From an uncultured Thiotrichaceae bacterium (GTDB taxonomy: Bacteria; Pseudomonadota; Gammaproteobacteria; Beggiatoales; Beggiatoaceae), in contig CAYMCP010000001.1 of assembly GCA_964388965.1 (NCBI GenBank), positions 12,422 through 76,421 of the forward strand: a stretch of DNA of 64,000 bases. Direction: 5' to 3'. Position 1 is the stretch's first letter, and each line of letters starts with the position of its first letter. The translations under genes and the position numbers were made by a program. This document shows, piece after piece, positions 1 to 64,000 of the stretch. The notes beneath the pieces were generated by a model that saw only the letters and a list, made by a program, of their open reading frames with translations, made no database searches and had not been told where the DNA came from.

Positions 1-117
1 ATTCAGCATAATGGATTACTTAATTTATTGCCACCATTAATGACGGCTGCCTTATTTTTTGGGATGGTTAGTGGTTTAATTGCAGCTAATGTTTTGAAGC
101 ATTTGCAAAATATTTGA
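1..117 (+). CDS. 3' end of a CDS cut by the window edge; hydrophobic C-terminal segment of an unidentified membrane protein
   Basis: Frame 1 is open from base 1 to TGA at 115-117 (IQHNGLLNLLPPLMTAALFFGMVSGLIAANVLKHLQNI*). Too short to assign a family. Confidence 0.3.
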   Translation: MQHNGLLNLLPPLMTAALFFGMVSGLIAANVLKHLQNI

Positions 118-394
118 TGTTTATAGTGATTATGCTAAATCGTAGATAACTGCAAAAATAATGTTTTTGATAATGCTAAATATCACTATTTAGAGTTGTA
201 AAGTAAGCAGTGTGTTCTACACTTATATTAGATAGTGCTAATGTAAATTTGACTAAGAAAAGGTGTGTTTATAAAACTAATAGTTGTCCTTTTTGAGTCA
301 AAAAACAGCATGATGTAACACAATGATTCTAAAGGCTTAAAAATCATATTGATCAAATGAGTAGTACAAACACCAATGAGAGGAGATAACAATC

Positions 395-883
395 ATGATC
401 AGCAACCATATTCACCGTTTTTGTTATGCCAGTACCGCAACAGAAAAATGTACTTCTTTGCAAGTTGGTAGCATTTTACAATCTGCTTGTCGTAGAAATG
501 TAGAATTAAATATTACTGGTGCATTATTTTTTGGTAATGGTTATTTTTTGCAATTTTTAGAAGGTGGACGGGGAAATATTAATACCCTATATAGCAAATT
601 GCTGCGTGATGATCGTCACACCAATTTGCAAGTGTTGGAATTTAAAGAAGTCGATGGACGTTATTTTGAAGAATGGTCAATGAAATATATCCATTTTCCG
701 TACATAATCGAAAAAATCTTGCGGGAAACTGGATTAGAAGAATTTAATCCTTATTTATTGGATGGTTATGCTGTCAATGCGATGGCGGATGCGTTTCGTA
801 ATCACTACGATCCAGAGGTACCGCAACCACAAAAATTACATAAAAAATCTACTTTCTTTGATTTCTTTGCAGTAAAAGCTTAA
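395..883 (+). CDS. Short BLUF-domain blue-light (FAD) photoreceptor, copy 1
   Basis: AGGAGA at 381-386, 8 nt before ATG 395. BLUF signature residues are present: Tyr in RFCYAST, Gln in GYFLQFLEG, Trp-x-Met in EEWSMKY. The ~160-aa size matches PixD/BlsA-type short BLUF proteins. Confidence 0.85.
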   Translation: MISNHIHRFCYASTATEKCTSLQVGSILQSACRRNVELNITGALFFGNGYFLQFLEGGRGNINTLYSKLLRDDRHTNLQVLEFKEVDGRYFEEWSMKYIHFPYIIEKILRETGLEEFNPYLLDGYAVNAMADAFRNHYDPEVPQPQKLHKKSTFFDFFAVKA

Positions 884-922
884 CGTACTTTGTCTTTCGA
901 TATTTCAGGAGACAATTTTACT

Positions 923-1399
923 ATGATTTACCGTCTTTGCTATGCTAGTACAGCAACTGAAAAGTGTCCTTCGCTACAGATAGGGAATATTTTGCAATCT
1001 GCTTCTGAACGGAATGTACAATTGGGTCTTACTGGTGCATTATTTTTTGGTAATGGTTATTTTTTGCAATTTTTAGAAGGCGAACGGCATAACATTAATT
1101 TTCTATACGATAGATTACTGCGTGATGATCGCCATACCAATTTGCAAGTATTAGAATGTAAAAAAGTTGCAGAGCGATATTTTGACGAATGGTCAATGAA
1201 ATATATTCATTTTCCTTACGTGATTGAAAAAATTTTGCGAGAAACTGGATTAGAACAATTTAATCCTTATTTATTAGATGGTTATGCGATTAATGCGATG
1301 GCGGATGCGTTTCGTAATCACTACGACCCTGATGCAATAGGCGCACTTAAAAAGCGTAAAAAATCGAATTATTTTAGCTTTTTTGGTATGAAAGGATAA
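923..1399 (+). CDS. Short BLUF-domain blue-light photoreceptor, copy 2 (tandem paralog)
   Basis: The ORF track starts at TTG 890. ATG 923 is preceded by AGGAGA (907-912) and aligns with the start of copy 1. Same BLUF Tyr/Gln/Trp-x-Met residues; about 75-80% aa identity to copy 1 by eye. Confidence 0.85.
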   Translation: MIYRLCYASTATEKCPSLQIGNILQSASERNVQLGLTGALFFGNGYFLQFLEGERHNINFLYDRLLRDDRHTNLQVLECKKVAERYFDEWSMKYIHFPYVIEKILRETGLEQFNPYLLDGYAINAMADAFRNHYDPDAIGALKKRKKSNYFSFFGMKG

Positions 1400-1564
1400 A
1401 TTTTCTAGTTTTTGTTTTAAGAACAAATCTTGTCAAAAAAAATGATGTATTTGTGCAATCTTATTGTTGAAAAATAAGCATACTATACCAAAATCCACTA
1501 GTGGCTTTGTGAGGTATACAAAGTTGTGTTCTAAATTCCCACTCATTTAAAAAGGATGTATTTC

Positions 1565-2149
1565 ATGGCTTTTGAACTACCTGCTTTACCTTATGCAATT
1601 GATGCTTTAGCACCGCATATTTCTCAAGAAACGTTAGAATTTCATCACGGTAAGCACCATCAAACCTATGTGACAAACTTGAATAATTTGATACCCGGTA
1701 CCGAGTATGAAAGTTTGTCTTTGGAAGAAATTATAAAAAAAGCACCTGCTGGCGGCGTATTCAACAATGCAGCTCAAGTATGGAATCATACTTTTTATTG
1801 GAATTGTTTAAGCCCAAATGGCGGCGGTGAGCCAAAAGGTGCGCTAGCTAACGCAATTAATAGTGCTTTCGGTTCTTTTGAGCAATTTAAAGAGGCTTTT
1901 ACTAAAACATCTGTCACAACATTTGGTTCTGGTTGGGGCTGGCTTGTGAAAAATGCTGATGGTAGCTTGGAATTAATGAGCACTAGCAACGCAGGCACGC
2001 CTATGACAGAAGGTAAAATCGCATTATTAACCTGTGATGTTTGGGAACATGCTTATTATATTGATTATCGCAATGCCCGTCCTGCTTATTTAGAAGCATT
2101 CTGGAATTTAGTGAATTGGGAATTTGCCGCCCAAAATTTTGCTGGATAA
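1565..2149 (+). CDS. sodB: Iron superoxide dismutase
   Basis: [12 protein letters not shown]-terminus (ATG 1565, AAGGA 8 nt upstream; the track start 1556 adds 3 aa). Motifs [17 protein letters not shown] and DVWEHAYY are typical of Fe-SOD. Confidence 0.92.
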
Positions 2150-2165
2150 AATACTTAAAAATATT

Positions 2166-2223
2166 AAGATTGCTCTAAATTGAATTATTATGAAAAATTT
2201 AATTTGAGCAAATCTTATTTTTA
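2166..2223 (+). terminator. Long imperfect hairpin plus T-tract downstream of sodB
   Basis: aagattgctc (2166-2175) pairs with gagcaaatctt (2206-2216, one bulge). The intervening AT-rich arms also pair, and attttt follows. Confidence 0.55.
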
Positions 2224-2393
2224 GATTAAAAATATCATTAATTTAAATAATGGCGGTCCTGTAGTGTATTTTAAAATCGGTGAAAATGGCAGACGATCCT
2301 GTAAAAACGCAGATTCTAGCCTTGAAAAAATATTCTAAATGCCCACTTACATGCTCAAAAATCTCATAATTTTATTAAATGGAGTCGTAATGT

Positions 2394-4307
2394 ATGAAAA
2401 AGTTTCTGACCACTTCAGGGTTGATGATCGGGTTGGCGTTATTTGTAGCAATCAATATCTTGAGCAATACAACTTTAAAATCATTTCGTTTGGATTTGAC
2501 AGAAAATAGCCTGTATACCTTGTCAGAAGGCACGAAAAATATTTTAGCTAATCTTGATGAACCGATTACACTCCGTTTTTATCTCTCTGAAAAATTAGCG
2601 ACACGATTACCGGGTATCAATACTTACGCAAATCGTGTTAAAGAATTGTTAGAAGAATATCAACGTTATGCTGGCAATAAATTGCGTTTGGAAATCATTG
2701 ATCCCGAACCTTTTTCTGAACAAGAAGATCGGGCGGTCGGCTATGGTTTGCAAGGCGTGCCATTGGACACTAGTAACACAAGCTTTTATTTTGGTTTAGT
2801 CGGCAGCAATGCTGTTGATACCGAAGAGACGATTACTTTTTTTCAGCCAGATCGTGAAGCATTTTTAGAGTACGATGTCAGCAAATTGGTGTACAACTTA
2901 GCAAATCCTAAACAGCCTGTTATGGGCATAATGAGTAGTTTACCCATTCAGGGTAGTTCAAATCCTTTCATGCAAAATACCAAGCAGCCGATTATGATTG
3001 TAGAGCAACTACGACAACTGTTTGAGGTGCGCACATTGGAAACAACGGTTTCTCGTATTGATGCCGATATTGATGTGTTGATGGTAGTGCATCCTAAAGA
3101 TTTATCCGATAACACATTGTATGCGATTGACCAATTTGTATTGGCTGGTGGACGTGCGATGATTTTTGTTGACCCTTACGCAGAAACGGATACACCGCCG
3201 CAAGACCCACAAAATCCATTTGCTAATGTGAATGCGCCACGTCACTCTAATTTGGCAAAGTTATTCGACCAGTGGGGAATTGAATTATTACAAGATAAAG
3301 TGATTGGAGATATGAATCTTGCGCAACGGGTACAAATTCGTAAAGATTCACGCGCAATAGTAATTGATTATCCGGTGTATATGGATTTGAATGCAGCAGA
3401 ATTATTTAGCTCGAATGACATGGTTACAGGCGATTTAGGTAATGTCAACGTAGCGACAGCAGGTAGTTTGACCCATAAAGAGGGTGCAAGTAGTGAAATG
3501 ATAGCGTTAATGATGACTTCAAGCCAAGCAATGGCAATTGATAGTAGTAAACTTGGCATGTTTGCTGACCCTGAGGCAATTGTGCAAGATTTTAAACCTG
3601 AGCAACAGTACACTTTAGCGGCGCGTATTACGGGTAAAGTTAAAACGGCATTTCCCGACGGTAAACCTGTAAAATCTACAGAATCTAATAAGGAAGAGGC
3701 ATCCTCTCCAGAAGAGTCTACTCTCCCGCATTTAGCTGAATCAAAAGGTAGTATCAATGTGATTGTGGTTGCGGATACTGATTTATTACAAGATCAATTT
3801 TGGGTACAGGTGCAGAATTTCTTAGGTCAACGGATTGCGATACCTTTGGCTTCTAATGGTGATTTTGTAACCAATTCGATTGAGAGTTTAATGGGTAATA
3901 ATGATTTGATTAGTGTACGCAGTCGTGGTAGTTTCACGCGACCATTTACCAAAGTTGAAGAAATTCAAAAAATGGCAGAGCAACGTTTTCGTGAAAAAGA
4001 GAAAGAATTACAAGCGCGTTTAGAGCAAACTGAACAAAAATTAATCGCGCTCCAAAATCAAAAACAGGGTAATAGTGCATTATTATTAAGCGCGGAGCAA
4101 CGTGAGGAAATCGAGCGTTTCCGTCAACAAAAAGTCCAAATTCGCAAAGAATTGCGCGACGTACAACATCAATTACGCAAACACATTGAAATCTTAGAAA
4201 GTCAAATGAAATTTGTTAATATTGGTCTTGTTCCACTATTTATCGCCATAGGTGGTATTGGTTTAGCCTTTTACCGCCGCGAAAGAAAAACCTTGAAACC
4301 TGCGTAA
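2394..4307 (+). CDS. GldG-like auxiliary component of an ABC-type (gliding-associated) transport system
   Basis: N-terminal TM segment followed by RLDLTENSLYTLSEGTKNIL...ITLRFYLS, characteristic of GldG/ABC_transp_aux. Has a C-terminal coiled coil and a TM anchor. No gldA/gldF-like ABC genes are adjacent. Confidence 0.75.
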   Translation: MKKFLTTSGLMIGLALFVAINILSNTTLKSFRLDLTENSLYTLSEGTKNILANLDEPITLRFYLSEKLATRLPGINTYANRVKELLEEYQRYAGNKLRLEIIDPEPFSEQEDRAVGYGLQGVPLDTSNTSFYFGLVGSNAVDTEETITFFQPDREAFLEYDVSKLVYNLANPKQPVMGIMSSLPIQGSSNPFMQNTKQPIMIVEQLRQLFEVRTLETTVSRIDADIDVLMVVHPKDLSDNTLYAIDQFVLAGGRAMIFVDPYAETDTPPQDPQNPFANVNAPRHSNLAKLFDQWGIELLQDKVIGDMNLAQRVQIRKDSRAIVIDYPVYMDLNAAELFSSNDMVTGDLGNVNVATAGSLTHKEGASSEMIALMMTSSQAMAIDSSKLGMFADPEAIVQDFKPEQQYTLAARITGKVKTAFPDGKPVKSTESNKEEASSPEESTLPHLAESKGSINVIVVADTDLLQDQFWVQVQNFLGQRIAIPLASNGDFVTNSIESLMGNNDLISVRSRGSFTRPFTKVEEIQKMAEQRFREKEKELQARLEQTEQKLIALQNQKQGNSALLLSAEQREEIERFRQQKVQIRKELRDVQHQLRKHIEILESQMKFVNIGLVPLFIAIGGIGLAFYRRERKTLKPA

Positions 4308-4317
4308 CTAAGAAATC

Positions 4318-4352
4318 GGCAGTTCTTTTATGCGAGGGCTGCCATTTTTTTA
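4318..4352 (+). terminator. Weak hairpin plus T-run after the gldG-like gene
   Basis: GGCAG (4318-4322) pairs with CTGCC (4339-4343), followed by ttttttt. The stem is short and the loop large. Confidence 0.35.
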
Positions 4353-4507
4353 TTTCAACAGAACGCAAAATAAGCTTACTTTTTAGCTTTAGAAATTTGG
4401 TGTCATTGGGGCGCAAATCGGTCAAATTTCTCCTACCTTCAGATTTTGAATTCATATCATAATTGACCGCTTAGGATTAAAAATGGCACTGGACATACCA
4501 TCTTCAC

Positions 4508-4843
4508 CTAATGGCTTAAACGCAATGGATATTCTGGCCATTTGGATTTTAACTCATGAAAACGCTGTTTTGCTTGGGCAACTTCAGCGTAACGGCTACC
4601 CAATCCTTTGGTACGCCAACCATTGGTTTCGTCTGACCACTCGCTCACCGGCGAGCCTCCACCAAAATCGAGCAAAATAACATAGCCTTCAGTTGCTTGT
4701 TTTGGCAATTCAATATCTTCCACATAGTGGATGTCAATGCCTAATGGTTTCATTTCTTCTGAAAGAGAATACACTTCTTTTTCCTGTGTTTCTTGCTCTT
4801 TTTCCAAAGAATCTAAACGTTTTAATAGTTCACTATAACTCAT
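4508..4843 (-). CDS. Hypothetical protein (111 aa), no family recognised
   Basis: GGGAGA RBS 6 nt upstream of the ATG on the minus strand. N-terminal coiled-coil-like segment. The overlapping + strand ORF 4483-4680 has no RBS. Confidence 0.5.
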   Translation of the reverse strand: MSYSELLKRLDSLEKEQETQEKEVYSLSEEMKPLGIDIHYVEDIELPKQATEGYVILLDFGGGSPVSEWSDETNGWRTKGLGSRYAEVAQAKQRFHELKSKWPEYPLRLSH

Positions 4844-4986
4844 AACATTTCTCCCAATGTCAAAAAACTCTGAATCGCTTTATTCCTCGCATGAATTGTG
4901 CTTTTTTATTATACAGCAAGCATTAAGCATGATAAGCCCATTGGTCGATTTTTAAATCATTACTAGTGAAAATTTGTACTGCTTGT

Positions 4987-5125
4987 ATGACGCTGGTGCG
5001 TTAGTGGTTAATTCTCGCACTGTGTAGAACGAGATTTTTCCTTGTGACAGTGCACTGCGTCGTCACCCAATTGGACATGCCAGCGTCCTACAACATTCGT
5101 GAAGTTTAAAATGAGAATGGCTGAG
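4987..5125 (+). repeat. REP-like GC-rich palindromic element, composite copy A
   Basis: Contains tgacgctggtgcgt (4988-5001), gtgtagaacgagatttttccttgtgac (5022-5048), hairpin units 5044-5066 and 5073-5088, and the tail tacaacattcgtgaagtttaaaatgagaatggctg. These modules recur at 34.6, 43.9, 45.8 and 48.4 kb. Confidence 0.8.
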
Positions 5126-5129
5126 TCAT

Positions 5130-6950
5130 TCATGTCATTTCTGGTACTAAAGTTTTTAAAATCTGTAAAATAGACGCTTCATCATATATTTCACAAGCTT
5201 GTTGCATTTGTGCTAATAAATCTTGCGTGCGTTGCCAATGATTACTACGGTGTAAGGCGAGAAAAATTTTTTGATGTTGTGTTTTAGCAAATTCCTCTTC
5301 GTGATGAAATAACTCCTCATGTAATTTTTCACCAGCACGTAATCCAGTATATTCAATTTTAATATCTTGATCGGGGATTTTGCCTGATAAACGAATCATT
5401 TGCTCTGCTAAATAACGGATTTTTACTGGTTTACCCATATCTAATACAAAAATTTCGCCGCCTTGACCCATTGCAGCCGCCTGCAAAATTAACTGACACG
5501 CTTCAGGAATAGTCATAAAATAACGTGAAATGTCGGAATGTGTTACCGTAACGGGTCCACCTCGTCGAATTTGCTGCTTAAATAAAGGGACAACACTCCC
5601 CGCAGAACCAAGTACATTACCAAAACGTACGGTAATAAATTGTGTATCAGTACGCTCATTCAGACCTTGACAATACATTTCTGCTACTCTTTTCGTCGCA
5701 CCCATTATATTGCTTGGATTGACAGCCTTATCAGTGGAAATCATCACAAAAGTTTCACAATGATGTGCGCTCGCTAAATCTGCTAAACGTTGTGTGCCTA
5801 TTATATTGTTATAAACTGCTTGACGTACTTGATGTTGCAACATCGGCACATGCTTATAAGCCGCAGCATGAAAAATGATTTGTGGGCGATAATATTGCAA
5901 AACGTGTGTAACCGTCGCTTTATCGGTAATATCCCCCAAACAGGCTTGTAATATCAAATTGGGAAACGTTTGGCGTAATTGCAACTCAATTTGATACAAA
6001 TTAAATTCAGAGCGTTCAAAAATAATTAATTGTTGCGGGTTTAATTTGGCGACTTGCCGACACAATTCCGAGCCAATCGAACCACCGCCACCAGTTACCA
6101 TCACTGTTTTTTGCTGCAAATTGGTTTGAATCACCTGCCAGTCAAGTTCAATTTTAGCTCTTCCTAACAAATCATCAATTGCAACATCTCGTAATGCAGT
6201 CAAGTCTACTTGTCCATTCATCACATTATCCAATTTAGGTAATGTTCTAAATGTGATTTGGCTTTGCTCGCATAACTCGACGATGCGTTGCATTTGTTCA
6301 TCAGTGGCAGAGGGAATAGCAATTAAAATCACGTCAATATCTAATTCTTTCACAATGTTTGGTAAGTCATCAATTACGCCTAATACTGGAATACCGTGTA
6401 ATTTCCCCCCTAATAATTGCTTTTGATCGTCTAAAAATCCAACTGGTAAATAGCCATATTTCGGTGTACGCACCATATCACGTACCAACATATCACCTGA
6501 AGTACCCGCGCCTAAAATTAATACTTTTTGTTGATCTTTTGGTATATAAAAAAGATTAAATGAATGCTCATACCACAAGCGATAAGCAAGACGTGGAATA
6601 CCCCAAAGCATGACAAGAATAAAAGGGTAGAGCAGTAATGAAGAACGCGGGATATTTTCTAAACGTATTAAAATAAATAAAATTAATGCGATAATCAATG
6701 TGCCCAGAAAAGCTATATTTATCATTAAACGCACATCGTGCATACTGACATAACGCCAAATTCCACGCTGCAAACCATTACGCCAAGCAAGCCACACTTG
6801 TACTGCCATAACAATAGGAAACATATACACGACTGCAAAATCTTCGTTATTAGGTTGAAAATTATAACGAATTAAAATTGCTAGTATCCATGCCAACCCT
6901 GCCATAACAGCATCGTGGAATAAGATGGATAAATGGTGGAGACGAGACAT
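5130..6950 (-). CDS. Membrane-anchored polysaccharide biosynthesis protein, CapD/WbpM/PglF-type UDP-sugar 4,6-dehydratase
   Basis: Four or so N-terminal TM segments. Two Rossmann motifs (LILGAGTSG and VMVTGGGGSIGSEL). Overall CapD-like layout. Its start overlaps the upstream gene's stop (TAATG). Confidence 0.85.
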   Translation of the reverse strand: MSRLHHLSILFHDAVMAGLAWILAILIRYNFQPNNEDFAVVYMFPIVMAVQVWLAWRNGLQRGIWRYVSMHDVRLMINIAFLGTLIIALILFILIRLENIPRSSLLLYPFILVMLWGIPRLAYRLWYEHSFNLFYIPKDQQKVLILGAGTSGDMLVRDMVRTPKYGYLPVGFLDDQKQLLGGKLHGIPVLGVIDDLPNIVKELDIDVILIAIPSATDEQMQRIVELCEQSQITFRTLPKLDNVMNGQVDLTALRDVAIDDLLGRAKIELDWQVIQTNLQQKTVMVTGGGGSIGSELCRQVAKLNPQQLIIFERSEFNLYQIELQLRQTFPNLILQACLGDITDKATVTHVLQYYRPQIIFHAAAYKHVPMLQHQVRQAVYNNIIGTQRLADLASAHHCETFVMISTDKAVNPSNIMGATKRVAEMYCQGLNERTDTQFITVRFGNVLGSAGSVVPLFKQQIRRGGPVTVTHSDISRYFMTIPEACQLILQAAAMGQGGEIFVLDMGKPVKIRYLAEQMIRLSGKIPDQDIKIEYTGLRAGEKLHEELFHHEEEFAKTQHQKIFLALHRSNHWQRTQDLLAQMQQACEIYDEASILQILKTLVPEMT

Positions 6951-7564
6951 TAGCGAATAAATACCCGTTGCAGCGTTTTTAAAATAAGTTGTATATCTAA
7001 CAATAAGCTACGTTCGTTTACATATTGCTGATGATAGGCTAATTTGATAGGTAAAATTTTTTGAATATAATCTACTTCGGGTTGGTGCGAGGTGGCTAAT
7101 AATTCACTTTCATCCTTAAATTCAATAGAAGCATTATCGGTAATCCCAACTGGCACAGATAGAACAATATTTTTAATTTCATCAGGATAATAAGCAACAT
7201 ATTCAGGTACTTCTGGGCGCGGTCCTACTAAACTCATATCACCTTTCAACACATTAAATAATTGTGGTAATTCATCAAGTTTGTATTTACGCAGAAAGTA
7301 TCCTGAACGTGTAATGCGTCGATCTTGACCGACGGTAAGTTTTAAACCGCTATTATTCACTATCATGGTGCGAAATTTTATAATTTTAAATAATTTTCCA
7401 TGCTGTCCGACCCGGGTTTGCAGAAAAAAAATTGTACCTCGACTATCCAACTTTATCCAAATTGCGATCAAGATTAATAATGGACTGAGTACAATTAATC
7501 CTACGATGACAAAAAATAAATCAAAAATACGCTTGGCAATCATTTCTTGCTCAACAAAAAACAA
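6950..7564 (-). CDS. Small bacterial sugar transferase (undecaprenyl-phosphate sugar-phosphate transferase, PglC/WbaP C-terminal type)
   Basis: [33 protein letters not shown]...FKIIKFRTM...[21 protein letters not shown] are hallmark motifs of PF02397. The start may be the Met 7 codons downstream. Confidence 0.85.
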
Positions 7565-7661
7565 ATGAAGCTGGCTTTTATAATAGATATATCGTTTAGA
7601 CGCAAGTAATAAAAATGATGTATGGCAGTTCTCAATTTAAAATCCTGTATCCGTAGTAATT

Positions 7662-9299
7662 TTACCGTTTAGATTCGTTAAATTTATAATAATATTGTAA
7701 TTGTTGTTTAAGACTTTGTCCAAGCTCATTATTTGGATTTAATGATATACCTTTTTCGGCAGATTTTAATGCTTGTTCAAATTGACCTAATCTCCCCTGA
7801 ATCAAAGCTATTTTAAAATAAACATCATCTAAACCTGCTTGCGTTTCCGCTTGTCCGATAATTTTTTTAAAAAAATGTAATGCAATCTGCAATTGACCAA
7901 GTTGTAAATAACTATTCGCAAGACCATAATCGCAACGAATACATATCTCATTTTTCGCTGCAATTTGGCGATAATAATAAATCGCTGCTTGATAGTTTTC
8001 ATGCTCAAAATAAGCGTTTGCCAATGAATCTTGAATATAAATCTGATTTGGATAAATTTGGTTAGCTGCGTGCCATAAATGTAAATTATCTTTCCAAATA
8101 TTACGTTGCTGTTGAGATAAATTAATAAAACTTAGCATCGTCATGAAAACGATAATAATTGCTGTTAATTGTAAATATTGATGACAATGCTGACATAATT
8201 TAACCATGCCAATACCTAATAAAATATAAAACCCAACCATCGGTAAATAAACAAATTTATCTGCACCAGCAATTTCTGGATTAAATGTAATCATATTCAG
8301 CGTTGGAAATAGGCTAATTAGAAAAATTAACCATACCATCAAGAGGATAGATTGTTTATATTTGATATAAAGATAAATTAAAACGCTATTCAATATGATA
8401 AATGCTATCATGGGATAAATATTAATTTTATCAGGAAATGGATAATATGGTGATAAGTTGATGGGAATAATAAATTTAGTTAGATAAAACATAGTTATTT
8501 CAGCCGCATTAAATAAACGCTCTATTAAACTTAACGTTGTCATATCCACAATGCGATCTTTGACTAAATGTGCATAAAAAGCCATGCTAGCAGTTAATAT
8601 TGCTAATCCCCAAAATGGTAATTTTTCTAACACGACATAACGAACAAAATGCTTTCGCGTTATGATACGTTGTAATAAAAATAGGTCTAAAATCAACAAA
8701 ATAACTGGAATAGTCATCGCAATGGGTTTTGTCATTGCCGCCAGAGCAAAACTGATAACTGCTAGGCTATAATGAATTTTTGCACTAGATTGGCTATAAT
8801 GTAGATAAAACCAAATTGTCGCTAAAATAAAAAATAAACTTAATACGTCTTTACGTGACGCAATCCACATGACAGGTTCAACGTGTTGTGGATGAATTGC
8901 AAATAGAAGTGCAGCAATGGCGGCTGCTAAGTGGATATGTTTAGTAGAAAATGTAGCAATAGGTTTGATTTTTAATAAAAATAATGTAATAAAAAAAATC
9001 CAAATGCTGTTTAATGTATGTAAAATAATGTTATTTAAGTGATAAGCAAATGGATTTAATGATGAAATTTGATAATCTATCGCATAAGATAACCACAGCA
9101 CCGGTGCCCATACCGCCGCATGAATTGCTGTAAACATCCAATATACATTATCTAAATTGAGTGAGTAAATACGTGGATTTTGAACAATATACGCGCCTTC
9201 GTCCCATTGTACATAATCATAGTAAACGCCTTGCCAATACATGAGCAAGGTCGTGAGTGCGAGCGAGCCTGCAAAAAAACTTAATTGTAGTTGTTTCAT
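7662..9299 (-). CDS. Polytopic membrane protein with C-terminal TPR repeats, GT-C (PMT/TMTC-like) glycosyltransferase candidate
   Basis: About 10-12 hydrophobic segments. The N-terminal YDYVQWDEGAYIVQNP motif resembles bacterial TMTC/DUF1736-type proteins. The C-terminus has TPR-like repeats (AIYYYRQIAAK..., ALHFFKKII...). Confidence 0.55.
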   Translation of the reverse strand: MKQLQLSFFAGSLALTTLLMYWQGVYYDYVQWDEGAYIVQNPRIYSLNLDNVYWMFTAIHAAVWAPVLWLSYAIDYQISSLNPFAYHLNNIILHTLNSIWIFFITLFLLKIKPIATFSTKHIHLAAAIAALLFAIHPQHVEPVMWIASRKDVLSLFFILATIWFYLHYSQSSAKIHYSLAVISFALAAMTKPIAMTIPVILLILDLFLLQRIITRKHFVRYVVLEKLPFWGLAILTASMAFYAHLVKDRIVDMTTLSLIERLFNAAEITMFYLTKFIIPINLSPYYPFPDKINIYPMIAFIILNSVLIYLYIKYKQSILLMVWLIFLISLFPTLNMITFNPEIAGADKFVYLPMVGFYILLGIGMVKLCQHCHQYLQLTAIIIVFMTMLSFINLSQQQRNIWKDNLHLWHAANQIYPNQIYIQDSLANAYFEHENYQAAIYYYRQIAAKNEICIRCDYGLANSYLQLGQLQIALHFFKKIIGQAETQAGLDDVYFKIALIQGRLGQFEQALKSAEKGISLNPNNELGQSLKQQLQYYYKFNESKR

Positions 9300-9467
9300 A
9301 TTTTGTCATGTTTTTATTGTGTTAAGAGGGGATTAGAATGATTCAGCAAGGGTAGACAAAACGCAGCATCATACGCCTTACTGAATTTGGTTGGAATGCT
9401 TAGACATGACAACGTGCAGAATTTATCTATTAGATACAATTGACTACGCAATGTTATCCTAGCCAAT

Positions 9468-11753
9468 TTAAACATTATCTGTAAATTCTATTTTAGTATT
9501 TTGCCCTTCTTTGGATTCGACAAGTAAATCACCATCTTTCACTTTAACCGTTACATGCCCACCTTTTTCTAAACGACCAAATAACAACTCCTCTGCTAAT
9601 GCACGTTTTACTTTGTCTTGAATTAAACGCGCCATTGGACGTGCTCCCATTTTCGGATCATAACCTTCTTTTGCCAACCAACGCCGTGCACTATCGTCTA
9701 CTTGCAAGGTAACATTTTTCGCATCTAATTGCGCTTCAAGTTCTATAATGAATTTATCGACTACATTGGCTACAATGTCTAATGGTAATGAATTAAATTG
9801 TACAATTGCGTCTAAACGATTGCGGAACTCTGGGGTAAAAATACGTTTAATGTTTTCCATCGCATCGCTGGAATGATCTTGAAAATTAAAACCAATAGAA
9901 GCACGATTTAAATCCTCAGCACCCGCGTTAGTAGTCATGACCAAAATAACATTACGAAAATCTGTTTTACGTCCATTCGTATCAGTCAATTTTCCATGAT
10001 CCATCACTTGCAGTAACAAATTAAACACATCAGGATGAGCTTTTTCTACCTCATCAAGCAACAATACAGCATGAGGGGTTTTATTAATCGCCTCAGTCAG
10101 CAGGCCACCTTGATCAAATCCAACATAGCCCGGCGGTGCGCCAATTAAACGCGATACGGTATGCCGTTCCATGTATTCTGACATATCAAATCGAATAAGC
10201 TCAATACCAAGAATTTTTGCCAATTGGCGTGTCACTTCAGTTTTACCGACTCCTGTCGGACCTGCAAATAAAAATGAACCTATTGGTTTTTCCTGATCAC
10301 CTAAACCGGAACGAGTCATCTTAATCGCAGTAGCTAAAGTTGAAATCGCGCTGTCTTGACCGAATACTACCATTTTTAAATCACGTTCTAAATTACGCAA
10401 TATATCTTTATCTGAGAGTGATACGGTTTTGGGTGGAATGCGGGCGATTTTGGCAACTATCGTTTCAATATCAATAACATTGATTGTTTTTTTACGTTTA
10501 GAAGGTGTAATTAAACGTTGTGTTGCACCTGCCTCATCAATAACATCAATCGCTTTATCAGGTAGATGCCGATCATGAATATATCTATTTGACAACTCGG
10601 CTGCCGCACGTAACGCCGGTTGTGCAAATTTAATATCATGATGTTCTTCAAAACGTGATTTTAATCCTTTTAAGATTTGTACGGTTTCTTCAACGCTGGG
10701 TTCTACCACATCAATTTTTTGAAAACGACGGGATAAAGCGCGATCTTTTTCAAAAATACCACGATATTCTTGATAAGTTGTTGAACCAATACATTTTAAT
10801 TCACCTGTTGCTAATACGGGTTTAATTAAATTTGACGCATCCATTGCCCCACCAGAGGCTGCACCTGCACCAATAATGGTATGAATTTCATCAATAAATA
10901 AAATTGAATCAGGCTGTTTACGCAATTGAGCAATCACGGATTTTAAACGTTTTTCAAAATCGCCGCGATATTTCGTACCGGCCAATAATGCCCCCATATC
11001 TAGTGCGTAAATTACGCTATCTTTGAGTATGTCTGGCACTTTTTCTTCAACGATCATTCTTGCTAAACCTTCCGCAATCGCTGTTTTACCGACACCAGCC
11101 TCACCCACATATAGCGGATTATTTTTACGGCGACGGCATAAAATTTGTAAGGTGCGTTCAATTTCGTGCTGACGACCGATTAAGGGATCAATTTTACCCA
11201 TAATCGCTTGTTCATTAAGATTAAGGGTATAAACTTCTAATGGATTTTTTGCCGCCGCCGCCTCACTATTAGCCTCTTCATCTTGTGTTTCAGGCACTTC
11301 CATATTTTCATTATCTATTTTCGAGATGCCATGCGAAATAAAATTTACAACGTCTAAACGTGCAATATCTTGCTTGTCTAAAAAGTAAACGGCTTGTGAT
11401 TCGCGCTCACCAAAAATAGAAACTAATACATTTGCCCCCGTTACTTCCTTTTTGCCAGAGGATTGTACATGAAAAACAGCACGTTGCAATACACGTTGAA
11501 AACCCAATGTCGGTTGAGTTTCACGCTCGTCACGACGTGATAATTTGGGTGTCGTTGCATCTAAGAAATCAATTAAATCTTTACGCAATACATCTAAATT
11601 TGCACCACAGGCACGCAGCACACTGGTTGCGGACGGATTCTCTGTTAAAGCCAAAAGTAAATGCTCAACGGTCATAAACTCGTGGCGTTTTTGCCTTGCT
11701 GAATTAAAAGCATCACTGAGTGTCAGCTCTAATTCCTTACTTAACATACTCAT
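9468..11753 (-). CDS. clpA: ATP-dependent Clp protease ATP-binding subunit ClpA
   Basis: Clp N-domain and two AAA+ modules (GEAGVGKTAIAEGLA and GPTGVGKTEVTRQLA). Sits immediately downstream of clpS. Confidence 0.93.
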   Translation of the reverse strand: MSMLSKELELTLSDAFNSARQKRHEFMTVEHLLLALTENPSATSVLRACGANLDVLRKDLIDFLDATTPKLSRRDERETQPTLGFQRVLQRAVFHVQSSGKKEVTGANVLVSIFGERESQAVYFLDKQDIARLDVVNFISHGISKIDNENMEVPETQDEEANSEAAAAKNPLEVYTLNLNEQAIMGKIDPLIGRQHEIERTLQILCRRRKNNPLYVGEAGVGKTAIAEGLARMIVEEKVPDILKDSVIYALDMGALLAGTKYRGDFEKRLKSVIAQLRKQPDSILFIDEIHTIIGAGAASGGAMDASNLIKPVLATGELKCIGSTTYQEYRGIFEKDRALSRRFQKIDVVEPSVEETVQILKGLKSRFEEHHDIKFAQPALRAAAELSNRYIHDRHLPDKAIDVIDEAGATQRLITPSKRKKTINVIDIETIVAKIARIPPKTVSLSDKDILRNLERDLKMVVFGQDSAISTLATAIKMTRSGLGDQEKPIGSFLFAGPTGVGKTEVTRQLAKILGIELIRFDMSEYMERHTVSRLIGAPPGYVGFDQGGLLTEAINKTPHAVLLLDEVEKAHPDVFNLLLQVMDHGKLTDTNGRKTDFRNVILVMTTNAGAEDLNRASIGFNFQDHSSDAMENIKRIFTPEFRNRLDAIVQFNSLPLDIVANVVDKFIIELEAQLDAKNVTLQVDDSARRWLAKEGYDPKMGARPMARLIQDKVKRALAEELLFGRLEKGGHVTVKVKDGDLLVESKEGQNTKIEFTDNV

Positions 11754-11805
11754 AAACTAACCTCACTTTTTGAGATAGCATTCACCGCTTTCATCCGCTA
11801 TCTGT

Positions 11806-12126
11806 TCACACTTGTTCCATCGTACATAACAGTGGATGCTGATTTTCCCGTGCATAAGTATTGACTTGTGCGACTTTGGTCTCTGCGACCTCACGCGAAT
11901 AAGTACCGCAAATACCTTTGCCCTGAGTATGGATTTGCCACATGACACGGTTTGCGACTTCATGAGGCATTCCAAAAAACGTCACTAGTATATGTACAAC
12001 GAATTCCATTGGCGTATAGTCATCGTTTAATAGTACCACTTTGTAAAGAGGCGGTTTTTTTAGCTTAGGACGCGCCTCTTGCACTACAAAGTTATCTTCA
12101 TAATCGGGTGTGTTATTATCTGCCAT
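11806..12126 (-). CDS. clpS: ATP-dependent Clp protease adaptor ClpS
   Basis: 106 aa. [23 protein letters not shown] is the ClpS core motif. Canonical clpS-clpA order. Confidence 0.93.
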
Positions 12127-12299
12127 TGTTACAGCCGTACCTTAAAATTTTTATGCTTTTACTATTCGGAAGCAATTATTGCTAAGGTTATAATGTCTAT
12201 GCGTTTTTGACAATCCCTAGTTGGATATTTTCAATTTTTGATTTAAATTTAAAGCGTTATTTTAGAACACATCACATTTTTTTAAGAGCATGGTGGAAA

Positions 12300-12845
12300 A
12301 TGTCTGATATTTCAAGTGTGGAGAATAAACCACAAGAAAAAATTTTTTTACCTTTAGGTTTATGGCGTTATTACATGATGATTTTGTATGAAAGTTGTTT
12401 ATTGTTTGGTGTATTATTTTTTGCAGGAGTGATTGCATTACCTCTTTCTCATGCAGAAACCCATGTAGAAAATAGCCCTTTATACGCCTTATATCTTGGA
12501 TTAGTTAGTTTTATTTATTTTGCACTACAATGGCGACGTTTTGGCAAAACTTTAGCTATGGCTACATGGCGAGCACGAATTATACAAGATACTGATTTAC
12601 ATCAAAAAATAACTTGGTGGCAAGCAATCCGACGTTTTTTAGTAGCAAGTATGATTTATTTAATTTTCATTTTAGCATGTTACTGGTCATTTTCATCTAA
12701 TTCAATTATATGGTTAGCTTCAATTCTATGGGTAATTTTTATATTGAATACCGTATATGCTTGGTTTGATGTGAAGCATCGAATGTGGCAAGATTTGGCT
12801 TCCGGTACGCGCCTTGTACGAGAAAAAATTCAACGCGAAACCTGA
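12300..12845 (+). CDS. RDD-family integral membrane protein
   Basis: ATG 12300 is preferred over the track's upstream alternative start at 12207. Three TM segments with an R..D..D-type layout typical of RDD proteins. Confidence 0.55.
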   Translation: MSDISSVENKPQEKIFLPLGLWRYYMMILYESCLLFGVLFFAGVIALPLSHAETHVENSPLYALYLGLVSFIYFALQWRRFGKTLAMATWRARIIQDTDLHQKITWWQAIRRFLVASMIYLIFILACYWSFSSNSIIWLASILWVIFILNTVYAWFDVKHRMWQDLASGTRLVREKIQRET

Positions 12846-13075
12846 AAATTGCCTTTTGAACAATGCTTTTTATTCGACGTTAATTTTATTTATTCATGGC
12901 CAATTTTTATGCAAGTAGAAACAAGGCACACCTTGTCTTTACGGTGAGTGTGTAGAAATTAAATTCAAAATTGCCGACTGTATGTACTACTGCTCAAATT
13001 TTACGGAAATCTCAATCATACTTATAAAATTTACATTTTAAATGGATAACGACACTAGCGTTATTTTCAAGTAAA

Positions 13076-14221
13076 ATGCAGTCGATAATCAAAAAATCAT
13101 GTGCGAGGCAAAAAATGATAATAGAACAGGAGCATATTAATACCTTATTACTGGTAGATGACGTGCCTACTAATCTCAAAGTCTTATTTGGCTATCTCAA
13201 AAGTTGCAATTTTAAAGTACGCATCGCCCGCGACGGTGAAGACGCTCTAAATCAAGTTGCGCTAGCTAAACCCGATTTAATTTTACTAGATGTCATGATG
13301 CCTAAGATGGACGGTTTTGAAACATGTCGTCGTCTAAAAGCAAATGAGGCGACAAAGGATATTCCTGTAATTTTTATGACTGCGCTTACTGAAACGGTAG
13401 ACAAAGTAAAAGGTTTTGATGCAGGTGCGGTAGATTATGTAACAAAACCCATTCAACAGGAAGAAGTGCTCGCACGAATTAATAGCCATTTAATGTTGCG
13501 CGAATTGCAAAAAACATTACAACAAAAAAATGATGACTTCAAACAACAAAATCAAGAACTAGAATCTTTTGCTCATACGGTTGCACATGATTTAAAAAAT
13601 CCTATTAATGCCATTATTAACTACACGGAAATGTTAAAAGAAGATTTTGAGTTAGATAGTGAAGTATTTGAATTACTTGAAAAAATAGAGCAAGCAGGGC
13701 ATAAAATGACTGATATTATTGGCTCATTGTTATTATTAGCAAGCTCTCGTAAACAAACTGTTGATATGCAAGTTATTAGTATGAGTGATGTCGCGTATCA
13801 AGTACAACAACGTCTAGCCCACATGTGTGAAGAATTTGGTGCAACAATCCATTTTCCCGAATCGTGGCATCAAGCCGTCGGCTACGCGCCTTGGATTGAG
13901 GAGGTGTGGACGAATTATATTAGCAATGCGTTAAAATATGGTGGTCGTCCGCCGTTAGTCGAGTTAGGCTCAACTGATTTGGATGATGGATATATCAAAT
14001 TTTGGGTTAAAGACAATGGAGACGGATTAGATGAAGAAGAACAAAGTCATCTATTTGTACCGTTTACTCGTATTAGTCAAGTACGTGTTGAAGGACACGG
14101 TTTAGGCTTATCCATTGTGCAACGCATTGTTGAACGTTGTGACGGTAAAGTTGGAGTGGATAGTAAAAAAGGCTCTGGCTGTGTATTTTATTTTACTTTA
14201 CCTGCAAAACTTGAAAAATAA
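13076..14221 (+). CDS. Cytoplasmic response-regulator receiver / histidine kinase fusion (REC-coiled coil-HisKA-HATPase)
   Basis: REC motifs (LLVDDVP, LILLDVMMPKMDG, MTAL, VTKP). H-box FAHTVAHDLKNPINAI. HATPase N and G boxes (NYISNALKYG, GHGLGLSIV). No TM segment. Confidence 0.8.
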   Translation: MQSIIKKSCARQKMIIEQEHINTLLLVDDVPTNLKVLFGYLKSCNFKVRIARDGEDALNQVALAKPDLILLDVMMPKMDGFETCRRLKANEATKDIPVIFMTALTETVDKVKGFDAGAVDYVTKPIQQEEVLARINSHLMLRELQKTLQQKNDDFKQQNQELESFAHTVAHDLKNPINAIINYTEMLKEDFELDSEVFELLEKIEQAGHKMTDIIGSLLLLASSRKQTVDMQVISMSDVAYQVQQRLAHMCEEFGATIHFPESWHQAVGYAPWIEEVWTNYISNALKYGGRPPLVELGSTDLDDGYIKFWVKDNGDGLDEEEQSHLFVPFTRISQVRVEGHGLGLSIVQRIVERCDGKVGVDSKKGSGCVFYFTLPAKLEK

Positions 14222-14223
14222 CT

Positions 14224-15090
14224 ATGAATATCCAATGGTTTAAAAATATACAACTCTTTATCCTACAACAATTTGACCAAAGTGTAGATAGTTTGCAACA
14301 CGCTTTAAGTCAAAAACAATTCCGAGCTTGTGGTGATTATGAATTTAAAACTTTAGGTTGGATGCCATTTGAGGGTGATATGTTCACTTTTGAAGCAAAT
14401 GGTTGTATTTTTTTACGTTTGCGAATTCAAGAAAAAATCTTGCCTGCCTCAGTTATTCAAGATTTTGTAAACGAAAAAATTGCTGAAATTGAAACCGCAG
14501 AGTCACGCATTGTACGGCGCAAAGAGCGTAATGAAATCAAAGAACAAGTTACGCAAAGTTTACTGCCACGCGCCTTACCAAAAAATACGGATGTGTTACT
14601 ATATTTAGATATGGCGAATCAATGGTTAGTCATAGATATATCAAGCCGTCAGAAAGCAGAAGACATTTGTAGTTTTTTACGTGCAACTTTAGGCAGTTTT
14701 CCCGCTATTTCGCCACAATTTCAAATTTCACCATCATTGTTTATGACCCAATGGCTAAAAAATCAGCACACACCTGACGGTTTTATCTTAGGCGAAGATT
14801 GTAAACTGGTCGCCAGCGAAGGGGAGTCTGTCACTTGCAAGCAAATGGATTTACGCTCATCTGAGGTGCAAGAACACCTGAATACGGGTAAAATGGTGGA
14901 ATACTTGGCTTTAAATTGGGATAACCATTTAGAATTAATTTTAGATGAAAATTTTAGTATTAAACGTTTGAAATTTAACGATATTACACAAGAAGATGAA
15001 TTCACCGATATAACTATGATGACACTGGAATTTACCCGATTGATTCAAACTTTATTCAGTGTATTAGGTGGTTTGGCTAAAACTGCATAA
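14224..15090 (+). CDS. rdgC: Recombination-associated protein RdgC
   Basis: The N-terminal WFKNIQLF motif and ~290-aa length match RdgC. Confidence 0.8.
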   Translation: MNIQWFKNIQLFILQQFDQSVDSLQHALSQKQFRACGDYEFKTLGWMPFEGDMFTFEANGCIFLRLRIQEKILPASVIQDFVNEKIAEIETAESRIVRRKERNEIKEQVTQSLLPRALPKNTDVLLYLDMANQWLVIDISSRQKAEDICSFLRATLGSFPAISPQFQISPSLFMTQWLKNQHTPDGFILGEDCKLVASEGESVTCKQMDLRSSEVQEHLNTGKMVEYLALNWDNHLELILDENFSIKRLKFNDITQEDEFTDITMMTLEFTRLIQTLFSVLGGLAKTA

Positions 15091-15264
15091 TTATTAAATT
15101 ATCGTTAGATTATAGCTTTTAAATCCCGTTGTTAAACAATCGAAAATAACTTGATTTAGCTTATTTTAATTTTCTGAATGACATTGCTATAATATATACA
15201 TTCTACTAAAAATATTTTCATAGAGAATTGACAGATAATTTTCTCGAAATGATAGGTAATACAG

Positions 15265-16626
15265 ATGTTTGATAATTTAACCGAACGCTTAACTGCAACA
15301 TTTAAAAACTTACGTGGTCAAGGTCGTTTAACCGAAAAAAATATTAAAGAAGCTTTACGCGAACTGCGTATGGCTCTACTAGAAGCGGACGTTGCTTTGC
15401 CGGTCGCCAAAGCCTTTATTGAAAAAGTCCGCAAACAAGCCATTGGTAAAGAAGTATTACAAAGTCTCACGCCAGGACAAGAATTAATCCGCGTGGTGCG
15501 GGATGAATTAACTTCATTAATGGGCGAAAAAAATAATGCACTAGATTTAAATAGTCGCCCACCCGTTGTTGTATTGATGGCAGGCTTGCAAGGTTCGGGT
15601 AAAACGACATCTGTTGCTAAATTATCACGTTGGCTTATAGAGCGTGAAAAAAAGAAAGTTTTAGTTGTAAGCTGTGATGTCTATCGCCCCGCCGCAATCA
15701 AACAATTAGAAACCCTCGCCGATCAAGTAAAAGCCGATTTTTTCCCCAGCGATATTAAGCAAAAACCGATAGATATTGCTCATGCCGCATTAAACCATGC
15801 TAAACAAAAATTCTATGATGTGCTCTTGGTAGATACGGCTGGTCGTTTGCATATTGACGATGAGATGATGAATGAAATCAAGCAATTACATGCAGCGATA
15901 CAACCTCATGAAACCTTATTTGTCGTAGATAGTATGACAGGGCAAGATGCTGCTAATACGGCTAAAGCTTTTAATGATGCGTTACCACTTTCAGGGGTTA
16001 TTTTAACTAAAGCAGATGGTGATGCACGCGGTGGAGCAGCATTATCTGTGCGTCATATTACTGGTAAACCCATTAAATTTATCGGTACGGGTGAGAAAAC
16101 GGATGCCTTAGAGCCATTTTATCCCGAACGTTTAGCATCGCGTATCATTGGTCAGGGCGATATTTTAAGCCTGATTGAGGACGCAGAACGCAACGTTGAT
16201 CAAAAACAAGCTAGAAAATTAGTTAATAAACTGAGAAAAGGCAAAAGTTTTGATTTGGAAGATTTCCGTAATCAGCTCGTACAAATGCGCAATATGGGCG
16301 GCGTGGGAAATTTAATGGATAAGCTACCCGGTATGGGAGAAGTGCCGCAGCAAGCCAAAGAACAGGTTTCTGACAAAGAATTTAAGCGTATGGAAGCAAT
16401 TATTAATTCTATGACGTTAGTTGAAAGACGCTCGCCGGCTATCATTAAAGGTTCACGCAAAAAACGTATTGCAATGGGTTCTGGTACGCAAGTACAAGAT
16501 GTCAATCGCTTACTTAAACAATTCAATCAAATGCAGAAAATGATGAAACAAATGACTAAAAAAGGTGGTATGGAACGTTTAATGAGGGGTTTTAAGGGTA
16601 AATTACCTCAAGGACTACCGTTCTGA
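15265..16626 (+). CDS. ffh: Signal recognition particle protein Ffh
   Basis: MFDNLTERL N-terminus. GTPase motifs GLQGSGKTTS, DTAGR and TKADGD. Met-rich M domain at the C-terminus. Confidence 0.95.
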   Translation: MFDNLTERLTATFKNLRGQGRLTEKNIKEALRELRMALLEADVALPVAKAFIEKVRKQAIGKEVLQSLTPGQELIRVVRDELTSLMGEKNNALDLNSRPPVVVLMAGLQGSGKTTSVAKLSRWLIEREKKKVLVVSCDVYRPAAIKQLETLADQVKADFFPSDIKQKPIDIAHAALNHAKQKFYDVLLVDTAGRLHIDDEMMNEIKQLHAAIQPHETLFVVDSMTGQDAANTAKAFNDALPLSGVILTKADGDARGGAALSVRHITGKPIKFIGTGEKTDALEPFYPERLASRIIGQGDILSLIEDAERNVDQKQARKLVNKLRKGKSFDLEDFRNQLVQMRNMGGVGNLMDKLPGMGEVPQQAKEQVSDKEFKRMEAIINSMTLVERRSPAIIKGSRKKRIAMGSGTQVQDVNRLLKQFNQMQKMMKQMTKKGGMERLMRGFKGKLPQGLPF

Positions 16627-16717
16627 TATCCGATTTTAACAGTCAAAACATAATACGCTAGCTTGTTCGTGCATCAAAAACGCCTTTAATTAATCGGGGA
16701 ATGGAGAGGAGATATGT

Positions 16718-17329
16718 ATGTCGCTATCGAGGATACTTATTTTAGCTTATTTTTTAATAGGTTGCACAGCAGTACCTACCCAAGAAATGAGTGATGCGCG
16801 GCTTGCATTGAAAGCAGCACAAAAAGCCCATGCAGAGTATTATGTTCCTGAAAATATTGCCCAAGCACAAGATACTTTAAGCCAAGCAGAGCAAGCACTA
16901 TCAGAAGGACAATTTAATGAAGCGCGTCATAACGCCCTATTAGCCAAGGAGCAAGCGGTAAAGGCTTACGAAATGTCGGTTGCAGTTGATCAAGCAAAAA
17001 TGATTTGGCAAGAAATTGCTTTTTTAACTTATGATAAGGATATTAATTTATTATTTAAAAAAGCCAAAGAATTTGCCCAACAGGGGGATGTCAGCCAAAC
17101 TTTATATTTTGCATCACAAGTACATAAAGAAGGCGAAAAAACTTTAAATCGTCTCTACTTAGAGCAGGCAGGACACATCTTAGAAAAGCTACAGACTAAA
17201 CGTCATTCACTCAGTGAAAAAGACCTAACTGTACTAGAACAAGCTCAACTTGATTACATTAACAAGAAAGGAAAAAAGGCTTATAACTTAATATTTAAGC
17301 TTTATAATCGGCATTTTCTCAATCACTAG
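16718..17329 (+). CDS. Lipoprotein, DUF4398-like helical protein
   Basis: Lipobox LIGC after a signal sequence. GGAGAGGAG RBS. The helical A/Q/E-rich N-terminal region resembles DUF4398. Confidence 0.5.
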   Translation: MSLSRILILAYFLIGCTAVPTQEMSDARLALKAAQKAHAEYYVPENIAQAQDTLSQAEQALSEGQFNEARHNALLAKEQAVKAYEMSVAVDQAKMIWQEIAFLTYDKDINLLFKKAKEFAQQGDVSQTLYFASQVHKEGEKTLNRLYLEQAGHILEKLQTKRHSLSEKDLTVLEQAQLDYINKKGKKAYNLIFKLYNRHFLNH

Positions 17330-17551
17330 TATAATAATAAAACTTCATGTATATTTAGGAAAAGCAACTTATCTTGCAAGTTTTACACTTTGCTCGTAAC
17401 ATTCTAGCTTTGTTGATGAAAAGGCTCTATATAAATAACTAGCCATTGGTTTAAATTTAACGATACTTACCGACCAATAGGCGGGTTGGTGTAATTTTAG
17501 CAAACACTATTTAGCTTAAATGATGAGTATGATGGAATAGGCCTCAATGCC

Positions 17552-18118
17552 ATGAAAATAAACCGATTTAATTTAAAATACATAAGCTGCATGATACTGG
17601 TCTTGTCTACGCTCATGACTTCTTTTCTCGGTTATGCTGCACCTCCTGCCGCCAAAGAATACCAAATTAAAGCTGTTTTCTTATTCAATTTTGTCAATTT
17701 TATATCTTGGCCCGACGATGCTTTTACAGATAAAACCGAGCTTTTTATAATCTGCGTTGTAGGAAAAGACCCCTTTGGTATTTATTTAGACTTCACCACA
17801 GAAGGACAAACAACAAGAGATGGACGTGGATTAAAAATTAAACGCATTAAAGATAATTTACAAGAAATTCAAAGTTGCCATATCTTGTTTGTTAGTGATT
17901 CAGAGCAAAATAATTTGAATGCCATTTTTGAGAAAACACGAAATTCAGCAATTTTAACAGTTAGTGATATTGATAATTTTGTTAAAAAAGGTGGTATGGT
18001 AAAATTTTTTAATCGTAGCAATAAAATCCGTCTCGGAATTAATCCCGATGCTATTAAAGCAGCAAGGCTGATAGCTAATGCAAATTTGCTAAATCTCTCT
18101 CAAATTATCCGACCATAA
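17552..18118 (+). CDS. YfiR-family (DUF4154) periplasmic protein
   Basis: Signal peptide followed by EYQIKAVFLFNFVNFISWP...ILTVSD...GGMVKF...RLGINPDA...LLNLS. This matches the DUF4154/YfiR pattern as I recall it. Confidence 0.7.
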   Translation: MKINRFNLKYISCMILVLSTLMTSFLGYAAPPAAKEYQIKAVFLFNFVNFISWPDDAFTDKTELFIICVVGKDPFGIYLDFTTEGQTTRDGRGLKIKRIKDNLQEIQSCHILFVSDSEQNNLNAIFEKTRNSAILTVSDIDNFVKKGGMVKFFNRSNKIRLGINPDAIKAARLIANANLLNLSQIIRP

Positions 18119-18152
18119 CACGCATTGAACCACGCAATTGAATGAATTTATT

Positions 18153-21100
18153 ATGAAAAATTTTGCTGATTTATCCATCAAGCGTAAGCTTATTCTCATT
18201 ACCATGCTGGTCAATGTTGTTGCTTTACTTGCTGCGTCTGGTTTTTTCGCTGCAAATGAAGTCGCCTCACTCCGCAGTGCAATGGTTAGAGATTACAAAG
18301 TATTAGCGGAAGTAATTGGTGCAAACAGCGTCGCCTCACTAATGTTTTATGAGTCTGAATCAGCTAGCAAAACTTTAAGTGCTTTGTCGGCTGAAAAACA
18401 TGTAACGGGAGCGGTTATTTACGATCAATTAGGCGAAGTCTTCGCCCTTTACGAACGAAAAAATGCAAAAGGTTTTAATGCTCCAACCGTTCAAGAGAAT
18501 GGACACCATTTTGAAACATATCGCTTACTTATTTTTCAAGATATTAATTTTAATGGTCAAACGGTAGGTAAAGTATTCATTGAGTCAGATTTGGAAAGAA
18601 TTAATCAACTCATATTGGAATATGTGGTTATTATATTTGCTATTTTGTCAATTACATCACTACTTGCCTTTTTTCTCACAACTCGCCTACAAAGTTTAAT
18701 TTCTCGTCCAATTTTGCACTTAGTTGAAACCACAAATGCAGTGAGCAAAGGTAATGATTATGCAGTACGTGCTCAACGTTACGGTCGAGATGAATTAGGG
18801 CAATTGGTAGACGGTTTTAACGAGATGTTAGCACAAATTCAACGCCGTGATGAAATGTTAGCGCGACACCGAGACCACCTAGAAGATCAAGTAAAATTGC
18901 GAACCGCTGAATTATCAAAAATGAATTTAGATTTAGAGCAAACTATTGAGGACTTGCAAGAAGCCAAAGAAGCCGCAGAAGTCGCTAGTAAGGCAAAAAG
19001 TGAATTTTTAGCAAATATGAGCCATGAAATTCGCACCCCAATGAATGCAGTCATTGGTATGACGGGTTTGTTGGCGCAAACAGAATTAAACTTAGAACAA
19101 CGTGATTTCGTCGAAACTGTGCGCACTAGCAGTGATGCGTTATTAGCATTAATCAACGATATTTTAGATTTTTCCAAAATCGATGCAGGTAAATTAGAAT
19201 TAGAGCAACATCCTTTCAATATTCGAGAATGTGTAGAGGCAGCATTAGATTTGGTCACCTCTCGCGCTTGCGAAAACGGTTTAGAATTAGTCGCCTCATT
19301 CGATAAACATTTACCAAATAATTTATCTGGTGATGTCACGCGGTTACGACAAATTTTAGTCAATCTATTAAGCAATGCAGTAAAGTTTACTGAACATGGA
19401 GAAGTCATTGTTGAAGTATCTGGCTCTTTGCATTTTAATGGAAGAATTGAGCTATTTTTTGCGGTAAAAGATACTGGTATCGGCATCCCTATTGAGAGAA
19501 TGGATAGATTATTTCGTTCATTTAGCCAAGTTGATGCTTCGATGACGCGCAAATATGGTGGGACAGGGTTGGGCTTGGCGATTAGTAAACATTTATGTGA
19601 ATTAATGGGCGGTCGAATGTGGGTTACAAGCGAAATAGAAAAAGGTTCTACGTTTTACTTTACAATCGTTGCCGACCCAATCGAAGACGAAGATGAGAAA
19701 AATCAATTGCAAGATTCACGCGCCGAATTGAAAGGACAGCGCGTATTAGTCGTGGATGATAACCATACTAATCGCCGAATTTTAAATTTACAGCTACATC
19801 ACTGGGGCATGGAGGCAATTGAAGCGATGTCAGGTGAAGAAGCATTAAAAAAATTGCAAGATAAACACAAATTTAGTCTAGCAATTTTGGATATGCAGAT
19901 GCCCGTTATGGACGGTATGACGTTGGCACGACAAATTCGTAAACAATACAGTGCCTCTGAATTACCGCTTGTAATGTTGACCTCTTTGGGCAGACAACAA
20001 GCTGATATAGATATGAATTTATTTGCAGCTTATTTGAATAAACCCGTTAAATCCTCACAATTATTTGACTGCTTAATTGATATTTTTGCGCATAAAATGA
20101 TACATCCCAAGCCATTTATTCCGAAATCTCATCATCTAAGCAAAGTAGTGACATCAGGTCTACTTGTTGAAGAAAAACCATTGCGCATTTTATTAACCGA
20201 AGATAATTTGACTAATCAAAAAGTTGCACGTTTACTTTTAGATAGAATGGGTTTTAGTGAAAAAACGGGACTGGCGATTAGTATTGCTAATAATGGTGCT
20301 GAGGCGGTAGAGGCGGTTAAACAACGTCAATATGATGTGATATTAATGGACGTGCAAATGCCAGTCATGGACGGGTTTGAAGCGACAAAACAGATTCGGG
20401 AATATTGCAATAAACCAGAAGTGCGTCCTTATATTGTTGCTATGACTGCTCATGCTTTACGTGGTTATCGAGAAAAATGTTTAGAAGCAGGTATGGATGA
20501 TTATGTCACTAAACCTATACGTCCTGAAGATTTAGCAGCCGCATTAAAACGTTGTCCGCGTGTATACGAAGACTATAAATCTGTTGCATTAGAAGTAGTT
20601 GAGCCACAAACGAAACCAACGCAAGTACAAGTCGAACAAAAAACCGTTGAGCCGCAAGTAGAAAAAATCGAAAATGATAGCCGGGTAGCAAAATTAAAGG
20701 AAGAAATTCAACAAACCCTCATTAATTTGGTTGGTGAGGCAGAAGGTGAAATTGTCATTGAATTGCTCACAACTTATTTAGATAGTAGTAAAACATTAAC
20801 TGGAAATTTATCGACTGCCGTGGCACAGCAAGACCCAAAATTAATGGAACATGCTGCACATAGCTTAAAATCCAGTAGTGCCAGTTTGGGTGCAACCTTG
20901 TTATCTGAGATGAGTAGGCAACTAGAAAAGCAAGGGCGAGAAGGTGATATGACTGATGTTGAAGCAAAAGTCAGTGCATTGTTAGCAGAATATCAGGCAG
21001 TAAAACAAGCTTTAAAGCTTCTCTTGGGTGATTCGCCAGAATTTGTGGAAGTGGAAAATTCTACTGCTGTAGAAACGGAAAAAACATTAGAACAGCTTGC

Positions 21101-23054
21101 TGATGAAATTAAAGAAAATTTAGCCAACTTGGTAGGTGGTGATGATTTAGAATTATTTGAAGATTTATTAACTTCATATCAGGAAGAAGCTGATAATTTA
21201 ATTGCAGCATTAAAAACTGCTGTACAAACAGCCGACGCTGAGGCAATATTACAAGCAACACATAGCCTTAAATCTAGTAGTGGTAATCTAGGTTTAATTA
21301 CGCTTGGAGATTTATGTGCTGAATTAGAAGTACAAGCTAAAATTGACAATTTGGCAGATATTGACGGCACGTATAAACAAGTTTTGCAACATTATCAACA
21401 CGCAACGCAAGCAATACAATATATTTTACATTCAGCGTCTCCAGCCCCCTCATCTACCAGCACAGTAGAAAGTCTAGCGCAAGACATTCAGGAAGTGTTA
21501 GTAACGCTAGTCGGTGAAGATGAGCCAGAAATTATCACTGAATTAGTACAGACCTACACCGAAGACGCAGAGCCTTTGATGCAACAAATTCGTCAAGCAG
21601 TTCAAAAACAAGATATAGGCGATTTGTCCATTGCAGCCCATACGTTAAAATCGAGCAGTGGCAATTTAGGCGCGAATAGCATCGCTGAATTGAGTCTACA
21701 ACTTGAAACGGCGTGTAAAAATAATGCGTTAGATAGTATTGAAGATTTATCACTCAAATTAGAACAAGAATATCATATTTTACGTCAAGCCTTAGATCGG
21801 TTGCTTGGTGAAAAAGCAGAAATACCTAAAACCTCCGAAGCACCTGAAACAACTGAAACCACTACGAATATTGAGCCTGTTAAACCCATTAAAAAATCCG
21901 CAGAGCCTGTTAATTTAATGCTTGATGCTGAAGTCACACAACGCACTGAAACTTCAACATTTAGTGCAGGTCGTGATCCGGGCGACGTAACTTTGCTTGT
22001 CGTAGACGATCAGCCCTATGATACCTTATTGTTAAGCACCTATTTACGTGAAGAGGGATACCAAGTATTGACGGCTAATTCTGGTCAAGATGCTTTAGAT
22101 TTAGTCATTGAAAAAGACCCAGATATTGTATTATCTGACGTAATGATGCCGGGCATGGATGGTTTTGAAGTATGTATTAGAATTAAAGCACGTTCAGAAA
22201 GTGTACTGACACCAGTTGTATTAATCACTGCTTTAGATGGACAAAATGATCGAATTAAAGGTATTCAGGCGGGTGCGGATGAATTTCTCTCTAAACCGAT
22301 CAATCGTGAAGAATTGATAGCGCGCGTGCGGTCTCTATTACGTTACCAATTGGCGCGTTCTGAATTAGAAGAAGCCCAAAAAGAACATTTAAAAGGCATG
22401 TTTAAGCGTTACGTGTCACCCAAACTAGTAGACGAAATTTTAACCCATCCAGATAAAGCAGAAATCACCCTCGCTGACCAAAAGAATCGTTTAGACGCAG
22501 TAATTTTATTTGCAGACTTACGCGGTTTTACAGCAATGTCAGAAATGCTCAAACCAACCGACGTAGTCAGCCTACTAAATGAATTTTTCACTATGCTAAC
22601 CGAAGTCGGCTATCGCTATGATGGGACAATTTTTAATATGGCAGGTGATTGCTTATTAATTGGCTTTGGTGTGCCATTCCATCAAGAAGACGCGCCAGTA
22701 CGTGCTTTAAATGCTGCTATAGATATGCAAAAGGAATTTATTGCCTTAGACCACTCGTGGCGTAAAACCTATGATGTGGATGTCGGTTTAGGGATTGGTA
22801 TTAATAAAGGTGAATTGATTGTAGGCAATGTTGGTTCACCTAACTATATGAATTATACAGTAATTGGTGATACAGTGAATGTTGCATCACGTCTAGTCAG
22901 TATGGCTGGACGCGGCGAAATCATTATTTCTGATTCAATGTTAAAAAACATTCAAAGTGCGCATTCAAAAAATTATAATATCGAAGCACTAGAACCTGTC
23001 AATTTAAAAGGAAAATCTCAACTACAACAAGTATATCGTGTTGTTTCCGAGTAA
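18153..23054 (+). CDS. Giant hybrid sensor kinase / intramolecular phosphorelay ending in a class III nucleotidyl cyclase (periplasmic sensor-HAMP-HisKA-HATPase-REC-REC-Hpt x3-REC-cyclase)
   Basis: Start at ATG 18153 (the track starts at TTG 18138). H-box [12 protein letters not shown] (His codon 19023). HATPase to about 19680. REC at about 19741-20100 and 20181-20560. Three Hpt His codons at 20859, 21261 and 21639. Third REC at about 21990-22350. Cyclase motifs [19 protein letters not shown] and [11 protein letters not shown] at about 22490-23040. Confidence 0.85.
20685..21860 (+). repeat. Three tandem in-frame Hpt-domain repeats (about 126-134 aa each) inside the giant kinase
   Basis: Repeated blocks: L.NLVGE...ELLTTY ... 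[12 protein letters not shown]; LANLVGG...DLLTSY ... [12 protein letters not shown]; LVTLVGE...ELVQTY ... [12 protein letters not shown]. Confidence 0.8.
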
Positions 23055-23057
23055 ATT

Positions 23058-24932
23058 ATGACCCATTTTACCTCTAATAAATATGTTATTACGGTCGGTT
23101 TTAGCGTGGTGTTACTTCTACTACTGCTCATTACCTTTACCGGCTTGGCGCGAATGTACATATTAAAAATGCATGTCAACCAGATTGTGCAAAATAATAA
23201 TATAAAAACAGAGTTAGCGCACACCATGCTCAATGCGGCGCGTGAACGTGTTATTGCACTACAAACGATGTATCTTACTGATGACCCATTTACCAGAGAA
23301 GACGCTTATACACAGTTTAACAATTTGGCAAGTGAATTCATGCAGGCGCGCTCTGAGCTGCTACGGATGTCGCTATCGAATAATGAACAAGCCTTAATTG
23401 ATTACATATCCCCCCTGACCCGCCAAGCATCGACCAAACAACGTGAATTTGCAGAACTACTATTAGATGAGCAAGCTGTTGATATTCAAGCCTTAATGAA
23501 TCAATATATTATCCCAGTACAACAAGCGGTGCGAGAGTCTTTATTCAAATTAGTGAAATTACAAAAACAGTCTTCAGATGACGCATTTCGCGAAACGATG
23601 CAAACTTATCATGAAGGGTATTTTTTAATCTGGACCGCAGGCATATTGGCTATTTTGTTGGGATTAAGTATTGCGTTTATTGTCTTCCGCCACATTAATC
23701 GTACTGAAAACTTACTACTAGATGCAAAAAATCTTGCTGAAATTGCAAATAAAGCCAAGACTGATTTTCTAGCAAACATGAGTCATGAATTACGCACGCC
23801 ACTAAATGCAGTGGTTAATATGAGCCATTTATTAATGGATACAAAATTAACTGCTGAACAAAAAGAATTAGTGACTACTGTCAGACAAAGTGGTGATGAA
23901 TTTTTACGCTTAATCGACAGTATTTTAGATTTTTCCAAAATTGAAGCAGGCAAATTGACTCTACAACCAAAAATGTTTACATTAAGAGTTTTAATTGATA
24001 ATTTAATGGAAATAGCTCGATCTAAAGCAAAAGCGAAACATTTAAATTTAACTTTATTGTATGATGATCAAGCTCCAAAACAAGTGATTGGCGATGTAGA
24101 ACGTTTGCGACAAATTTTAATACATTTACTTGATAATGCAATTAAATTTACTGATCATGGTGAAGTATTATTATCATTAACAGCGCGTAATATTTCAACA
24201 TGCCAAGATAAAATAGAGCTTTACATCACAGTTAAAGACACAGGCATAGGGATTCCATTCGAGCGTCGAGATCGTCTATTTCAGCCGTTCACACAAGTAG
24301 ATACCTCTACTACTCGCCGCCATAGTGGTTCAGGTATTGGCTTGGCACTATGTAAACAACTATGTCAATTAATGGGTGGGACATTATGGGTCGAAAGTGA
24401 GGTAAATTATGGTACAACATTTCATTTAACGATTACTTTGGACTTACTCACGGACAAACACCAAACCAATACGGAATTTAAATTTACGACACCTGTGACT
24501 AATTTACGCATTTTACTAGTCGAAGATAATCAAACAAATCAAAAAGTTGCACAATTAGTATTGCGTAAATTGGGTTACGAAATTGATATTGTCAGCAACG
24601 GACTGAAAGCGGTTGAATCAGTCAATCAACATTTATACGATATTGTATTAATGGATATACAAATGCCAGAATTAGACGGTTTAGAAGCAACTCGTAAAAT
24701 TTTAGATAATTGGCCAATTGGGCAACGTCCTTATATTATCGCCATGACCGCACATGCACTACAAGGTGATCGAGAAAAATGTCTTGCAGCCGGTATGGAC
24801 GATTACATTGCAAAACCAGTTAAATTAGAGGAATTAGAAGCTGCTATTGGGCGTTGGCAGGCATGGAATATTTCCCGTAATTTAAAACACCAAACTCGTC
24901 AGGAAATTTATACAACTAAAGATAATGATTAA
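23058..24932 (+). CDS. Hybrid sensor histidine kinase (TM-helical sensor-TM-HisKA-HATPase-REC)
   Basis: ATG lies 3 nt after the stop of the giant gene. H-box MSHELRTPLNAV. HATPase G boxes. C-terminal REC (LLVEDNQTNQ, IVLMDIQMPELDG, MTAH, IAKP). No Hpt domain. Confidence 0.85.
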   Translation: MTHFTSNKYVITVGFSVVLLLLLLITFTGLARMYILKMHVNQIVQNNNIKTELAHTMLNAARERVIALQTMYLTDDPFTREDAYTQFNNLASEFMQARSELLRMSLSNNEQALIDYISPLTRQASTKQREFAELLLDEQAVDIQALMNQYIIPVQQAVRESLFKLVKLQKQSSDDAFRETMQTYHEGYFLIWTAGILAILLGLSIAFIVFRHINRTENLLLDAKNLAEIANKAKTDFLANMSHELRTPLNAVVNMSHLLMDTKLTAEQKELVTTVRQSGDEFLRLIDSILDFSKIEAGKLTLQPKMFTLRVLIDNLMEIARSKAKAKHLNLTLLYDDQAPKQVIGDVERLRQILIHLLDNAIKFTDHGEVLLSLTARNISTCQDKIELYITVKDTGIGIPFERRDRLFQPFTQVDTSTTRRHSGSGIGLALCKQLCQLMGGTLWVESEVNYGTTFHLTITLDLLTDKHQTNTEFKFTTPVTNLRILLVEDNQTNQKVAQLVLRKLGYEIDIVSNGLKAVESVNQHLYDIVLMDIQMPELDGLEATRKILDNWPIGQRPYIIAMTAHALQGDREKCLAAGMDDYIAKPVKLEELEAAIGRWQAWNISRNLKHQTRQEIYTTKDND

Positions 24933-24981
24933 ATTTGTTTAAACTCAAGGGCTTAAAACTATTAAATTGTAAAAAACCATC

Positions 24982-25355
24982 CTATCTATCAGTTAATAGC
25001 TGCATTAATTTAAATTCCAATTTCGTAAAAACACTTGACCAATCTTTAATTTGAGACTGTCTAAACAAGGTAACGCTTGGGTACCAAGGACTATCTTCGC
25101 GCTCTAATAACCATCTCCAATCAGGTACATAAGGCAATAATACCCACGTTTTTTGTCCCAATGGATAAATGTGCTACAGCAGTATCTACAGAAATAATTA
25201 AATCTAAGGCTAAAATGAGCGATGCGGTATCGGTAAAATCCTGTAATTGTTGCGTACAATCGCGGTTGTTTCAAAGCCTGTAAATAAAATTCAATTGCTT
25301 GTGCATATCGATGATTTTGTACCGCCTCTTGTGCTTGAATCAGTAAATTTTGCAT
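24982..25355 (-). pseudogene. Degraded remnant of a TPR-repeat glycosyltransferase (GT9/GT41-like C-terminal module)
   Basis: Three minus-strand frames each carry a piece. Frame a: MQNLLIQAQEAVQNHRYAQAIEFYLQALKQP (TPR-like). Frame a+1: DCTQQLQDFTDTASLILALDLIISVDTAVAHLS. Frame a+2: PLGQKTWVLLPYVPDWRWLLEREDSPWYPSVTLFRQSQ...*, with stop at 24982-24984. Confidence 0.7.
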
Positions 25356-25452
25356 TGGAATTGCCTAAATCATAAGAATAAATCAGTATATTGTGCTATT
25401 TATTAAATAATAAAAAACGCTAATTTTCTAAATAATGATCTTAGGTAATGAC

Positions 25453-26094
25453 TCAGTTTGGTCTAATGCGTGGCAAACTCGCGTGCTCAAAAGCCTTGAT
25501 ATGTGCAATAATTTCTAATGAATGCTCTCTTTCCTGTTGATTTTCTAACACAATTCGCACTGCATTTGGCAATGAGCGACGATCTTCCCCATCCCATTTT
25601 TCCAACCATTTTGTATCTTTATCATTAAATTGATCATCATAATATAAATATTCAAAATTCACATCAAAACCCTCAAATACCACAATAGGCTGTTCAATTT
25701 CTTCTAACGATTCAGTCGGATCACCTGCAAAAGCTGAAATAGTACGGATTTCGATACCCTCTTTTTCACTCGATGTTAATTGCCACGCGGTCAGCCCCGG
25801 TTTACGTCCAGGAGACAACGTCGAAACCCACGCTAATTTATCCTGCTCACCGATAAAAAATACAACAGGTTGCCTCCTGTCCTCGTCCAAATAGGTATGT
25901 GGAAAAGCAGCATCTAAAGCACGTTCTAGCTGCAACAATACCAGCACCTGATCCAAACTTTGCTCCAAACGTGAGCCGTTACGCTCCCAATCCTTTAATA
26001 CCACCTGCATTCCCGAAGCCAACAGCAACATGATAGAAGCGGATAACGCTAAAGCAATTAATAATTCTAGTAAAGTAAAGCCATTATTACGCAT
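25453..26094 (-). CDS. Prepilin-type N-terminal cleavage/methylation domain protein (minor pseudopilin, GspJ/PulJ-like)
   Basis: MRNNGFTLLELLIALALSASIMLL is a class III signal. ATG 26094 is preferred over the track start 26172, which would overlap gltX. No other T2SS/T4P genes are nearby. Confidence 0.6.
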   Translation of the reverse strand: MRNNGFTLLELLIALALSASIMLLLASGMQVVLKDWERNGSRLEQSLDQVLVLLQLERALDAAFPHTYLDEDRRQPVVFFIGEQDKLAWVSTLSPGRKPGLTAWQLTSSEKEGIEIRTISAFAGDPTESLEEIEQPIVVFEGFDVNFEYLYYDDQFNDKDTKWLEKWDGEDRRSLPNAVRIVLENQQEREHSLEIIAHIKAFEHASLPRIRPN

Positions 26095-26171
26095 AGTTAG
26101 ATAAGTGATAGATTTATAGATTGCGACAAGTATAATGTTGTTTTGCTTTGACAACAAATTTAAATATGACA

Positions 26172-27575
26172 ATGATAAAAACCCGTTTCGCGCCTAGTCC
26201 AACTGGCTATATGCACTTAGGTAATGCTAGAACTGCTTTATTTAACGCATTATTTGCTATTCATCATCAAGGTATATTTTTGCTGCGCATCGAAGATACA
26301 GACCAAGAGCGTAGTGAAACACAATATGTGACCCAACTCAAAGCTGATTTACAGTGGCTAGGTATGGATTGGCAAGAGGGACCTGATGTCGGCGGTGAAC
26401 ATACACCTTATTTTCAGTCGCAACGTACTGAAATTTATGCACAATATTACCAACAATTAATTGACAGTGGCAGAGCTTATCCTTGTTTTTGTTCGCCGCG
26501 TGAATTGGAATTGTCACGTAAATTACAACGTGCGTCAGGTCAAGCACCACGTTATGCGGGCACTTGTGCGCATTTAAATCAACAAGAAATCGGGCGTAAA
26601 CTTGCAGAAGGTTTACAACCTACATTACGTTTTAGGATGCCGCGTGATGAATTAATTGAATTTAACGATATAGTTAAAGGGCAACAACGTTTTGCTAGTC
26701 ATGATATTGGTGATTTTATTATTCGTCGCGCTGACGGTACACCTGCATTTTTCTTCTGCAACGCGATAGATGATGCACTAATGGGTGTCACACACGTTTT
26801 TCGTGGTGATGATCATTTGACCAATACGCCACGCCAGCAAATGATTTTACAAAGTTTAGGTTTAACAGTACCACAATATGGACATATTTCATTAATTTTA
26901 GGCGATGATGGTGCACCATTGTCGAAACGAAATGGTAGTTTAAGTATTCAAGAGTTAAAACACACAGGTTGGCAGCCTAATGCCGTGGTGAATTATTTAT
27001 CACGTTTAGGTCATGCGTTCGAGGAAGAAAAAGGTTATTTATCCATTAAAGAACTCGCAGCAGGATTTAAATTATCGCGTTTGGGTAAAGCGGCTTCTCG
27101 ATTTGATAAACAGCAATTACTGCATTGGCAACAGGCGGCAATTGCTGAAAGCGACATTGATATTTTATGGCAACAAATGCCTGTCAGTGTAAAAAATATT
27201 GTGCCCACTGCAAAACAACAAGATTTTATTGTGACAGTTCGTCCTAATATCCTCTTTCCACAAGATGCACAACAGTGGGCTGCTATTTTATTTAATGATA
27301 ATTTACAATACAAAATGGAAGCGATTGATGTCATTATTGAAGCGGATAGAAATTTTTTCCAACATGCAATACAGGCTTTGGAAGATACACAAGCGGATTA
27401 TAAATCATTAATTGAGCAGTTAAAGCAAGTAGCAGGTGTCAAGGGTAAAAAATTATTTATGCCGCTGCGTGCAGCTTTGACGGGTGAAACGCATGGACCT
27501 GAAATGGCAAATTTATTGGATTTAATGGGTATTGAACGGGCAAGACAGCGGTTGCAACACGCTATGAATTTTTAA
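26172..27575 (+). CDS. gltX: Glutamate--tRNA ligase
   Basis: MIKTRFAPSPTGYMHLGNARTALFN (HIGH region) and a PLSKRNGS (KMSKS-type) motif. The start could also be ATG 26166. Confidence 0.93.
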   Translation: MIKTRFAPSPTGYMHLGNARTALFNALFAIHHQGIFLLRIEDTDQERSETQYVTQLKADLQWLGMDWQEGPDVGGEHTPYFQSQRTEIYAQYYQQLIDSGRAYPCFCSPRELELSRKLQRASGQAPRYAGTCAHLNQQEIGRKLAEGLQPTLRFRMPRDELIEFNDIVKGQQRFASHDIGDFIIRRADGTPAFFFCNAIDDALMGVTHVFRGDDHLTNTPRQQMILQSLGLTVPQYGHISLILGDDGAPLSKRNGSLSIQELKHTGWQPNAVVNYLSRLGHAFEEEKGYLSIKELAAGFKLSRLGKAASRFDKQQLLHWQQAAIAESDIDILWQQMPVSVKNIVPTAKQQDFIVTVRPNILFPQDAQQWAAILFNDNLQYKMEAIDVIIEADRNFFQHAIQALEDTQADYKSLIEQLKQVAGVKGKKLFMPLRAALTGETHGPEMANLLDLMGIERARQRLQHAMNF

Positions 27576-27610
27576 TTTACATCGTACAAACAAAATTATC
27601 AATTTAGGCA

Positions 27611-27643
27611 AAGGTGCATAAACAAAATCTCGTCATGCACCTT
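27611..27643. terminator. Perfect 9-bp hairpin between convergent gltX and the Crp/Fnr gene
   Basis: AAGGTGCAT (27611-27619) pairs with ATGCACCTT (27635-27643), 15-nt loop. No strong T-tract on either side. Confidence 0.4.
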
Positions 27644-27709
27644 CTGCTATGATTCATTGATTTTATTATATATTTTAAAAAATTGCTTTGGACTAATGTT
27701 GTAAAAATT

Positions 27710-28384
27710 CTACCAATTTGTATCATCTTGCAAACGGCGCAAAGCCTGTGACGAGCAAACTACAATATACGATTCATGCTCAATAATGATTCCCATTTTT
27801 TTCATCTTACTCAATACTCTGGAAAAAGTTTCAGGCTGCAATCCTAAACGAGAAGCAATCATTGCCTTTGTTGCAGGTAAGTAAATTTGGTAATTTTCCA
27901 CTTCTCCAGCCGAAAAACTTAGTAAATAACTCGCCACTCTTTGTTGAGCATTGCTTAGACTCAAGTGATGAATATCATTTAAAAATTGGTGGATGCGCCG
28001 ACTAAGATTAGCTAACATTTTAATGGCTAATTCAGGATTTTGTTTTAATTGTTGACGCAATACCTCACTGGGAATCGCAATTAATTCCGTTTTCTCGATT
28101 GCACTTGCGTATACTGGCATTGGTGCATCTAGGATAGCCACGGCTTCGGCAAAAGTTTCTCCACGATGTACAATTTCAATCACTTTTTCTTTACCTTCCG
28201 GACTCAGTCGATATAACCGCATACTACCGCTTACGACCAAAAAAAAAGCAGTCGCGGGCATCCCCTGACTAAATAATAATTGACCATGAGCAAGAACATG
28301 ATGATGAGCAGCTTTTACAAATGGGGCTAAATCACTCGTTGACAGAGTGTTGAATAGCGTTATTTGTTGTAACAATTGTTCCAT
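27710..28384 (-). CDS. Crp/Fnr-family transcription regulator (Dnr/NnrR/HcpR-like; lacks the FNR Cys cluster)
   Basis: cNMP-binding-type beta-roll plus a C-terminal HTH with ETFSRVLSKM (E-x-x-S-R as in FNR). Only one Cys in the protein, so not an FNR-type Fe-S sensor. Divergent from hcp. Confidence 0.85.
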   Translation of the reverse strand: MEQLLQQITLFNTLSTSDLAPFVKAAHHHVLAHGQLLFSQGMPATAFFLVVSGSMRLYRLSPEGKEKVIEIVHRGETFAEAVAILDAPMPVYASAIEKTELIAIPSEVLRQQLKQNPELAIKMLANLSRRIHQFLNDIHHLSLSNAQQRVASYLLSFSAGEVENYQIYLPATKAMIASRLGLQPETFSRVLSKMKKMGIIIEHESYIVVCSSQALRRLQDDTNW

Positions 28385-28442
28385 CGGATTATCTTCCGTT
28401 TTTATGACTAAAAATTTTTTGTGCGTAACATTATTAATCGAC

Positions 28443-28456
28443 TTGATTTATATCAA
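28443..28456. promoter_or_regulatory. Perfect FNR/Crp-family box TTGAT-N4-ATCAA in the regulator/hcp divergent region
   Basis: TTGATttatATCAA at 28443-28456. GATAAT at 28479-28484 would place a start site near 28491, which puts the box centre at -41.5 (class II geometry) for hcp. Confidence 0.6.
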
Positions 28457-28647
28457 GAAAGTTATTTACACAATTTGCGATAATGACAACCTGTTGTATA
28501 ACAATACGACAGCCTCCGTATACTAACTCATTAATTTTACATAGCTAAAAAATGATGTAACTTAAAAAATAGTTATAAATAATTGTAAAAATTTGATTTG
28601 GCGAGGTGTTAGTATAAATCAATTTTTATTTTAAAAAAGGTATTTTT

Positions 28648-30300
28648 ATGTTTTGTTATCAATGCGAACAAACACAACGCACTTTAGAACAGGTTGGTTG
28701 TATCAATGAGCGTGGAGCTTGCGGTAAGGATGCCGCAACATCCGATTTACAAGATATTTTAATTTATCAAATCAAAGGTATTGCACAATACGCATCGTAT
28801 GCGCGCAATTTTGGTGTAATTGACAAAGAAGTGGATGATTTTATCCAATATGGCTTATTTACTACTTTAACTAATGTTAATTTTAATGCTACTCGTTTTG
28901 TTAAGATGATTCATCAAGCAGCAACCATCCGCGACCAAATTAAAACGCATTACGAAGCGGTTGCTCATACAAAAGAACAGCTTAGTGCTGCTGCGCAATT
29001 TCAACCCGCAGAAAGTATGGATGATATTTTACGCCAAAAAGCAGTCGCGGCACTCGACCACGATCAAGCAACGGTCGGTGCGGATGTGATTGGTTTACGG
29101 GTATTAATTTTGTACGGTATGAAGGGTACATCTGCCTATTCACATCATGCACGCGCGTTAGGTTATCATACTGATGAAATTGACGCAAAAACAGAACGGC
29201 TACTTAGCTATTTAGCCAATGATCCAACAGATATTAATGAATTGCTGAAAACGTCATTAGAAGTAGGGCATTTAAACTTAAAAGTTATGGAATTACTTGA
29301 TCGCGCTAATAATGAGACCTTTGGTCAACAGGAAATTACACCAGTGCGAATAACACCAATAGCAGGCAAAGCGATTTTGGTGAGCGGTCATGACTTGCAT
29401 GATTTAGAGCAGCTACTGAAACAAACAGAGGGAAGTGGTATTAATGTTTATACTCACGGCGAAATGCTACCAGCGCACGCCTACCCTAAATTAAAGCATT
29501 ATTCTCATTTAATCGGTAATTACGGTGGCGCATGGCAAAATCAGCAACAGGAATTTGCGACTTTTCCGGGTCCGATTGTGTTGACTTCTAATTGTTTGAT
29601 TGAACCTGACAAAAGTTATCGGCAACGCATTTTTACCACAGGACCAGTAGGTTGGTCTGGTGTAAGGCATATCGACGATAATGACTACAAAACGGTTATT
29701 CAAGCAGCCAAAGCATTGCCCGGCTTTAAGGAAAGTGTGCCAGAACAAACCATTACTATTGGTTTTGGTCATAACACCATCATGAGTGTTGCAGATCAAG
29801 TCATTAACGGTGTAAAAAGTGGTGCAATTCAACATTTCTTTGTTATCGGTGGTTGCGATGGTGCAAAACCTGGACGAAATTATTACACTGAATTGGCGAG
29901 CCAAACACCTGATAATACGGTGATATTAACGCTAGGTTGTGCTAAATATCGCTTTAATAAACAAACATTTGGTGATATTGGTGGCATTCCGCGTTTATTG
30001 GATTTGGGACAGTGTAATGATGCTTATTCTGCAATTAAAATTGCGGCGACGCTCGCTGAAACCTTTGAATGCGATATTAATGATTTACCTTTATCTTTGA
30101 TGATCTCTTGGTTTGAACAAAAAGCGACGGCGGTTTTACTATCTCTATTAGCCAGCGGTGTTAAAGGCATCCACTTAGGTCCGAGCTTACCTGCTTATCT
30201 CACGCCTAATTTGCTAAATATTTTACAAGAGCAATTTGATTTGCGCGTCAATAATACGCCAGAAGCAGATTTACAATGCGCTTTAAAAAAGGCGGCGTAG
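28648..30300 (+). CDS. hcp: Hybrid cluster protein / hydroxylamine reductase
   Basis: MFCYQCEQT...C...C N-terminal Cys cluster, ~550 aa, typical Hcp sequence throughout. Confidence 0.95.
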
Positions 30301-30338
30301 GGATAAAAACGACTATAAACGGGTAAATTAAGCAAAAA

Positions 30339-30431
30339 TCGTAGGGGACATAAAGGCGATAGCGTCCATGCAACACTGGGTGTAAGAATTATAAAAATCG
30401 GTGTATGATGCTGCATTTATACCCCCTACGA
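30339..30431. repeat. 9-bp inverted repeat enclosing about 75 nt in the hcp-hcr spacer; possibly a diverged REP-family copy
   Basis: tcgtagggg (30339-30347) pairs with cccctacga (30423-30431). The internal ggaca...agcgtcc resembles the ggacgcaccagcgtcc unit of the REP-like elements. Confidence 0.3.
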
Positions 30432-30452
30432 AAATTATAAAAGGATTAATAC

Positions 30453-31496
30453 ATGCCTGAATATCGAATTAAATTGAATACTAGCGATGCCCAAACCATT
30501 TCATTTACATGCGAACCCGATCAGGATTTGATAACAGCCGCTATTGAAGCAAATATATATCTCGTTGCTCAATGTCGTTCTGGCAGTTGTGGTGCGTGTG
30601 TTGCGCACTGCGAGCAAGGTGATTTTGAACTCGCAAGTTACAGCGAGGATGTTTTATCTGAATTATCACGTCAGCAAAAACACGTTTTACTATGTCGGAC
30701 TTATCCGCGCAGTGATATGGTGTTAAATTTAACATATAACTATAATTTAATTAATTTTTCATATCCTGTGCAGCGTAGTGCAACAATTATCAATAAAACA
30801 TATCTCACTCCTGACACAATTAAGTTAGAATTACAGTTAATCGAAGATGCAGAAGGTAATACAACTTTAAATTTTCAACCCGGACAATTTGTTGAGTTAT
30901 TTATTCCTGAGACTGAGATTAAACGCCCATATTCACTAGCTAACGCACCCAATTGGGATGGTTTACTTGAATTTTTAATCAAATTACATTCAGACGGCAG
31001 ATTTAGCACTTTTTTACGAGAAAATGCCAATATTGGCACGGTTTTAAAATTAAACGAGGCTCAGGGTCGTTTTACGCTAGTTGAACACGGTTTGCGTCCA
31101 CGTTATTTTGTTGCGGGAGGGTGCGGTTTGGCATCCGTTCTGTCTATGCTGCGTTACATGGCTGAATTACAAGAACCACATGAAACGAAATTATTTTTTG
31201 GAGTATGGAAAGAAGAAGAATTATTTTATCAACAGGAATTAGCTGCTTTAGCTGCTGATTATAATCATTTTAATTATCAACTTTGCGTGACTAGACCGAG
31301 CGAAACTTGGCAAGGATACCGTGGTTCAGTCGTTGATGCCTTAGACAATACATTGCAACATGCTACGACACTTCCTGATATTTATATTTGTGGATCGACG
31401 GGTTTGATTGAAGCCGTTGCAAATGTTGCCAAAAAGTATGGTATTGAACGTGATTCACTTATCTATGAACATTACAGTAATTCATGCGCAACTTAG
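30453..31496 (+). CDS. Ferredoxin-NAD(P)H oxidoreductase, probable Hcp reductase (N-terminal plant-type 2Fe-2S, then FAD and NAD modules)
   Basis: CRSGSCGAC...C ferredoxin motif at the N-terminus. RPYSLAN FAD-binding motif. GGCGLAS NAD(P)H-binding motif. Located directly downstream of hcp. Confidence 0.75.
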   Translation: MPEYRIKLNTSDAQTISFTCEPDQDLITAAIEANIYLVAQCRSGSCGACVAHCEQGDFELASYSEDVLSELSRQQKHVLLCRTYPRSDMVLNLTYNYNLINFSYPVQRSATIINKTYLTPDTIKLELQLIEDAEGNTTLNFQPGQFVELFIPETEIKRPYSLANAPNWDGLLEFLIKLHSDGRFSTFLRENANIGTVLKLNEAQGRFTLVEHGLRPRYFVAGGCGLASVLSMLRYMAELQEPHETKLFFGVWKEEELFYQQELAALAADYNHFNYQLCVTRPSETWQGYRGSVVDALDNTLQHATTLPDIYICGSTGLIEAVANVAKKYGIERDSLIYEHYSNSCAT

Positions 31497-31634
31497 AAAA
31501 CATTAGAAAATAATCATAGCTACCGTCAATCTTCGTTAGAAATGGTGTGTAAAACTTGTTTTGCCTGTACAGAATGAATTTTGCGCGCCTAAGGGTTCCC
31601 CCACATTTTTTCAACCAGTGATTTCAAATCGATT

Positions 31635-32222
31635 CTATACAAATTCTGGATATTCAATAATGTAAAATCCAAGCAAAGCATTCAATAAAGCCATTTTTTT
31701 AAACTTTTTAATATCGGTGGCATAAATATGGGCGGGTATAATTTCACGTACTGCTAACAAACGTGCTCGCGTCGTACCTTGCAATAAAGGCTTTTCTGGT
31801 GTCAGCCAATGCTGCCCATCCCAACAAGCTAAATTAGCCATACTAGAATCAGTAACTAATTGATTTTTTAAGATAATAATATCATCTGCTTGCTGTTTTT
31901 GTGCGCTTAAAAGATTAATTTCTGTACGGTCGGCATATTTAAATGAATAATCTATATCATCAGCCGTAATTAATCTAAAACTTTTAAATCGCGGGATTTG
32001 ATGTGGGATAAATTCAACTTGTTCAATCTGTTGCCGATATAATACTCGACAGCGATAAATGCCTTTTGGTGGAGCGCGTCTGAACAACGTTGATAAATCT
32101 AGTTGTTGTTCTGCATCAAATAATTGCAAACGAGCTTGATTAAAACGCTGTTGATGCCACACTAAATTTTGTGGCTTTCCGTCAACACATCTAATTGTCT
32201 CTAATAACTGTTGCATCACCAA
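31635..32222 (-). CDS. Class IV aminotransferase-fold protein, short aminodeoxychorismate-lyase-like
   Basis: The N-terminal LLETIRCVDGKPQNLVWHQQRF pattern and ~195-aa size resemble short PabC-like proteins. Assignment is from memory only. Confidence 0.45.
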   Translation of the reverse strand: MVMQQLLETIRCVDGKPQNLVWHQQRFNQARLQLFDAEQQLDLSTLFRRAPPKGIYRCRVLYRQQIEQVEFIPHQIPRFKSFRLITADDIDYSFKYADRTEINLLSAQKQQADDIIILKNQLVTDSSMANLACWDGQHWLTPEKPLLQGTTRARLLAVREIIPAHIYATDIKKFKKMALLNALLGFYIIEYPEFV

Positions 32223-32375
32223 TCCTATCTAATTTAACTACTTATTTTTTAAATTAAAAATCATAATAAATTTATTTTATTTGGTTATAAAAGGAATTTC
32301 TTTGCTACTCATAGCAATACCAAAGAGAATGCTCTGTTCTAGTGGATAAATAGCTACCATCATAACCAAACGGAT

Positions 32376-32389
32376 TTGATTTAGGTCAG
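32376..32389. promoter_or_regulatory. Imperfect FNR-like box upstream of the small-membrane-protein / TauE-USP operon
   Basis: TTGATttagGTCAG matches 8 of 10 positions of TTGAT-N4-ATCAA. The centre lies about 62 nt upstream of ATG 32444. The -10 candidate is poor. Confidence 0.3.
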
Positions 32390-32443
32390 CCTCGTCCAAC
32401 TGCAAAAATGCTTAAAAAAATATCAAATTCGAGGAGGTCACAC

Positions 32444-32674
32444 ATGAGTAAACATATTAATCACGCACTGGTACCTGCTATTCTTTGGGGTATTATGAGT
32501 GTCGTCCTATACGCAGCACTATATTATTTTGAACAGCCAATCCTAGAAGCCTCAGCTAAAGGTGGTTGGTATTTTATCGTACCTGTTGTCATTGCGTTCA
32601 TTTTCTCAGGCGTGCATGGTAATTTTACTGGTTACTTCTGGGAATCTTTGGGTGTTAGAGCTAAGAAAAAATAG
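32444..32674 (+). CDS. Small two-TM membrane protein (76 aa)
   Basis: GAGGAGG at 32431-32437, 6 nt before ATG 32444 (the track starts at 32408). Two hydrophobic helices. Followed 11 nt later by the TauE-USP gene. Confidence 0.5.
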   Translation: MSKHINHALVPAILWGIMSVVLYAALYYFEQPILEASAKGGWYFIVPVVIAFIFSGVHGNFTGYFWESLGVRAKKK

Positions 32675-32685
32675 GAGGAAGCAGC

Positions 32686-34596
32686 ATGGAAATATCATTT
32701 TTAGAACTCACCCTCAATAACGTTGCTTTCTTATTTATCGTTGGTTTTATTGGTGGCTTAGTGAGTGGTTTTATAGGCTCTGGCGGTGCATTCGTCTTAA
32801 CACCTTCAATGATGAGTATGGGCGTACCAGCTATTATGGCGGTTGCCAGTAATATGTGTCACAAATTTCCTAAAGCCCTAGTTGGCTCTATCAAACGTGC
32901 TCGTTACGGTCAAGTAGATGTCAAACTTGGTATTATCATGGGAATTTCCGCCGAAGCGGGCGTACTGTATGGAGCGCATTTACAAAAATATATTCAACAT
33001 CAATTTGGACAAGATGGCTCTAATTTATACGTTTCATTTGTATTCGTGGTCGTATTAGCGATTGTTGGCACCTACGTTTTAGTTGATGCGTGGAAATTGT
33101 ACAATTCAAGCGCACAAGAAGAGAAAAAAACAAAAATTGCTCAATGGGTACAATCCGTTAATATTCCCGGTACCATGATGTATTTCAGCGCATTAAACGC
33201 ACGTATTTCAATTTTATTTACCATCCCACTGGGTTTTGCTACTGGCTTGCTTGCAGCGACAATTGCAGTTGGTGGTTTTATTGGCGTACCTGCGATGATG
33301 TACATTTTAGGTGCACCGGGACTGGTTGCATCAGCGACTGAATTGGTTATTGCTTTTATCATGGGCTTTGGTGGCACGATTAAATATGCCCTAGATGGTT
33401 ATGTGGATATTCGTTTAGCGATGATTATTCTGGCAGGTTCACTATTTGGTGTGCAATTAGGTGCGATTGGTACAACCTATGTAAAAGATTATATGGTTAA
33501 AGTTGTCATGGGCGTGATTATGATTTTAGTATTACTTAGTCGCGGCTTTATGATTCCTGTTTACCTGAGCAATATGGGCTACATTAATCCTATTACCGAC
33601 GGCACAAGCAATATTTTATCTACCATCAGTTTTGCCTTATTGGTATTCGCTTTAGCCAGCGGTGGATTTATTATTCTTTACGCACTATTTCATGGTTTCC
33701 GTATTGAAGCCAAACGGCGTGAGGCAGAAGACGAAACAATTGCAGAACCTGTTGCAATGCAATTATCACCAACGGGTCGTTTTGAACGCATCATGTTAGT
33801 TACCGATGGCTCTGAATTTAGTAGCGGTGCTGAACGTGAAGCAGTTGAATTAGCTAAGAAAGCAAATAGTCAGTTATTTATTACTTCTGTGATCGCAGTT
33901 GATTCAGATTATGAATTACTCGCGCCTCAATTACTAGAAAAACAAACGGCACAAGCTCAATCGGTTCTGGATAAAATTAAACAAATTGCGGATACAGCAG
34001 GTGTAAACTGTGAAACTGTGTTACGTCAAGGCGCGGAAGTATATGAAGAAATCGTTGAAGTTGCGGAACAAAAACGTATTGATCTTATCATTATGGGTCG
34101 GCGTGGCAAGAGTGGTTTAATGCGTTTAATGATGGGTAGTACAACTGCTCGCGTCATTGGTCATACGAGCTGCAATGTCTTAGTCACACCGCGCGCGGCT
34201 AATGTTGTTGGTCAAAATATGATGCTGGCAGTTGATGGTTCTCGTTACGGAGATATTGCGGCGACGACTGCGACAAATTTAGCCAAATACTTGAATGCAA
34301 AAGTAACTGTTGTTTCTGCTATTGAGGGCGATTACAGTGATAGACATCGTAATGAAACGAAAGAAATTGTTGATCGTGTTGTTGAATTGATGAGAAAAGA
34401 AGGCGTGAAAGCAACAGGTGAAGTTTTGCTTGGTGCACCGGCTTCAAGCATTGTAGATGCTGCAAAAGATAAAGGTATAGAACTTATTGTTATGGGCAGT
34501 CACGGACGCACTGGTTTAGAAAAAGTCTTAATGGGTAGTGTGTCAGATCGTGTAATTGGTCATGCACCTTGTGCGGTATTCGTTGCAAGAGGCTGA
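32686..34596 (+). CDS. TauE/SafE-family anion (sulfite-type) exporter permease fused to two universal stress protein (USP) domains
   Basis: AGGAGG RBS. About 8 TM segments with a TauE-like GGxxGSGG motif. Two C-terminal USP repeats (LIIMGRRGKSGLMRLMMGSTTARVIGHTSCNVLV and LIVMGSHGRTGLEKVLMGSVSDRVIGHAPCAVFV). Confidence 0.8.
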   Translation: MEISFLELTLNNVAFLFIVGFIGGLVSGFIGSGGAFVLTPSMMSMGVPAIMAVASNMCHKFPKALVGSIKRARYGQVDVKLGIIMGISAEAGVLYGAHLQKYIQHQFGQDGSNLYVSFVFVVVLAIVGTYVLVDAWKLYNSSAQEEKKTKIAQWVQSVNIPGTMMYFSALNARISILFTIPLGFATGLLAATIAVGGFIGVPAMMYILGAPGLVASATELVIAFIMGFGGTIKYALDGYVDIRLAMIILAGSLFGVQLGAIGTTYVKDYMVKVVMGVIMILVLLSRGFMIPVYLSNMGYINPITDGTSNILSTISFALLVFALASGGFIILYALFHGFRIEAKRREAEDETIAEPVAMQLSPTGRFERIMLVTDGSEFSSGAEREAVELAKKANSQLFITSVIAVDSDYELLAPQLLEKQTAQAQSVLDKIKQIADTAGVNCETVLRQGAEVYEEIVEVAEQKRIDLIIMGRRGKSGLMRLMMGSTTARVIGHTSCNVLVTPRAANVVGQNMMLAVDGSRYGDIAATTATNLAKYLNAKVTVVSAIEGDYSDRHRNETKEIVDRVVELMRKEGVKATGEVLLGAPASSIVDAAKDKGIELIVMGSHGRTGLEKVLMGSVSDRVIGHAPCAVFVARG

Positions 34597-34611
34597 TCTA
34601 TGAGCGCGTAA

Positions 34612-34745
34612 AAATTGTAGGCGTTACGCAGTTCATACGAAAATTTTACTCTATATTGACTAGTGACGACGCACCGCGTCGTCATGCCACAGGACGCACC
34701 AGCGTCCTACGACATTCATGAAATTTAAAATGAGAATTGCTGCAT
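34612..34745 (+). repeat. REP-like GC-rich palindromic element, copy B
   Basis: Perfect hairpins tgacgacgc-acc-gcgtcgtca (34664-34684) and aggacgc-acca-gcgtcct (34691-34708). The tail tacgacattcatgaaatttaaaatgagaattgctg is shared with copy A. Confidence 0.8.
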
Positions 34746-34803
34746 GGCATGTACGAATAAGAATAACGAGAACAAACTTATTTCGTTAAAAATAAATAAT
34801 TTA

Positions 34804-35478
34804 TCATGTTATCGGCTTATCGTCTAATGTTGTATCAATTGTCATGTCAATATCGGTGAATGTTCCTGCGGTCTCAATCTCATCTATCATTACCTCATTT
34901 TCATCATTTTCATCAAGCGGTATCTGCGCTAAATCTAACTCATCTAATTCTTCCATATCTTTCAATTTATTTAATGATGGTAAAGCATTTAAGGTTTTTA
35001 AATTAAAATGATCTAAAAAATGTCGAGTCGTACCGTATAATGCAGGTCGTCCGGGCGTATCTTTATGCGCTAGTACACGAACCCATTGGTAATCTAATAA
35101 TGTTTTCATGATTTGCGTACTAACGCTTACGCCGCGAATAGATTCAATTTCAGTACGGGTAATCGGTTGACGATAAGCAATAATCGCTAATGTTTCCATT
35201 AATGCCCGTGATTGACGAGTTTGGCGTTTTGGATAAAGTTGTTTTACCCATTGAGTGAGTGCCGGTTTAACCTGAAATCGATAACCACTTGCGACTTGAA
35301 CTAATTCAATACCACGATTTTGTGCCTCTTCGGCTAATGCTTTTAAACAAGCACGGATTTCGCTACGTGCTGGCTGCTCGGTCTCTGGAAATAAACCTAA
35401 AAAATGATCAATGGTCAGCGGACGATTTGCAGCGAATAACGCAGCTTCAATGATATTTTTTAATTTTTGTTCAGTCAT
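34804..35478 (-). CDS. scpB: Segregation and condensation protein B
   Basis: IIEAALFAANRPLTIDHF..., LETLAIIAYRQPITRTEIESIRGV and an acidic C-terminal tail are typical of ScpB. Confidence 0.85.
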   Translation of the reverse strand: MTEQKLKNIIEAALFAANRPLTIDHFLGLFPETEQPARSEIRACLKALAEEAQNRGIELVQVASGYRFQVKPALTQWVKQLYPKRQTRQSRALMETLAIIAYRQPITRTEIESIRGVSVSTQIMKTLLDYQWVRVLAHKDTPGRPALYGTTRHFLDHFNLKTLNALPSLNKLKDMEELDELDLAQIPLDENDENEVMIDEIETAGTFTDIDMTIDTTLDDKPIT

Positions 35479-35502
35479 GATTTTCGATTATATCCAATTT
35501 TT

Positions 35503-36516
<1,014 letters not shown>

Positions 36517-36753
36517 TTAAGGGTGGACCATATTATCATACTGATTTTGAAAACTGTTACATGCAATTGTAAAAAAATACGCTTGAAAGTGGTAACATGA
36601 GATCACTTTGCTATTTTTGATTTTTCAGGACTGGCAGTCCACAGACTTATAAAATTTCATGCGGAATCCACGCTATTTTGAACAGCGAATAAAAATCGCA
36701 AATTTTCGCCTAAATTCCTATAATACGACAATAGTGGATTAAAAGGACACATT

Positions 36754-39700
36754 ATGCAAAAAGCTCAAATCTATCGCCATCGCCAACCTATCCCAACGCC
36801 GCGCATTGGCATTATTATTCGCACTAAGGATCGACCGCATTTATTAAAACGTAGTCTTGCAAGTCTTGCTGAACAAAAACGCCTACCTGATGAAGTAATT
36901 ATTATTAACGATGGTGGTGAAAATATCGAAGCAGGTCTTAGCGAATTTACTCATTTAAATATTCGCTTAATAGATAGTGAAGTGAATCAAGGTCGTGCGC
37001 GTTCTGGTAATTTAGGTGTTGATGCTTGTCGTTGTGATTTTATTGGTTTTTTAGATGATGATGATCGTTATTTACCAGACCATTTGCAACGTTTGGAAAA
37101 GACTATTATCCATTTTGATGCCAAAGTCGTTTATTCCGGATGTCTTTTATTACAACGAGATATGCTAGGCGATACTGTCACTTTACGAGAACAACCAATT
37201 GGGCAATATAACGATAGTTTTGATCCACAACGTTTACAATATGAAAATTATATTCCTTTGATTAATATATTAATTAAGCGAGATTTATGGGATAAATTAC
37301 AAGGTTTTGATGAGAATTTTGAAATATTTGAAGATTGGGATATGTTATTGCGTTTATCCCAACTAACTCGTTTTTATCATGTCAATAAGATTACTACTGA
37401 ATATGCGGTATGGGGAAGTGAGCAGGTTACTCGTGCTAGTGACAGTACACGCTGGGAACGTGCTTATCGCCGATTTTTACAAAAGCATCTAATTCAACTT
37501 TCTGAAGATAAAAAACTAGATTTATTAACCCGTTATTGGATGGTGAGTCAACAGCAACGCGGCATAAATCAAGAGCGGGATACAGAAATTACTGCATTAC
37601 AAGCTGATTTACTGCGTAAACAGCAACAATATGATCAATTGTGTCACGATACCGAGCAGGAGAAAAAACAATTAGCTGAAAAGCAAACGCAGTACAATGA
37701 ATTACAACGTGCACTTCAGCAAGCACAGCAGACCGCGACCGAACAGGCGAAAAGTGCAGAACAACGTTACATTGAATTGCAAAAACAGCAGCAAAGTCAA
37801 TTGGATAAATACGAAAGCCAGCTAGAACAGCGCGAAAAACAATACACTGAGTTGAAACAAAAATATGAAAAATTAAATCTTCATTATGATGAGTTAGAAA
37901 AAGATTTTGAAATCTACCAAGACGGACAACAACAAGCTTATGATGAACTGTTAAATCAGGCGCGACAATATCAACAACGCGCCACAGAAGCAGAACAGGC
38001 TTTAGCTGAATTGAGTAGACAATTGCGTGTTGGTATGGGCAAAACAATTACTTATTTACCGACGGCTTATCAATTAGCAAACGATACCAGCGGCATATTA
38101 GCTGATGTAAATCGGGTATTAGATTGGACGCGCCGCAAAATACAACAGGCTACGGATTTAGAAAATCATACACGTTGTAAACAACATTCGATTTTGGACA
38201 GTTTTCAAGTTTTAAAACATCAATTACGGGAATTGGCTGAATTGATGGGACGTTCTCGTTGGTGGCAGGTGCGGCGTTATATTGGCTCGTTAGATCAAAT
38301 TGAGCAGAATTTAGATCAAATACTTGCACAAACGCATAGACAGTTTGATGAGCCACAATATTTTGTCGAGCAACTCGGTTTTGCCTACTTAGAGCCAGCG
38401 TTACCAGAGCAAGCTTTACCGCCAGCTCGCCCAATTTCGACGTTATATCCGATTTACACTACAATTTCCGGTAATGATGAGCAATCCGAAATAATGGAAA
38501 CTGTACCGAATACAGGTGATACACCATTTTTATTAGATACAGCCGATGATGTACTTGTTTTTACAACTCATGCAACTTTAGATGATTTTTATCGTATAGA
38601 CGTGATGTGTGGGACACGATTACGCGCTAATGCTTGCCATATTCGGGTTATTATTCGTGAATTGGACACTAAGGTGGTGGTGCGCGTGGTAACGTCGAGT
38701 GCAATGAATATGTTTGACAATCGTTTTTATCCTATCCGTTTCGCGCCTATTCCTAACTCTGCTGGCAAAACTTATCAGATTGAAATCGATTCACCGAATG
38801 CGCGTCCAGAGGCAGGTATTGCAATTTGGTGTTTACATAAAACCATCGTCACGTCCGCACAGCAAGTCCCGGATCACATTGCACAGCGTTCTCCGCAAAC
38901 TTTACCTGCTTGGGTACAACAAAGTATTTTGAGTTTACCGCTGACTCATCTAAATCCGACTGATCCAACACATTTATTTATCGTTAAAGGCGTACAGTGG
39001 GATACACCGCTAGTAAAATTACATAGTTATCTATTACGTCTAAGCGAAATGTTACAACATGTTGATACTGATGGTTTGATTGTGCTATGTGGCGATGTGC
39101 ATTGGGATATAAAACAATATTATACCCCTGTTCCACTCGTTTATATTCCGCAAACAGATTTACATTCAATGCTCGTATATGGGCAGCAGTGCACGCAAGC
39201 AGGCTATGTATGGTTATGCGATATAGAGGCACAGCCTCAAGTAGACGCGATTGCACAAATGTCAGCCGTTTTTAACGATCAGGATGCAGAAAAATTAGCT
39301 GTAATTATACCAATGGAGGTATATGGCGATCATATTCGTGCTGCTTATGCAACCATTTTACGTGATGGTATTTTGTATCCTTCGGCGGATAATGCTCCAG
39401 CTAATCATTTTTATCATGGTTATCGCCGCACAGTTGATGCAACAGCAACAGAATTATTGATTTTTAAACAAACAACGTTAGCAAAAGTGGAATTAGGTGT
39501 ATTGCCAGCTTACCATTTGCCGATTTATCAATTGACTGATTTATTGTGGCAATTAAAAGAAAAAGGATTTCATACCATTTATGAATCTGCATTGCGTTTA
39601 GTCCATCACGCAGCTAAACCGAGTGCAGAGCAAGCATTGTATGAGCGGGATTGCCGTTATTTTTATAATCGGTGGCGCGATGATTTATTTAATATTATAT

Positions 39701-40818
39701 TATCGTTAAATTCACATTTAAACGTGATGTTGAATCCGACAGCAAAACCAATGGTATTGGTCATTGATGCGACTTTGCCCACATTTGACCAAGATTCCGG
39801 TTCGTTACGCATGTATACGATGCTGAAAATTTGGACTGAAATAGGTTTTAGAATAACTTTTTATCCCGATAATATGGACGGTTGTTTTAAATATCGTCAT
39901 GCTTTGGAGGCATTAGGGATTGAGGTGGCTTATGGTGGTTATGGTATTCAAGATGTTTTGTCATTCCGCCATTTCGATTACGCTATGATATGTCGGGTAG
40001 AAGTCGGACAACGCTATATTCCGCACATTCGCACCGTGTCGCCAAATACGAAAATTTTATACGATACGGTTGATATTCATTACATTCGTGAGGCGCGACA
40101 GGCAGAAATTGAAAATTGTCAACAACTCGCTCAAAAATCATTAAAAACCAAGCAAAAAGAATTGGCAAATTGTATATTAGCGGATCGGGTGTTAGTGGTA
40201 ACGGATGCTGATGGTAAACATTTACAGCAAGAAATAGCCAATTTAGATTATCTCGTATTGCCGAATGTCCACACGCATCAAACTTTATCTAGTGTTAGTT
40301 TTGAGGAGCGTGAAGGTTTAGTATTTATTGGTAATTATAATCATCAGCCAAATGAAGATGCAGTATTTTATTTTGTGCAGAATGTCTTACCTAAGGTGCA
40401 TGAAAAATTACCGGATGTGAAATTCTATGTCGTTGGTAGCAATATGAAAAACAGCATGAAAGCATTAGCAAATGAGCATGTTAAAATTGTGGGCTGGGTG
40501 GACGATGTTGCACCAGAATTTGAAAAGCGGCGCGTTTTTGTGTCGTATTTACGTTACGGCGCGGGCATGAAAGGCAAAATTGGGCAAGCGTTATCGTTGG
40601 GTTTACCCGTCGTGTGTACACCTATTAGTGCAGAAGGGATGGGTTTGCGAGATGCTGAAACAGCACTATTAGCCGATGATACAAAAAGTTTTGCAGAGCA
40701 AATTTGTCGTTTATACCAAGATAAAGCATTATGGGAGCGATTAGCCAAAGAAGGTTATGATTATATCGAGCGTACTTACGGTGAAACTGCGATGCGCGAA
40801 AAATTAGCCCAATTGTAG
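36754..40818 (+). CDS. 1354-aa multidomain glycosyltransferase (N-terminal GT2, Gln-rich coiled coil, uncharacterised middle region, C-terminal GT1/GT4-type domain)
   Basis: GT2: IGIIIRTKDRPHLLKRSLASL...VIIINDGG, FLDDDDRYLPDH (DxD). Coiled coil at about 37560-38040. C-terminal GT4-like: LVFIGNYNHQPNEDAV...GAGMKGKIGQALSLGLPVVCTPISAEG. Confidence 0.75.
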   Translation: MQKAQIYRHRQPIPTPRIGIIIRTKDRPHLLKRSLASLAEQKRLPDEVIIINDGGENIEAGLSEFTHLNIRLIDSEVNQGRARSGNLGVDACRCDFIGFLDDDDRYLPDHLQRLEKTIIHFDAKVVYSGCLLLQRDMLGDTVTLREQPIGQYNDSFDPQRLQYENYIPLINILIKRDLWDKLQGFDENFEIFEDWDMLLRLSQLTRFYHVNKITTEYAVWGSEQVTRASDSTRWERAYRRFLQKHLIQLSEDKKLDLLTRYWMVSQQQRGINQERDTEITALQADLLRKQQQYDQLCHDTEQEKKQLAEKQTQYNELQRALQQAQQTATEQAKSAEQRYIELQKQQQSQLDKYESQLEQREKQYTELKQKYEKLNLHYDELEKDFEIYQDGQQQAYDELLNQARQYQQRATEAEQALAELSRQLRVGMGKTITYLPTAYQLANDTSGILADVNRVLDWTRRKIQQATDLENHTRCKQHSILDSFQVLKHQLRELAELMGRSRWWQVRRYIGSLDQIEQNLDQILAQTHRQFDEPQYFVEQLGFAYLEPALPEQALPPARPISTLYPIYTTISGNDEQSEIMETVPNTGDTPFLLDTADDVLVFTTHATLDDFYRIDVMCGTRLRANACHIRVIIRELDTKVVVRVVTSSAMNMFDNRFYPIRFAPIPNSAGKTYQIEIDSPNARPEAGIAIWCLHKTIVTSAQQVPDHIAQRSPQTLPAWVQQSILSLPLTHLNPTDPTHLFIVKGVQWDTPLVKLHSYLLRLSEMLQHVDTDGLIVLCGDVHWDIKQYYTPVPLVYIPQTDLHSMLVYGQQCTQAGYVWLCDIEAQPQVDAIAQMSAVFNDQDAEKLAVIIPMEVYGDHIRAAYATILRDGILYPSADNAPANHFYHGYRRTVDATATELLIFKQTTLAKVELGVLPAYHLPIYQLTDLLWQLKEKGFHTIYESALRLVHHAAKPSAEQALYERDCRYFYNRWRDDLFNIILSLNSHLNVMLNPTAKPMVLVIDATLPTFDQDSGSLRMYTMLKIWTEIGFRITFYPDNMDGCFKYRHALEALGIEVAYGGYGIQDVLSFRHFDYAMICRVEVGQRYIPHIRTVSPNTKILYDTVDIHYIREARQAEIENCQQLAQKSLKTKQKELANCILADRVLVVTDADGKHLQQEIANLDYLVLPNVHTHQTLSSVSFEEREGLVFIGNYNHQPNEDAVFYFVQNVLPKVHEKLPDVKFYVVGSNMKNSMKALANEHVKIVGWVDDVAPEFEKRRVFVSYLRYGAGMKGKIGQALSLGLPVVCTPISAEGMGLRDAETALLADDTKSFAEQICRLYQDKALWERLAKEGYDYIERTYGETAMREKLAQL

Positions 40819-40929
40819 ATTTTCCACTGTAGAAACAAAATAACCTCTTTGTTTCAGAAAATATAAAGTTTATTGGTTTTGTGCCGCGCTAATTGTTTTT
40901 TAACAGACTGATGATATTGATATTTATTT

Positions 40930-41817
40930 ATGGATACTATTCGTTACGGACAACAATATGCTCAATTTTTACATCGTTTGAGCTGGATCGCAAAGCTCAG
41001 ACCACTTAGTTTGACTTATCAATTAGCTGTGTTGGCGGCACATTATCAAAGCCCGCATCTTGGCAACGAACAACAAGTAAAACAAAACATTACAAATTGT
41101 TTAGGCGAATCGTTTGCTAAGACAGGCTGGCAACAGTTCATACGTCATACGGGTGTATCGAATTGCAACATTTTTCAAATACGCCATATTTCGCAACAAT
41201 GGTTAAAACAACATATTATCATCGCTGGTAATTGGGATTTTTACCAACCGACTGAGAAAGCAACTGTTTTTATGACTTATCATAATCACCATCCTTTTTT
41301 ATTTACAGTCAGTATTAGCATGTTAGGACGACTAATTCGCACTTTAGCGATGAATCCAAAAGACAGCGCGGTTTATCCCTATTTGGCAGAAATTTATGAT
41401 CAATATTTTATTGATTGTGAGGCACATTATCACGGTGGAAATTTTGTACTCGTAGATGCAAATACGCCTTTAGCTGCAACGCGATCCGTCGCTAAAACAC
41501 TTAAAAATAAACAAATTATCATTACGCTAAATGATATATTTAATCCTTATGCAGAAAAGCGTAGTTTAGATATAGCATTTTACGGACATAAATTGACTTG
41601 TCCTACTGGTGTGGTTGAAATGGCACTGCGACATGATGTTGATTTTGTTGCGGGTTGGGTGCGTTGGATTGGTGGCGATAAATTTAAATTAGAATTATAT
41701 TCACTTGATGCCAGTCAGGGTTTAGAAGGCATTATGCAACAGTATATTGATTATTTACAATTAATGATTAAACAAGATGCAGGCTTGTGGGAAGGATGGA
41801 AATTTTTTGAATTTTAG
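40930..41817 (+). CDS. LpxL/HtrB-like (lipid A biosynthesis acyltransferase family) protein, possibly catalytically divergent
   Basis: The spacing of conserved blocks (ATVFMTYHNHHPF.., ..ITLNDIF.., AFYGHKLTCPTGVVEMALRHDVDFV) resembles Lip_A_acyltrans. No Asp/Glu at +5 from any His in the presumed HX4(D/E) region. Confidence 0.4.
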   Translation: MDTIRYGQQYAQFLHRLSWIAKLRPLSLTYQLAVLAAHYQSPHLGNEQQVKQNITNCLGESFAKTGWQQFIRHTGVSNCNIFQIRHISQQWLKQHIIIAGNWDFYQPTEKATVFMTYHNHHPFLFTVSISMLGRLIRTLAMNPKDSAVYPYLAEIYDQYFIDCEAHYHGGNFVLVDANTPLAATRSVAKTLKNKQIIITLNDIFNPYAEKRSLDIAFYGHKLTCPTGVVEMALRHDVDFVAGWVRWIGGDKFKLELYSLDASQGLEGIMQQYIDYLQLMIKQDAGLWEGWKFFEF

Positions 41818-41901
41818 CAAGCATCGAGTGGCTATTTTAGCTTAGTCTAATACTTGAATCAAAACAACTATACTTTTTATGGATATTTGGGGAGATACGC
41901 G

Positions 41902-43920
41902 GTGAATTTACAAGCGTTGATTGTCGGCTTCGTTTTGTACTTCGGTCCACATTTTACATTGTCGGCACAAGATAAAGTTGTTTTAAATGAGTTAATTGGA
42001 ATGTCATTGGTTGAACTGCTACAAATTGAAGTGGACGTAGCTTCCAAAAGTAGTGAAACCATTTTTGATGCACCCTCATCGATCACAGTCTATACCCGCC
42101 AAGAGTTGTTAAATATGGGGATTACCTCAGTCGAAGAAGCATTAAATTATATTCCCGGTTTTATTGGTACACGCGAACTGATATTTGGTTCTGGTTACAT
42201 GGTGTCAGCACGGGGCATGACAACGCCTCAAGCTTCGTACAATGTGCTGTTTATGATTGATGGGCAACGTTTAAATAATGATGTGAGTGGTGGCGCATTA
42301 ACCCATAATTTTTATATTCCGATTGCCAATGTCAAACAAATTGAGGTCATTCGTGGACCCGGTTCAGCCTTATACGGTACCAGTGCTTTTTCTGGTGTGG
42401 TCAATATCGTCACCGCTACCAATGTGAATGATATGTTTATCAGTGCTGGCAGCATGGCGAGCCGTGAGGCGTATACTAATTTTTCTAAATCGTTTGAAAA
42501 GGGACATTTTGCTGGTTTTGCGCGTTATTTTGAAGATAATGGACAATCTATTTATCAAAATTTAATTAATCAGGATGTTATGACTAACGATCCATTATCG
42601 GGTAATGATATTTATTTATCTACAAAATATGATAAATTTTCGCTGCAATTTCGCCATTCGCAACGTGACCGTGATGAATTTGCTATTACAACTGAGCTTC
42701 TCGCCGGTATTAATAAAAATTTTACGGAACACCAATCTTTAAAACTCGGTTATCAGCTATTTGAAACAGATAATTTTAAATTAGATATGGATTTGAATTA
42801 TATACAAATGCGGACTAAGAGTTTTGTTTTAAACAGCTCGCTAGCGAATTTACCTGATAACGCTACTGTAAATAACTTAATTGAAGGGCTTAATTCCAAA
42901 GAAAGTGAATTTTCTCTTAATATCGAAGCGCATTATCTTTTTAATGATCAACACAAATTGGTCGCAGGTTTGCAATATCGCCATCCTAGAATAAATTTTA
43001 ATTATAACTCTTATAATTACAATCCACGGGCTACGGATTATTTACCTTATACTGGTGTATTGCACGATATGCAGCCATTACTTGTTCCCGGATTTAATCG
43101 GGATATTTTTGGGGCTTATGTGCAGGATAAATATGAATTTAATGAGCAATGGGCAATGACACTGGGTTTACGTTATGACCGTTTTTCTGATTTTGGCGGT
43201 ACAGTCACGCCTCGCGCAGCTTTAACTTATGCACCATTGGAAAAAACTAAATTTAAATGGATGTATGGTGAGGCATTTCGTGCGCCGGCAGTCCGTCAAG
43301 GTTATATTTCACTGGGTAATCTTGCTAATCCAGACTTGAAATCGGAAACAATTAAAACGATGGAATTGGCGTGGCTGCAAAAATTTGACCGGGCGCAAAC
43401 CACATTAACTTATTTCTACAGTCGGGCAAAAAATAAAATTGATACGGTACTCACTTCATCTAATGATTTGAGTTTTACCCGTCAATTTCAGAATATACCG
43501 GATAATTTAACATCGGCCGGTTGGGAGTTTGAATTATCCAGTCAGCTTACGGATAACTTATCTTTGCGTACTGCCTACACTTATATGAGTAACATGCGAG
43601 AAAGTCCGCAACATTTTCCCAAACAAACTTTTTCTACGGTATTGAATTATCAAGTAAATAAATGGAATTTTAATGTAAACGGTTATTATCACGATGAAAC
43701 CGAGCAACAGTTTCTTGGTCAAAGTGTAAATGTGTTAGATGATTATTGGTTATTTAATACTGCGGTACGTTACGCACTGACACAAGATTTAACCGTTGTA
43801 GCTCGGATACATAATTTATTAGATGAGGCATTTTATAACTCAACGAAATATCTTATTGCAGAGGATGGCGTGTTAAATCGTGGGCGTACTTACTCTTTAG
43901 GTATTGAATGGCGGTTTTAA
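41902..43920 (+). CDS. TonB-dependent outer-membrane receptor
   Basis: GTG 41902 is preceded by GGGGAGA and gives a plausible signal peptide (the track starts at TTG 41854). Plug motifs (SSITVYTRQELLNMGITSVEEALNYIPGF, VIRGPGSALYGTSAFSGVVNIVT). C-terminal ...GRTYSLGIEWRF. Confidence 0.85.
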   Translation: MNLQALIVGFVLYFGPHFTLSAQDKVVLNELIGMSLVELLQIEVDVASKSSETIFDAPSSITVYTRQELLNMGITSVEEALNYIPGFIGTRELIFGSGYMVSARGMTTPQASYNVLFMIDGQRLNNDVSGGALTHNFYIPIANVKQIEVIRGPGSALYGTSAFSGVVNIVTATNVNDMFISAGSMASREAYTNFSKSFEKGHFAGFARYFEDNGQSIYQNLINQDVMTNDPLSGNDIYLSTKYDKFSLQFRHSQRDRDEFAITTELLAGINKNFTEHQSLKLGYQLFETDNFKLDMDLNYIQMRTKSFVLNSSLANLPDNATVNNLIEGLNSKESEFSLNIEAHYLFNDQHKLVAGLQYRHPRINFNYNSYNYNPRATDYLPYTGVLHDMQPLLVPGFNRDIFGAYVQDKYEFNEQWAMTLGLRYDRFSDFGGTVTPRAALTYAPLEKTKFKWMYGEAFRAPAVRQGYISLGNLANPDLKSETIKTMELAWLQKFDRAQTTLTYFYSRAKNKIDTVLTSSNDLSFTRQFQNIPDNLTSAGWEFELSSQLTDNLSLRTAYTYMSNMRESPQHFPKQTFSTVLNYQVNKWNFNVNGYYHDETEQQFLGQSVNVLDDYWLFNTAVRYALTQDLTVVARIHNLLDEAFYNSTKYLIAEDGVLNRGRTYSLGIEWRF

Positions 43921-43940
43921 CTCAAGTAGGATAAAAAGGA

Positions 43941-44028
43941 GTAGTGCGTCGTCACAAGGAAAAATCTCGTTCTACGCGCCGCGTAGAATGAGCCACTGAC
44001 GCACCAGCGTCATGTAAAAAGAATTTTC
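43941..44028 (-). repeat. REP-like GC-rich palindromic element, copy C (inverted relative to A)
   Basis: The reverse complement reads catgacgctggtgcgtcagtgg...gcgtagaacgagatttttccttgtgacgacgcac, collinear with 4986-5056 of copy A. Contains the palindrome tctacgcg-c-cgcgtaga. Confidence 0.8.
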
Positions 44029-44085
44029 CCTATTAGCACAAAAATATAACGCTTTGAATAGCCTAAAATTTTTATTTGAACTGCG

Positions 44086-45015
44086 TCACTCTAAATGCGC
44101 TAAAGCTTGTAAAATTTTATCTGCGCCCTGTTTAAGCAAATCTTCCGCAACCGTTAAACCTAATTGCGTTGCATTTGTTACTAAACCTTCAGCTTGACTG
44201 CGCAAAATAGTTTGTCCCCTTTCATCTGCAACCAATGCACGCAACATTAATTTATCTTGATAAATCTGCGCAAAACCTGCAATCGGTACTTGACAGCCAC
44301 CTGCTAATCGATTGTTTACAGCGCGTTCTGCTAATACACATTGTTGCGTTGCAAAATGATTTAATGGTGCGATAAGTTGATGTGTATCGCTATCGTTTTT
44401 ACGGCATTCAATCCCAATTGCACCTTGACCAATTGCGGGCAAAATCACTTCGATCGGAATCCGTGCCGTAATGCGATCAGCTTTATTTAAACGTTTCAAA
44501 CCCGCCGCCGCCAAAATAATCGCTGCATATTCATTATTATCTAATTTATTCAACCGCGTACCAACATTACCGCGTAAAGTGTGAATGTCTAAATCAGGAC
44601 GAACTGCAAGCAATTGCGATTGACGACGTAAACTAGACGTACCCACAATGGCACCTTGTGGCAAAGCATCAATACTGTCATATCGATTCGATATAAACGC
44701 ATCTTGTGGGTCTTCACGCTGCATAATAATCGGTAAATGCAAATTTTGCGGAAATTCAACGGGTACATCTTTCATCGAATGCACCGCAATATCCGCCTCA
44801 CCTTCAAGCAAACCTTGTTCTAACTCCTTGACAAATAAACCTTTTCCACCAATTTTAGCCAAAGGTGCATCTAAAATTTTATCACCTTTAGTTGTCATTT
44901 CAACAATATCAACTTGTAAATTTTGATGTAGATTCAATAAGGTATCTCGAACGTGGTAAGCCTGCCATAATGCGAGGGGACTTTTACGAGTTGCGATGCG
45001 AATTTTTGTCATCAT
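44086..45015 (-). CDS. hemC: Porphobilinogen deaminase (hydroxymethylbilane synthase)
   Basis: [16 protein letters not shown]-terminus, [18 protein letters not shown]. About 309 aa. Confidence 0.93.
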
Positions 45016-45096
45016 AATGTTTTTTTAGTCAAAGACGAATGAAACGAAGTATTTAACCATATCTAAAGTTGAAAGTGGAATCAGATTTAACCTTTA

Positions 45097-45627
45097 TTAC
45101 CACGCCATGAATGGCATCATAGACATAGGACGCATTGCGCGGGAAATATTTTGACTCAAAACCATCATATCTACTTGCATCCTATGCGTGTTATCTGTCA
45201 TTAGCACAACCGATTGATTCATTTGATCTACGGATTGTTCCAATTTCCCCATATGCGTCAACATTTCTGGCATGACATCTAACTTAGTAGATAGTGTGTG
45301 CATGGTAGTATTCATTTCGCCGATGTGTTGAGTTAATACTGTTATATTGCGCGACATCAATTCAACATTTTTTGCCATGATTTCCATATTTTGAGCCATT
45401 CTAGGGTCCATACTCGTTGCCATTTGCGTCATATCGCTGGTTAGACTGTAAATGAGGAAAAAACCGTATGTGGCGAGTAGCGTAAAAGCGAACATTGCAG
45501 GATAAACGACAATTTCCCAACGTCTCGCACTTTGCCGAAAACTGTAGACAAATTCCTCCATTTTTCCAGAATCAATTGCTGCTCCGCACTCCATTCTGGT
45601 CGGTTGCGAAATATCTAAATTTGACAT
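45097..45627 (-). CDS. Methionine-rich membrane-anchored protein of unknown function
   Basis: One TM helix (IVVYPAMFAFTLLATYGFFLIYSL). 26 Met in 176 aa by my count. Many MxxM/MxxxM spacings and a C-terminal MRPMSMMPFM. Confidence 0.55.
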   Translation of the reverse strand: MSNLDISQPTRMECGAAIDSGKMEEFVYSFRQSARRWEIVVYPAMFAFTLLATYGFFLIYSLTSDMTQMATSMDPRMAQNMEIMAKNVELMSRNITVLTQHIGEMNTTMHTLSTKLDVMPEMLTHMGKLEQSVDQMNQSVVLMTDNTHRMQVDMMVLSQNISRAMRPMSMMPFMAW

Positions 45628-45799
45628 AGTGTTATCCTTCTGGTGATGACTATACGGTTGACATTATTATTTTTATAATTCAGCACAATTATGCTATATA
45701 AGTATTTACTAAAATAGTAGATTTTATCTATGCTAAATGGAAAAATTTAATCTTAAAATGATAATTCATGGTGACTAGCGGAGTCATGCTGATTATGCA

Positions 45800-45888
45800 G
45801 GAGTGACGCAGTTGAAGTTTCCCGTTCATTATGTCATGTAGGAATGCACTCCAAACGCGCCGCGTCACGAGATGAAAAAGAATTTTAA
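45800..45888 (-). repeat. REP-like element, diverged copy D
   Basis: ttcattatgtcatgtaggaatgcactcc...acgcgccgcgtcac aligns with gaps to the reverse complement of copy B (ttcatgaatgtcgtaggacgctggtgcgtcc...gacgcggtgcgtcgtcac). Shares aaaaagaatttt with copy C. Confidence 0.5.
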
Positions 45889-46010
45889 TTTGCATCAAAC
45901 CTGAATGCAGAAAAAACCCGATAAAAATTCAATGGTCGGTTTACACTGTACTATCGTGTATTTTAATCTAAACTAGTAAGTAACTTAATTTGAGCTTGGG
46001 AGTTTGTTTT

Positions 46011-48404
46011 ATGAAAAAATGGCTATTTTGGTTATTACTACTCAGTATGCCTACATCTGCTGAAATTATTACGGATGGCAGCTTAGGTACAAAACTGCGT
46101 TTATCTGGTGGAGAGTATGCCATTACGCAAGATTTAGGTACGGTTCAAGGTGCGAATTTATTCCATAGTTTTGAGCAATTCTCGCTTGCAAGGGATGAAT
46201 CAGCTACTTTTTTTGGCAATGCGACTATTGAAAATATTTTTAATCGGGTCACAGGAGGAGAGGTTTCCACAATCGACGGGCTGATCCGCAGCGACATACC
46301 CAATGCAAACATATACTTGATGAATCCCGCAGGTGTCGTATTTAACAATAAAGCCAGTTTAGACATTCAAGGCTCTTTTTACGCGACTACAGCCGATGTT
46401 ATTCGTTTTAGTGATGAAAATGATTTTTATGCAGATTTGCAACAAAATAGTGTGTTATCTGCTGCCAAACCGAGTGCATTTGGTTTTTTAGATGCAAAAT
46501 CGGGAGAAATTGATGTACTAGGCGCAAAACTCAGTTTACCTGCCAATCAAACTTTAAATTTCACCAGCCATCATTTTACTATGCAATCTGGTACGTTAGA
46601 AACGGCAAACGGTAATATTCATCTTACCAGTGTGGCATCAGCGGGCGAAGTCAGTCTACAAACTCATAGCGCACCCACTACAACTTTAGGTTATATGCAA
46701 CTTAGTGATAATACATCTATTACGACGGAAGCAAAAACAACTGATGTAGAATCAAAAAGAGGTGAAATTACGATTAAAGCGGGTTTATTTGAATTAACTG
46801 ATTCAAGTCTGGCATCTTCTGCGAAAACATATAGCACAGGTGGTAATATTACTATTCAAGCACAAGATTTTATTGCTAAAAATGCAAGTATTACTTCGCT
46901 TAATAGGCATAATACAACGGGGGGTAATATTGATATTACGGCGGAAAATCAAATATTACTGGCAGCCTCCGAGAAGGAAACAGCTACAAATAAAACACTC
47001 ATTTCCACGTCCAATTTAGACACAGCGATAACACCAACGGAGATCGTCCACGCAGGCGATAGTGGTAATATCAATCTTTCAGCGCGTGATATTCAGATTT
47101 TAGATGGTTCAACGATTCAATCTACTGCTTTTGGTTCTGGTCGTGGTGGAAAGATTAATTTATCAGCATCAAATGATATTGTGATGCGCAGTGCTACGGA
47201 TTCGCCCAGTAAAATAAGCTCATCATCAGGGCAAACAACCTTATCCGATCAATCAGTCGGTGATGGGGGAGATATTTTGATAACGGCTAAAAATTTAACG
47301 ATGAATAATGGTGCAAATATTACTGCAAATGCCAATGCGTTAGGCAAAGGTGGAAACATGAATATTCATCTTAACGAAAAGCTGACACTTGAACAGGAAA
47401 GCACCAGCGGAATTGGGAATTTTATGAGTGCTGCAACAACATCAAAACATCAGGATGCAGGTGCTGGCGGTCGGATTGTGATTCAAGCCAATGAATTATT
47501 TTTTACAAATGGCAGCTTTTTAACTACAAATACCGCAGGTTCTGGCAATGCAGGTGATATTAATGTCAACATTGCGCGCAATGCAATCATTAAAGGTGCG
47601 AGTGCACGTACAGACTCTGGTATTTTATCGGCGGCGAGTTCGTCTAGTCGTGGTGGCAACGCGGGTAATATCGCACTTACGGTAGGTAATCAATTGTATT
47701 TAGATGAATTAGCGATTATTGATGCCTCTAATTTTAATACAGGCTTAGGTGGTAATGTGAATATTGTTGCAGGCGATATTGTCATGCGTAATCAAGCTTA
47801 TATTGGTGCAGCGAGTGCGAGTAGTGGTAATACGGGAGATATTCAAATTCAGATTACCCAAGATAATTTAGAAATGTACGATACGAGTTACATTACAACA
47901 GAAGCAACATTTGCCGATGGTGGAAATATTTATTTATCTATGCCTAATTACGTTTATATTGGTGGAAATAGTGAAATAACGACTAGCATTAAAAGTGGTG
48001 TTGGTGGCGGTGGAAATATTGATTTAAAGGCTGAATTCACAGTTTTAGATAATGGAAAAATTCTCGCGCAGGCTTACGGCGGACCGGGTGGTAATATTGA
48101 TATTGTTACAACGAGTATTTACAACTTAACCGAGCAACCAATCGAACAAGTTATCAGTGCATCATCTCAGTTGGGCGTGGACGGTATTGTTACCGTGCGC
48201 TCACCAGATAGTGATACCGATGAAGGTGTTTTAGTGTTATCTGGTAATTTTTTGCAAGCAGAAAAATTATTGCGCAATTTATGCGATAGACAGCGTAACA
48301 AAGGAAATAGTTTTGTCATAACTGGACAAGAAAGTTATGCTAATTTACTCGATGATTGGCTACCTAGTAATACAACTCAATTAGTTTTGCAGCGTTGTGA
48401 GTAA
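46011..48404 (+). CDS. Two-partner-secretion (TPS) domain exoprotein, filamentous-haemagglutinin-like beta-helix protein (TpsA)
   Basis: GGGAG RBS plus ATG 46011 (the track starts at TTG 45990). Signal peptide. TPS domain (ITDGSLGT..., NLFHSFEQF, NRVTGG, IYLMNPAGVVF). About 14 GGNIxIxA-type repeats. C-terminal C...NSFVITGQES motif. Confidence 0.8.
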   Translation: MKKWLFWLLLLSMPTSAEIITDGSLGTKLRLSGGEYAITQDLGTVQGANLFHSFEQFSLARDESATFFGNATIENIFNRVTGGEVSTIDGLIRSDIPNANIYLMNPAGVVFNNKASLDIQGSFYATTADVIRFSDENDFYADLQQNSVLSAAKPSAFGFLDAKSGEIDVLGAKLSLPANQTLNFTSHHFTMQSGTLETANGNIHLTSVASAGEVSLQTHSAPTTTLGYMQLSDNTSITTEAKTTDVESKRGEITIKAGLFELTDSSLASSAKTYSTGGNITIQAQDFIAKNASITSLNRHNTTGGNIDITAENQILLAASEKETATNKTLISTSNLDTAITPTEIVHAGDSGNINLSARDIQILDGSTIQSTAFGSGRGGKINLSASNDIVMRSATDSPSKISSSSGQTTLSDQSVGDGGDILITAKNLTMNNGANITANANALGKGGNMNIHLNEKLTLEQESTSGIGNFMSAATTSKHQDAGAGGRIVIQANELFFTNGSFLTTNTAGSGNAGDINVNIARNAIIKGASARTDSGILSAASSSSRGGNAGNIALTVGNQLYLDELAIIDASNFNTGLGGNVNIVAGDIVMRNQAYIGAASASSGNTGDIQIQITQDNLEMYDTSYITTEATFADGGNIYLSMPNYVYIGGNSEITTSIKSGVGGGGNIDLKAEFTVLDNGKILAQAYGGPGGNIDIVTTSIYNLTEQPIEQVISASSQLGVDGIVTVRSPDSDTDEGVLVLSGNFLQAEKLLRNLCDRQRNKGNSFVITGQESYANLLDDWLPSNTTQLVLQRCE

Positions 48405-48406
48405 AA

Positions 48407-48472
48407 TTTTTCCTTGTGACGATGCACCGCGTCGTCACCCGACTGGACGCACTCGCGTCCCACAACGATATA
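48407..48472 (+). repeat. REP-like GC-rich palindromic element, copy E
   Basis: atttttccttgtgacgatgcaccgcgtcgtcacccgactggacgcactcgcgtcccacaacgat has the same module order as 5034-5096 of copy A. It begins 3 nt after the TpsA stop codon. Confidence 0.8.
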
Positions 48473-48649
48473 TCTACCCTCATACCTTACTTTTGCCTTG
48501 ATTCGTGGCAAATTCTCTCCAAGCCAAATCACTTAAAACCGTGTCATATCACACATATCAAGTCCTTTTAAAAACATAACAGCTTGAATCATAAAATAAA
48601 AATACTTGGCATATTGACTGCTCTGTATCGCATACGAATGTTGCCTTGT

Positions 48650-48697
48650 AATCCAATGTAGGTTTTGCCTCAAACTCGCATTGGATTTATTTTTATT
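48650..48697 (+). terminator. Terminator-like hairpin plus T-tract in the 400-nt region upstream of the copper receptor gene
   Basis: AATCCAATG (48650-48658) pairs with CATTGGATT (48679-48687), followed by tatttttattt. Confidence 0.4.
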
Positions 48698-48804
48698 TGT
48701 TAGTCCTCTGAAAAAATAGTGCGCATTACAAAATAAGTTTTGCCCTCGTATTACGACAATTTGCAAGACTGCCTATTTTTATGTGGAGAAAATACGGAGA
48801 AAAA

Positions 48805-50820
48805 ATGAAAATAATCTACCCGCCATTAATGTTTATTACTCCATTTGTTTTTGCTCAGGACGTATATTTACCTGAAATTTCAGTTAAAGATAGCCTACTT
48901 ACCCCTAATCAAACCGAACAAATTATTGAACAAAAAACGCAATTTGCTGTGGATGGTGGTGATTTTTTGCGTAATACAACTGGCGTATCGGGTACACGCA
49001 TGGGAGGTCATGGTATTGATCCAATAATTCGCGGACAAAATCAAAACCGTTTGAATATTATTTTAGATGATGCCTATACGTTCGGAGGCTGCCCGAATCG
49101 CATGGACCCACCAACTGGTTACGCAAATACAGATAATTATGACAAAATTACTATAATCAAAGGCGTACAATCAATTTTAGATGGACATGGTGGGAGTGGT
49201 GGTACGGTAAAATTTGAACGCCAAACGCCACAATTTACCAATAAAAATAATCGGATAAAAGCTAATCTTGGTTATCAAGGCAACAGCAATACACAATCTT
49301 TTGGACTCGATGCCGCAACAGGTTCGCAACAAGCTTATATACGTGGCATGGTTAATTATACAGATGCTGATAATTATGAAGATGGTGCAGGACATGAAGT
49401 GCGTTCTGCTTTTAATGCGCAATCGGCTTATCTTGGCGCGGGCTACACACCCAATCAGCAAACCAAGTTAGAACTAAGTGCTGAGGCAATCCGTGAGAAT
49501 GATGTATTATTTGCTGGCGCGGGTATGGACGCACCTAAAAGTGATAACGATATTTTTCGTTTATCGTTACAACAACAAGCCGTTAAAGCTAATGCTTACT
49601 ATTCTGATATTAAGCATGTAATGGATAATTTTTCCTTACGTTCACTAACAGCACCCATGAAAATGCGTACGCCAACGACTTCAAAAACATACGGTGGACG
49701 TTTAAGTTATGATCTTGCAATCGATCAAGCGTTGATGACAATTGGTGTAGATTATCAACAAAATCAACGTGATGCAACTCAGTACGTTGGAATGCCTACA
49801 GTTATTACACCTACGATTGAACAATCTTTCATGTGGGCGGATACTTCATTACAACAACTCGGTTTATTTGCCGAATATATGTTGCCAATCGCTGATATGG
49901 ACACATTAACGCTAGGTTTACGTTATGATCGTATGACAGCTAATGCTGACAAAGCCAATCAAGCGGCACAAGGTGGGGTAACGCCTAATAATTTATTCCA
50001 AAAATATTACGGTTATACCGCTGACGAGCAAAATGAAAATAATATCAGTGCATTAATGCGTTATGAAAAAGGTTTTGAATTTGGCACCGTATTTTTTGGT
50101 TTAAGTCGCACGGTACGCACTGCTGATGCGACAGAGCGTTTTATGGCTGCTAATGCTGCTAGCGGTGCGATGCGTTGGATTGGCGATCCGCAAATTAAAC
50201 CAGAAAAACATCATCAATTAGATTTAGGTTTTACTTTGCAAAATAATCAATATCAATTAGCAAATAGTGTTTTCTACAATCGTGTCAGTGATTTTATTTT
50301 ACGTGATAAGGCGTTGGGACAAATGGGTATTTTACAACAGGATGCAGCAACAATTTATCGTAATGTAGACGCTCGGTTGTATGGCGTAGAATTTGACGTA
50401 AAATCTAAGCTAAATCAATTTATTACTCAATCCGTTGGTCTCGCTTATACTCATGCCGATAATACAACTGATGACAGAGCATTAGCACGTATTCCGCCAT
50501 TAGAAATGACATTAGGGATAGATTATCAACGTGCGCAATGGGCAGCAGGTAGTTTGCTACGTTTGGCGGCACAGCAAAATCGAATTGATTTACAAAGTGG
50601 TTTAGACGCGGGTGAAACTTCAGGTTTTGCGATATTAGATTTACATGCACATTATCGAGCAACTCAAGCAGTAGAATTGCAATTAGGTTTAAATAATGTG
50701 TTTGACAAAACTTATGCGTACCACGTCAATCGTGCCAATGCCGATCCATTCAACCCAGAAGCTGTAAAAGTAAACGAGCCCGGTCGCAGTGCATGGTTGA
50801 AATTGAAAATAGCATTTTAA
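48805..50820 (+). CDS. TonB-dependent copper receptor (OprC/NosA family)
   Basis: Plug motif GIDPIIRGQNQNRLNIILDDAYTFGGCPNRMDPP contains CxxxM. HVM (HxM) follows in DIKHVMDNF. Together these match the OprC CxxxM-HxM copper site. Ends ...AWLKLKIAF. ATG 48805 follows GGAGA; the track start is 48781. Confidence 0.8.
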   Translation: MKIIYPPLMFITPFVFAQDVYLPEISVKDSLLTPNQTEQIIEQKTQFAVDGGDFLRNTTGVSGTRMGGHGIDPIIRGQNQNRLNIILDDAYTFGGCPNRMDPPTGYANTDNYDKITIIKGVQSILDGHGGSGGTVKFERQTPQFTNKNNRIKANLGYQGNSNTQSFGLDAATGSQQAYIRGMVNYTDADNYEDGAGHEVRSAFNAQSAYLGAGYTPNQQTKLELSAEAIRENDVLFAGAGMDAPKSDNDIFRLSLQQQAVKANAYYSDIKHVMDNFSLRSLTAPMKMRTPTTSKTYGGRLSYDLAIDQALMTIGVDYQQNQRDATQYVGMPTVITPTIEQSFMWADTSLQQLGLFAEYMLPIADMDTLTLGLRYDRMTANADKANQAAQGGVTPNNLFQKYYGYTADEQNENNISALMRYEKGFEFGTVFFGLSRTVRTADATERFMAANAASGAMRWIGDPQIKPEKHHQLDLGFTLQNNQYQLANSVFYNRVSDFILRDKALGQMGILQQDAATIYRNVDARLYGVEFDVKSKLNQFITQSVGLAYTHADNTTDDRALARIPPLEMTLGIDYQRAQWAAGSLLRLAAQQNRIDLQSGLDAGETSGFAILDLHAHYRATQAVELQLGLNNVFDKTYAYHVNRANADPFNPEAVKVNEPGRSAWLKLKIAF

Positions 50821-50859
50821 TCTTATAAGAAATTATTTTCATCTAAAAATTTAGAATAA

Positions 50860-51804
50860 TTATATTAATTTTTTCTTTGCATAAATTGTAATTGTGCCAT
50901 GCTTACCACATAATGTTTCAAATAAATAGGCTAACACACCGACCGGTAGCCAAATGACACTTGTGATAAGCTGGATTGCTAACGCTGATTTCGACACGCT
51001 GCGCAATGCGACACCTCCTTGCAAAAAACGATAAAAACCATTCATATCATCTGGTGTAAACCAATTAGCGAGACTTTGTAACCAACCATACAAATTTTGC
51101 ATTATATCTCCCGCCTCAATTGCCTCAATTTCATAACCTTCTGCTTCCAGCAATATTTGTAAGCTTTTTGGCGTAAAATGATACAAATGGCGCGGTGCAT
51201 CCAAATGAAACCAAGTTGTTAAATTAAACTGCGCTTGATAACTCGCTACATTTGGCACACTAATGCAAATGCGCTGATTATCAGCCAACATCTGCGTCGC
51301 TCGACGTAGAGAAGCAACCGGATCAGATAAATGTTCAAAAACATGCCAATAAATCACTAAATCAAATTTTTGCATAGAAAACTGATATTCTGTTACGACA
51401 TCAGGATTACTTAAAATCCACTCAGCCGCCTCAGTAGACTCCAAACAATACACGATACAACCTAGTTTTTTTAGCTCTTTTAATAGATAAGCACGTCCAC
51501 AACCAACCTCTAAAATACTTTTAGGTTCAAAGCGTTGGTAAAGCAATGACGCATTATGTTGATGATTAAATTTAAAAATTCGCTCAATAAGTGGACTAAA
51601 TTTACCTTGTTTAGAATTATAATAAGTTTGTCCATAATAATCTTGCTGCATATTGCCTGTAGTAATATAACAACCACAATAAGGACAATACAACAAATAA
51701 AATACTTGTTTACTAATATAATCCACAGTTTGTTTTTTAGAATCAAGTAGTTGTCCATGATTGCAAATAGGGCAAATTTCATTAATATTTAACATTATTA
51801 TCAT
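50860..51804 (-). CDS. Class I SAM-dependent methyltransferase with N-terminal Cys4 zinc-ribbon and C-terminal TM helix
   Basis: CPICNHG...CPYCGC zinc ribbon. SAM motif ILEVGCGRAYLL. The DLVIYWHVFEHL block is typical of Methyltransf_11/23. Confidence 0.7.
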   Translation of the reverse strand: MIIMLNINEICPICNHGQLLDSKKQTVDYISKQVFYLLYCPYCGCYITTGNMQQDYYGQTYYNSKQGKFSPLIERIFKFNHQHNASLLYQRFEPKSILEVGCGRAYLLKELKKLGCIVYCLESTEAAEWILSNPDVVTEYQFSMQKFDLVIYWHVFEHLSDPVASLRRATQMLADNQRICISVPNVASYQAQFNLTTWFHLDAPRHLYHFTPKSLQILLEAEGYEIEAIEAGDIMQNLYGWLQSLANWFTPDDMNGFYRFLQGGVALRSVSKSALAIQLITSVIWLPVGVLAYLFETLCGKHGTITIYAKKKLI

Positions 51805-52097
51805 TAACCTTGTAAAAAAATTTCTATCTAATTTCCTAAATAGTTTAACAGGATAGATTTAAAAAAGTCACAACTAGAGCACAGAAACGAGATAATTTTA
51901 TCTTGCATACAAAATCAAATATTTTGATAAAGCTATTAATTTTTTTAATCTTATTTTTAAATAGGCATGTAAAAATACACTTTTCGCTATGATTTTGATT
52001 AGTAGAAATTATGCAACTATAATTAACTATTTTGTAATGACATTTCTATGCTATAATAACAAATTTGAGCATAAAATATTTTGTATTAGCAGGATGA

Positions 52098-55000
52098 GTG
52101 ATGACAACACCAAATGAATTATACATTGTAGCTATTGGTGCTTCGGCAGGTGGCTTAGAAGCCATTGAAGAATTTTTCTCACAAGTGCCACGTTATAGCG
52201 GTCTAGCCTATGTTATTATTCAACATTTATCGCCTGATTACAAAAGTTTAATGCCTGAAATTTTAGCTAAAAAAAATGAAGTGCCAATCCATACCGCAGT
52301 GGACGGGATGTTAGTGGAGCCTAATAATATTTATTTAATCCCTCGCAATATGAACATGGAAATTATTGAAGGTAAACTAAAACTGACTCAACGTACTGAC
52401 CGCCATACTTTTAATTTACCGATTGATATATTTTTTAGTTCACTAGCCAAAGACTTACAAGATAAATCAATTGCAATTATTTTATCAGGCACCGGCTCAG
52501 ACGGCAGTAGAGGTATTCGTGAAATAAAAGAAGCAGGTGGAATGATTATTGTGCAAAATCCTGAAACAGCCAAATTTGATGGTATGCCACGTAATGCAAT
52601 TTTAACAGGTGTATGTGATTTTATCTTACCCCCTAAAGAAATGGCTATAAAATTAATTGCTTATATTCAACATCCCTTTGTAGATAAAAAAATCCATCAA
52701 TCTGTTATTTTAGATGAAAAAGATTATTTTTCTCGTATTTTACACCTGTTAAAAGTTAAATTTGAATTAGATTTTTCTGATTATAAGCCAGCAACGATTG
52801 TCCGCCGCTTAGAACGCCGCCTAAATATCAATCAGATTGAAACTTTATCAGATTATTTAGAATTACTTAAAAATTCCGTTTCAGAACAACGCACTTTGTA
52901 TAAAGAATTATTAATTGGCGTAACAAAATTTTTTCGTGACCCTGATGCTTTCAAGCATATAGAAGAAGAGGTTATTCCGCAAATTTTTGAGCAAAAAAAA
53001 TCTACCGAATCGGTAAGGGTGTGGATTGCTGGTTGTTCAACAGGTGAAGAAGTGTATTCAATTGCAATTTTATTTAAAGAATACTGTAAGAGAAACGAAA
53101 TTATTAATGATATTAAAATTTTTGCGACCGATATAGATAAATCAGCAATTGAGTATGCCAGCTACGGTACTTTTAATGCAAGCATTTCCGCCGACATATC
53201 GCCACAATTATTAAACCGTTATTTTGAAAAGGTAGGAGATAGCTTTAAAATTGCTAGCTCTATTCGGGAATTGGTCGTTTTTGCTACGCATAATGTATTT
53301 AAAGACCCTCCATTCAATAAAATTGACTTAGTAGTATGTCGTAATTTATTGATTTATTTCAAACCTATATTGCAAGAAAAAACCTTATCTCTCTTCCATT
53401 TTGCCTTAAATAAGGGGGGATATTTATTTTTGGGCAGTAGCGAAACGGTTGGCGCATTAGAGGATATATTTGAACGTGATAATGCGCAGTGGAAAATATT
53501 TAGAGCCAAAGGTGATAAAAGAGCTCTAAGCAATACAATGTTATCTACCTCACAGCTAAAAGATTTACACAGTTCGGTTTCAAACGTACCCTCTTATGCA
53601 AATAAAAGAACAAGTTTAATCAACGAACAATTTAACTTAAAATTATTGGAGGATAATACTCCAGATACGGTGATTGTTAATAGTCAATTTGAACTGGTAA
53701 ACAGTTTTGGTGAAATTAGGCAATATATTCATTTACCGGTAACTAAAGTGCTTGGTGAACAACTTAATATGAATATTAAACAGATGGTACCACCTGAACA
53801 ACGTTTGATATTTAATGTTGCACTCAGTCAGTCATTAAAAAGCAGTGGTAAAATTGTGTATAATGATGTTAAATATCAGTGTTATGACGGTAGTAGCAAA
53901 ATCCTAGATTTAGTTTTTTCCAGTCTACACATTGCAAGCATTAATAGCCAGTTTGTTTTTGTTTATTTTATTGAAAAAACAGAGAAAACAGATACTCGTG
54001 CTCAACAGCAAAATGTAATATCTGGTAATATTTCAGAGCAAAGTACACAGCGCATTATTGATTTGGAAAATGAGTTGAGTCACACCAAAGAAAATTTACA
54101 AGCCACGATTGAGGAGCTGGAAACCACTAATGAAGAATTACAAACTACTAATGAAGAATTAATTTCTTCAAATGAGGAACTCCAGAGTACTAATGAAGAA
54201 TTACAATCAGTTAATGAAGAATTATACACTGTTAATACTGAATTTCAAGTTAAGAATAAAGAATTAACGATTGCTAATAGTGATTTGGAAAATTTGTTTG
54301 CGAATGCCGATAGTAATATTATTTTTCTTGATTATGATTTATGTATTCGTAAATTTACGCCAAATATTACAACAATTATTCATCTGAAAAATACGGATGA
54401 AGGCAGACCTTTATCAGATTTAAACATTAATTTGAAAGGTGTTGATTTAACGAAAATTGCTATTGAAGTGCTACATAAGCAAACATCTATTACGATGCGT
54501 GTGGAGTCATATTTAAATAAATGGTATCAAATGCGGGTTGTGCCTTATTTATTAAAAAGTGATATGGTGAACGGGATAATTATCAATTTTAATGATATTA
54601 CTGATGCTTATTATATTGAGAAAAATTTAATTCAAGCGCGTCAATCATTAGAAGATATATATAATGGTCTACCAGTTAGTTTATTTGTATTGGATATTAA
54701 TGATGACGGTGATTGCGTGCTAACCTTAACCAATAAGACGCATGATATAAAACGTGGTTATTTACCAAAACAAGTATATGGCAAAAAATTATCTGAATTA
54801 TCAACATATTACTCTAAACATGAAATAGCATTGTTAGAACAAAAAATAGAGCAATGTATTACGGAAAAGTGCAATATCACTTATGAAGATTCATTAACCA
54901 TACAGGAAACAACAACGTGTTGGTTAAGAATTTTATCACCTGTTTGCAATGAACAAGGTACTGTTACGCGCATTATTGGTTCAAGCGTAGAGATTAGCGA

Positions 55001-55430
55001 ACAAAAACGGGTCGAAAAAGATTTAAAAATAGCTAACGAAAAATTAAAAGAGAAAGATAAAGAGTTGATTATTTTGCATGATTCATTAAATAGCTCGATT
55101 AATGGTGTTATTATTACTGATATTGAGGGTAAAATTACTTACTGCAATCCGGCGTTTATTGATATGTTTGATTATGAAGATGCCTCAGATATTCAAGGTC
55201 ACTACGCGCAAAATTTATTTGTAAGCAATAAAGTGAAAAAATTTACTGATCTTTCAACGATTATTCATAAAGATGAAGCTAAAATTGGTAATTTTGAAGT
55301 ACTTTGTAAAAATGGTTTAACATTAAAAGTATTAGTTTCATCTTCAGTTATTAGAGATAAACAGGAGAACAAAATTGGTATGATGGCTTCATTTATCAAT
55401 ATTTCTCAACTGATTGAAATAAAAAGTTAA
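52098..55430 (+). CDS. CheB-methylesterase / CheR-methyltransferase fusion with coiled coil and PAS domains
   Basis: CheB: [23 protein letters not shown]. CheR: [30 protein letters not shown]. Also has the heptad TNEEL coiled coil and at least two or three PAS-like segments. GTG 52098 or ATG 52101 could be the start. Confidence 0.85.
54102..54248 (+). repeat. Seven in-frame 21-nt (heptad) repeats encoding (S/T)(T/S/V)NEEL(Q)
   Basis: [49 protein letters not shown]. This is a coding coiled coil, not an array of spacers. Confidence 0.85.
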
Positions 55431-55438
55431 GGATAGAC

Positions 55439-57391
55439 ATGTCTCAATTAAGACAGAAAGCAAAACAGTTACTCGCACAAAAAAATAGTTTAGATGATTT
55501 AAGTAAATTAGATGAAATTGAGTTGGCTAAATTAGTAGAAGAATTGCGTATACATCAAATAGAATTAGAATTACAGGCAGAAGAGTTAAATAAAGTTAAT
55601 ATAGAGTTAGCTGAAACACATAATCAATATTTTGAATTATTTGATAATGCACCCGTAGGCTATGTTGTTATTGATATACATGGGATTGTATTGCACGTCA
55701 ACACGATGGCTTGCCAATTATTTAATCAGTCATTACAAAGAGTTAAAAATAAACCACTTGTAAAGTTTTTGCAACCTCGTTCAATGACATATTTTTACAA
55801 TTTGATAGAGGATGTTATTGAAAAAACAATGATAAATACTGTTGTGTTAGAAGTAAGTCAACAACGTTTTATTGAATTTCATGCTAAATATTATAAGCAG
55901 GATAGTATACTGTTATCTTTAATTGATGTGACAGAAAAAATAAATACAGAACAAGAGCTTATAAAGGCAAAAGCCGATGCTGAACAAGCAAGTCAAATTA
56001 AATCAGAGTTTATTGCAAATATGTCACATGAATTTCGTACACCAATGAATGCAATTTTAGGTTTTTCTGAAATTTTGCAACAAAAATTATCAGCTTATCC
56101 TCAATATCGTTCTTACATCGATAGTATTTTAAAAAGCGGTAGAATATTGCTAAATTTAATTAATGATATTTTAGACGTTTCTAAGATTGAAGCAGGTTAT
56201 GTGGATGTCAAAATCCACTCTATGAATTTTCATTATTTATTATCTGAAATCCAACAAATTTTTTCTCTTAAAGCACAGCAAAAGAATTTGGAATTGTCTA
56301 TAGATTTGCCGTCTGATTTCCCTAAAATTATTATGTTAGATGAAAGATTAATCCGTCAAGTACTGTTTAATTTAGTTGGTAACGCGATTAAATTTACTAA
56401 TCATGGTTTTGTTAGAATTACCGTACAAAAAATAACTCAAAATGAAAATTTCATTGATTTTAAAATTAAAATTCAAGACAGTGGCAAAGGTATTGAGCAA
56501 GAGCAATTAGATAATATGTTTAAACCTTTCCAGTATTGTAGCGATAAAATCGAAGGGACAGGGTTAGGTTTAACAATTTCTAAGCGTTTAACTGAAGCGA
56601 TGGGAGGTGAATTACTTGTGTATAGTCAATTAAATAGTGGTTCTGAATTTAATATTATTTTACCTAATGTCCAAATTGCTGTTTCAAAAGATGTGGTTTT
56701 AAATGAACATCCAGCAGAAGAAATCATGTTTCAACCCGCGACTATTTTAATTGTTAATGATAATAAAGAAATGATTGTTATACTTAAACAGTATTTTTTA
56801 AAATATCTATTTGATATTATTGATGTTATACCGTCTAATGATGTACTGCTACAAGTAAAACAGCACAGTCCTGATATGATTTTTATTGATGTAAATGACT
56901 TGGAAACAGTAAAAACGCTGGCAACTGACTTAAATACACAATATCAGACAATTCCTAAAGTGTTGATTACGGCTAATATTGGTCAGCAAAATATAAAAAG
57001 TTTGTTTCAACATGTTATTATTAAACCTTATTTTTCAAGCGATATTGTGAAAATATTAACGCATTATTTGCCTTATTCTAAAAAACAGAATACCTCTGAA
57101 TTAAATTATGATTTTACTGATCTTGTGAGTCAAAAAGAAAATTTTCAACAAGATTTTATTTTACAATTCAAAGAGATAGAAGAAAAATTTACCCGTGCGG
57201 AATCTTACTTAGATATGTTTTCTTTGATTGAAGTGACTGAAGATATAGAAAATTTAGCCAAGCAATATGAAATACAATCTTTAGTCGCTTATAGTGAAGA
57301 TTTAAAAGTTGTGACAGAGCAGTTTGATGTGGAAAATATCACAAAATTTTATCAAGTTTTTTATTCTTTACATAAACAACTTTTCAGTTAA
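55439..57391 (+). CDS. PAS-domain sensor histidine kinase with C-terminal receiver-like and helical (Hpt-like, His-less) regions
   Basis: H-box [12 protein letters not shown]. HATPase motifs ([27 protein letters not shown]). Receiver-like ILIVNDNKE...MIFIDVND...LITAN...IIKP. The start is 8 nt after the CheB/CheR gene's stop. Confidence 0.8.
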
Positions 57392-57507
57392 ACAACTTAA
57401 ATTAGCCATAATTTTTAGATTTTTAAAATGTATTAATGGTTTGGGTATATTATGGTAGCTTCTGGTTATCAAAACATCACGATTATTTTAATTAAAAAGT
57501 AATATTT

Positions 57508-58794
57508 ATGTCTCATCAACGTAAAATTTCAGTTATTGGCTTAGGTTATGTCGGTTTACCTGTTGCTATGGCGTTTGCAAAACAAGGTTTTGTTATCGGA
57601 TTTGACATTAATCCGCAACGTATTGCAGAGTTAAATGAGCAATATGATACAACTCAAGAGCTGACTCCAACCGACTGGGAGAATGTGCAAATTCATTTTA
57701 CTACCAATCCAGACAAATTAGCTCAAGCTGATTTTCATATTATTGCAGTGCCGACACCAGTAGACGAGCAAAAAACGCCTGATTTATTGCCCGTATTAAA
57801 AGCATCAAAAATTGTTGGAAAAAAATTAAAAAAAGGCGATATTGTCGTGTATGAATCCACAGTTTATCCCGGTGCAACTGAGGAGATGTGCATTCCTGTT
57901 TTAGAGCGTAGCTCTGGTTTGCAATGCGGGTATGATTTCAAAGTAGGTTATTCGGCAGAACGCATTAATCCGGGAGACAGTACACATCGATTTGAGAATA
58001 TCATTAAAGTTGTATCTGGTTTAGATGTAGAATCATTAGATATTATTGCAAATGTATACGGTTCAGTCGTTAAAGCTGGTGTGCACCGCGCATCAAGTAT
58101 TAAAGTTGCGGAGGCTGCTAAAGTCATTGAAAATATTCAACGCGATGTTAATATTGCTTTAATTAATGAATTAGCAATGATTTTTAATAAACTACAAATT
58201 GATACGCATGATGTGTTACAAGCTGCTGCAACAAAATGGAATTTTTTATCATTCACACCCGGTTTAGTTGGTGGACATTGCATTGGTATTGATCCTTATT
58301 ATTTAAAACACAAAGCAGAACAAGTAGGTTATACACCGCATATTATCCCAGCTAGTAGAAAAATTAATGATGAAATGGGGGAATTTATTGCTTTGCAAGC
58401 GGTTACACATCTCACTCGTATTGGTTGTTTATTGCAAGAAACGACTGTGACGGTTTTGGGTTTGGCGTTTAAGGAAAATGTAGCCGATTTGCGTAATACG
58501 CGAGTAGTGGATATTGTGCGAATCTTACAGCAGCACGGCATACGAGTGCAACTACATGATAATTGGGTAAATCCGCAGCAGGTAGAGCAAGAATATGGTT
58601 TAACTTTATCTACAGAGCAACATTTGCAAAAAGCGCAGTGCATTATTTTAGCTGTTGCTCATCGAGATTATTTAGCAAAGGGCTGGACGTGGTTGCAAAC
58701 ACTTTTGGATACTAAGCGTTGTCTTGTTATGGATATTAAAGGAGTTTTAGCGCAAAATGCTGTTCCTAAAAATGTAATTTTATGGAGATTATAA
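57508..58794 (+). CDS. Nucleotide-sugar (UDP-N-acetyl-hexosamine type) 6-dehydrogenase, TviB/WbpO/WecC-like
   Basis: ISVIGLGYVGLP Rossmann motif and catalytic Cys in GGHCIGIDPYY. 428 aa. The exact substrate cannot be determined from sequence. Confidence 0.8.
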   Translation: MSHQRKISVIGLGYVGLPVAMAFAKQGFVIGFDINPQRIAELNEQYDTTQELTPTDWENVQIHFTTNPDKLAQADFHIIAVPTPVDEQKTPDLLPVLKASKIVGKKLKKGDIVVYESTVYPGATEEMCIPVLERSSGLQCGYDFKVGYSAERINPGDSTHRFENIIKVVSGLDVESLDIIANVYGSVVKAGVHRASSIKVAEAAKVIENIQRDVNIALINELAMIFNKLQIDTHDVLQAAATKWNFLSFTPGLVGGHCIGIDPYYLKHKAEQVGYTPHIIPASRKINDEMGEFIALQAVTHLTRIGCLLQETTVTVLGLAFKENVADLRNTRVVDIVRILQQHGIRVQLHDNWVNPQQVEQEYGLTLSTEQHLQKAQCIILAVAHRDYLAKGWTWLQTLLDTKRCLVMDIKGVLAQNAVPKNVILWRL

Positions 58795-58915
58795 TTTTAT
58801 AATTGTCTCAAGGTAATCGGAATTTATTTTTTAACTTTGGCTCTTAACTTTTAACATAAGCAAGCATAAGTATGATAATCTTAATGGTGTATACATCAAA
58901 TTATAGTTTATTAGC

Positions 58916-59464
58916 ATGATCCGAAATTTTGACCAGTACCAACCTAAAATTGCTGCCTCAGCCTATGTGGATGCACTAGCATTAATTATAGGACAAGTGG
59001 AAATTAATGAATATGCTTCAGTTTTTCCTATGGCGGTGCTGCGCGGCGATATACAACGTATTGTTATTGGAGCAAGAACGAACATTCAAGATGGTAGCGT
59101 TTTGCATGTGACTCATGATAGTCAATATTGTGCTGGTGGGTTGCCATTGCTGTTATCACACGATATTACAGTGGGGCATAATGCTACGCTACATGCTTGT
59201 AATATAGGGCATCATTGCCTAATTGGTATGGGGGCTATTGTTTTAGACGGCGCAGTATTAGAGCCTTATACGATGCTAGCGGCGGGCAGCTTGGTTGCGC
59301 CACATAAAAAGCTAGAAGGTGGATTTCTATGGCGTGGCAGCCCAGCGGTTAAGGTACGAAGTTTAACCAGTGAAGAAAAAACATACTTGGACTATTCTGC
59401 TCAAAATTATGTAAATTTAACAAGAAAATATTTAGAACAATCAATAAATAATTTTTGTTATTAA
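58916..59464 (+). CDS. Gamma-carbonic-anhydrase-family / left-handed beta-helix protein (YrdA/PaaY-like)
   Basis: Hexapeptide repeats, the RGD...I.IG..TNIQDG..LH motif and conserved His residues typical of the gamma-CA family. Confidence 0.85.
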   Translation: MIRNFDQYQPKIAASAYVDALALIIGQVEINEYASVFPMAVLRGDIQRIVIGARTNIQDGSVLHVTHDSQYCAGGLPLLLSHDITVGHNATLHACNIGHHCLIGMGAIVLDGAVLEPYTMLAAGSLVAPHKKLEGGFLWRGSPAVKVRSLTSEEKTYLDYSAQNYVNLTRKYLEQSINNFCY

Positions 59465-59563
59465 TTAATAATTATTGCTAATATAGCTTATTTTACCTGT
59501 AAAATTAGCATTCAAACCTAAACCGTCTGAACTATCAACACCATTAAAAGGTAGTATATCAAT

Positions 59564-60700
59564 ATGCGGATCGGTATCGTAGTGGGCGAAATTTCTGGCG
59601 ATATGCTAGGGGCTGGACTGATTCAAAGCCTTAAACAACACTATCCTCAAGCACAATTTGAGGGTATTGGTGGGCGAAAAATGTTGCAAATGGGTTTTAA
59701 AAGCCATCATCCGATGGAAACGTTGTCAGTGATGGGTTTATTTGAAGTTCTAAAACACTACCGCAGCATAAAACGTTGCCACAACCAATTACGTGACTAT
59801 TTTCTAGCCAATCCACCAGATGTTTTTATTGGCATTGATGCACCAGATTTTAACTTATATTTAGAAAAATCATTAAAAAAAGCAAATATTCCTACAGTAC
59901 ACTACGTTAGCCCTTCGGTGTGGGCATGGCGTGAATATCGCTTAAAAAACATTAAACAAGCTTGTGATTTAATGCTTACCTTACTACCTTTTGAAGCAAT
60001 TTATTATGAGAAACAACAACATCCTGTTACTTTCGTCGGACATCCATTAGCAGATAACATTGCTTTACAAACCGACAAACTGGCTGCAAGACGTGAATTA
60101 AATTTAACATCAGATGTCAGATGGATTGCTATTTTACCCGGTAGCCGTGCAACAGAATTAAAACAATTAGCTAAACCTTTTATTCAAACTGCACAGTGGC
60201 TACTACAACAACGCGAAAATTTACAATTCATTACTCCACTTGCTAATCAAAAAACAGCTGTTATTTTTCAGCAATATTTACAACAACTTGCACCTAATTT
60301 ACCTATTCAATTTTTAACGAGCGAACAATCACATCAAGTTATGGCGGCGGCGGATGTTATTTTAATGGCATCGGGTACAGCCACATTAGAAGCGATGTTA
60401 ATTAAACGTCCAATGGTCGTTGCCTATCGCTTAATGCCTTTAACTTATTGGCTAGCCAAACAAATGGTGCACATTCCTTATTTTTCCTTACCTAATTTAT
60501 TGGCAAATGAAGCACTTGTAGCAGAATATTTGCAACATGAAGTTATTCCTGAAAATTTAGGGCAAGCTGTATTATACTGGTTGGACAATGCAACTGACGA
60601 ATTAACTCAACGTTTTACAGAATTACATCTACAATTAAGACAATCAGCCGACGACCGAGCAGCTCAAGCCATTATCAAGCTGTTGGCAACAAAGAATTAA
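59564..60700 (+). CDS. lpxB: Lipid-A-disaccharide synthase
   Basis: MRIGIVVGEISGDMLGAGLI N-terminus, YVSPSVWAWR, SGTATLEAML. About 378 aa. Confidence 0.92.
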   Translation: MRIGIVVGEISGDMLGAGLIQSLKQHYPQAQFEGIGGRKMLQMGFKSHHPMETLSVMGLFEVLKHYRSIKRCHNQLRDYFLANPPDVFIGIDAPDFNLYLEKSLKKANIPTVHYVSPSVWAWREYRLKNIKQACDLMLTLLPFEAIYYEKQQHPVTFVGHPLADNIALQTDKLAARRELNLTSDVRWIAILPGSRATELKQLAKPFIQTAQWLLQQRENLQFITPLANQKTAVIFQQYLQQLAPNLPIQFLTSEQSHQVMAAADVILMASGTATLEAMLIKRPMVVAYRLMPLTYWLAKQMVHIPYFSLPNLLANEALVAEYLQHEVIPENLGQAVLYWLDNATDELTQRFTELHLQLRQSADDRAAQAIIKLLATKN

Positions 60701-60729
60701 TGCTATTAGTCATAAAAAGGAGGATTATT

Positions 60730-61326
60730 GTGCGTTATTTTATTATATTTTTTCTGTATTTTTTCAGTTTACCATTGCAAGCAATAACACAAATTGGTGT
60801 ATCTGTAACAAATTTTACCTTAGCTGATAGTTGGGGCGATCCGGTAAAATTATCTGATTTTGCGGGTAAATATGTCGTTTTAGAGTGGATTAATCCTGAT
60901 TGTCCGGACGTTAAACGCCATTACATACAAAAAACCATGCAAAATTTAGCGTATAACTATTTAGGTGATGATATTATATGGTTAGCGATTAATAGCACGT
61001 ATTACATGACTCAAGAAGATAATCAGCGTTGGCGACAATTAAATCAAATTTTTTACCGTGTCTTAGACGACCATCGTGGTGAAGTAGGACGAGCATTACA
61101 AGCAAAAGTAACACCACAAATGTTTATCATTAATCCTAAAGGTATTTTAGTGTATAAAGGTGCAATAGATAACGCACCAAGCGGTGTTGCAACATTAAAT
61201 TACGTGCAAGCTGCATTAGATGAGTTAGTAGCAGGTAAGACAGTCACTTATCAAGAAACAGAGCCATACGGTTGTGCTGTGAAATATCCAGCCAGAATGC
61301 TAGATTTAAATGCAGTTAGAAAATAA
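60730..61326 (+). CDS. Secreted thioredoxin-fold (redoxin/TlpA-like) protein with a single active-site Cys
   Basis: AAGGAGG at 60717-60723, 6 nt before GTG 60730 (the track starts at ATG 60700, overlapping the lpxB stop). Signal peptide ...SLPLQA. The motif WINPDCPDVKRHY has only one Cys where CxxC would be expected. Confidence 0.6.
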   Translation: MRYFIIFFLYFFSLPLQAITQIGVSVTNFTLADSWGDPVKLSDFAGKYVVLEWINPDCPDVKRHYIQKTMQNLAYNYLGDDIIWLAINSTYYMTQEDNQRWRQLNQIFYRVLDDHRGEVGRALQAKVTPQMFIINPKGILVYKGAIDNAPSGVATLNYVQAALDELVAGKTVTYQETEPYGCAVKYPARMLDLNAVRK

Positions 61327-61337
61327 ATATTAATAAA

Positions 61338-61376
61338 TTAGGTATTGCGCTAAAAAAATTATTTTTTAATACCTAA
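61338..61376. terminator. Perfect 9-bp hairpin between the convergent redoxin gene and DUF2063 gene
   Basis: TTAGGTATT (61338-61346) pairs with AATACCTAA (61368-61376). The A/T-rich loop contains runs on both strands. The right arm overlaps the last codons of the minus-strand gene. Confidence 0.45.
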
Positions 61377-62117
61377 CACTATTTCTTGTGTCAACCACAT
61401 TTGCAAGATACCCAATCCACCTTGAATTACGGTCTCTGGCTCAGGATGCTGTAATTCCTCTGCGATTTCGCTCAACAATTGCTGTCCTGTTTTATCTGCA
61501 TCATTTTTAAGCAATTTTTCTAGTAAACGCGCACTGACAGGATTTAACAATATAAATTTAACGTTATCAGTCAAATTACGGTAGACCAATAAATAAGTTG
61601 GCTGCTCTGGTGGCTCGGCAGGCTGAAAATCTGGACTAATTTGATGAACAGGATACTGATATACCAAACCCCAGACTGTTGGGTTTAGAGAAGGTACACC
61701 CGTTAATAAATCACCTGTTTGATTAATTTGACTTAAATCCGCTTCACGGGTATCAATCGCTACTGCTAACTCGACCCACTCGTAATGTGCTAATTCATAT
61801 AAAAAATTTGGCTCGTCCGGTAATGATTCATGCTCATCTTCCAAATAACGTAAGAATTCTTGCGGCATTTGTGGGAATAACGGCGTTTTACATTGGTGTT
61901 TAATCATAAATTGCCGCGTTAAATGTTGCCATTGCTCAGGTGACAAGATTTTGTGTAACACGCGATAGGTATTCGCTAGTAAATTTTTGATATTATTGTA
62001 GAATAATTCATTATACACAGTCATACGTTGCTGAGAGACATCGGCAAGCAATGGCACATGTTCTGGGTTGCGAATATGGGCTGTGAAAGCGTATTGAATC
62101 TGTTGAAAACTAGCCAT
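61359..62117 (-). CDS. DUF2063-family protein (BufC/HvfC-type partner of DUF692 enzymes)
   Basis: N-terminal [16 protein letters not shown]...[17 protein letters not shown]...FP pattern typical of DUF2063. Its ATG overlaps the DUF692 stop by 8 nt (ATGGCTAG). Confidence 0.75.
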
Positions 62118-62952
62118 GTTGCACTTTTTTAATTGTTTCAGTGTAATGAGACTGAATTTTAATAATCATATCTAATTCTTGCATCAATGTTTCTAATGGC
62201 GGAATATTGAAATCACGTTCTAATAAGGTCGGAAATACACCAAAATGTTGATAAGCTATAGCCAACAATTCCCAGACCCGTTCAATCACCGCTGCACCAT
62301 GCGTATCAATAATAAAATCCTGCTCATTATAGTGACCTGCAATATGCGCATAAACGATGCGTTCACTAGGCAAAGCTCGCAAGAATGATATTGGATCATA
62401 ACCATGATTAACGCTATTAACATAAATATTATTTACATCAAGCAGTAAATTACAATCTGCCTCACTCAAAACTGCATTAATAAAATCAATTTCTGCCATT
62501 TGCATTCCGGGTGCTGCATAATAGGACGCATTTTCCATTGCAATTTTACGTTCCAAAATATCTTGAGTACGACGGATGCGCGCGGCAACATAATGAACCG
62601 CCTCTTCGGTAAAAGGAATTGGCATTAAATCGTACAAATGTCCATCATCAGCACAATAAGTCAAATGGTCGGTATAATCTAGGACGTGATGAGTATCAAG
62701 AAATTGTTTAATGCGTTGTAAGAAGGGTTCATCTAATGGTGCGGGACCACCGATATTTAATGATAAACCATGCGCTACAACGGGATAATTTTCAGTGAAA
62801 TAACGTAACTTCTTGGCGAGACGACCGCCTACACCAATCCAGTTTTCAGGCACTAGCTCGATAAAGCTAACTTGTTGAGGAGTCTGTTGCTCCAACGAAT
62901 CTAAGAAATCTCGTCGGAGCCCCAAACCCGCGCCACGTACTTTATAATTCAT
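62110..62952 (-). CDS. DUF692 / UPF0276 protein = multinuclear non-haem iron oxidative enzyme (MNIO, MbnB/BufB-like)
   Basis: [10 protein letters not shown]...FIELVPENW...HGLSLNIGG...DHL...MENASYY...[18 protein letters not shown]...HIAGH are hallmark DUF692 blocks. I set the start at ATG 62950-62952 because the track's longer ORF (to 63060) overlaps the upstream peptide gene in another frame. Confidence 0.85.
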
Positions 62953-62980
62953 AGCGAGAGTAATAGCAAAAGTGAGTAAA

Positions 62981-63211
62981 TTATTCCACTTCTTCTGCTT
63001 CTTCTTCAGAAGGTTCTTCTTCTGACATACCTTTAGTTTCTTCTGATTCTGCTTCCTCAATGACTTCTTCAGGAGCAGCTTCTGACATACCTTTAACTTC
63101 TTCTACAGCTTCTTCAGATGTTTCAGTTGCAGGTACTTCTTCAGCATAAACAGGCGTAGTCGCTACCGCGATAGTAAAAACAGAACCAAGAGCTAAAGCT
63201 GATTTATTCAT
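62981..63211 (-). CDS. Secreted 76-aa peptide, extremely Glu-rich and Cys-free; candidate precursor or partner of the MNIO system
   Basis: AAGAGGA RBS 8 nt upstream of the ATG. Sec-type signal [23 protein letters not shown]. The mature 53 aa contain 24 Glu. KGMSE occurs twice, 20 aa apart. The gene ends 28 nt upstream of the DUF692 ATG. Confidence 0.65.
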
Positions 63212-63694
63212 TGGAGTGTTCCTCTTTTGTTTTGGTTGGTTGGAGAAAACAGTACCGCAACACGGCTGAAACTTGGTCTAGTAATCAATTCCAACATAGT
63301 CAAAGCACTGCTAAAAGACGTTATATTTATGCTGCTACAAATTGTATCCAATATTTGACATTATTGGTAAGTTTTCATAAAAAGTCAACAGGTAATTTTA
63401 TATTTTTTTATAACATTGATATTTTATTGATTAATTCACTAAGTTTAGTTTTATTTTTTATTTAAATACAAATAGATAAGCTATCAAACGGTTAGGCAGT
63501 AATATCAATTTAATGCCAGAATATCTAAATTAGCATTTAAAATTAAAAAAATGCTATATTAAATAACTATAAATAAAAAAAGGTGATTATAAGATATTTA
63601 GGAAATACTTATATAAAATATCCGTGACAATCCGTATTCAACTAAGTTAATAATTTAAGCTATTTAGTAAGGAATTATGATATTAGTTGTGTTT

Positions 63695-64000
63695 TTACCA
63701 CAATATTGGTGTTTTCCCAACTTTTTCTAAATATTGGTTAGTTTGACTAAAGTGATGATTATAAAGAAATTTTTTTACAGAAAATGGTGAAGGATGTGCT
63801 GATTTTAAAACTAAATGTCTGTTCTCATCTATAATTTTACCTTTCTGTTGTGCATAGTTACCCCACAGGATAAACACAACTTGTTGCTTTTCAATATTAA
63901 TTAGACGAACGACGGCATCTGTAAATTGCTCCCAACCCTTATTTTTGTGTGAAGCCGGCTCTGATTCGCGGACAGTTAAAATAGAATTAAGTAGTAAAAC
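63695..64000 (-). CDS. ung: Uracil-DNA glycosylase, C-terminal part (N-terminus lies beyond the window)
   Basis: ...VFILWGNYAQQKG...SAHPSPFS...HFSQTNQYL are typical UNG motifs. The reading frame stays open upstream of the track's Met to the window edge. Confidence 0.85.
   Translation of the reverse strand, partial: VLLLNSILTVRESEPASHKNKGWEQFTDAVVRLINIEKQQVVFILWGNYAQQKGKIIDENRHLVLKSAHPSPFSVKKFLYNHHFSQTNQYLEKVGKTPILW

Follow-up and report, generated by a model that had tools for sequence, protein, structure and literature searches.

In the YfiBNR system of Pseudomonas aeruginosa and E. coli (TpbB/DgcN) and in HmsCDE of Yersinia, a gene for a secreted YfiR-fold protein precedes one for a TM-CHASE8-TM-HAMP protein, the output of which is a GGDEF diguanylate cyclase. 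HmsC is a negative regulator of its CHASE8 protein, and to our knowledge YfiR and HmsC are the only characterised relatives of the YfiR-like protein described below. YfiR is likewise a negative regulator of a CHASE8 protein (PMC4655355, PMC4992967). That YfiR-like proteins can be paired with histidine kinases is not new: NCBI curators already define a TOL_0243 family YfiR-like periplasmic protein (NF053591) and a YfiR-like protein-associated sensor histidine kinase (NF053592). In a 301-genome sample of the class, the proteins with this sensor are ordinary kinases of 500-1040 amino acids; only the Beggiatoaceae members reach 1470-1810 amino acids, and these long members bear an Hpt array, a REC domain, and a cyclase.

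Cyanobacterial CyaC (Spirulina/Anabaena) likewise unites a histidine kinase with receivers and a class III cyclase in one polypeptide. It is soluble, is not known to have a CHASE8 domain, a YfiR partner, or Hpt domains, forms a His-Asp and not a His-Asp-His-Asp system, and has Lys/Thr at its specificity positions. Autophosphorylation followed by phosphotransfer activates the CyaC cyclase (Kasahara and Ohmori 1999, pmid 10329724, as cited in PMC1183210). The unorthodox hybrid kinases (BarA/GacS, ArcB, and TorS) are built as TM sensor-HAMP-kinase-REC-Hpt proteins, and Beta- and Gammaproteobacteria have many response regulators of 365-400 amino acids that consist of REC and cyclase alone and form a large stand-alone family.

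The window (the whole 64,000-nucleotide stretch of DNA analysed, from a sulfur bacterium of the Beggiatoaceae) contains a locus that shares features with each of these systems. Three genes lie at positions 17552-24932 on the + strand, as do all features given below: a YfiR-like ORF (17552-18118, 188 amino acids), an all-in-one sensor kinase/phosphorelay/cyclase (18153-23054, 1633 amino acids from ATG 18153), and a second hybrid kinase, HK2 (23058-24932, 624 amino acids). An in-frame TTG at 18138 would give the large protein 1638 amino acids, and its Pfam residue positions are given in this numbering; ATG 18153 is the likely start, because orthologues begin with MK(N/S/V)FADLS. The first-pass annotation had described three tightly packed genes with gaps of 34 and 3 nt and a central protein of ∼1630 amino acids. 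This observation is confirmed in every detail, in that both gaps hold with ATG 18153, the 40-residue sensor peptide that had been cited is found in the translation, and every domain that had been named was recovered by Pfam. The single 1633-amino acid ORF is not an assembly artefact, a concern raised at that stage, because it is kept intact in many genomes: a search of 55 genomes of the family found full-length orthologues in ∼20 (∼14 of 27 genera), finished Beggiatoa genomes among them, and the same full architecture is present in a 4.24-Mb Beggiatoa alba scaffold and a 1.18-Mb Thioflexithrix contig. The locus is a real system whose modules are all known and whose conserved combination is uncharacterised, and a literature search found no publication or experiment on any member of it. 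We regard it as likely that the locus is a conserved signalling module of the Beggiatoaceae in which a signal from the periplasm is turned into a cyclic nucleotide by a multistep phosphorelay within one protein.

The domain order of the large protein is TM-CHASE8-TM-HAMP-HisKA-HATPase-REC-REC-Hpt x3-REC-class III cyclase. The YfiN-type sensor assignment made earlier is borne out by a CHASE8 match (PF17152, 52.2 bits against a cut-off of 27; 18273-18581, residues 46-148), which is flanked by hydropathy-predicted TM helices at 18186-18272 and 18606-18689 (residues ∼17-45 and ∼157-184). Residues 13-236 match NF053592 (HK_near_YfiR_like) at 200.7 against 194. A HAMP domain (PF00672, 41.3 bits; 18696-18842, residues 187-235) is followed by the kinase core (18993-19667), composed of HisKA (18993-19190, residues 286-351) with the H-box SHEIRTP and HATPase_c (19329-19667, residues 398-510); the H-box His is kept in 29 of 29 orthologues. 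The best NCBIfam similarities of the protein are to TorS and BarA, but it differs from the unorthodox kinases in having two tandem receivers, 2-6 Hpt domains across orthologues, and a terminal response regulator in cis with an enzymatic output.

The first receiver, REC1 (PF00072, 72.7 bits; 19743-20069, residues 536-644), keeps its acceptor Asp in 29/29 orthologues, and its acidic pair is missing in one distant orthologue. All key residues of REC2 (89.8 bits; 20187-20546, residues 684-803) are kept in 30/30, and REC2 is likely the relay receiver. The Hpt array (20760-21788) contains three PF01627 domains with the motif H(S/T)LKSSS, at 20760-21011 (55.2 bits, residues 875-958), 21162-21380 (48.9 bits, residues 1009-1081), and 21540-21788 (57.8 bits, residues 1135-1217). 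These copies share 36-40% pairwise identity, and the Hpt His is kept in nearly all of the 97 copies present in orthologues. REC3 (PF00072, 105.1 bits; 21996-22331, residues 1287-1398) has key residues that are kept in 25-26 of 26 orthologues, and it is connected to the cyclase by a helical linker (22332-22496). In three loci (L011, L030, and L033) the protein is naturally split into a CHASE8...Hpt x3 protein of 1255-1273 amino acids and a separate downstream REC-cyclase gene of 368-373 amino acids, which supports the order kinase to REC to Hpt to REC to cyclase. The intact and conserved sites, together with these split variants, suggest that phosphate can pass from His through REC and Hpt to REC3; on the proposed route, a receiver, probably REC2, would take it from the H-box His and hand it on to an Hpt His, which would pass it to REC3. 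The tandem REC1 has no explained part in this proposed relay.

The class III cyclase domain (Guanylate_cyc, PF00211, 92.5 bits; 22497-23030, residues 1454-1631) retains both of the Asp residues that bind metal as well as the Asn/Arg pair (VNVASR), which argues against a pseudo-cyclase. Alignment with CyaB (3R5G, Lys) and Cya2 (2W01, Glu) shows Asn (in FNMAGD) and Thr (in NYTVIG) at its base-selecting positions, not Lys/Asp or Glu/Cys, and all six catalytic and base-selecting positions are invariant in 25/25 orthologues. An Asn/Thr pair does not fit the rule for adenylate cyclases or that for guanylate cyclases (PMC4215837), and the product is therefore not readable from the sequence. Of the cAMP/cGMP output proposed in the first-pass annotation, the cyclase itself stands; the product is probably cAMP, though the invariant pair does not fix it. 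The PDB sequence of CyaC (1WC0) matches the present cyclase with only 60 bits. The stand-alone REC-cyclases are 47-55% identical to the REC3, linker, and cyclase segment and likewise have Asp, Asp, Asn, Arg, and Thr as invariant residues; at the Lys/Glu position, 90 of 110 have Asn and 20 of 110 have Ser. They are, however, separate proteins, whereas here the module is fused to the whole upstream relay. In the proposed mechanism, the helical linker would transmit the effect of REC3 phosphorylation, so that the paired cyclase domains of a homodimer come into alignment and synthesis is switched on.

The product of the first gene carries a signal peptide and matches DUF4154 (YfiR/HmsC-like, Pfam) with 136.5 bits. 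It exceeds the cut-off of NF053591 (YfiR_like_TOL0243; 127 against 125) and reaches only 32 of the 85 required for NF053586 (sequest_YfiR), so that by these family scores it is YfiR-like and not a YfiR equivalog. The best 15 PDB fold matches of its AF2 model (pLDDT 82) are all YfiR (TM 0.70-0.75, normalised to target). Cys68 and Cys109, invariant in 22/22 orthologues, align with the YfiR disulfide pair Cys71-Cys110; the second YfiR disulfide pair is absent. The gene lies directly upstream of the large gene in 22 of 29 orthologous loci, often with a 4-nt overlap, which together with the split REC-cyclase genes supports the earlier proposal that a YfiR/CHASE8 input is wired to a His-Asp-His-Asp relay and a cyclase. 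It was not found within 4.5 kb of the large gene in the other 7, so the partner is not obligatory. A mirror-tree test showed no signal specific to the periplasmic domain.

The sequences thus place a predicted secreted YfiR-fold protein right before a putative dimeric membrane kinase with CHASE8, the sensor type of YfiN. If the pair works as YfiR and YfiN do, the YfiR-like protein would bind CHASE8 and set kinase activity, and the kinase would be switched by its release or altered binding. A redox change at the Cys68-Cys109 pair, or sequestration by an envelope partner, is a possible trigger. The sign of this regulation is not readable from the sequence. A ligand-presenting or activating co-sensor of the periplasmic-binding-protein style, with the kinase on when it is loaded, could explain why the protein falls short of the YfiR equivalog score and lacks the second disulfide; the fold matches next after YfiR are Rhodothermus substrate-binding proteins (TMq ∼0.5), and no YfiB/OmpA-type partner was found within the window. 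We consider such a role unlikely, given that both characterised relatives are negative regulators of CHASE8 proteins.

In place of the OmpA/Pal-like YfiB gene of YfiBNR, a gene for a DUF4398 lipoprotein lies upstream (16718-17329, 203 amino acids, lipobox L-I-G-C, Pfam DUF4398 35.7 bits; N-terminal sequence MSLSRILILAYFLIGC). At 13 orthologous loci besides the window, a homologue immediately precedes the gene for the YfiR-like protein or the kinase, and a look-up of DUF4398 in PDB and NCBIfam found no function. This protein is a candidate third, outer-membrane component, a membership that we only infer.

HK2 has a 4HB_MCP_1 periplasmic bundle (23091-23603) with a TM helix on either side, HisKA (23754-23951), HATPase_c (24090-24440), and REC (24510-24848); Pfam found no Hpt, in agreement with the earlier description. 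HK2 may sense a second periplasmic signal through its four-helix bundle and probably acts on the Hpt array of the large protein as a source of phosphate or as a sink for it; the large protein would then integrate at least two inputs. Comparable convergence of a hybrid kinase on the Hpt of another kinase is reported for LadS and GacS in the GacS-RetS-LadS network. The earlier idea that HK2 feeds this array gains support from its receiver, which is the closest REC2 paralogue (57% identity, against 29-35% for other receiver pairs), forms one clade with REC2 (SH-aLRT 96), and is the best REC2-type match in the genome. HK2 could signal elsewhere, because the genome has 14 Hpt matches in ∼10 ORFs, including a stand-alone 122-amino acid Hpt, and other REC2-type receivers. 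The 51% identity of the two kinase cores is consistent with a local duplication of the kinase-REC2 segment that left an independent kinase beside the large gene, and more than half of the orthologues lack a downstream HK2. That HK2 is such an independent kinase, signalling through another Hpt protein and placed here only by duplication, appears quite improbable, however, since the 3-nt gap suggests co-transcription, HK2 lies downstream in 12 of 29 loci (the window and 11 others), its receiver is of the type that precedes the Hpt array, and all HK2-bearing loci have at least three Hpt domains.

It is very unlikely that the kinase and receiver modules serve mainly as a dimerisation scaffold for a cyclase that is otherwise regulated or constitutive: class III cyclases require dimerisation, which HisKA supplies, and in Dictyostelium adenylate cyclase R, which combines kinase, receivers, and cyclase, the phosphorelay is dispensable, HisKA serves dimerisation, and mutations of the kinase ATP site or receiver Asp barely altered activity (PMC3009899), but that protein lacks the phospho-acceptor His, whereas here this His is kept across genera, as are the Asp, Thr, and Lys of all three receivers and the His of the Hpt domains. 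A covalent scaffold is also not required, because the REC-cyclase is a separate polypeptide in the split variants.

The three genes are co-directional on the + strand, and ORF calling placed the gene for the YfiR-like protein (gene 1) at 17552-18118, that for the large relay-cyclase protein (gene 2) at 18138-23054, and that for the second hybrid kinase, HK2 (gene 3), at 23058-24932. Since all gene 2 orthologues begin with MK(N/S/V)FADLS, the true start of gene 2 is almost certainly the ATG at 18153. From this codon, gene 2 encodes 1633 amino acids and is separated from genes 1 and 3 by 34 and 3 nt, respectively, the same gaps on which the first-pass annotation had based its claim of tight packing. 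Every domain named there in the three products was also found with Pfam: DUF4154 (“YfiR/HmsC-like”) in gene 1; CHASE8, HAMP, HisKA, HATPase_c, two REC, three Hpt, a third REC, and Guanylate_cyc in gene 2; and 4HB_MCP_1, HisKA, HATPase_c, and REC, with Hpt absent, in gene 3. By hydropathy, the CHASE8 domain of gene 2 and the four-helix bundle of gene 3 are each flanked on both sides by transmembrane (TM) segments. A 221-aa antisense ORF within the kinase core region (18887-19552, minus strand) is almost certainly spurious.

That the apparent single ORF of gene 2 might be an assembly artefact had been raised with the original proposal, and this, like a fusion of separate ORFs, is ruled out by intact orthologues in finished genomes and in many genera. 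Strong matches were present in 49 of the 55 Beggiatoaceae genomes searched, with a full-length orthologue in about 20 of them (about 14 of 27 genera), and 28 orthologous loci were fetched and their domains mapped. The closest named relative of the source organism (genome of 3.37 Mb, 99.9% complete), “Candidatus Albibeggiatoa sp. BB20,” has an orthologue that is 79% identical, and the full architecture is on record in Beggiatoa alba B18LD, B. leptomitoformis, Thioflexithrix psekupsensis, and Candidatus Venteria ishoeyi. Because full-architecture orthologues recur across the family, we conclude that this long ORF is real and old. Across 301 sampled genomes of the class, this type of sensor sits on ordinary kinases of 500-1040 aa, and only proteins from members of the Beggiatoaceae reach 1470-1810 aa, these being the ones that carry the relay and cyclase extension.

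As judged from its residues, the gene 2 product has every part of a predicted His-Asp-His-Asp phosphorelay: the H-box His, an ATPase domain, the receiver Asp/Thr/Lys set, and the Hpt His. The H-box His and the acceptor Asp of REC1 are each conserved in 29 of 29 orthologues, the key residues of REC2 in 30 of 30, the acceptor Asp of REC3 in 26 of 26, and the key residues of the HK2 receiver in 11 of 11, and, of the 97 Hpt copies from the orthologous loci, nearly all keep H(S/T/P)LKSSS. Degenerate receivers or Hpt domains were rejected for the window's protein; the Hpt His is lost only in a few copies from other genera, and the REC1 acidic pair in one distant orthologue.

Natural variants of the gene 2 product, of two kinds, reveal its modular build. 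At three loci from one genus (L011, L030, and L033), the protein ends after the third Hpt domain and the REC-cyclase is a separate gene of 368-373 aa immediately downstream, and at a further locus, L010, a REC2-Hpt x4-REC3-cyclase protein occurs that has no kinase. The REC3-cyclase portion also resembles, at 47-55% identity, the stand-alone REC-cyclase response regulators that make up a large family in Rhodocyclaceae, Burkholderiales, and other proteobacteria. Thus, the gene 2 product is best read as a complete two-component phosphorelay with its terminal response regulator fused in cis. The orthologues at L035 (4565-9571) and L036 (4501-9525), from 8-9-Mb genomes of one genus, have six Hpt domains and end without REC3-cyclase; these loci have no YfiR-like gene nearby, and the last Hpt domain is without its His.

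The gene 1 product matches DUF4154 with 136.5 bits (cut-off 24.9) over profile positions 1-142 of 143. It passes the NCBIfam model for the TOL_0243 family YfiR-like periplasmic protein (NF053591 YfiR_like_TOL0243, 127 versus 125 bits) and fails the equivalog model for the sequestration protein YfiR (NF053586, 32.2 bits versus 85). Its AF2 model (pLDDT 82.2) retrieved only YfiR among the 15 best PDB matches (E values of ∼1e-8 to 1e-6), with TM scores, normalised to the target, of 0.70-0.75. The N terminus is hydrophobic at residues 8-30, followed by G-Y-A/AP, and this predicted signal peptide would export the protein to the periplasm. Cys68 and Cys109 align to Cys71 and Cys110 of YfiR and are invariant in 22 of 22 orthologues; P. 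aeruginosa YfiR has two disulfide pairs (Cys71-Cys110 and Cys145-Cys152), and the cysteines of the second are missing from the gene 1 product.

The assignment of the gene 2 sensor region to the CHASE8 type held, as residues 46-148 (numbered from a TTG start that gives 1638 aa) match PF17152 with 52.2 bits (cut-off 27) between TM segments at 17-45 and 157-184. This region also passes NF053592, “sensor histidine kinase, YfiR-like protein-associated” (200.7 versus 194 bits). Because both proteins exceed the cut-offs of NF053591 and NF053592, the pairing has already been recognised by curators, and the window's locus is a member of this YfiR-like/kinase pair. A literature search on YfiR-like proteins and CHASE8 kinases found no paper on the pairing and no description of its wiring to a cyclase.

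In 22 of the 29 CHASE8-bearing loci, the gene immediately upstream is YfiR-like, and it often overlaps the start of the kinase gene; no YfiR-like gene occurs within 4.5 kb in the other 7, and a six-frame profile search of these seven loci and of the kinase-less L010 found no remnants of one. Two loci, L016 (4477-9435) and L017 (4477-9405), have the full architecture and HK2 with no YfiR-like gene. Their CHASE8 regions are far more divergent (phmmer scores of 81 and 56 bits versus 187-423 in most other loci), which would be compatible with a relaxation of constraint once the partner had been lost. In mirror-tree comparisons, the YfiR-like protein and the periplasmic domain gave a raw r of 0.82, compared with 0.76-0.88 for the cytoplasmic domains, and partial correlations were not specific. 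On contig C37 of the window's genome, a second YfiR-like gene (26201-26836, minus strand) is directly upstream of a gene for an 824-aa CHASE8 kinase (23704-26178), and a 672-aa class III cyclase ORF (28641-30659) lies ∼2 kb from this pair; the stretch from 23704 to 30659 may be an unfused version of the wiring in the window.

Pfam also identified a 203-aa DUF4398 lipoprotein (16718-17329, lipobox LIGC), encoded 222 nt upstream of the YfiR-like gene. Such a gene stands ahead of the YfiR-like gene or the kinase gene at 13 further orthologous loci, 4 of which have no YfiR-like gene, and its product is a candidate partner of the system in the envelope. Searches of PDB and NCBIfam gave no lead on its function. 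It is formally analogous to YfiB, the OmpA/Pal-like lipoprotein of the YfiBNR operon, but unrelated to it, and a scan of the flanking genes (13076-17329 and 25453-30300) detected no OmpA domain. In B. alba, DUF4398-OmpA genes lie ∼4 kb from the locus. A promoter and terminator scan found sites no more numerous than in shuffled sequence, with a lone weak hairpin at 17468-17491, between the lipoprotein and YfiR-like genes.

HK2, which was proposed to feed the Hpt array, is encoded directly downstream of gene 2 in the window and in 11 other loci of 29. Its receiver is 57% identical to REC2, compared with 29-35% for other receiver pairs, and is the best REC2-type match genome-wide; the kinase cores of HK2 and the gene 2 product are 51% identical. 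In a tree of 96 receivers, a single clade (SH-aLRT 96) unites REC2 with the HK2 receivers and excludes REC1 and REC3. These data support, without proving, the proposed feed from HK2 to the array. Copies of the Hpt domain number 2 to 6 across the orthologous loci and, by a raw count that ignores kinship, at least three at every HK2-bearing locus. In the Hpt tree, where basal support is weak, the first copies all group to one side and the last copies all to the other. Copies in the middle of the array arose by lineage-specific duplication of one or the other type, and two types were probably present in the ancestral array. In P0028, a 1945-aa metagenomic orthologue, two near-identical units of ∼170 residues, each a linker plus an Hpt domain, show that tandem duplication within the array has been recent. 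The window's genome contains 14 Hpt matches in about 10 ORFs and other REC2-type receivers, so cross-wiring in either direction is possible. A 1190-aa ORF on contig C44 of this genome (22760-24229) carries three Hpt domains too.

The solved structures nearest to the cyclase domain are P. aeruginosa CyaB (3R5G) and Synechocystis Cya2 (2W01), an adenylate and a guanylate cyclase, respectively. The two metal-binding Asp residues are present, as is the Asn/Arg pair of the transition state (VNVASR), and the six catalytic and base-selecting residues are invariant in 25 of 25 orthologues. The class III assignment therefore stands, a pseudo-cyclase is ruled out, and the domain is predicted to be catalytically competent. 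The first base-selecting position is Asn (IFNMAGD), where the alignment has Lys in CyaB and Glu in Cya2, and the second is Thr (NYTVIG). The 110 stand-alone relatives compared have Asn (90) or Ser (20) at the first of these positions and in no case Lys or Glu; at the second, all have Thr. Under the accepted rule, Lys/Asp selects ATP, and Glu with a variable residue selects GTP (PMC4215837).

The cyclase thus lacks the canonical pair of either type (Lys/Asp or Lys/Thr for adenylate; Glu/Cys-type for guanylate cyclases). The intact catalytic residues fit a cyclic-nucleotide output, but because Asn/Thr fits neither side of the rule, the choice between the proposed cAMP and cGMP is not assignable from sequence. 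In Mycobacterium tuberculosis Rv1900c, Asn also occupies the Lys position, yet the enzyme acts mainly as an adenylate cyclase, and by this analogy we favour cAMP, with substantial uncertainty. Alternatively, the Asn(Ser)/Thr pocket of the REC-cyclase clade may set a product other than cAMP, for example cGMP, a cyclic pyrimidine nucleotide, or a mix of products.

Based on these results, we propose that CHASE8 would read a periplasmic signal under the control of the YfiR-like protein, and this signal may be redox, via the conserved cysteine pair, or envelope state, via a lipoprotein partner. HAMP would transmit it to the kinase, and phosphate would then pass from the H-box His to REC2, an Hpt domain, and REC3; these two steps are proposed because the relay sites are intact and conserved and natural split forms exist. 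Phosphorylated REC3 would activate a dimeric cyclase, and HK2 would supply a second periplasmic input, entering at the Hpt level. REC1 may serve as a sink, as a regulator, or as an alternative route. Caution comes chiefly from Dictyostelium ACR, which has a similar domain set and in which the phosphorelay is no longer used (PMC3009899), but ACR has lost the phospho-acceptor His that the gene 2 product keeps. The Hpt array, whose 2-6 copies belong to two ancient types, may act as a hub at which several Hpt-less hybrid kinases with REC2-type receivers dock. Such a hub joined to a non-cAMP product, giving a YfiR-gated, multi-input pathway from the periplasm to a noncanonical cNMP with the DUF4398 lipoprotein in the role of YfiB, is a combination that we consider improbable.

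The window's locus has its input module in common with YfiBNR and HmsCDE and differs in output: YfiN has a GGDEF domain, which the gene 2 product lacks, having instead HisKA/HATPase and, at its end, Guanylate_cyc. The lipoprotein encoded upstream is of the DUF4398 type, not of the YfiB type. To our knowledge, the only role described for YfiR/CHASE8 signalling is the control of c-di-GMP and of biofilm formation, and here this input appears to be wired to a different second messenger through a whole phosphorelay in one polypeptide. Cyanobacterial CyaC is soluble and is not known to have Hpt domains. The gene 2 product differs from it in having three Hpt domains and a CHASE8 input at the membrane, and the resemblance is functional only. 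CyaC is reported to be a cyclase activated by a kinase within one polypeptide (pmid 10329724 via PMC1183210). Stand-alone REC-cyclase regulators and unorthodox hybrid kinases (TorS and BarA) are also among the closest known systems. None of the parts is new; what is undescribed is how they are combined, that this combination is conserved across the family, that the Hpt array varies, and that the cyclase pocket is noncanonical.

The split and fused forms, with their range of Hpt copies, are a ready-made comparative series that could show why a relay may hold more than one Hpt domain and how a single output is shared by several kinases. Because the Asn/Ser cyclase clade is both large and uncharacterised, what it makes is a concrete question for biochemistry. 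The Beggiatoaceae glide, live in gradients, and have many cyclases (15 class III cyclase domain matches in the 3.4 Mb of the window's genome, along with 6 DUF4154 genes and 5 CHASE8 matches), and a gene 2 product found family-wide is a plausible link from envelope or redox state to their behaviour. A Crp/Fnr-family regulator with a cNMP-binding domain is encoded 2.8 kb downstream of the locus, beside hcp (27710-28384, minus strand), and may be of the FNR/Dnr type rather than a cNMP receptor. A gene for a soluble 381-aa REC-HisKA-HATPase kinase (13076-14221) lies 4 kb upstream, with rdgC and ffh in between.

Follow-up and report, generated by a model that had tools for sequence, protein, structure and literature searches.

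A Cys-free, glutamate-rich peptide gene in the hvfA position of an HvfB-HvfC operon conserved in the Candidatus Albibeggiatoa clade

Three co-directional genes were found on the minus strand of the window (the whole stretch of DNA that was analysed, 64 kb in length): a peptide gene of 76 aa (62981..63211), hvfB (62110..62952), which encodes an MNIO of the HvfB family (DUF692, PF05114; 280 aa), and hvfC (61359..62117), which encodes an HvfC-family partner (252 aa) with a DUF2063 N-terminal domain and an NGO1945_C domain. The two enzyme genes were assigned using the NCBIfam models NF003818 and NF050145, respectively, together with Pfam. The peptide gene is separated from hvfB by 28 nt, and hvfB and hvfC overlap by 8 nt (ATGGCTAG). 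A previous sequence-only reading of this DNA had reported the same open reading frames, with their coordinates, gap and overlap, as a RiPP-type operon of an MNIO and a DUF2063 protein whose sole adjacent peptide is Cys-free, Glu-rich and signal-bearing; all of this was found again.

The locus was compared with a set of 160 related HvfB loci (locus labels L001 etc., protein labels P0003 etc.), which includes the loci of the Candidatus Albibeggiatoa clade. The members of Candidatus Albibeggiatoa are giant sulfur bacteria of marine habitats. On the minus strand, a Shine-Dalgarno sequence AAGAGG (63221..63226) precedes the ATG of the peptide gene by 9 nt, in agreement with the good ribosome-binding site noted earlier, and belongs to a block, (A)AAGAGGA..CCAATG, that is conserved around the peptide start in 5 of the 5 aligned Albibeggiatoa-clade loci. 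A putative promoter on the same strand (TTGACT, 17 nt, AATAAT; 63360..63388), which matches the consensus at 10 of 12 positions, lies some 150 nt 5' of the start codon, in that part of the intergenic region which is most conserved when these five loci are aligned, the number of promoter-like sites in the region being not above that of shuffled sequences. A hairpin resembling a terminator (63254-63266, in the 5' UTR) was rejected, as it is not conserved among relatives, and an Rfam search of positions 61000-64000 gave zero matches. Neither a DoxX gene, whose absence had already been remarked upon, nor an EGKCG peptide was found in the window or in the 6.6 kb past its end.

The first gene product begins with a Sec-type signal peptide (aa 1-23; 63143..63211, minus strand) of typical n/h/c arrangement, which ends in VYA directly before EE. 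The mature part comprises 53 aa, of which 24 are Glu (45%), with no Cys, His, Trp, Tyr or Phe; signal and composition were recounted and agree with the sequence-only reading. Of the 149 window ORFs of at least 50 aa, only 2 reach 40% or more acidic residues over any 30 aa. The sequence KGMSE occurs twice, at aa 40-44 within E-V-K-G-M-S-E (63080..63094, minus strand; also supported by the family consensus) and at aa 60-64 within E-T-K-G-M-S-E (63020..63034, minus strand; also supported by the family alignment), and is seen in the DNA as a 17-nt direct repeat, CTTCTGACATACCTTTA, at 63019-63035 and 63079-63095, as had been reported. The mature peptide is predicted to be disordered, and an AlphaFold2 model (mean pLDDT 56, pTM 0.14) is consistent with this.

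The earlier suggestion that the peptide fits none of the described precursor families agrees with the profile searches. Neither Pfam (E up to 1) nor NCBIfam assigned it to a family, and the window peptide and four further members of its family had no match to NF050137 or NF050188 at E up to 10, while HvfAs of sister lineages, used as positive controls, scored 61.6 and 29.3 bits against the NF050137 cut-off of 19.5. Matches to ArfC_sunset and similar low-complexity models were discarded (14-17 bits against a cut-off of 100). When a profile of the peptide family was searched against 1.84 billion representative proteins, only family members and one spurious eukaryotic repeat protein were retrieved.

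The peptide gene is conserved directly 5' of hvfB throughout the Albibeggiatoa clade, which answers the earlier proposal to look for it beside orthologous enzyme pairs. At least 9 distinct versions were found, differing by whole-codon indels, with a near-invariant signal peptide and dN/dS values of 0.13-0.46; on these grounds the ORF is a true gene and not a chance ORF. Every member of the family lacks Cys in its mature part, and the peptides contain only 2-4 Met and no His. What is shared by the mature parts is a motif with the consensus [ED]-x-K-[GN]-[MT]-[SM]-[ED], present in 1-3 copies per peptide. All copies keep the [ED]-x-K register, and all positions after the Lys vary (G/N, M/T, S/M), giving variants such as KGTSE, KNMSE and KGMME; in the peptides of L003, P0003 and L170 the motif reads D-P-K-G-M. 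The Met and Ser of KGMSE had been put forward as candidate modification sites: the repeated motif is real, but neither the Ser nor the first Met is invariant.

The profile scores place the enzymes in the oxazolin (EGKCG, 'Lys-Cys') branch, as HvfB and HvfC, and not with BufB and BufC. An operon of this branch normally converts Cys residues in a secreted peptide to copper-binding rings. The MNIO scores 424.4 bits with the HvfB model NF003818 (cut-off 360), 340 bits with PF05114 (E = 8e-102) and matches PDB 3BWW (E = 5e-74), whereas it falls below the cut-off of the BufB model NF050167 (262.4 bits against 310), so that the bufferin-like character first ascribed to the operon was not upheld; with the ApyH model NF050151 it reaches 84.7 bits (cut-off 400). 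The DUF2063 protein scores 303.1 bits with the HvfC model NF050145 (cut-off 142), and both PF09836 and PF22106 are matched. All iron-ligand motifs of HvfB are there (VAHG, TDHL, MEN, LDVNN, AHIAGH, DTHG, LERDF). Arg15, Arg16, Asp249 and Phe250 of FonB have been reported as specificity and catalytic residues of Lys-Cys MNIOs, which read E-x-K-C-G (PMC13097082); the corresponding residues, considered as equivalent by motif position and not by alignment with FonB, are Arg13, Arg14, Asp247 and Phe248 of HvfB, and each of these is kept in 5 of 5 clade members and in no fewer than 152 of the other 155 sequences.

Both enzyme genes are intact in all clade members, and their substitution patterns show that purifying selection on them is strong. 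The dN/dS values are 0.03-0.08 (hvfB) and 0.05-0.06 (hvfC), compared with 0.04-0.13 for udg next to them; synonymous sites are close to saturated, and constraint is as high as or higher than that on the neighbouring udg and ubiE. Among columns conserved in at least 95% of sequences, HvfB retains 110 of 113 and HvfC 40 of 41. Clade-specific changes comprise A34V, S98T and L213F in HvfB, and P52R with a small cluster at 145-148 and 190 in HvfC. A clade-specific retuning of the enzymes was nevertheless rejected, since equally isolated clades with canonical HvfA show as many or more changes, and these substitutions are thus no evidence for a new specificity. The Cys-to-5-thiooxazole activity of HvfB and HvfC may have been retained.

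Among the 160 loci, a canonical HvfA (signal peptide, NPF..SGYM segment and EGKCG repeats) is encoded 5' of hvfB in 142, and no adjacent precursor whatever is present in 12 (e.g. DoxX-HvfB-HvfC), so that HvfBC without a local precursor is a recurrent arrangement. Among related HvfB loci the Cys-free acidic peptide is confined to the Albibeggiatoa clade, whose HvfBs are 85-87% identical to that of the window and where the gene order is UDG, peptide, HvfB, HvfC without exception. The nearest outgroups (L004, L167, L168 and L169; HvfB identity 71-75%) have canonical EGKCG peptides, and an HvfB scan of metagenomes gave no more loci of the clade, its top match being 69% identical.

On comparison with these canonical loci, the peptide gene occupies the place of hvfA, and its signal peptide is homologous to those of HvfAs. 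The L003 signal peptide aligns without gaps with that of the sister-lineage HvfA of L169 (16 of 26 positions identical, 24 of 26 similar), only 0-4 of 500 composition-preserving shuffles score as high as the peptide signal with an HMM of HvfA N-termini, and hhalign matches the two with a probability of 77%. The gap between peptide gene and hvfB is 25-35 nt across the clade, as in canonical loci. MAFFT places E-T-K-G-M on E-G-K-C-G, Lys to Lys. Homology with HvfA is supported for the signal peptide only; the mature acidic region, compared with canonical HvfA cores, or with the Met/Glu-rich insert of the L167 HvfA, does not score above composition-preserving shuffles (1 of 10 comparisons being nominally significant). 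The segment NPFxMxELSSGYM follows the signal in the consensus of 100 canonical HvfAs, which were chosen for their SGY motif, the segment being a criterion drawn from our own observation; it is absent from all Albibeggiatoa-clade peptides. Partial loss of Cys is seen within canonical HvfA repeats, as in the EGKAD and EGKDG units of the Nitrosomonas loci L019 and L056 and in units of L073. Canonical HvfAs with Met/Glu-rich spacers and EF-hand fusions also occur (among the loci compared here and in PMC12452194), which indicates that cation-binding acidic segments are already within the repertoire of the HvfA family.

The closest known systems are the oxazolin operon HvfA-HvfB-HvfC(-HvfX) of nontypeable Haemophilus influenzae and the clusters termed 'Buf_EGKCG/oxazolin' or 'Lys-Cys captophorin' (PMC11252979, PMC12452194, PMC13097082). 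The order of peptide, MNIO and DUF2063 partner is shared with them, as are the short gap and the overlap of the enzyme genes, enzyme scores above family cut-offs, the iron ligands, catalytic Asp, Arg-Arg and Phe, an HvfA-homologous Sec signal and a mature part made of short repeats. The present operon differs in that its peptide has no Cys, EGKCG, KCGExKCG or NPF..SGYM, is about 45% Glu where oxazolin precursors are rich in Gly, Lys and Cys, and is not accompanied by a DoxX (HvfX) gene. Bufferin operons (BufA of the DUF2282 or BUF_6/12Cys type, BufB, BufC, DoxX) likewise combine a Sec-signal precursor, an MNIO and a DUF2063 partner (PMC12452194), but here the MNIO is under the BufB cut-off, the peptide has neither a DUF2282 match nor Cys, and DoxX is absent. 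A third likeness is to precursor-less HvfB-HvfC pairs such as DoxX-HvfB-HvfC in L036, L037, L046, L057, L062, L063 and L077. These also have canonical, conserved HvfB and HvfC with no adjacent Cys peptide, which implies a substrate encoded elsewhere; they differ from the present locus in having DoxX and no upstream peptide gene, whereas a conserved, expressed-looking Cys-free peptide is found here.

PcoE and SilE are disordered proteins with many Met and acidic residues that bind metals in the periplasm. The peptide may be likened to them in being predicted as secreted, disordered and acidic, with Met and without Cys; it has no sequence relationship to them, and contains only its 2-4 Met and no His.

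All characterised MNIOs with a DUF2063-type partner in the literature cited here act on Cys, and the orphan upstream peptides of an MNIO-cluster survey all contain 1-18 Cys (PMC12452194). The substrate Cys thiolate has been proposed as a ligand of the ferric iron (bioRxiv 10.64898/2026.07.17.739211). With FonBC, replacement of the Cys stopped processing, Pro was not tolerated, and Gly or Ala alone was accepted after the Cys (PMC13097082). Other residues are modified by ApyH, which forms aminopyruvate from a C-terminal Asp, and by the MNIOs of biphenomycin-like peptides, which form ortho-Tyr (PMC12257519, PMC12452194); these enzymes have another type of partner, and their precursors lack signal peptides (PMC12452194).

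The explanation that we consider best, at roughly even probability, is that the first gene is a remodelled, Cys-less hvfA whose product would be exported without thiooxazoles, HvfBC acting on a Cys peptide encoded elsewhere. The gene would still stand in the place of hvfA, behind its promoter and ribosome-binding site, and would still encode its Sec signal peptide, whereas the NPF..SGYM segment and all EGKCG repeats would have given way to a polyglutamate-rich, disordered tail in which the motif occurs 1-3 times; one possible origin is a duplication of hvfA, after which the copy in the operon could diverge freely. As an HvfB-type reaction begins at an iron-bound Cys thiolate, and as replacement of the Cys abolishes processing by FonBC, a Cys-free peptide cannot gain thiooxazoles. 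The peptide would be exported via Sec unmodified in this respect, may act as an acidic, Met-bearing periplasmic binder of cations or metals, and would be co-expressed with HvfBC merely through its inherited first position in the operon. HvfB and HvfC would keep their Cys-to-5-thiooxazole chemistry, with an EGKCG-type peptide or protein from another place in the genome as substrate. Three observations stand against this explanation: no second, Cys-containing substrate was found in the DNA described below; the motif has been conserved although the tail around it varies, with its acidic residue and Lys in the E-x-K-C-G register, and could still engage HvfBC; and the peptide gene is kept first in the operon with conserved promoter and ribosome-binding site, over a divergence that has saturated synonymous sites, which would also fit a continuing functional link with the enzymes.

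The search for a second, Cys-containing substrate was negative in the window, in the 6.6 kb beyond it and in all Albibeggiatoa-clade loci. A profile of sister-lineage HvfA N-termini gave 7009 proteins, with an Albibeggiatoa label on none of the 120 matches listed, and one match to the HvfA profile, P0243, is not encoded on L170.

It seems unlikely, by our estimate, that the Cys-free peptide is itself the true substrate, HvfBC modifying its [ED]-x-K-G-M-S-E repeats at a non-Cys residue (Met/Thr, Ser or an acidic residue). The peptide does occupy the precursor slot of a tight operon, at the spacing of canonical loci; its repeated short motif is the sole conserved mature feature, as are the modified EGKCG repeats of HvfA, and places [ED] two residues before the Lys, in the E-x-K-C-G register. 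The enzymes are strongly constrained with no other substrate located nearby, and the activities of ApyH and the ortho-Tyr enzymes demonstrate that non-Cys chemistry exists in the MNIO superfamily and that the MNIO fold can oxidise other residues (PMC12452194, PMC12257519). These enzymes are however distant from the present HvfB and work with another type of partner (PMC12452194). Moreover, HvfB and HvfC have changed no more than in equally isolated canonical clades, and the residues that read E-x-K-C-G and the catalytic Asp are unaltered. FonBC needs Cys and rejects Pro, while the motifs of L003, P0003 and L170 have Pro before the Lys, and it takes Gly or Ala alone after the Cys (PMC13097082). 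Nothing after the motif Lys is invariant. The sequence-only reading had offered either different MNIO chemistry or a substrate encoded elsewhere. Both are still live, and the lack of divergence of the enzymes, with their E-x-K-C-G-reading residues kept, favours a substrate elsewhere, or a peptide that is no canonical substrate, over a different chemistry.

Alternatively, the peptide might be a non-reactive ligand of HvfBC, its motif being a fossil EGKCG unit that docks on HvfC or HvfB, with a role as regulator, competitor or chaperone-like partner, or in an HvfC-dependent handling before export. The [ED]-x-K register of all motif copies, the Lys-on-Lys pairing by MAFFT, co-expression of the three genes from a single predicted promoter and the binding of HvfA by HvfC alone in H. 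influenzae (PMC11252979) would agree with such a ligand. We nevertheless regard it as distinctly improbable: at 45% Glu, an acidic residue is expected at a given position about half the time, the FonBC rules, if they apply to binding, would disfavour the Pro that several members have at motif position 2 (PMC13097082), and a role of this kind is without precedent in the cited literature.

That the system is decaying, with a degenerated hvfA and a leftover hvfBC having no current peptide substrate, is very improbable. The loss of every Cys repeat and of the NPF..SGYM segment, and the absence of both DoxX and another precursor nearby, would be expected of decay; against this, hvfB and hvfC are intact throughout the clade at the low dN/dS (0.03-0.08) and near-saturated synonymous sites given above, and the peptide is also under purifying selection, with conserved promoter and Shine-Dalgarno sequence. 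Finally, a Cys product made in another frame or by frameshifting was rejected on sequence grounds and has a negligible probability: read in the +1 frame, each KGMSE-coding repeat gives a Cys (L-K-V-C-Q-K), and that frame is open into hvfB in the window (316-aa ORF from TTG 63060), but long open alternative frames are expected of GAA-rich DNA without stops in the other frames, and this one has no signal peptide, is out of frame with hvfB in L003, loses the Cys in KGTSE copies (the second L001 repeat and the single P0005 repeat) and offers a K-V-C-Q context unlike that of EGKCG.

The Albibeggiatoa clade can be seen as a natural experiment, in which the enzymes have stayed essentially unchanged over a long divergence beside a precursor-slot peptide without any Cys. 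Should the enzymes act on the product of another locus, gene proximity by itself would be an unreliable guide to the assignment of precursors in genome mining. If the Cys-free peptide is the substrate, the chemistry of the MNIO family would be broader than thought, and modification of its repeats would be a non-Cys reaction of a thiooxazole-forming MNIO that is canonical in other respects, and would define a new class of RiPPs with signal peptides. The finding might also be relevant to periplasmic metal handling by the giant sulfur bacteria of sulfidic mats.

The redoxin gene that had been described as converging on the operon with a single Cys is indeed convergent, but its ORF encodes two Cys in total, one of them in a CPDV, active-site-like context. 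It was not retained as a partner, since L001-L003 and L170 have mutL as the downstream gene and L163 has a rotamase gene there.

The three minus-strand ORFs described in the sequence-only reading were confirmed with their coordinates: a 76-aa peptide (62981-63211), an MNIO of 280 aa (hvfB, 62110-62952) and a DUF2063 protein of 252 aa (hvfC, 61359-62117). The other facts of that reading were likewise reproduced, namely the 28-nt gap between the peptide and MNIO genes, the overlap of the MNIO and DUF2063 ORFs in ATGGCTAG, a signal-peptide-like N-terminus followed by 53 residues that include 24 Glu but lack Cys, His, Trp, Tyr and Phe, two KGMSE copies (residues 40 and 60), and a 17-nt DNA repeat (63019-63035 and 63079-63095). 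A Shine-Dalgarno sequence, AAGAGG, lies 9 nt ahead of the peptide ATG. The automatic ORF list stretched hvfB to a TTG at 63060 (316 aa, 62110-63060, minus strand) by reading the GAA-rich peptide gene in its +1 frame; this version was rejected as an artefact, alternative frames being free of stops here and orthologues beginning at ATG 62952.

The 280-aa protein matched Pfam PF05114 (MbnB_TglH_ChrH; E = 8e-102), and the 252-aa protein DUF2063 and NGO1945_C. Since the MNIO reached 424 bits on the NCBIfam HvfB model (cut-off 360) and its partner 303 bits on the one for HvfC (cut-off 142), with the MNIO at 262 bits on the BufB model, below its cut-off of 310, the pair was assigned to the oxazolin (HvfABC) branch and not to bufferins; of the "bufferin-like" operon first proposed, the MNIO/DUF2063 pairing stands and the branch does not. 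Among solved structures, 3BWW, a DUF692 protein of Histophilus somni, is nearest to the MNIO (E = 5e-74), and the set of iron-ligand motifs is complete. HvfA is the oxazolin precursor, in which HvfB and HvfC turn the cysteines of AEGKCGEGKCG into heterocycles that bind copper (PMC11252979) and have since been assigned as 5-thiooxazoles (bioRxiv 10.64898/2026.07.17.739211).

Relatives of the peptide were searched for with the sequence against 5.8 billion proteins and with a peptide profile against 1.84 billion proteins, and both searches gave close relatives only. Combined with the fetched loci, they yielded at least nine distinct versions: those of the window (P0001) and of loci L001, L002 and L003, P0002 (L082), P0003 (L166), P0004 (L163-L165), P0005 with a single motif repeat, and a partial peptide in L170. 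The gene order RDD, UbiE, UDG, peptide, HvfB, HvfC is common to all members with enough flanking DNA, and the peptide is thus conserved upstream of orthologous enzyme pairs, a point raised by the earlier reading. The convergent downstream gene varies (window, redoxin; L001-L003 and L170, mutL; L163, rotamase), which rules out the redoxin as a component of the system. The signal peptide is nearly invariant, and the mature part contains no Cys in any member; the tail is variable, rich in Glu, Ala, Pro and Val, and carries one to three motif copies with the all-member consensus [ED]-x-K-[GN]-[MT]-[SM]-[ED]. The variants KGTSE, KNMSE, KGMME and KGMSD show that both the first Met and the Ser can be replaced; at least one Met is retained in each copy. 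The AlphaFold2 model of the peptide (mean pLDDT 56, pTM 0.14) fits a disordered chain. Against NCBIfam, the acidic tails of P0001-P0003 and P0004 weakly matched "sunset domain variant" models, among them ArfC_sunset, at 14-17 bits where the cut-off is 100. These models seem to capture acidic extensions of low complexity, and no publication on the domain was found.

Loci encoding relatives of the window HvfB were surveyed, 80 from genomes and 80 from metagenomes. A canonical HvfA (signal peptide, conserved NPFxMxELSSGYM segment, EGKCG(EGKCG) repeats) lies upstream of hvfB in 142 of the 160 loci, adjoining it or with only DoxX between; three loci are truncated by contig ends, 12 have no Cys-repeat peptide in the entire fetched stretch (mostly DoxX-HvfB-HvfC), and the Cys-free acidic peptide occurs in three (L001-L003), each labelled Candidatus Albibeggiatoa. 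Seven DoxX-HvfB-HvfC loci (L036, L037, L046, L057, L062, L063 and L077; DoxX at about 3260-3915, HvfB from about 3970) belong to gammaproteobacterial genomes, of which several are complete 1.8-2.0 Mb chromosomes; in them, no reading frame in the roughly 4 kb to either side encodes an EGKCG peptide. The substrate of these HvfBC pairs must have its gene at another place or be of a different kind. Some HvfAs (L014, L018, L020, L023, L055) have EF-hand-like segments (DADGDGKVTKDEF, DKNADGVLDAKE) between EGKCG repeats; EF-hand-fused variants of somewhat different architecture have been described for this family (PMC12452194). Some repeats of otherwise canonical HvfAs lack Cys (EGKAD, EGKDG, AEEKAEGKAEEKAEG; L019, L056 from Nitrosomonas, L073), which indicates that loss from single repeats is tolerated in other lineages. 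The records of L018 and L078, one labelled as an "uncultured Halobacteria archaeon" MAG and the other as a 5.3-Mb Methylocaldum "plasmid unnamed", look like binning or annotation errors.

HvfB identity to the window falls from 85-87% in a tight clade, across a gap, to 71-75% in a sister group, where all loci examined (L004, L167, L168, L169) encode a canonical EGKCG peptide. Sharing position, strand and spacing with hvfA, the peptide gene is its positional counterpart. The signal peptides of L003 and the L169 HvfA are identical at 16 and similar at 24 of 26 ungapped positions, the score of the family N-termini against an HvfA N-terminal HMM was reached by only 0-4 of 500 composition-preserving shuffles, and hhalign gave a probability of 77%; these comparisons indicate that the signal peptide is homologous to those of HvfAs. 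The mature peptide showed no similarity to HvfA above composition, and NCBIfam HvfA models missed the peptide, sister HvfAs scoring well above cut-off as positive controls. In the sister locus L167, an HMA-domain, copper-ATPase-like P-type ATPase (L167:1-131) is encoded some 2.3 kb upstream of the operon and the HvfA (L167:2479-2949) has a long Met/Glu-rich insert (EAMTPEEK, METMSDEEK, MDEMTPQQ) between EGKCG repeats, both of which fit a copper-related role of the HvfA family.

Within the clade, dN/dS was 0.03-0.08 for hvfB, 0.05-0.06 for hvfC, 0.04-0.13 for udg, 0.02-0.08 for ubiE and 0.13-0.46 for the peptide gene, with synonymous sites near saturation. The pS of the peptide gene (0.17-0.49) is clearly below that of the other four genes (0.43-0.83), possibly because Glu is encoded almost exclusively by GAA, or through high expression or nucleotide-level constraint. 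Of the columns conserved in at least 95% of canonical relatives, HvfB retains 110 of 113 (changes A34V, S98T, L213F) and HvfC 40 of 41 (P52R); equally isolated control clades with canonical HvfA have as many changes or more. In FonB, from the related Lys-Cys system FonBC, Arg15 and Arg16 touch the substrate Glu, Phe250 touches Lys and Gly, and Asp249 is the catalytic base, Arg16 and Phe250 being a hallmark of Lys-Cys-type MNIOs (PMC13097082). Their HvfB equivalents by motif (Arg13, Arg14, Asp247, Phe248) are shared by all five clade members and by nearly all of 155 other sequences. With these residues kept, the clade's HvfB and HvfC look like an ordinary, functional thiooxazole-forming pair.

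The locus is thus very probably an hvfABC-type operon, fixed and old in one genus-level Beggiatoaceae clade, in which hvfA has lost every Cys repeat and hvfB and hvfC are canonical and under selection. We give about even odds to the reading that the peptide would carry no thiooxazoles on export and would be an acidic, Met-containing peptide of the periplasm, with its operon position a historical inheritance, and that HvfBC would act on a Cys-containing substrate encoded elsewhere in the genome. This reading is favoured because the enzymes show no retuning, other lineages repeatedly have HvfBC pairs that lack a local precursor, inheritance can explain the position, and Cys is needed in the characterised reaction; in the related FonBC system, processing of E-x-K-C-G repeats is lost on Cys replacement, Pro is not tolerated in the repeats, and only Gly or Ala may follow Cys (PMC13097082). 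A second, Cys-containing substrate was not found in the 64-kb window, 6.6 kb beyond it or the Albibeggiatoa-clade loci. The repeated motif, the sole conserved element of the tail, keeps the acidic residue and Lys in E-x-K-C-G register, which speaks for its being either a modification site for HvfBC, which we consider unlikely, or a docking site only, which is more doubtful still; new chemistry is no likelier than the ordinary explanation, a substrate elsewhere. System decay is disfavoured by the dN/dS values, and a hidden Cys peptide in another frame was rejected. Orphan upstream ORFs are mentioned only with 1-18 Cys in a survey of MNIO clusters that describes about 2,000 "Buf_EGKCG/oxazolin" proteins (PMC12452194), a full-text search found no paper connecting MNIOs with a Cys-free precursor of this type, and no description of an oxazolin-type operon with a Cys-less peptide in the precursor slot was found in the searched literature. 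The operon is a clean, conserved anomaly, open to resolution by an established assay of co-expression.

Within its 5' UTR, the peptide gene of the window has a hairpin resembling a terminator, GCCGTGTTGCGGT and then a run rich in T (63254-63266, minus strand), which has no Rfam match and is not kept in L001-L003 or L082. The best-conserved upstream blocks contain a promoter-like TTGACT-17-AATAAT and the Shine-Dalgarno sequence. In the clade promoter block (L001:900-960, L002:3500-3560, L003:3500-3560; alignment columns about 120-180), the heptamer CTATTGA overlaps the -35 box, CAATAG (reverse complement of CTATTG) overlaps the -10 box and a second CTATTGA follows just downstream; the window block (63340-63395, minus strand) has degenerate versions only (CTGTTGA, CAATAA, ATATTGG). 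This arrangement could be an operator for some regulator.
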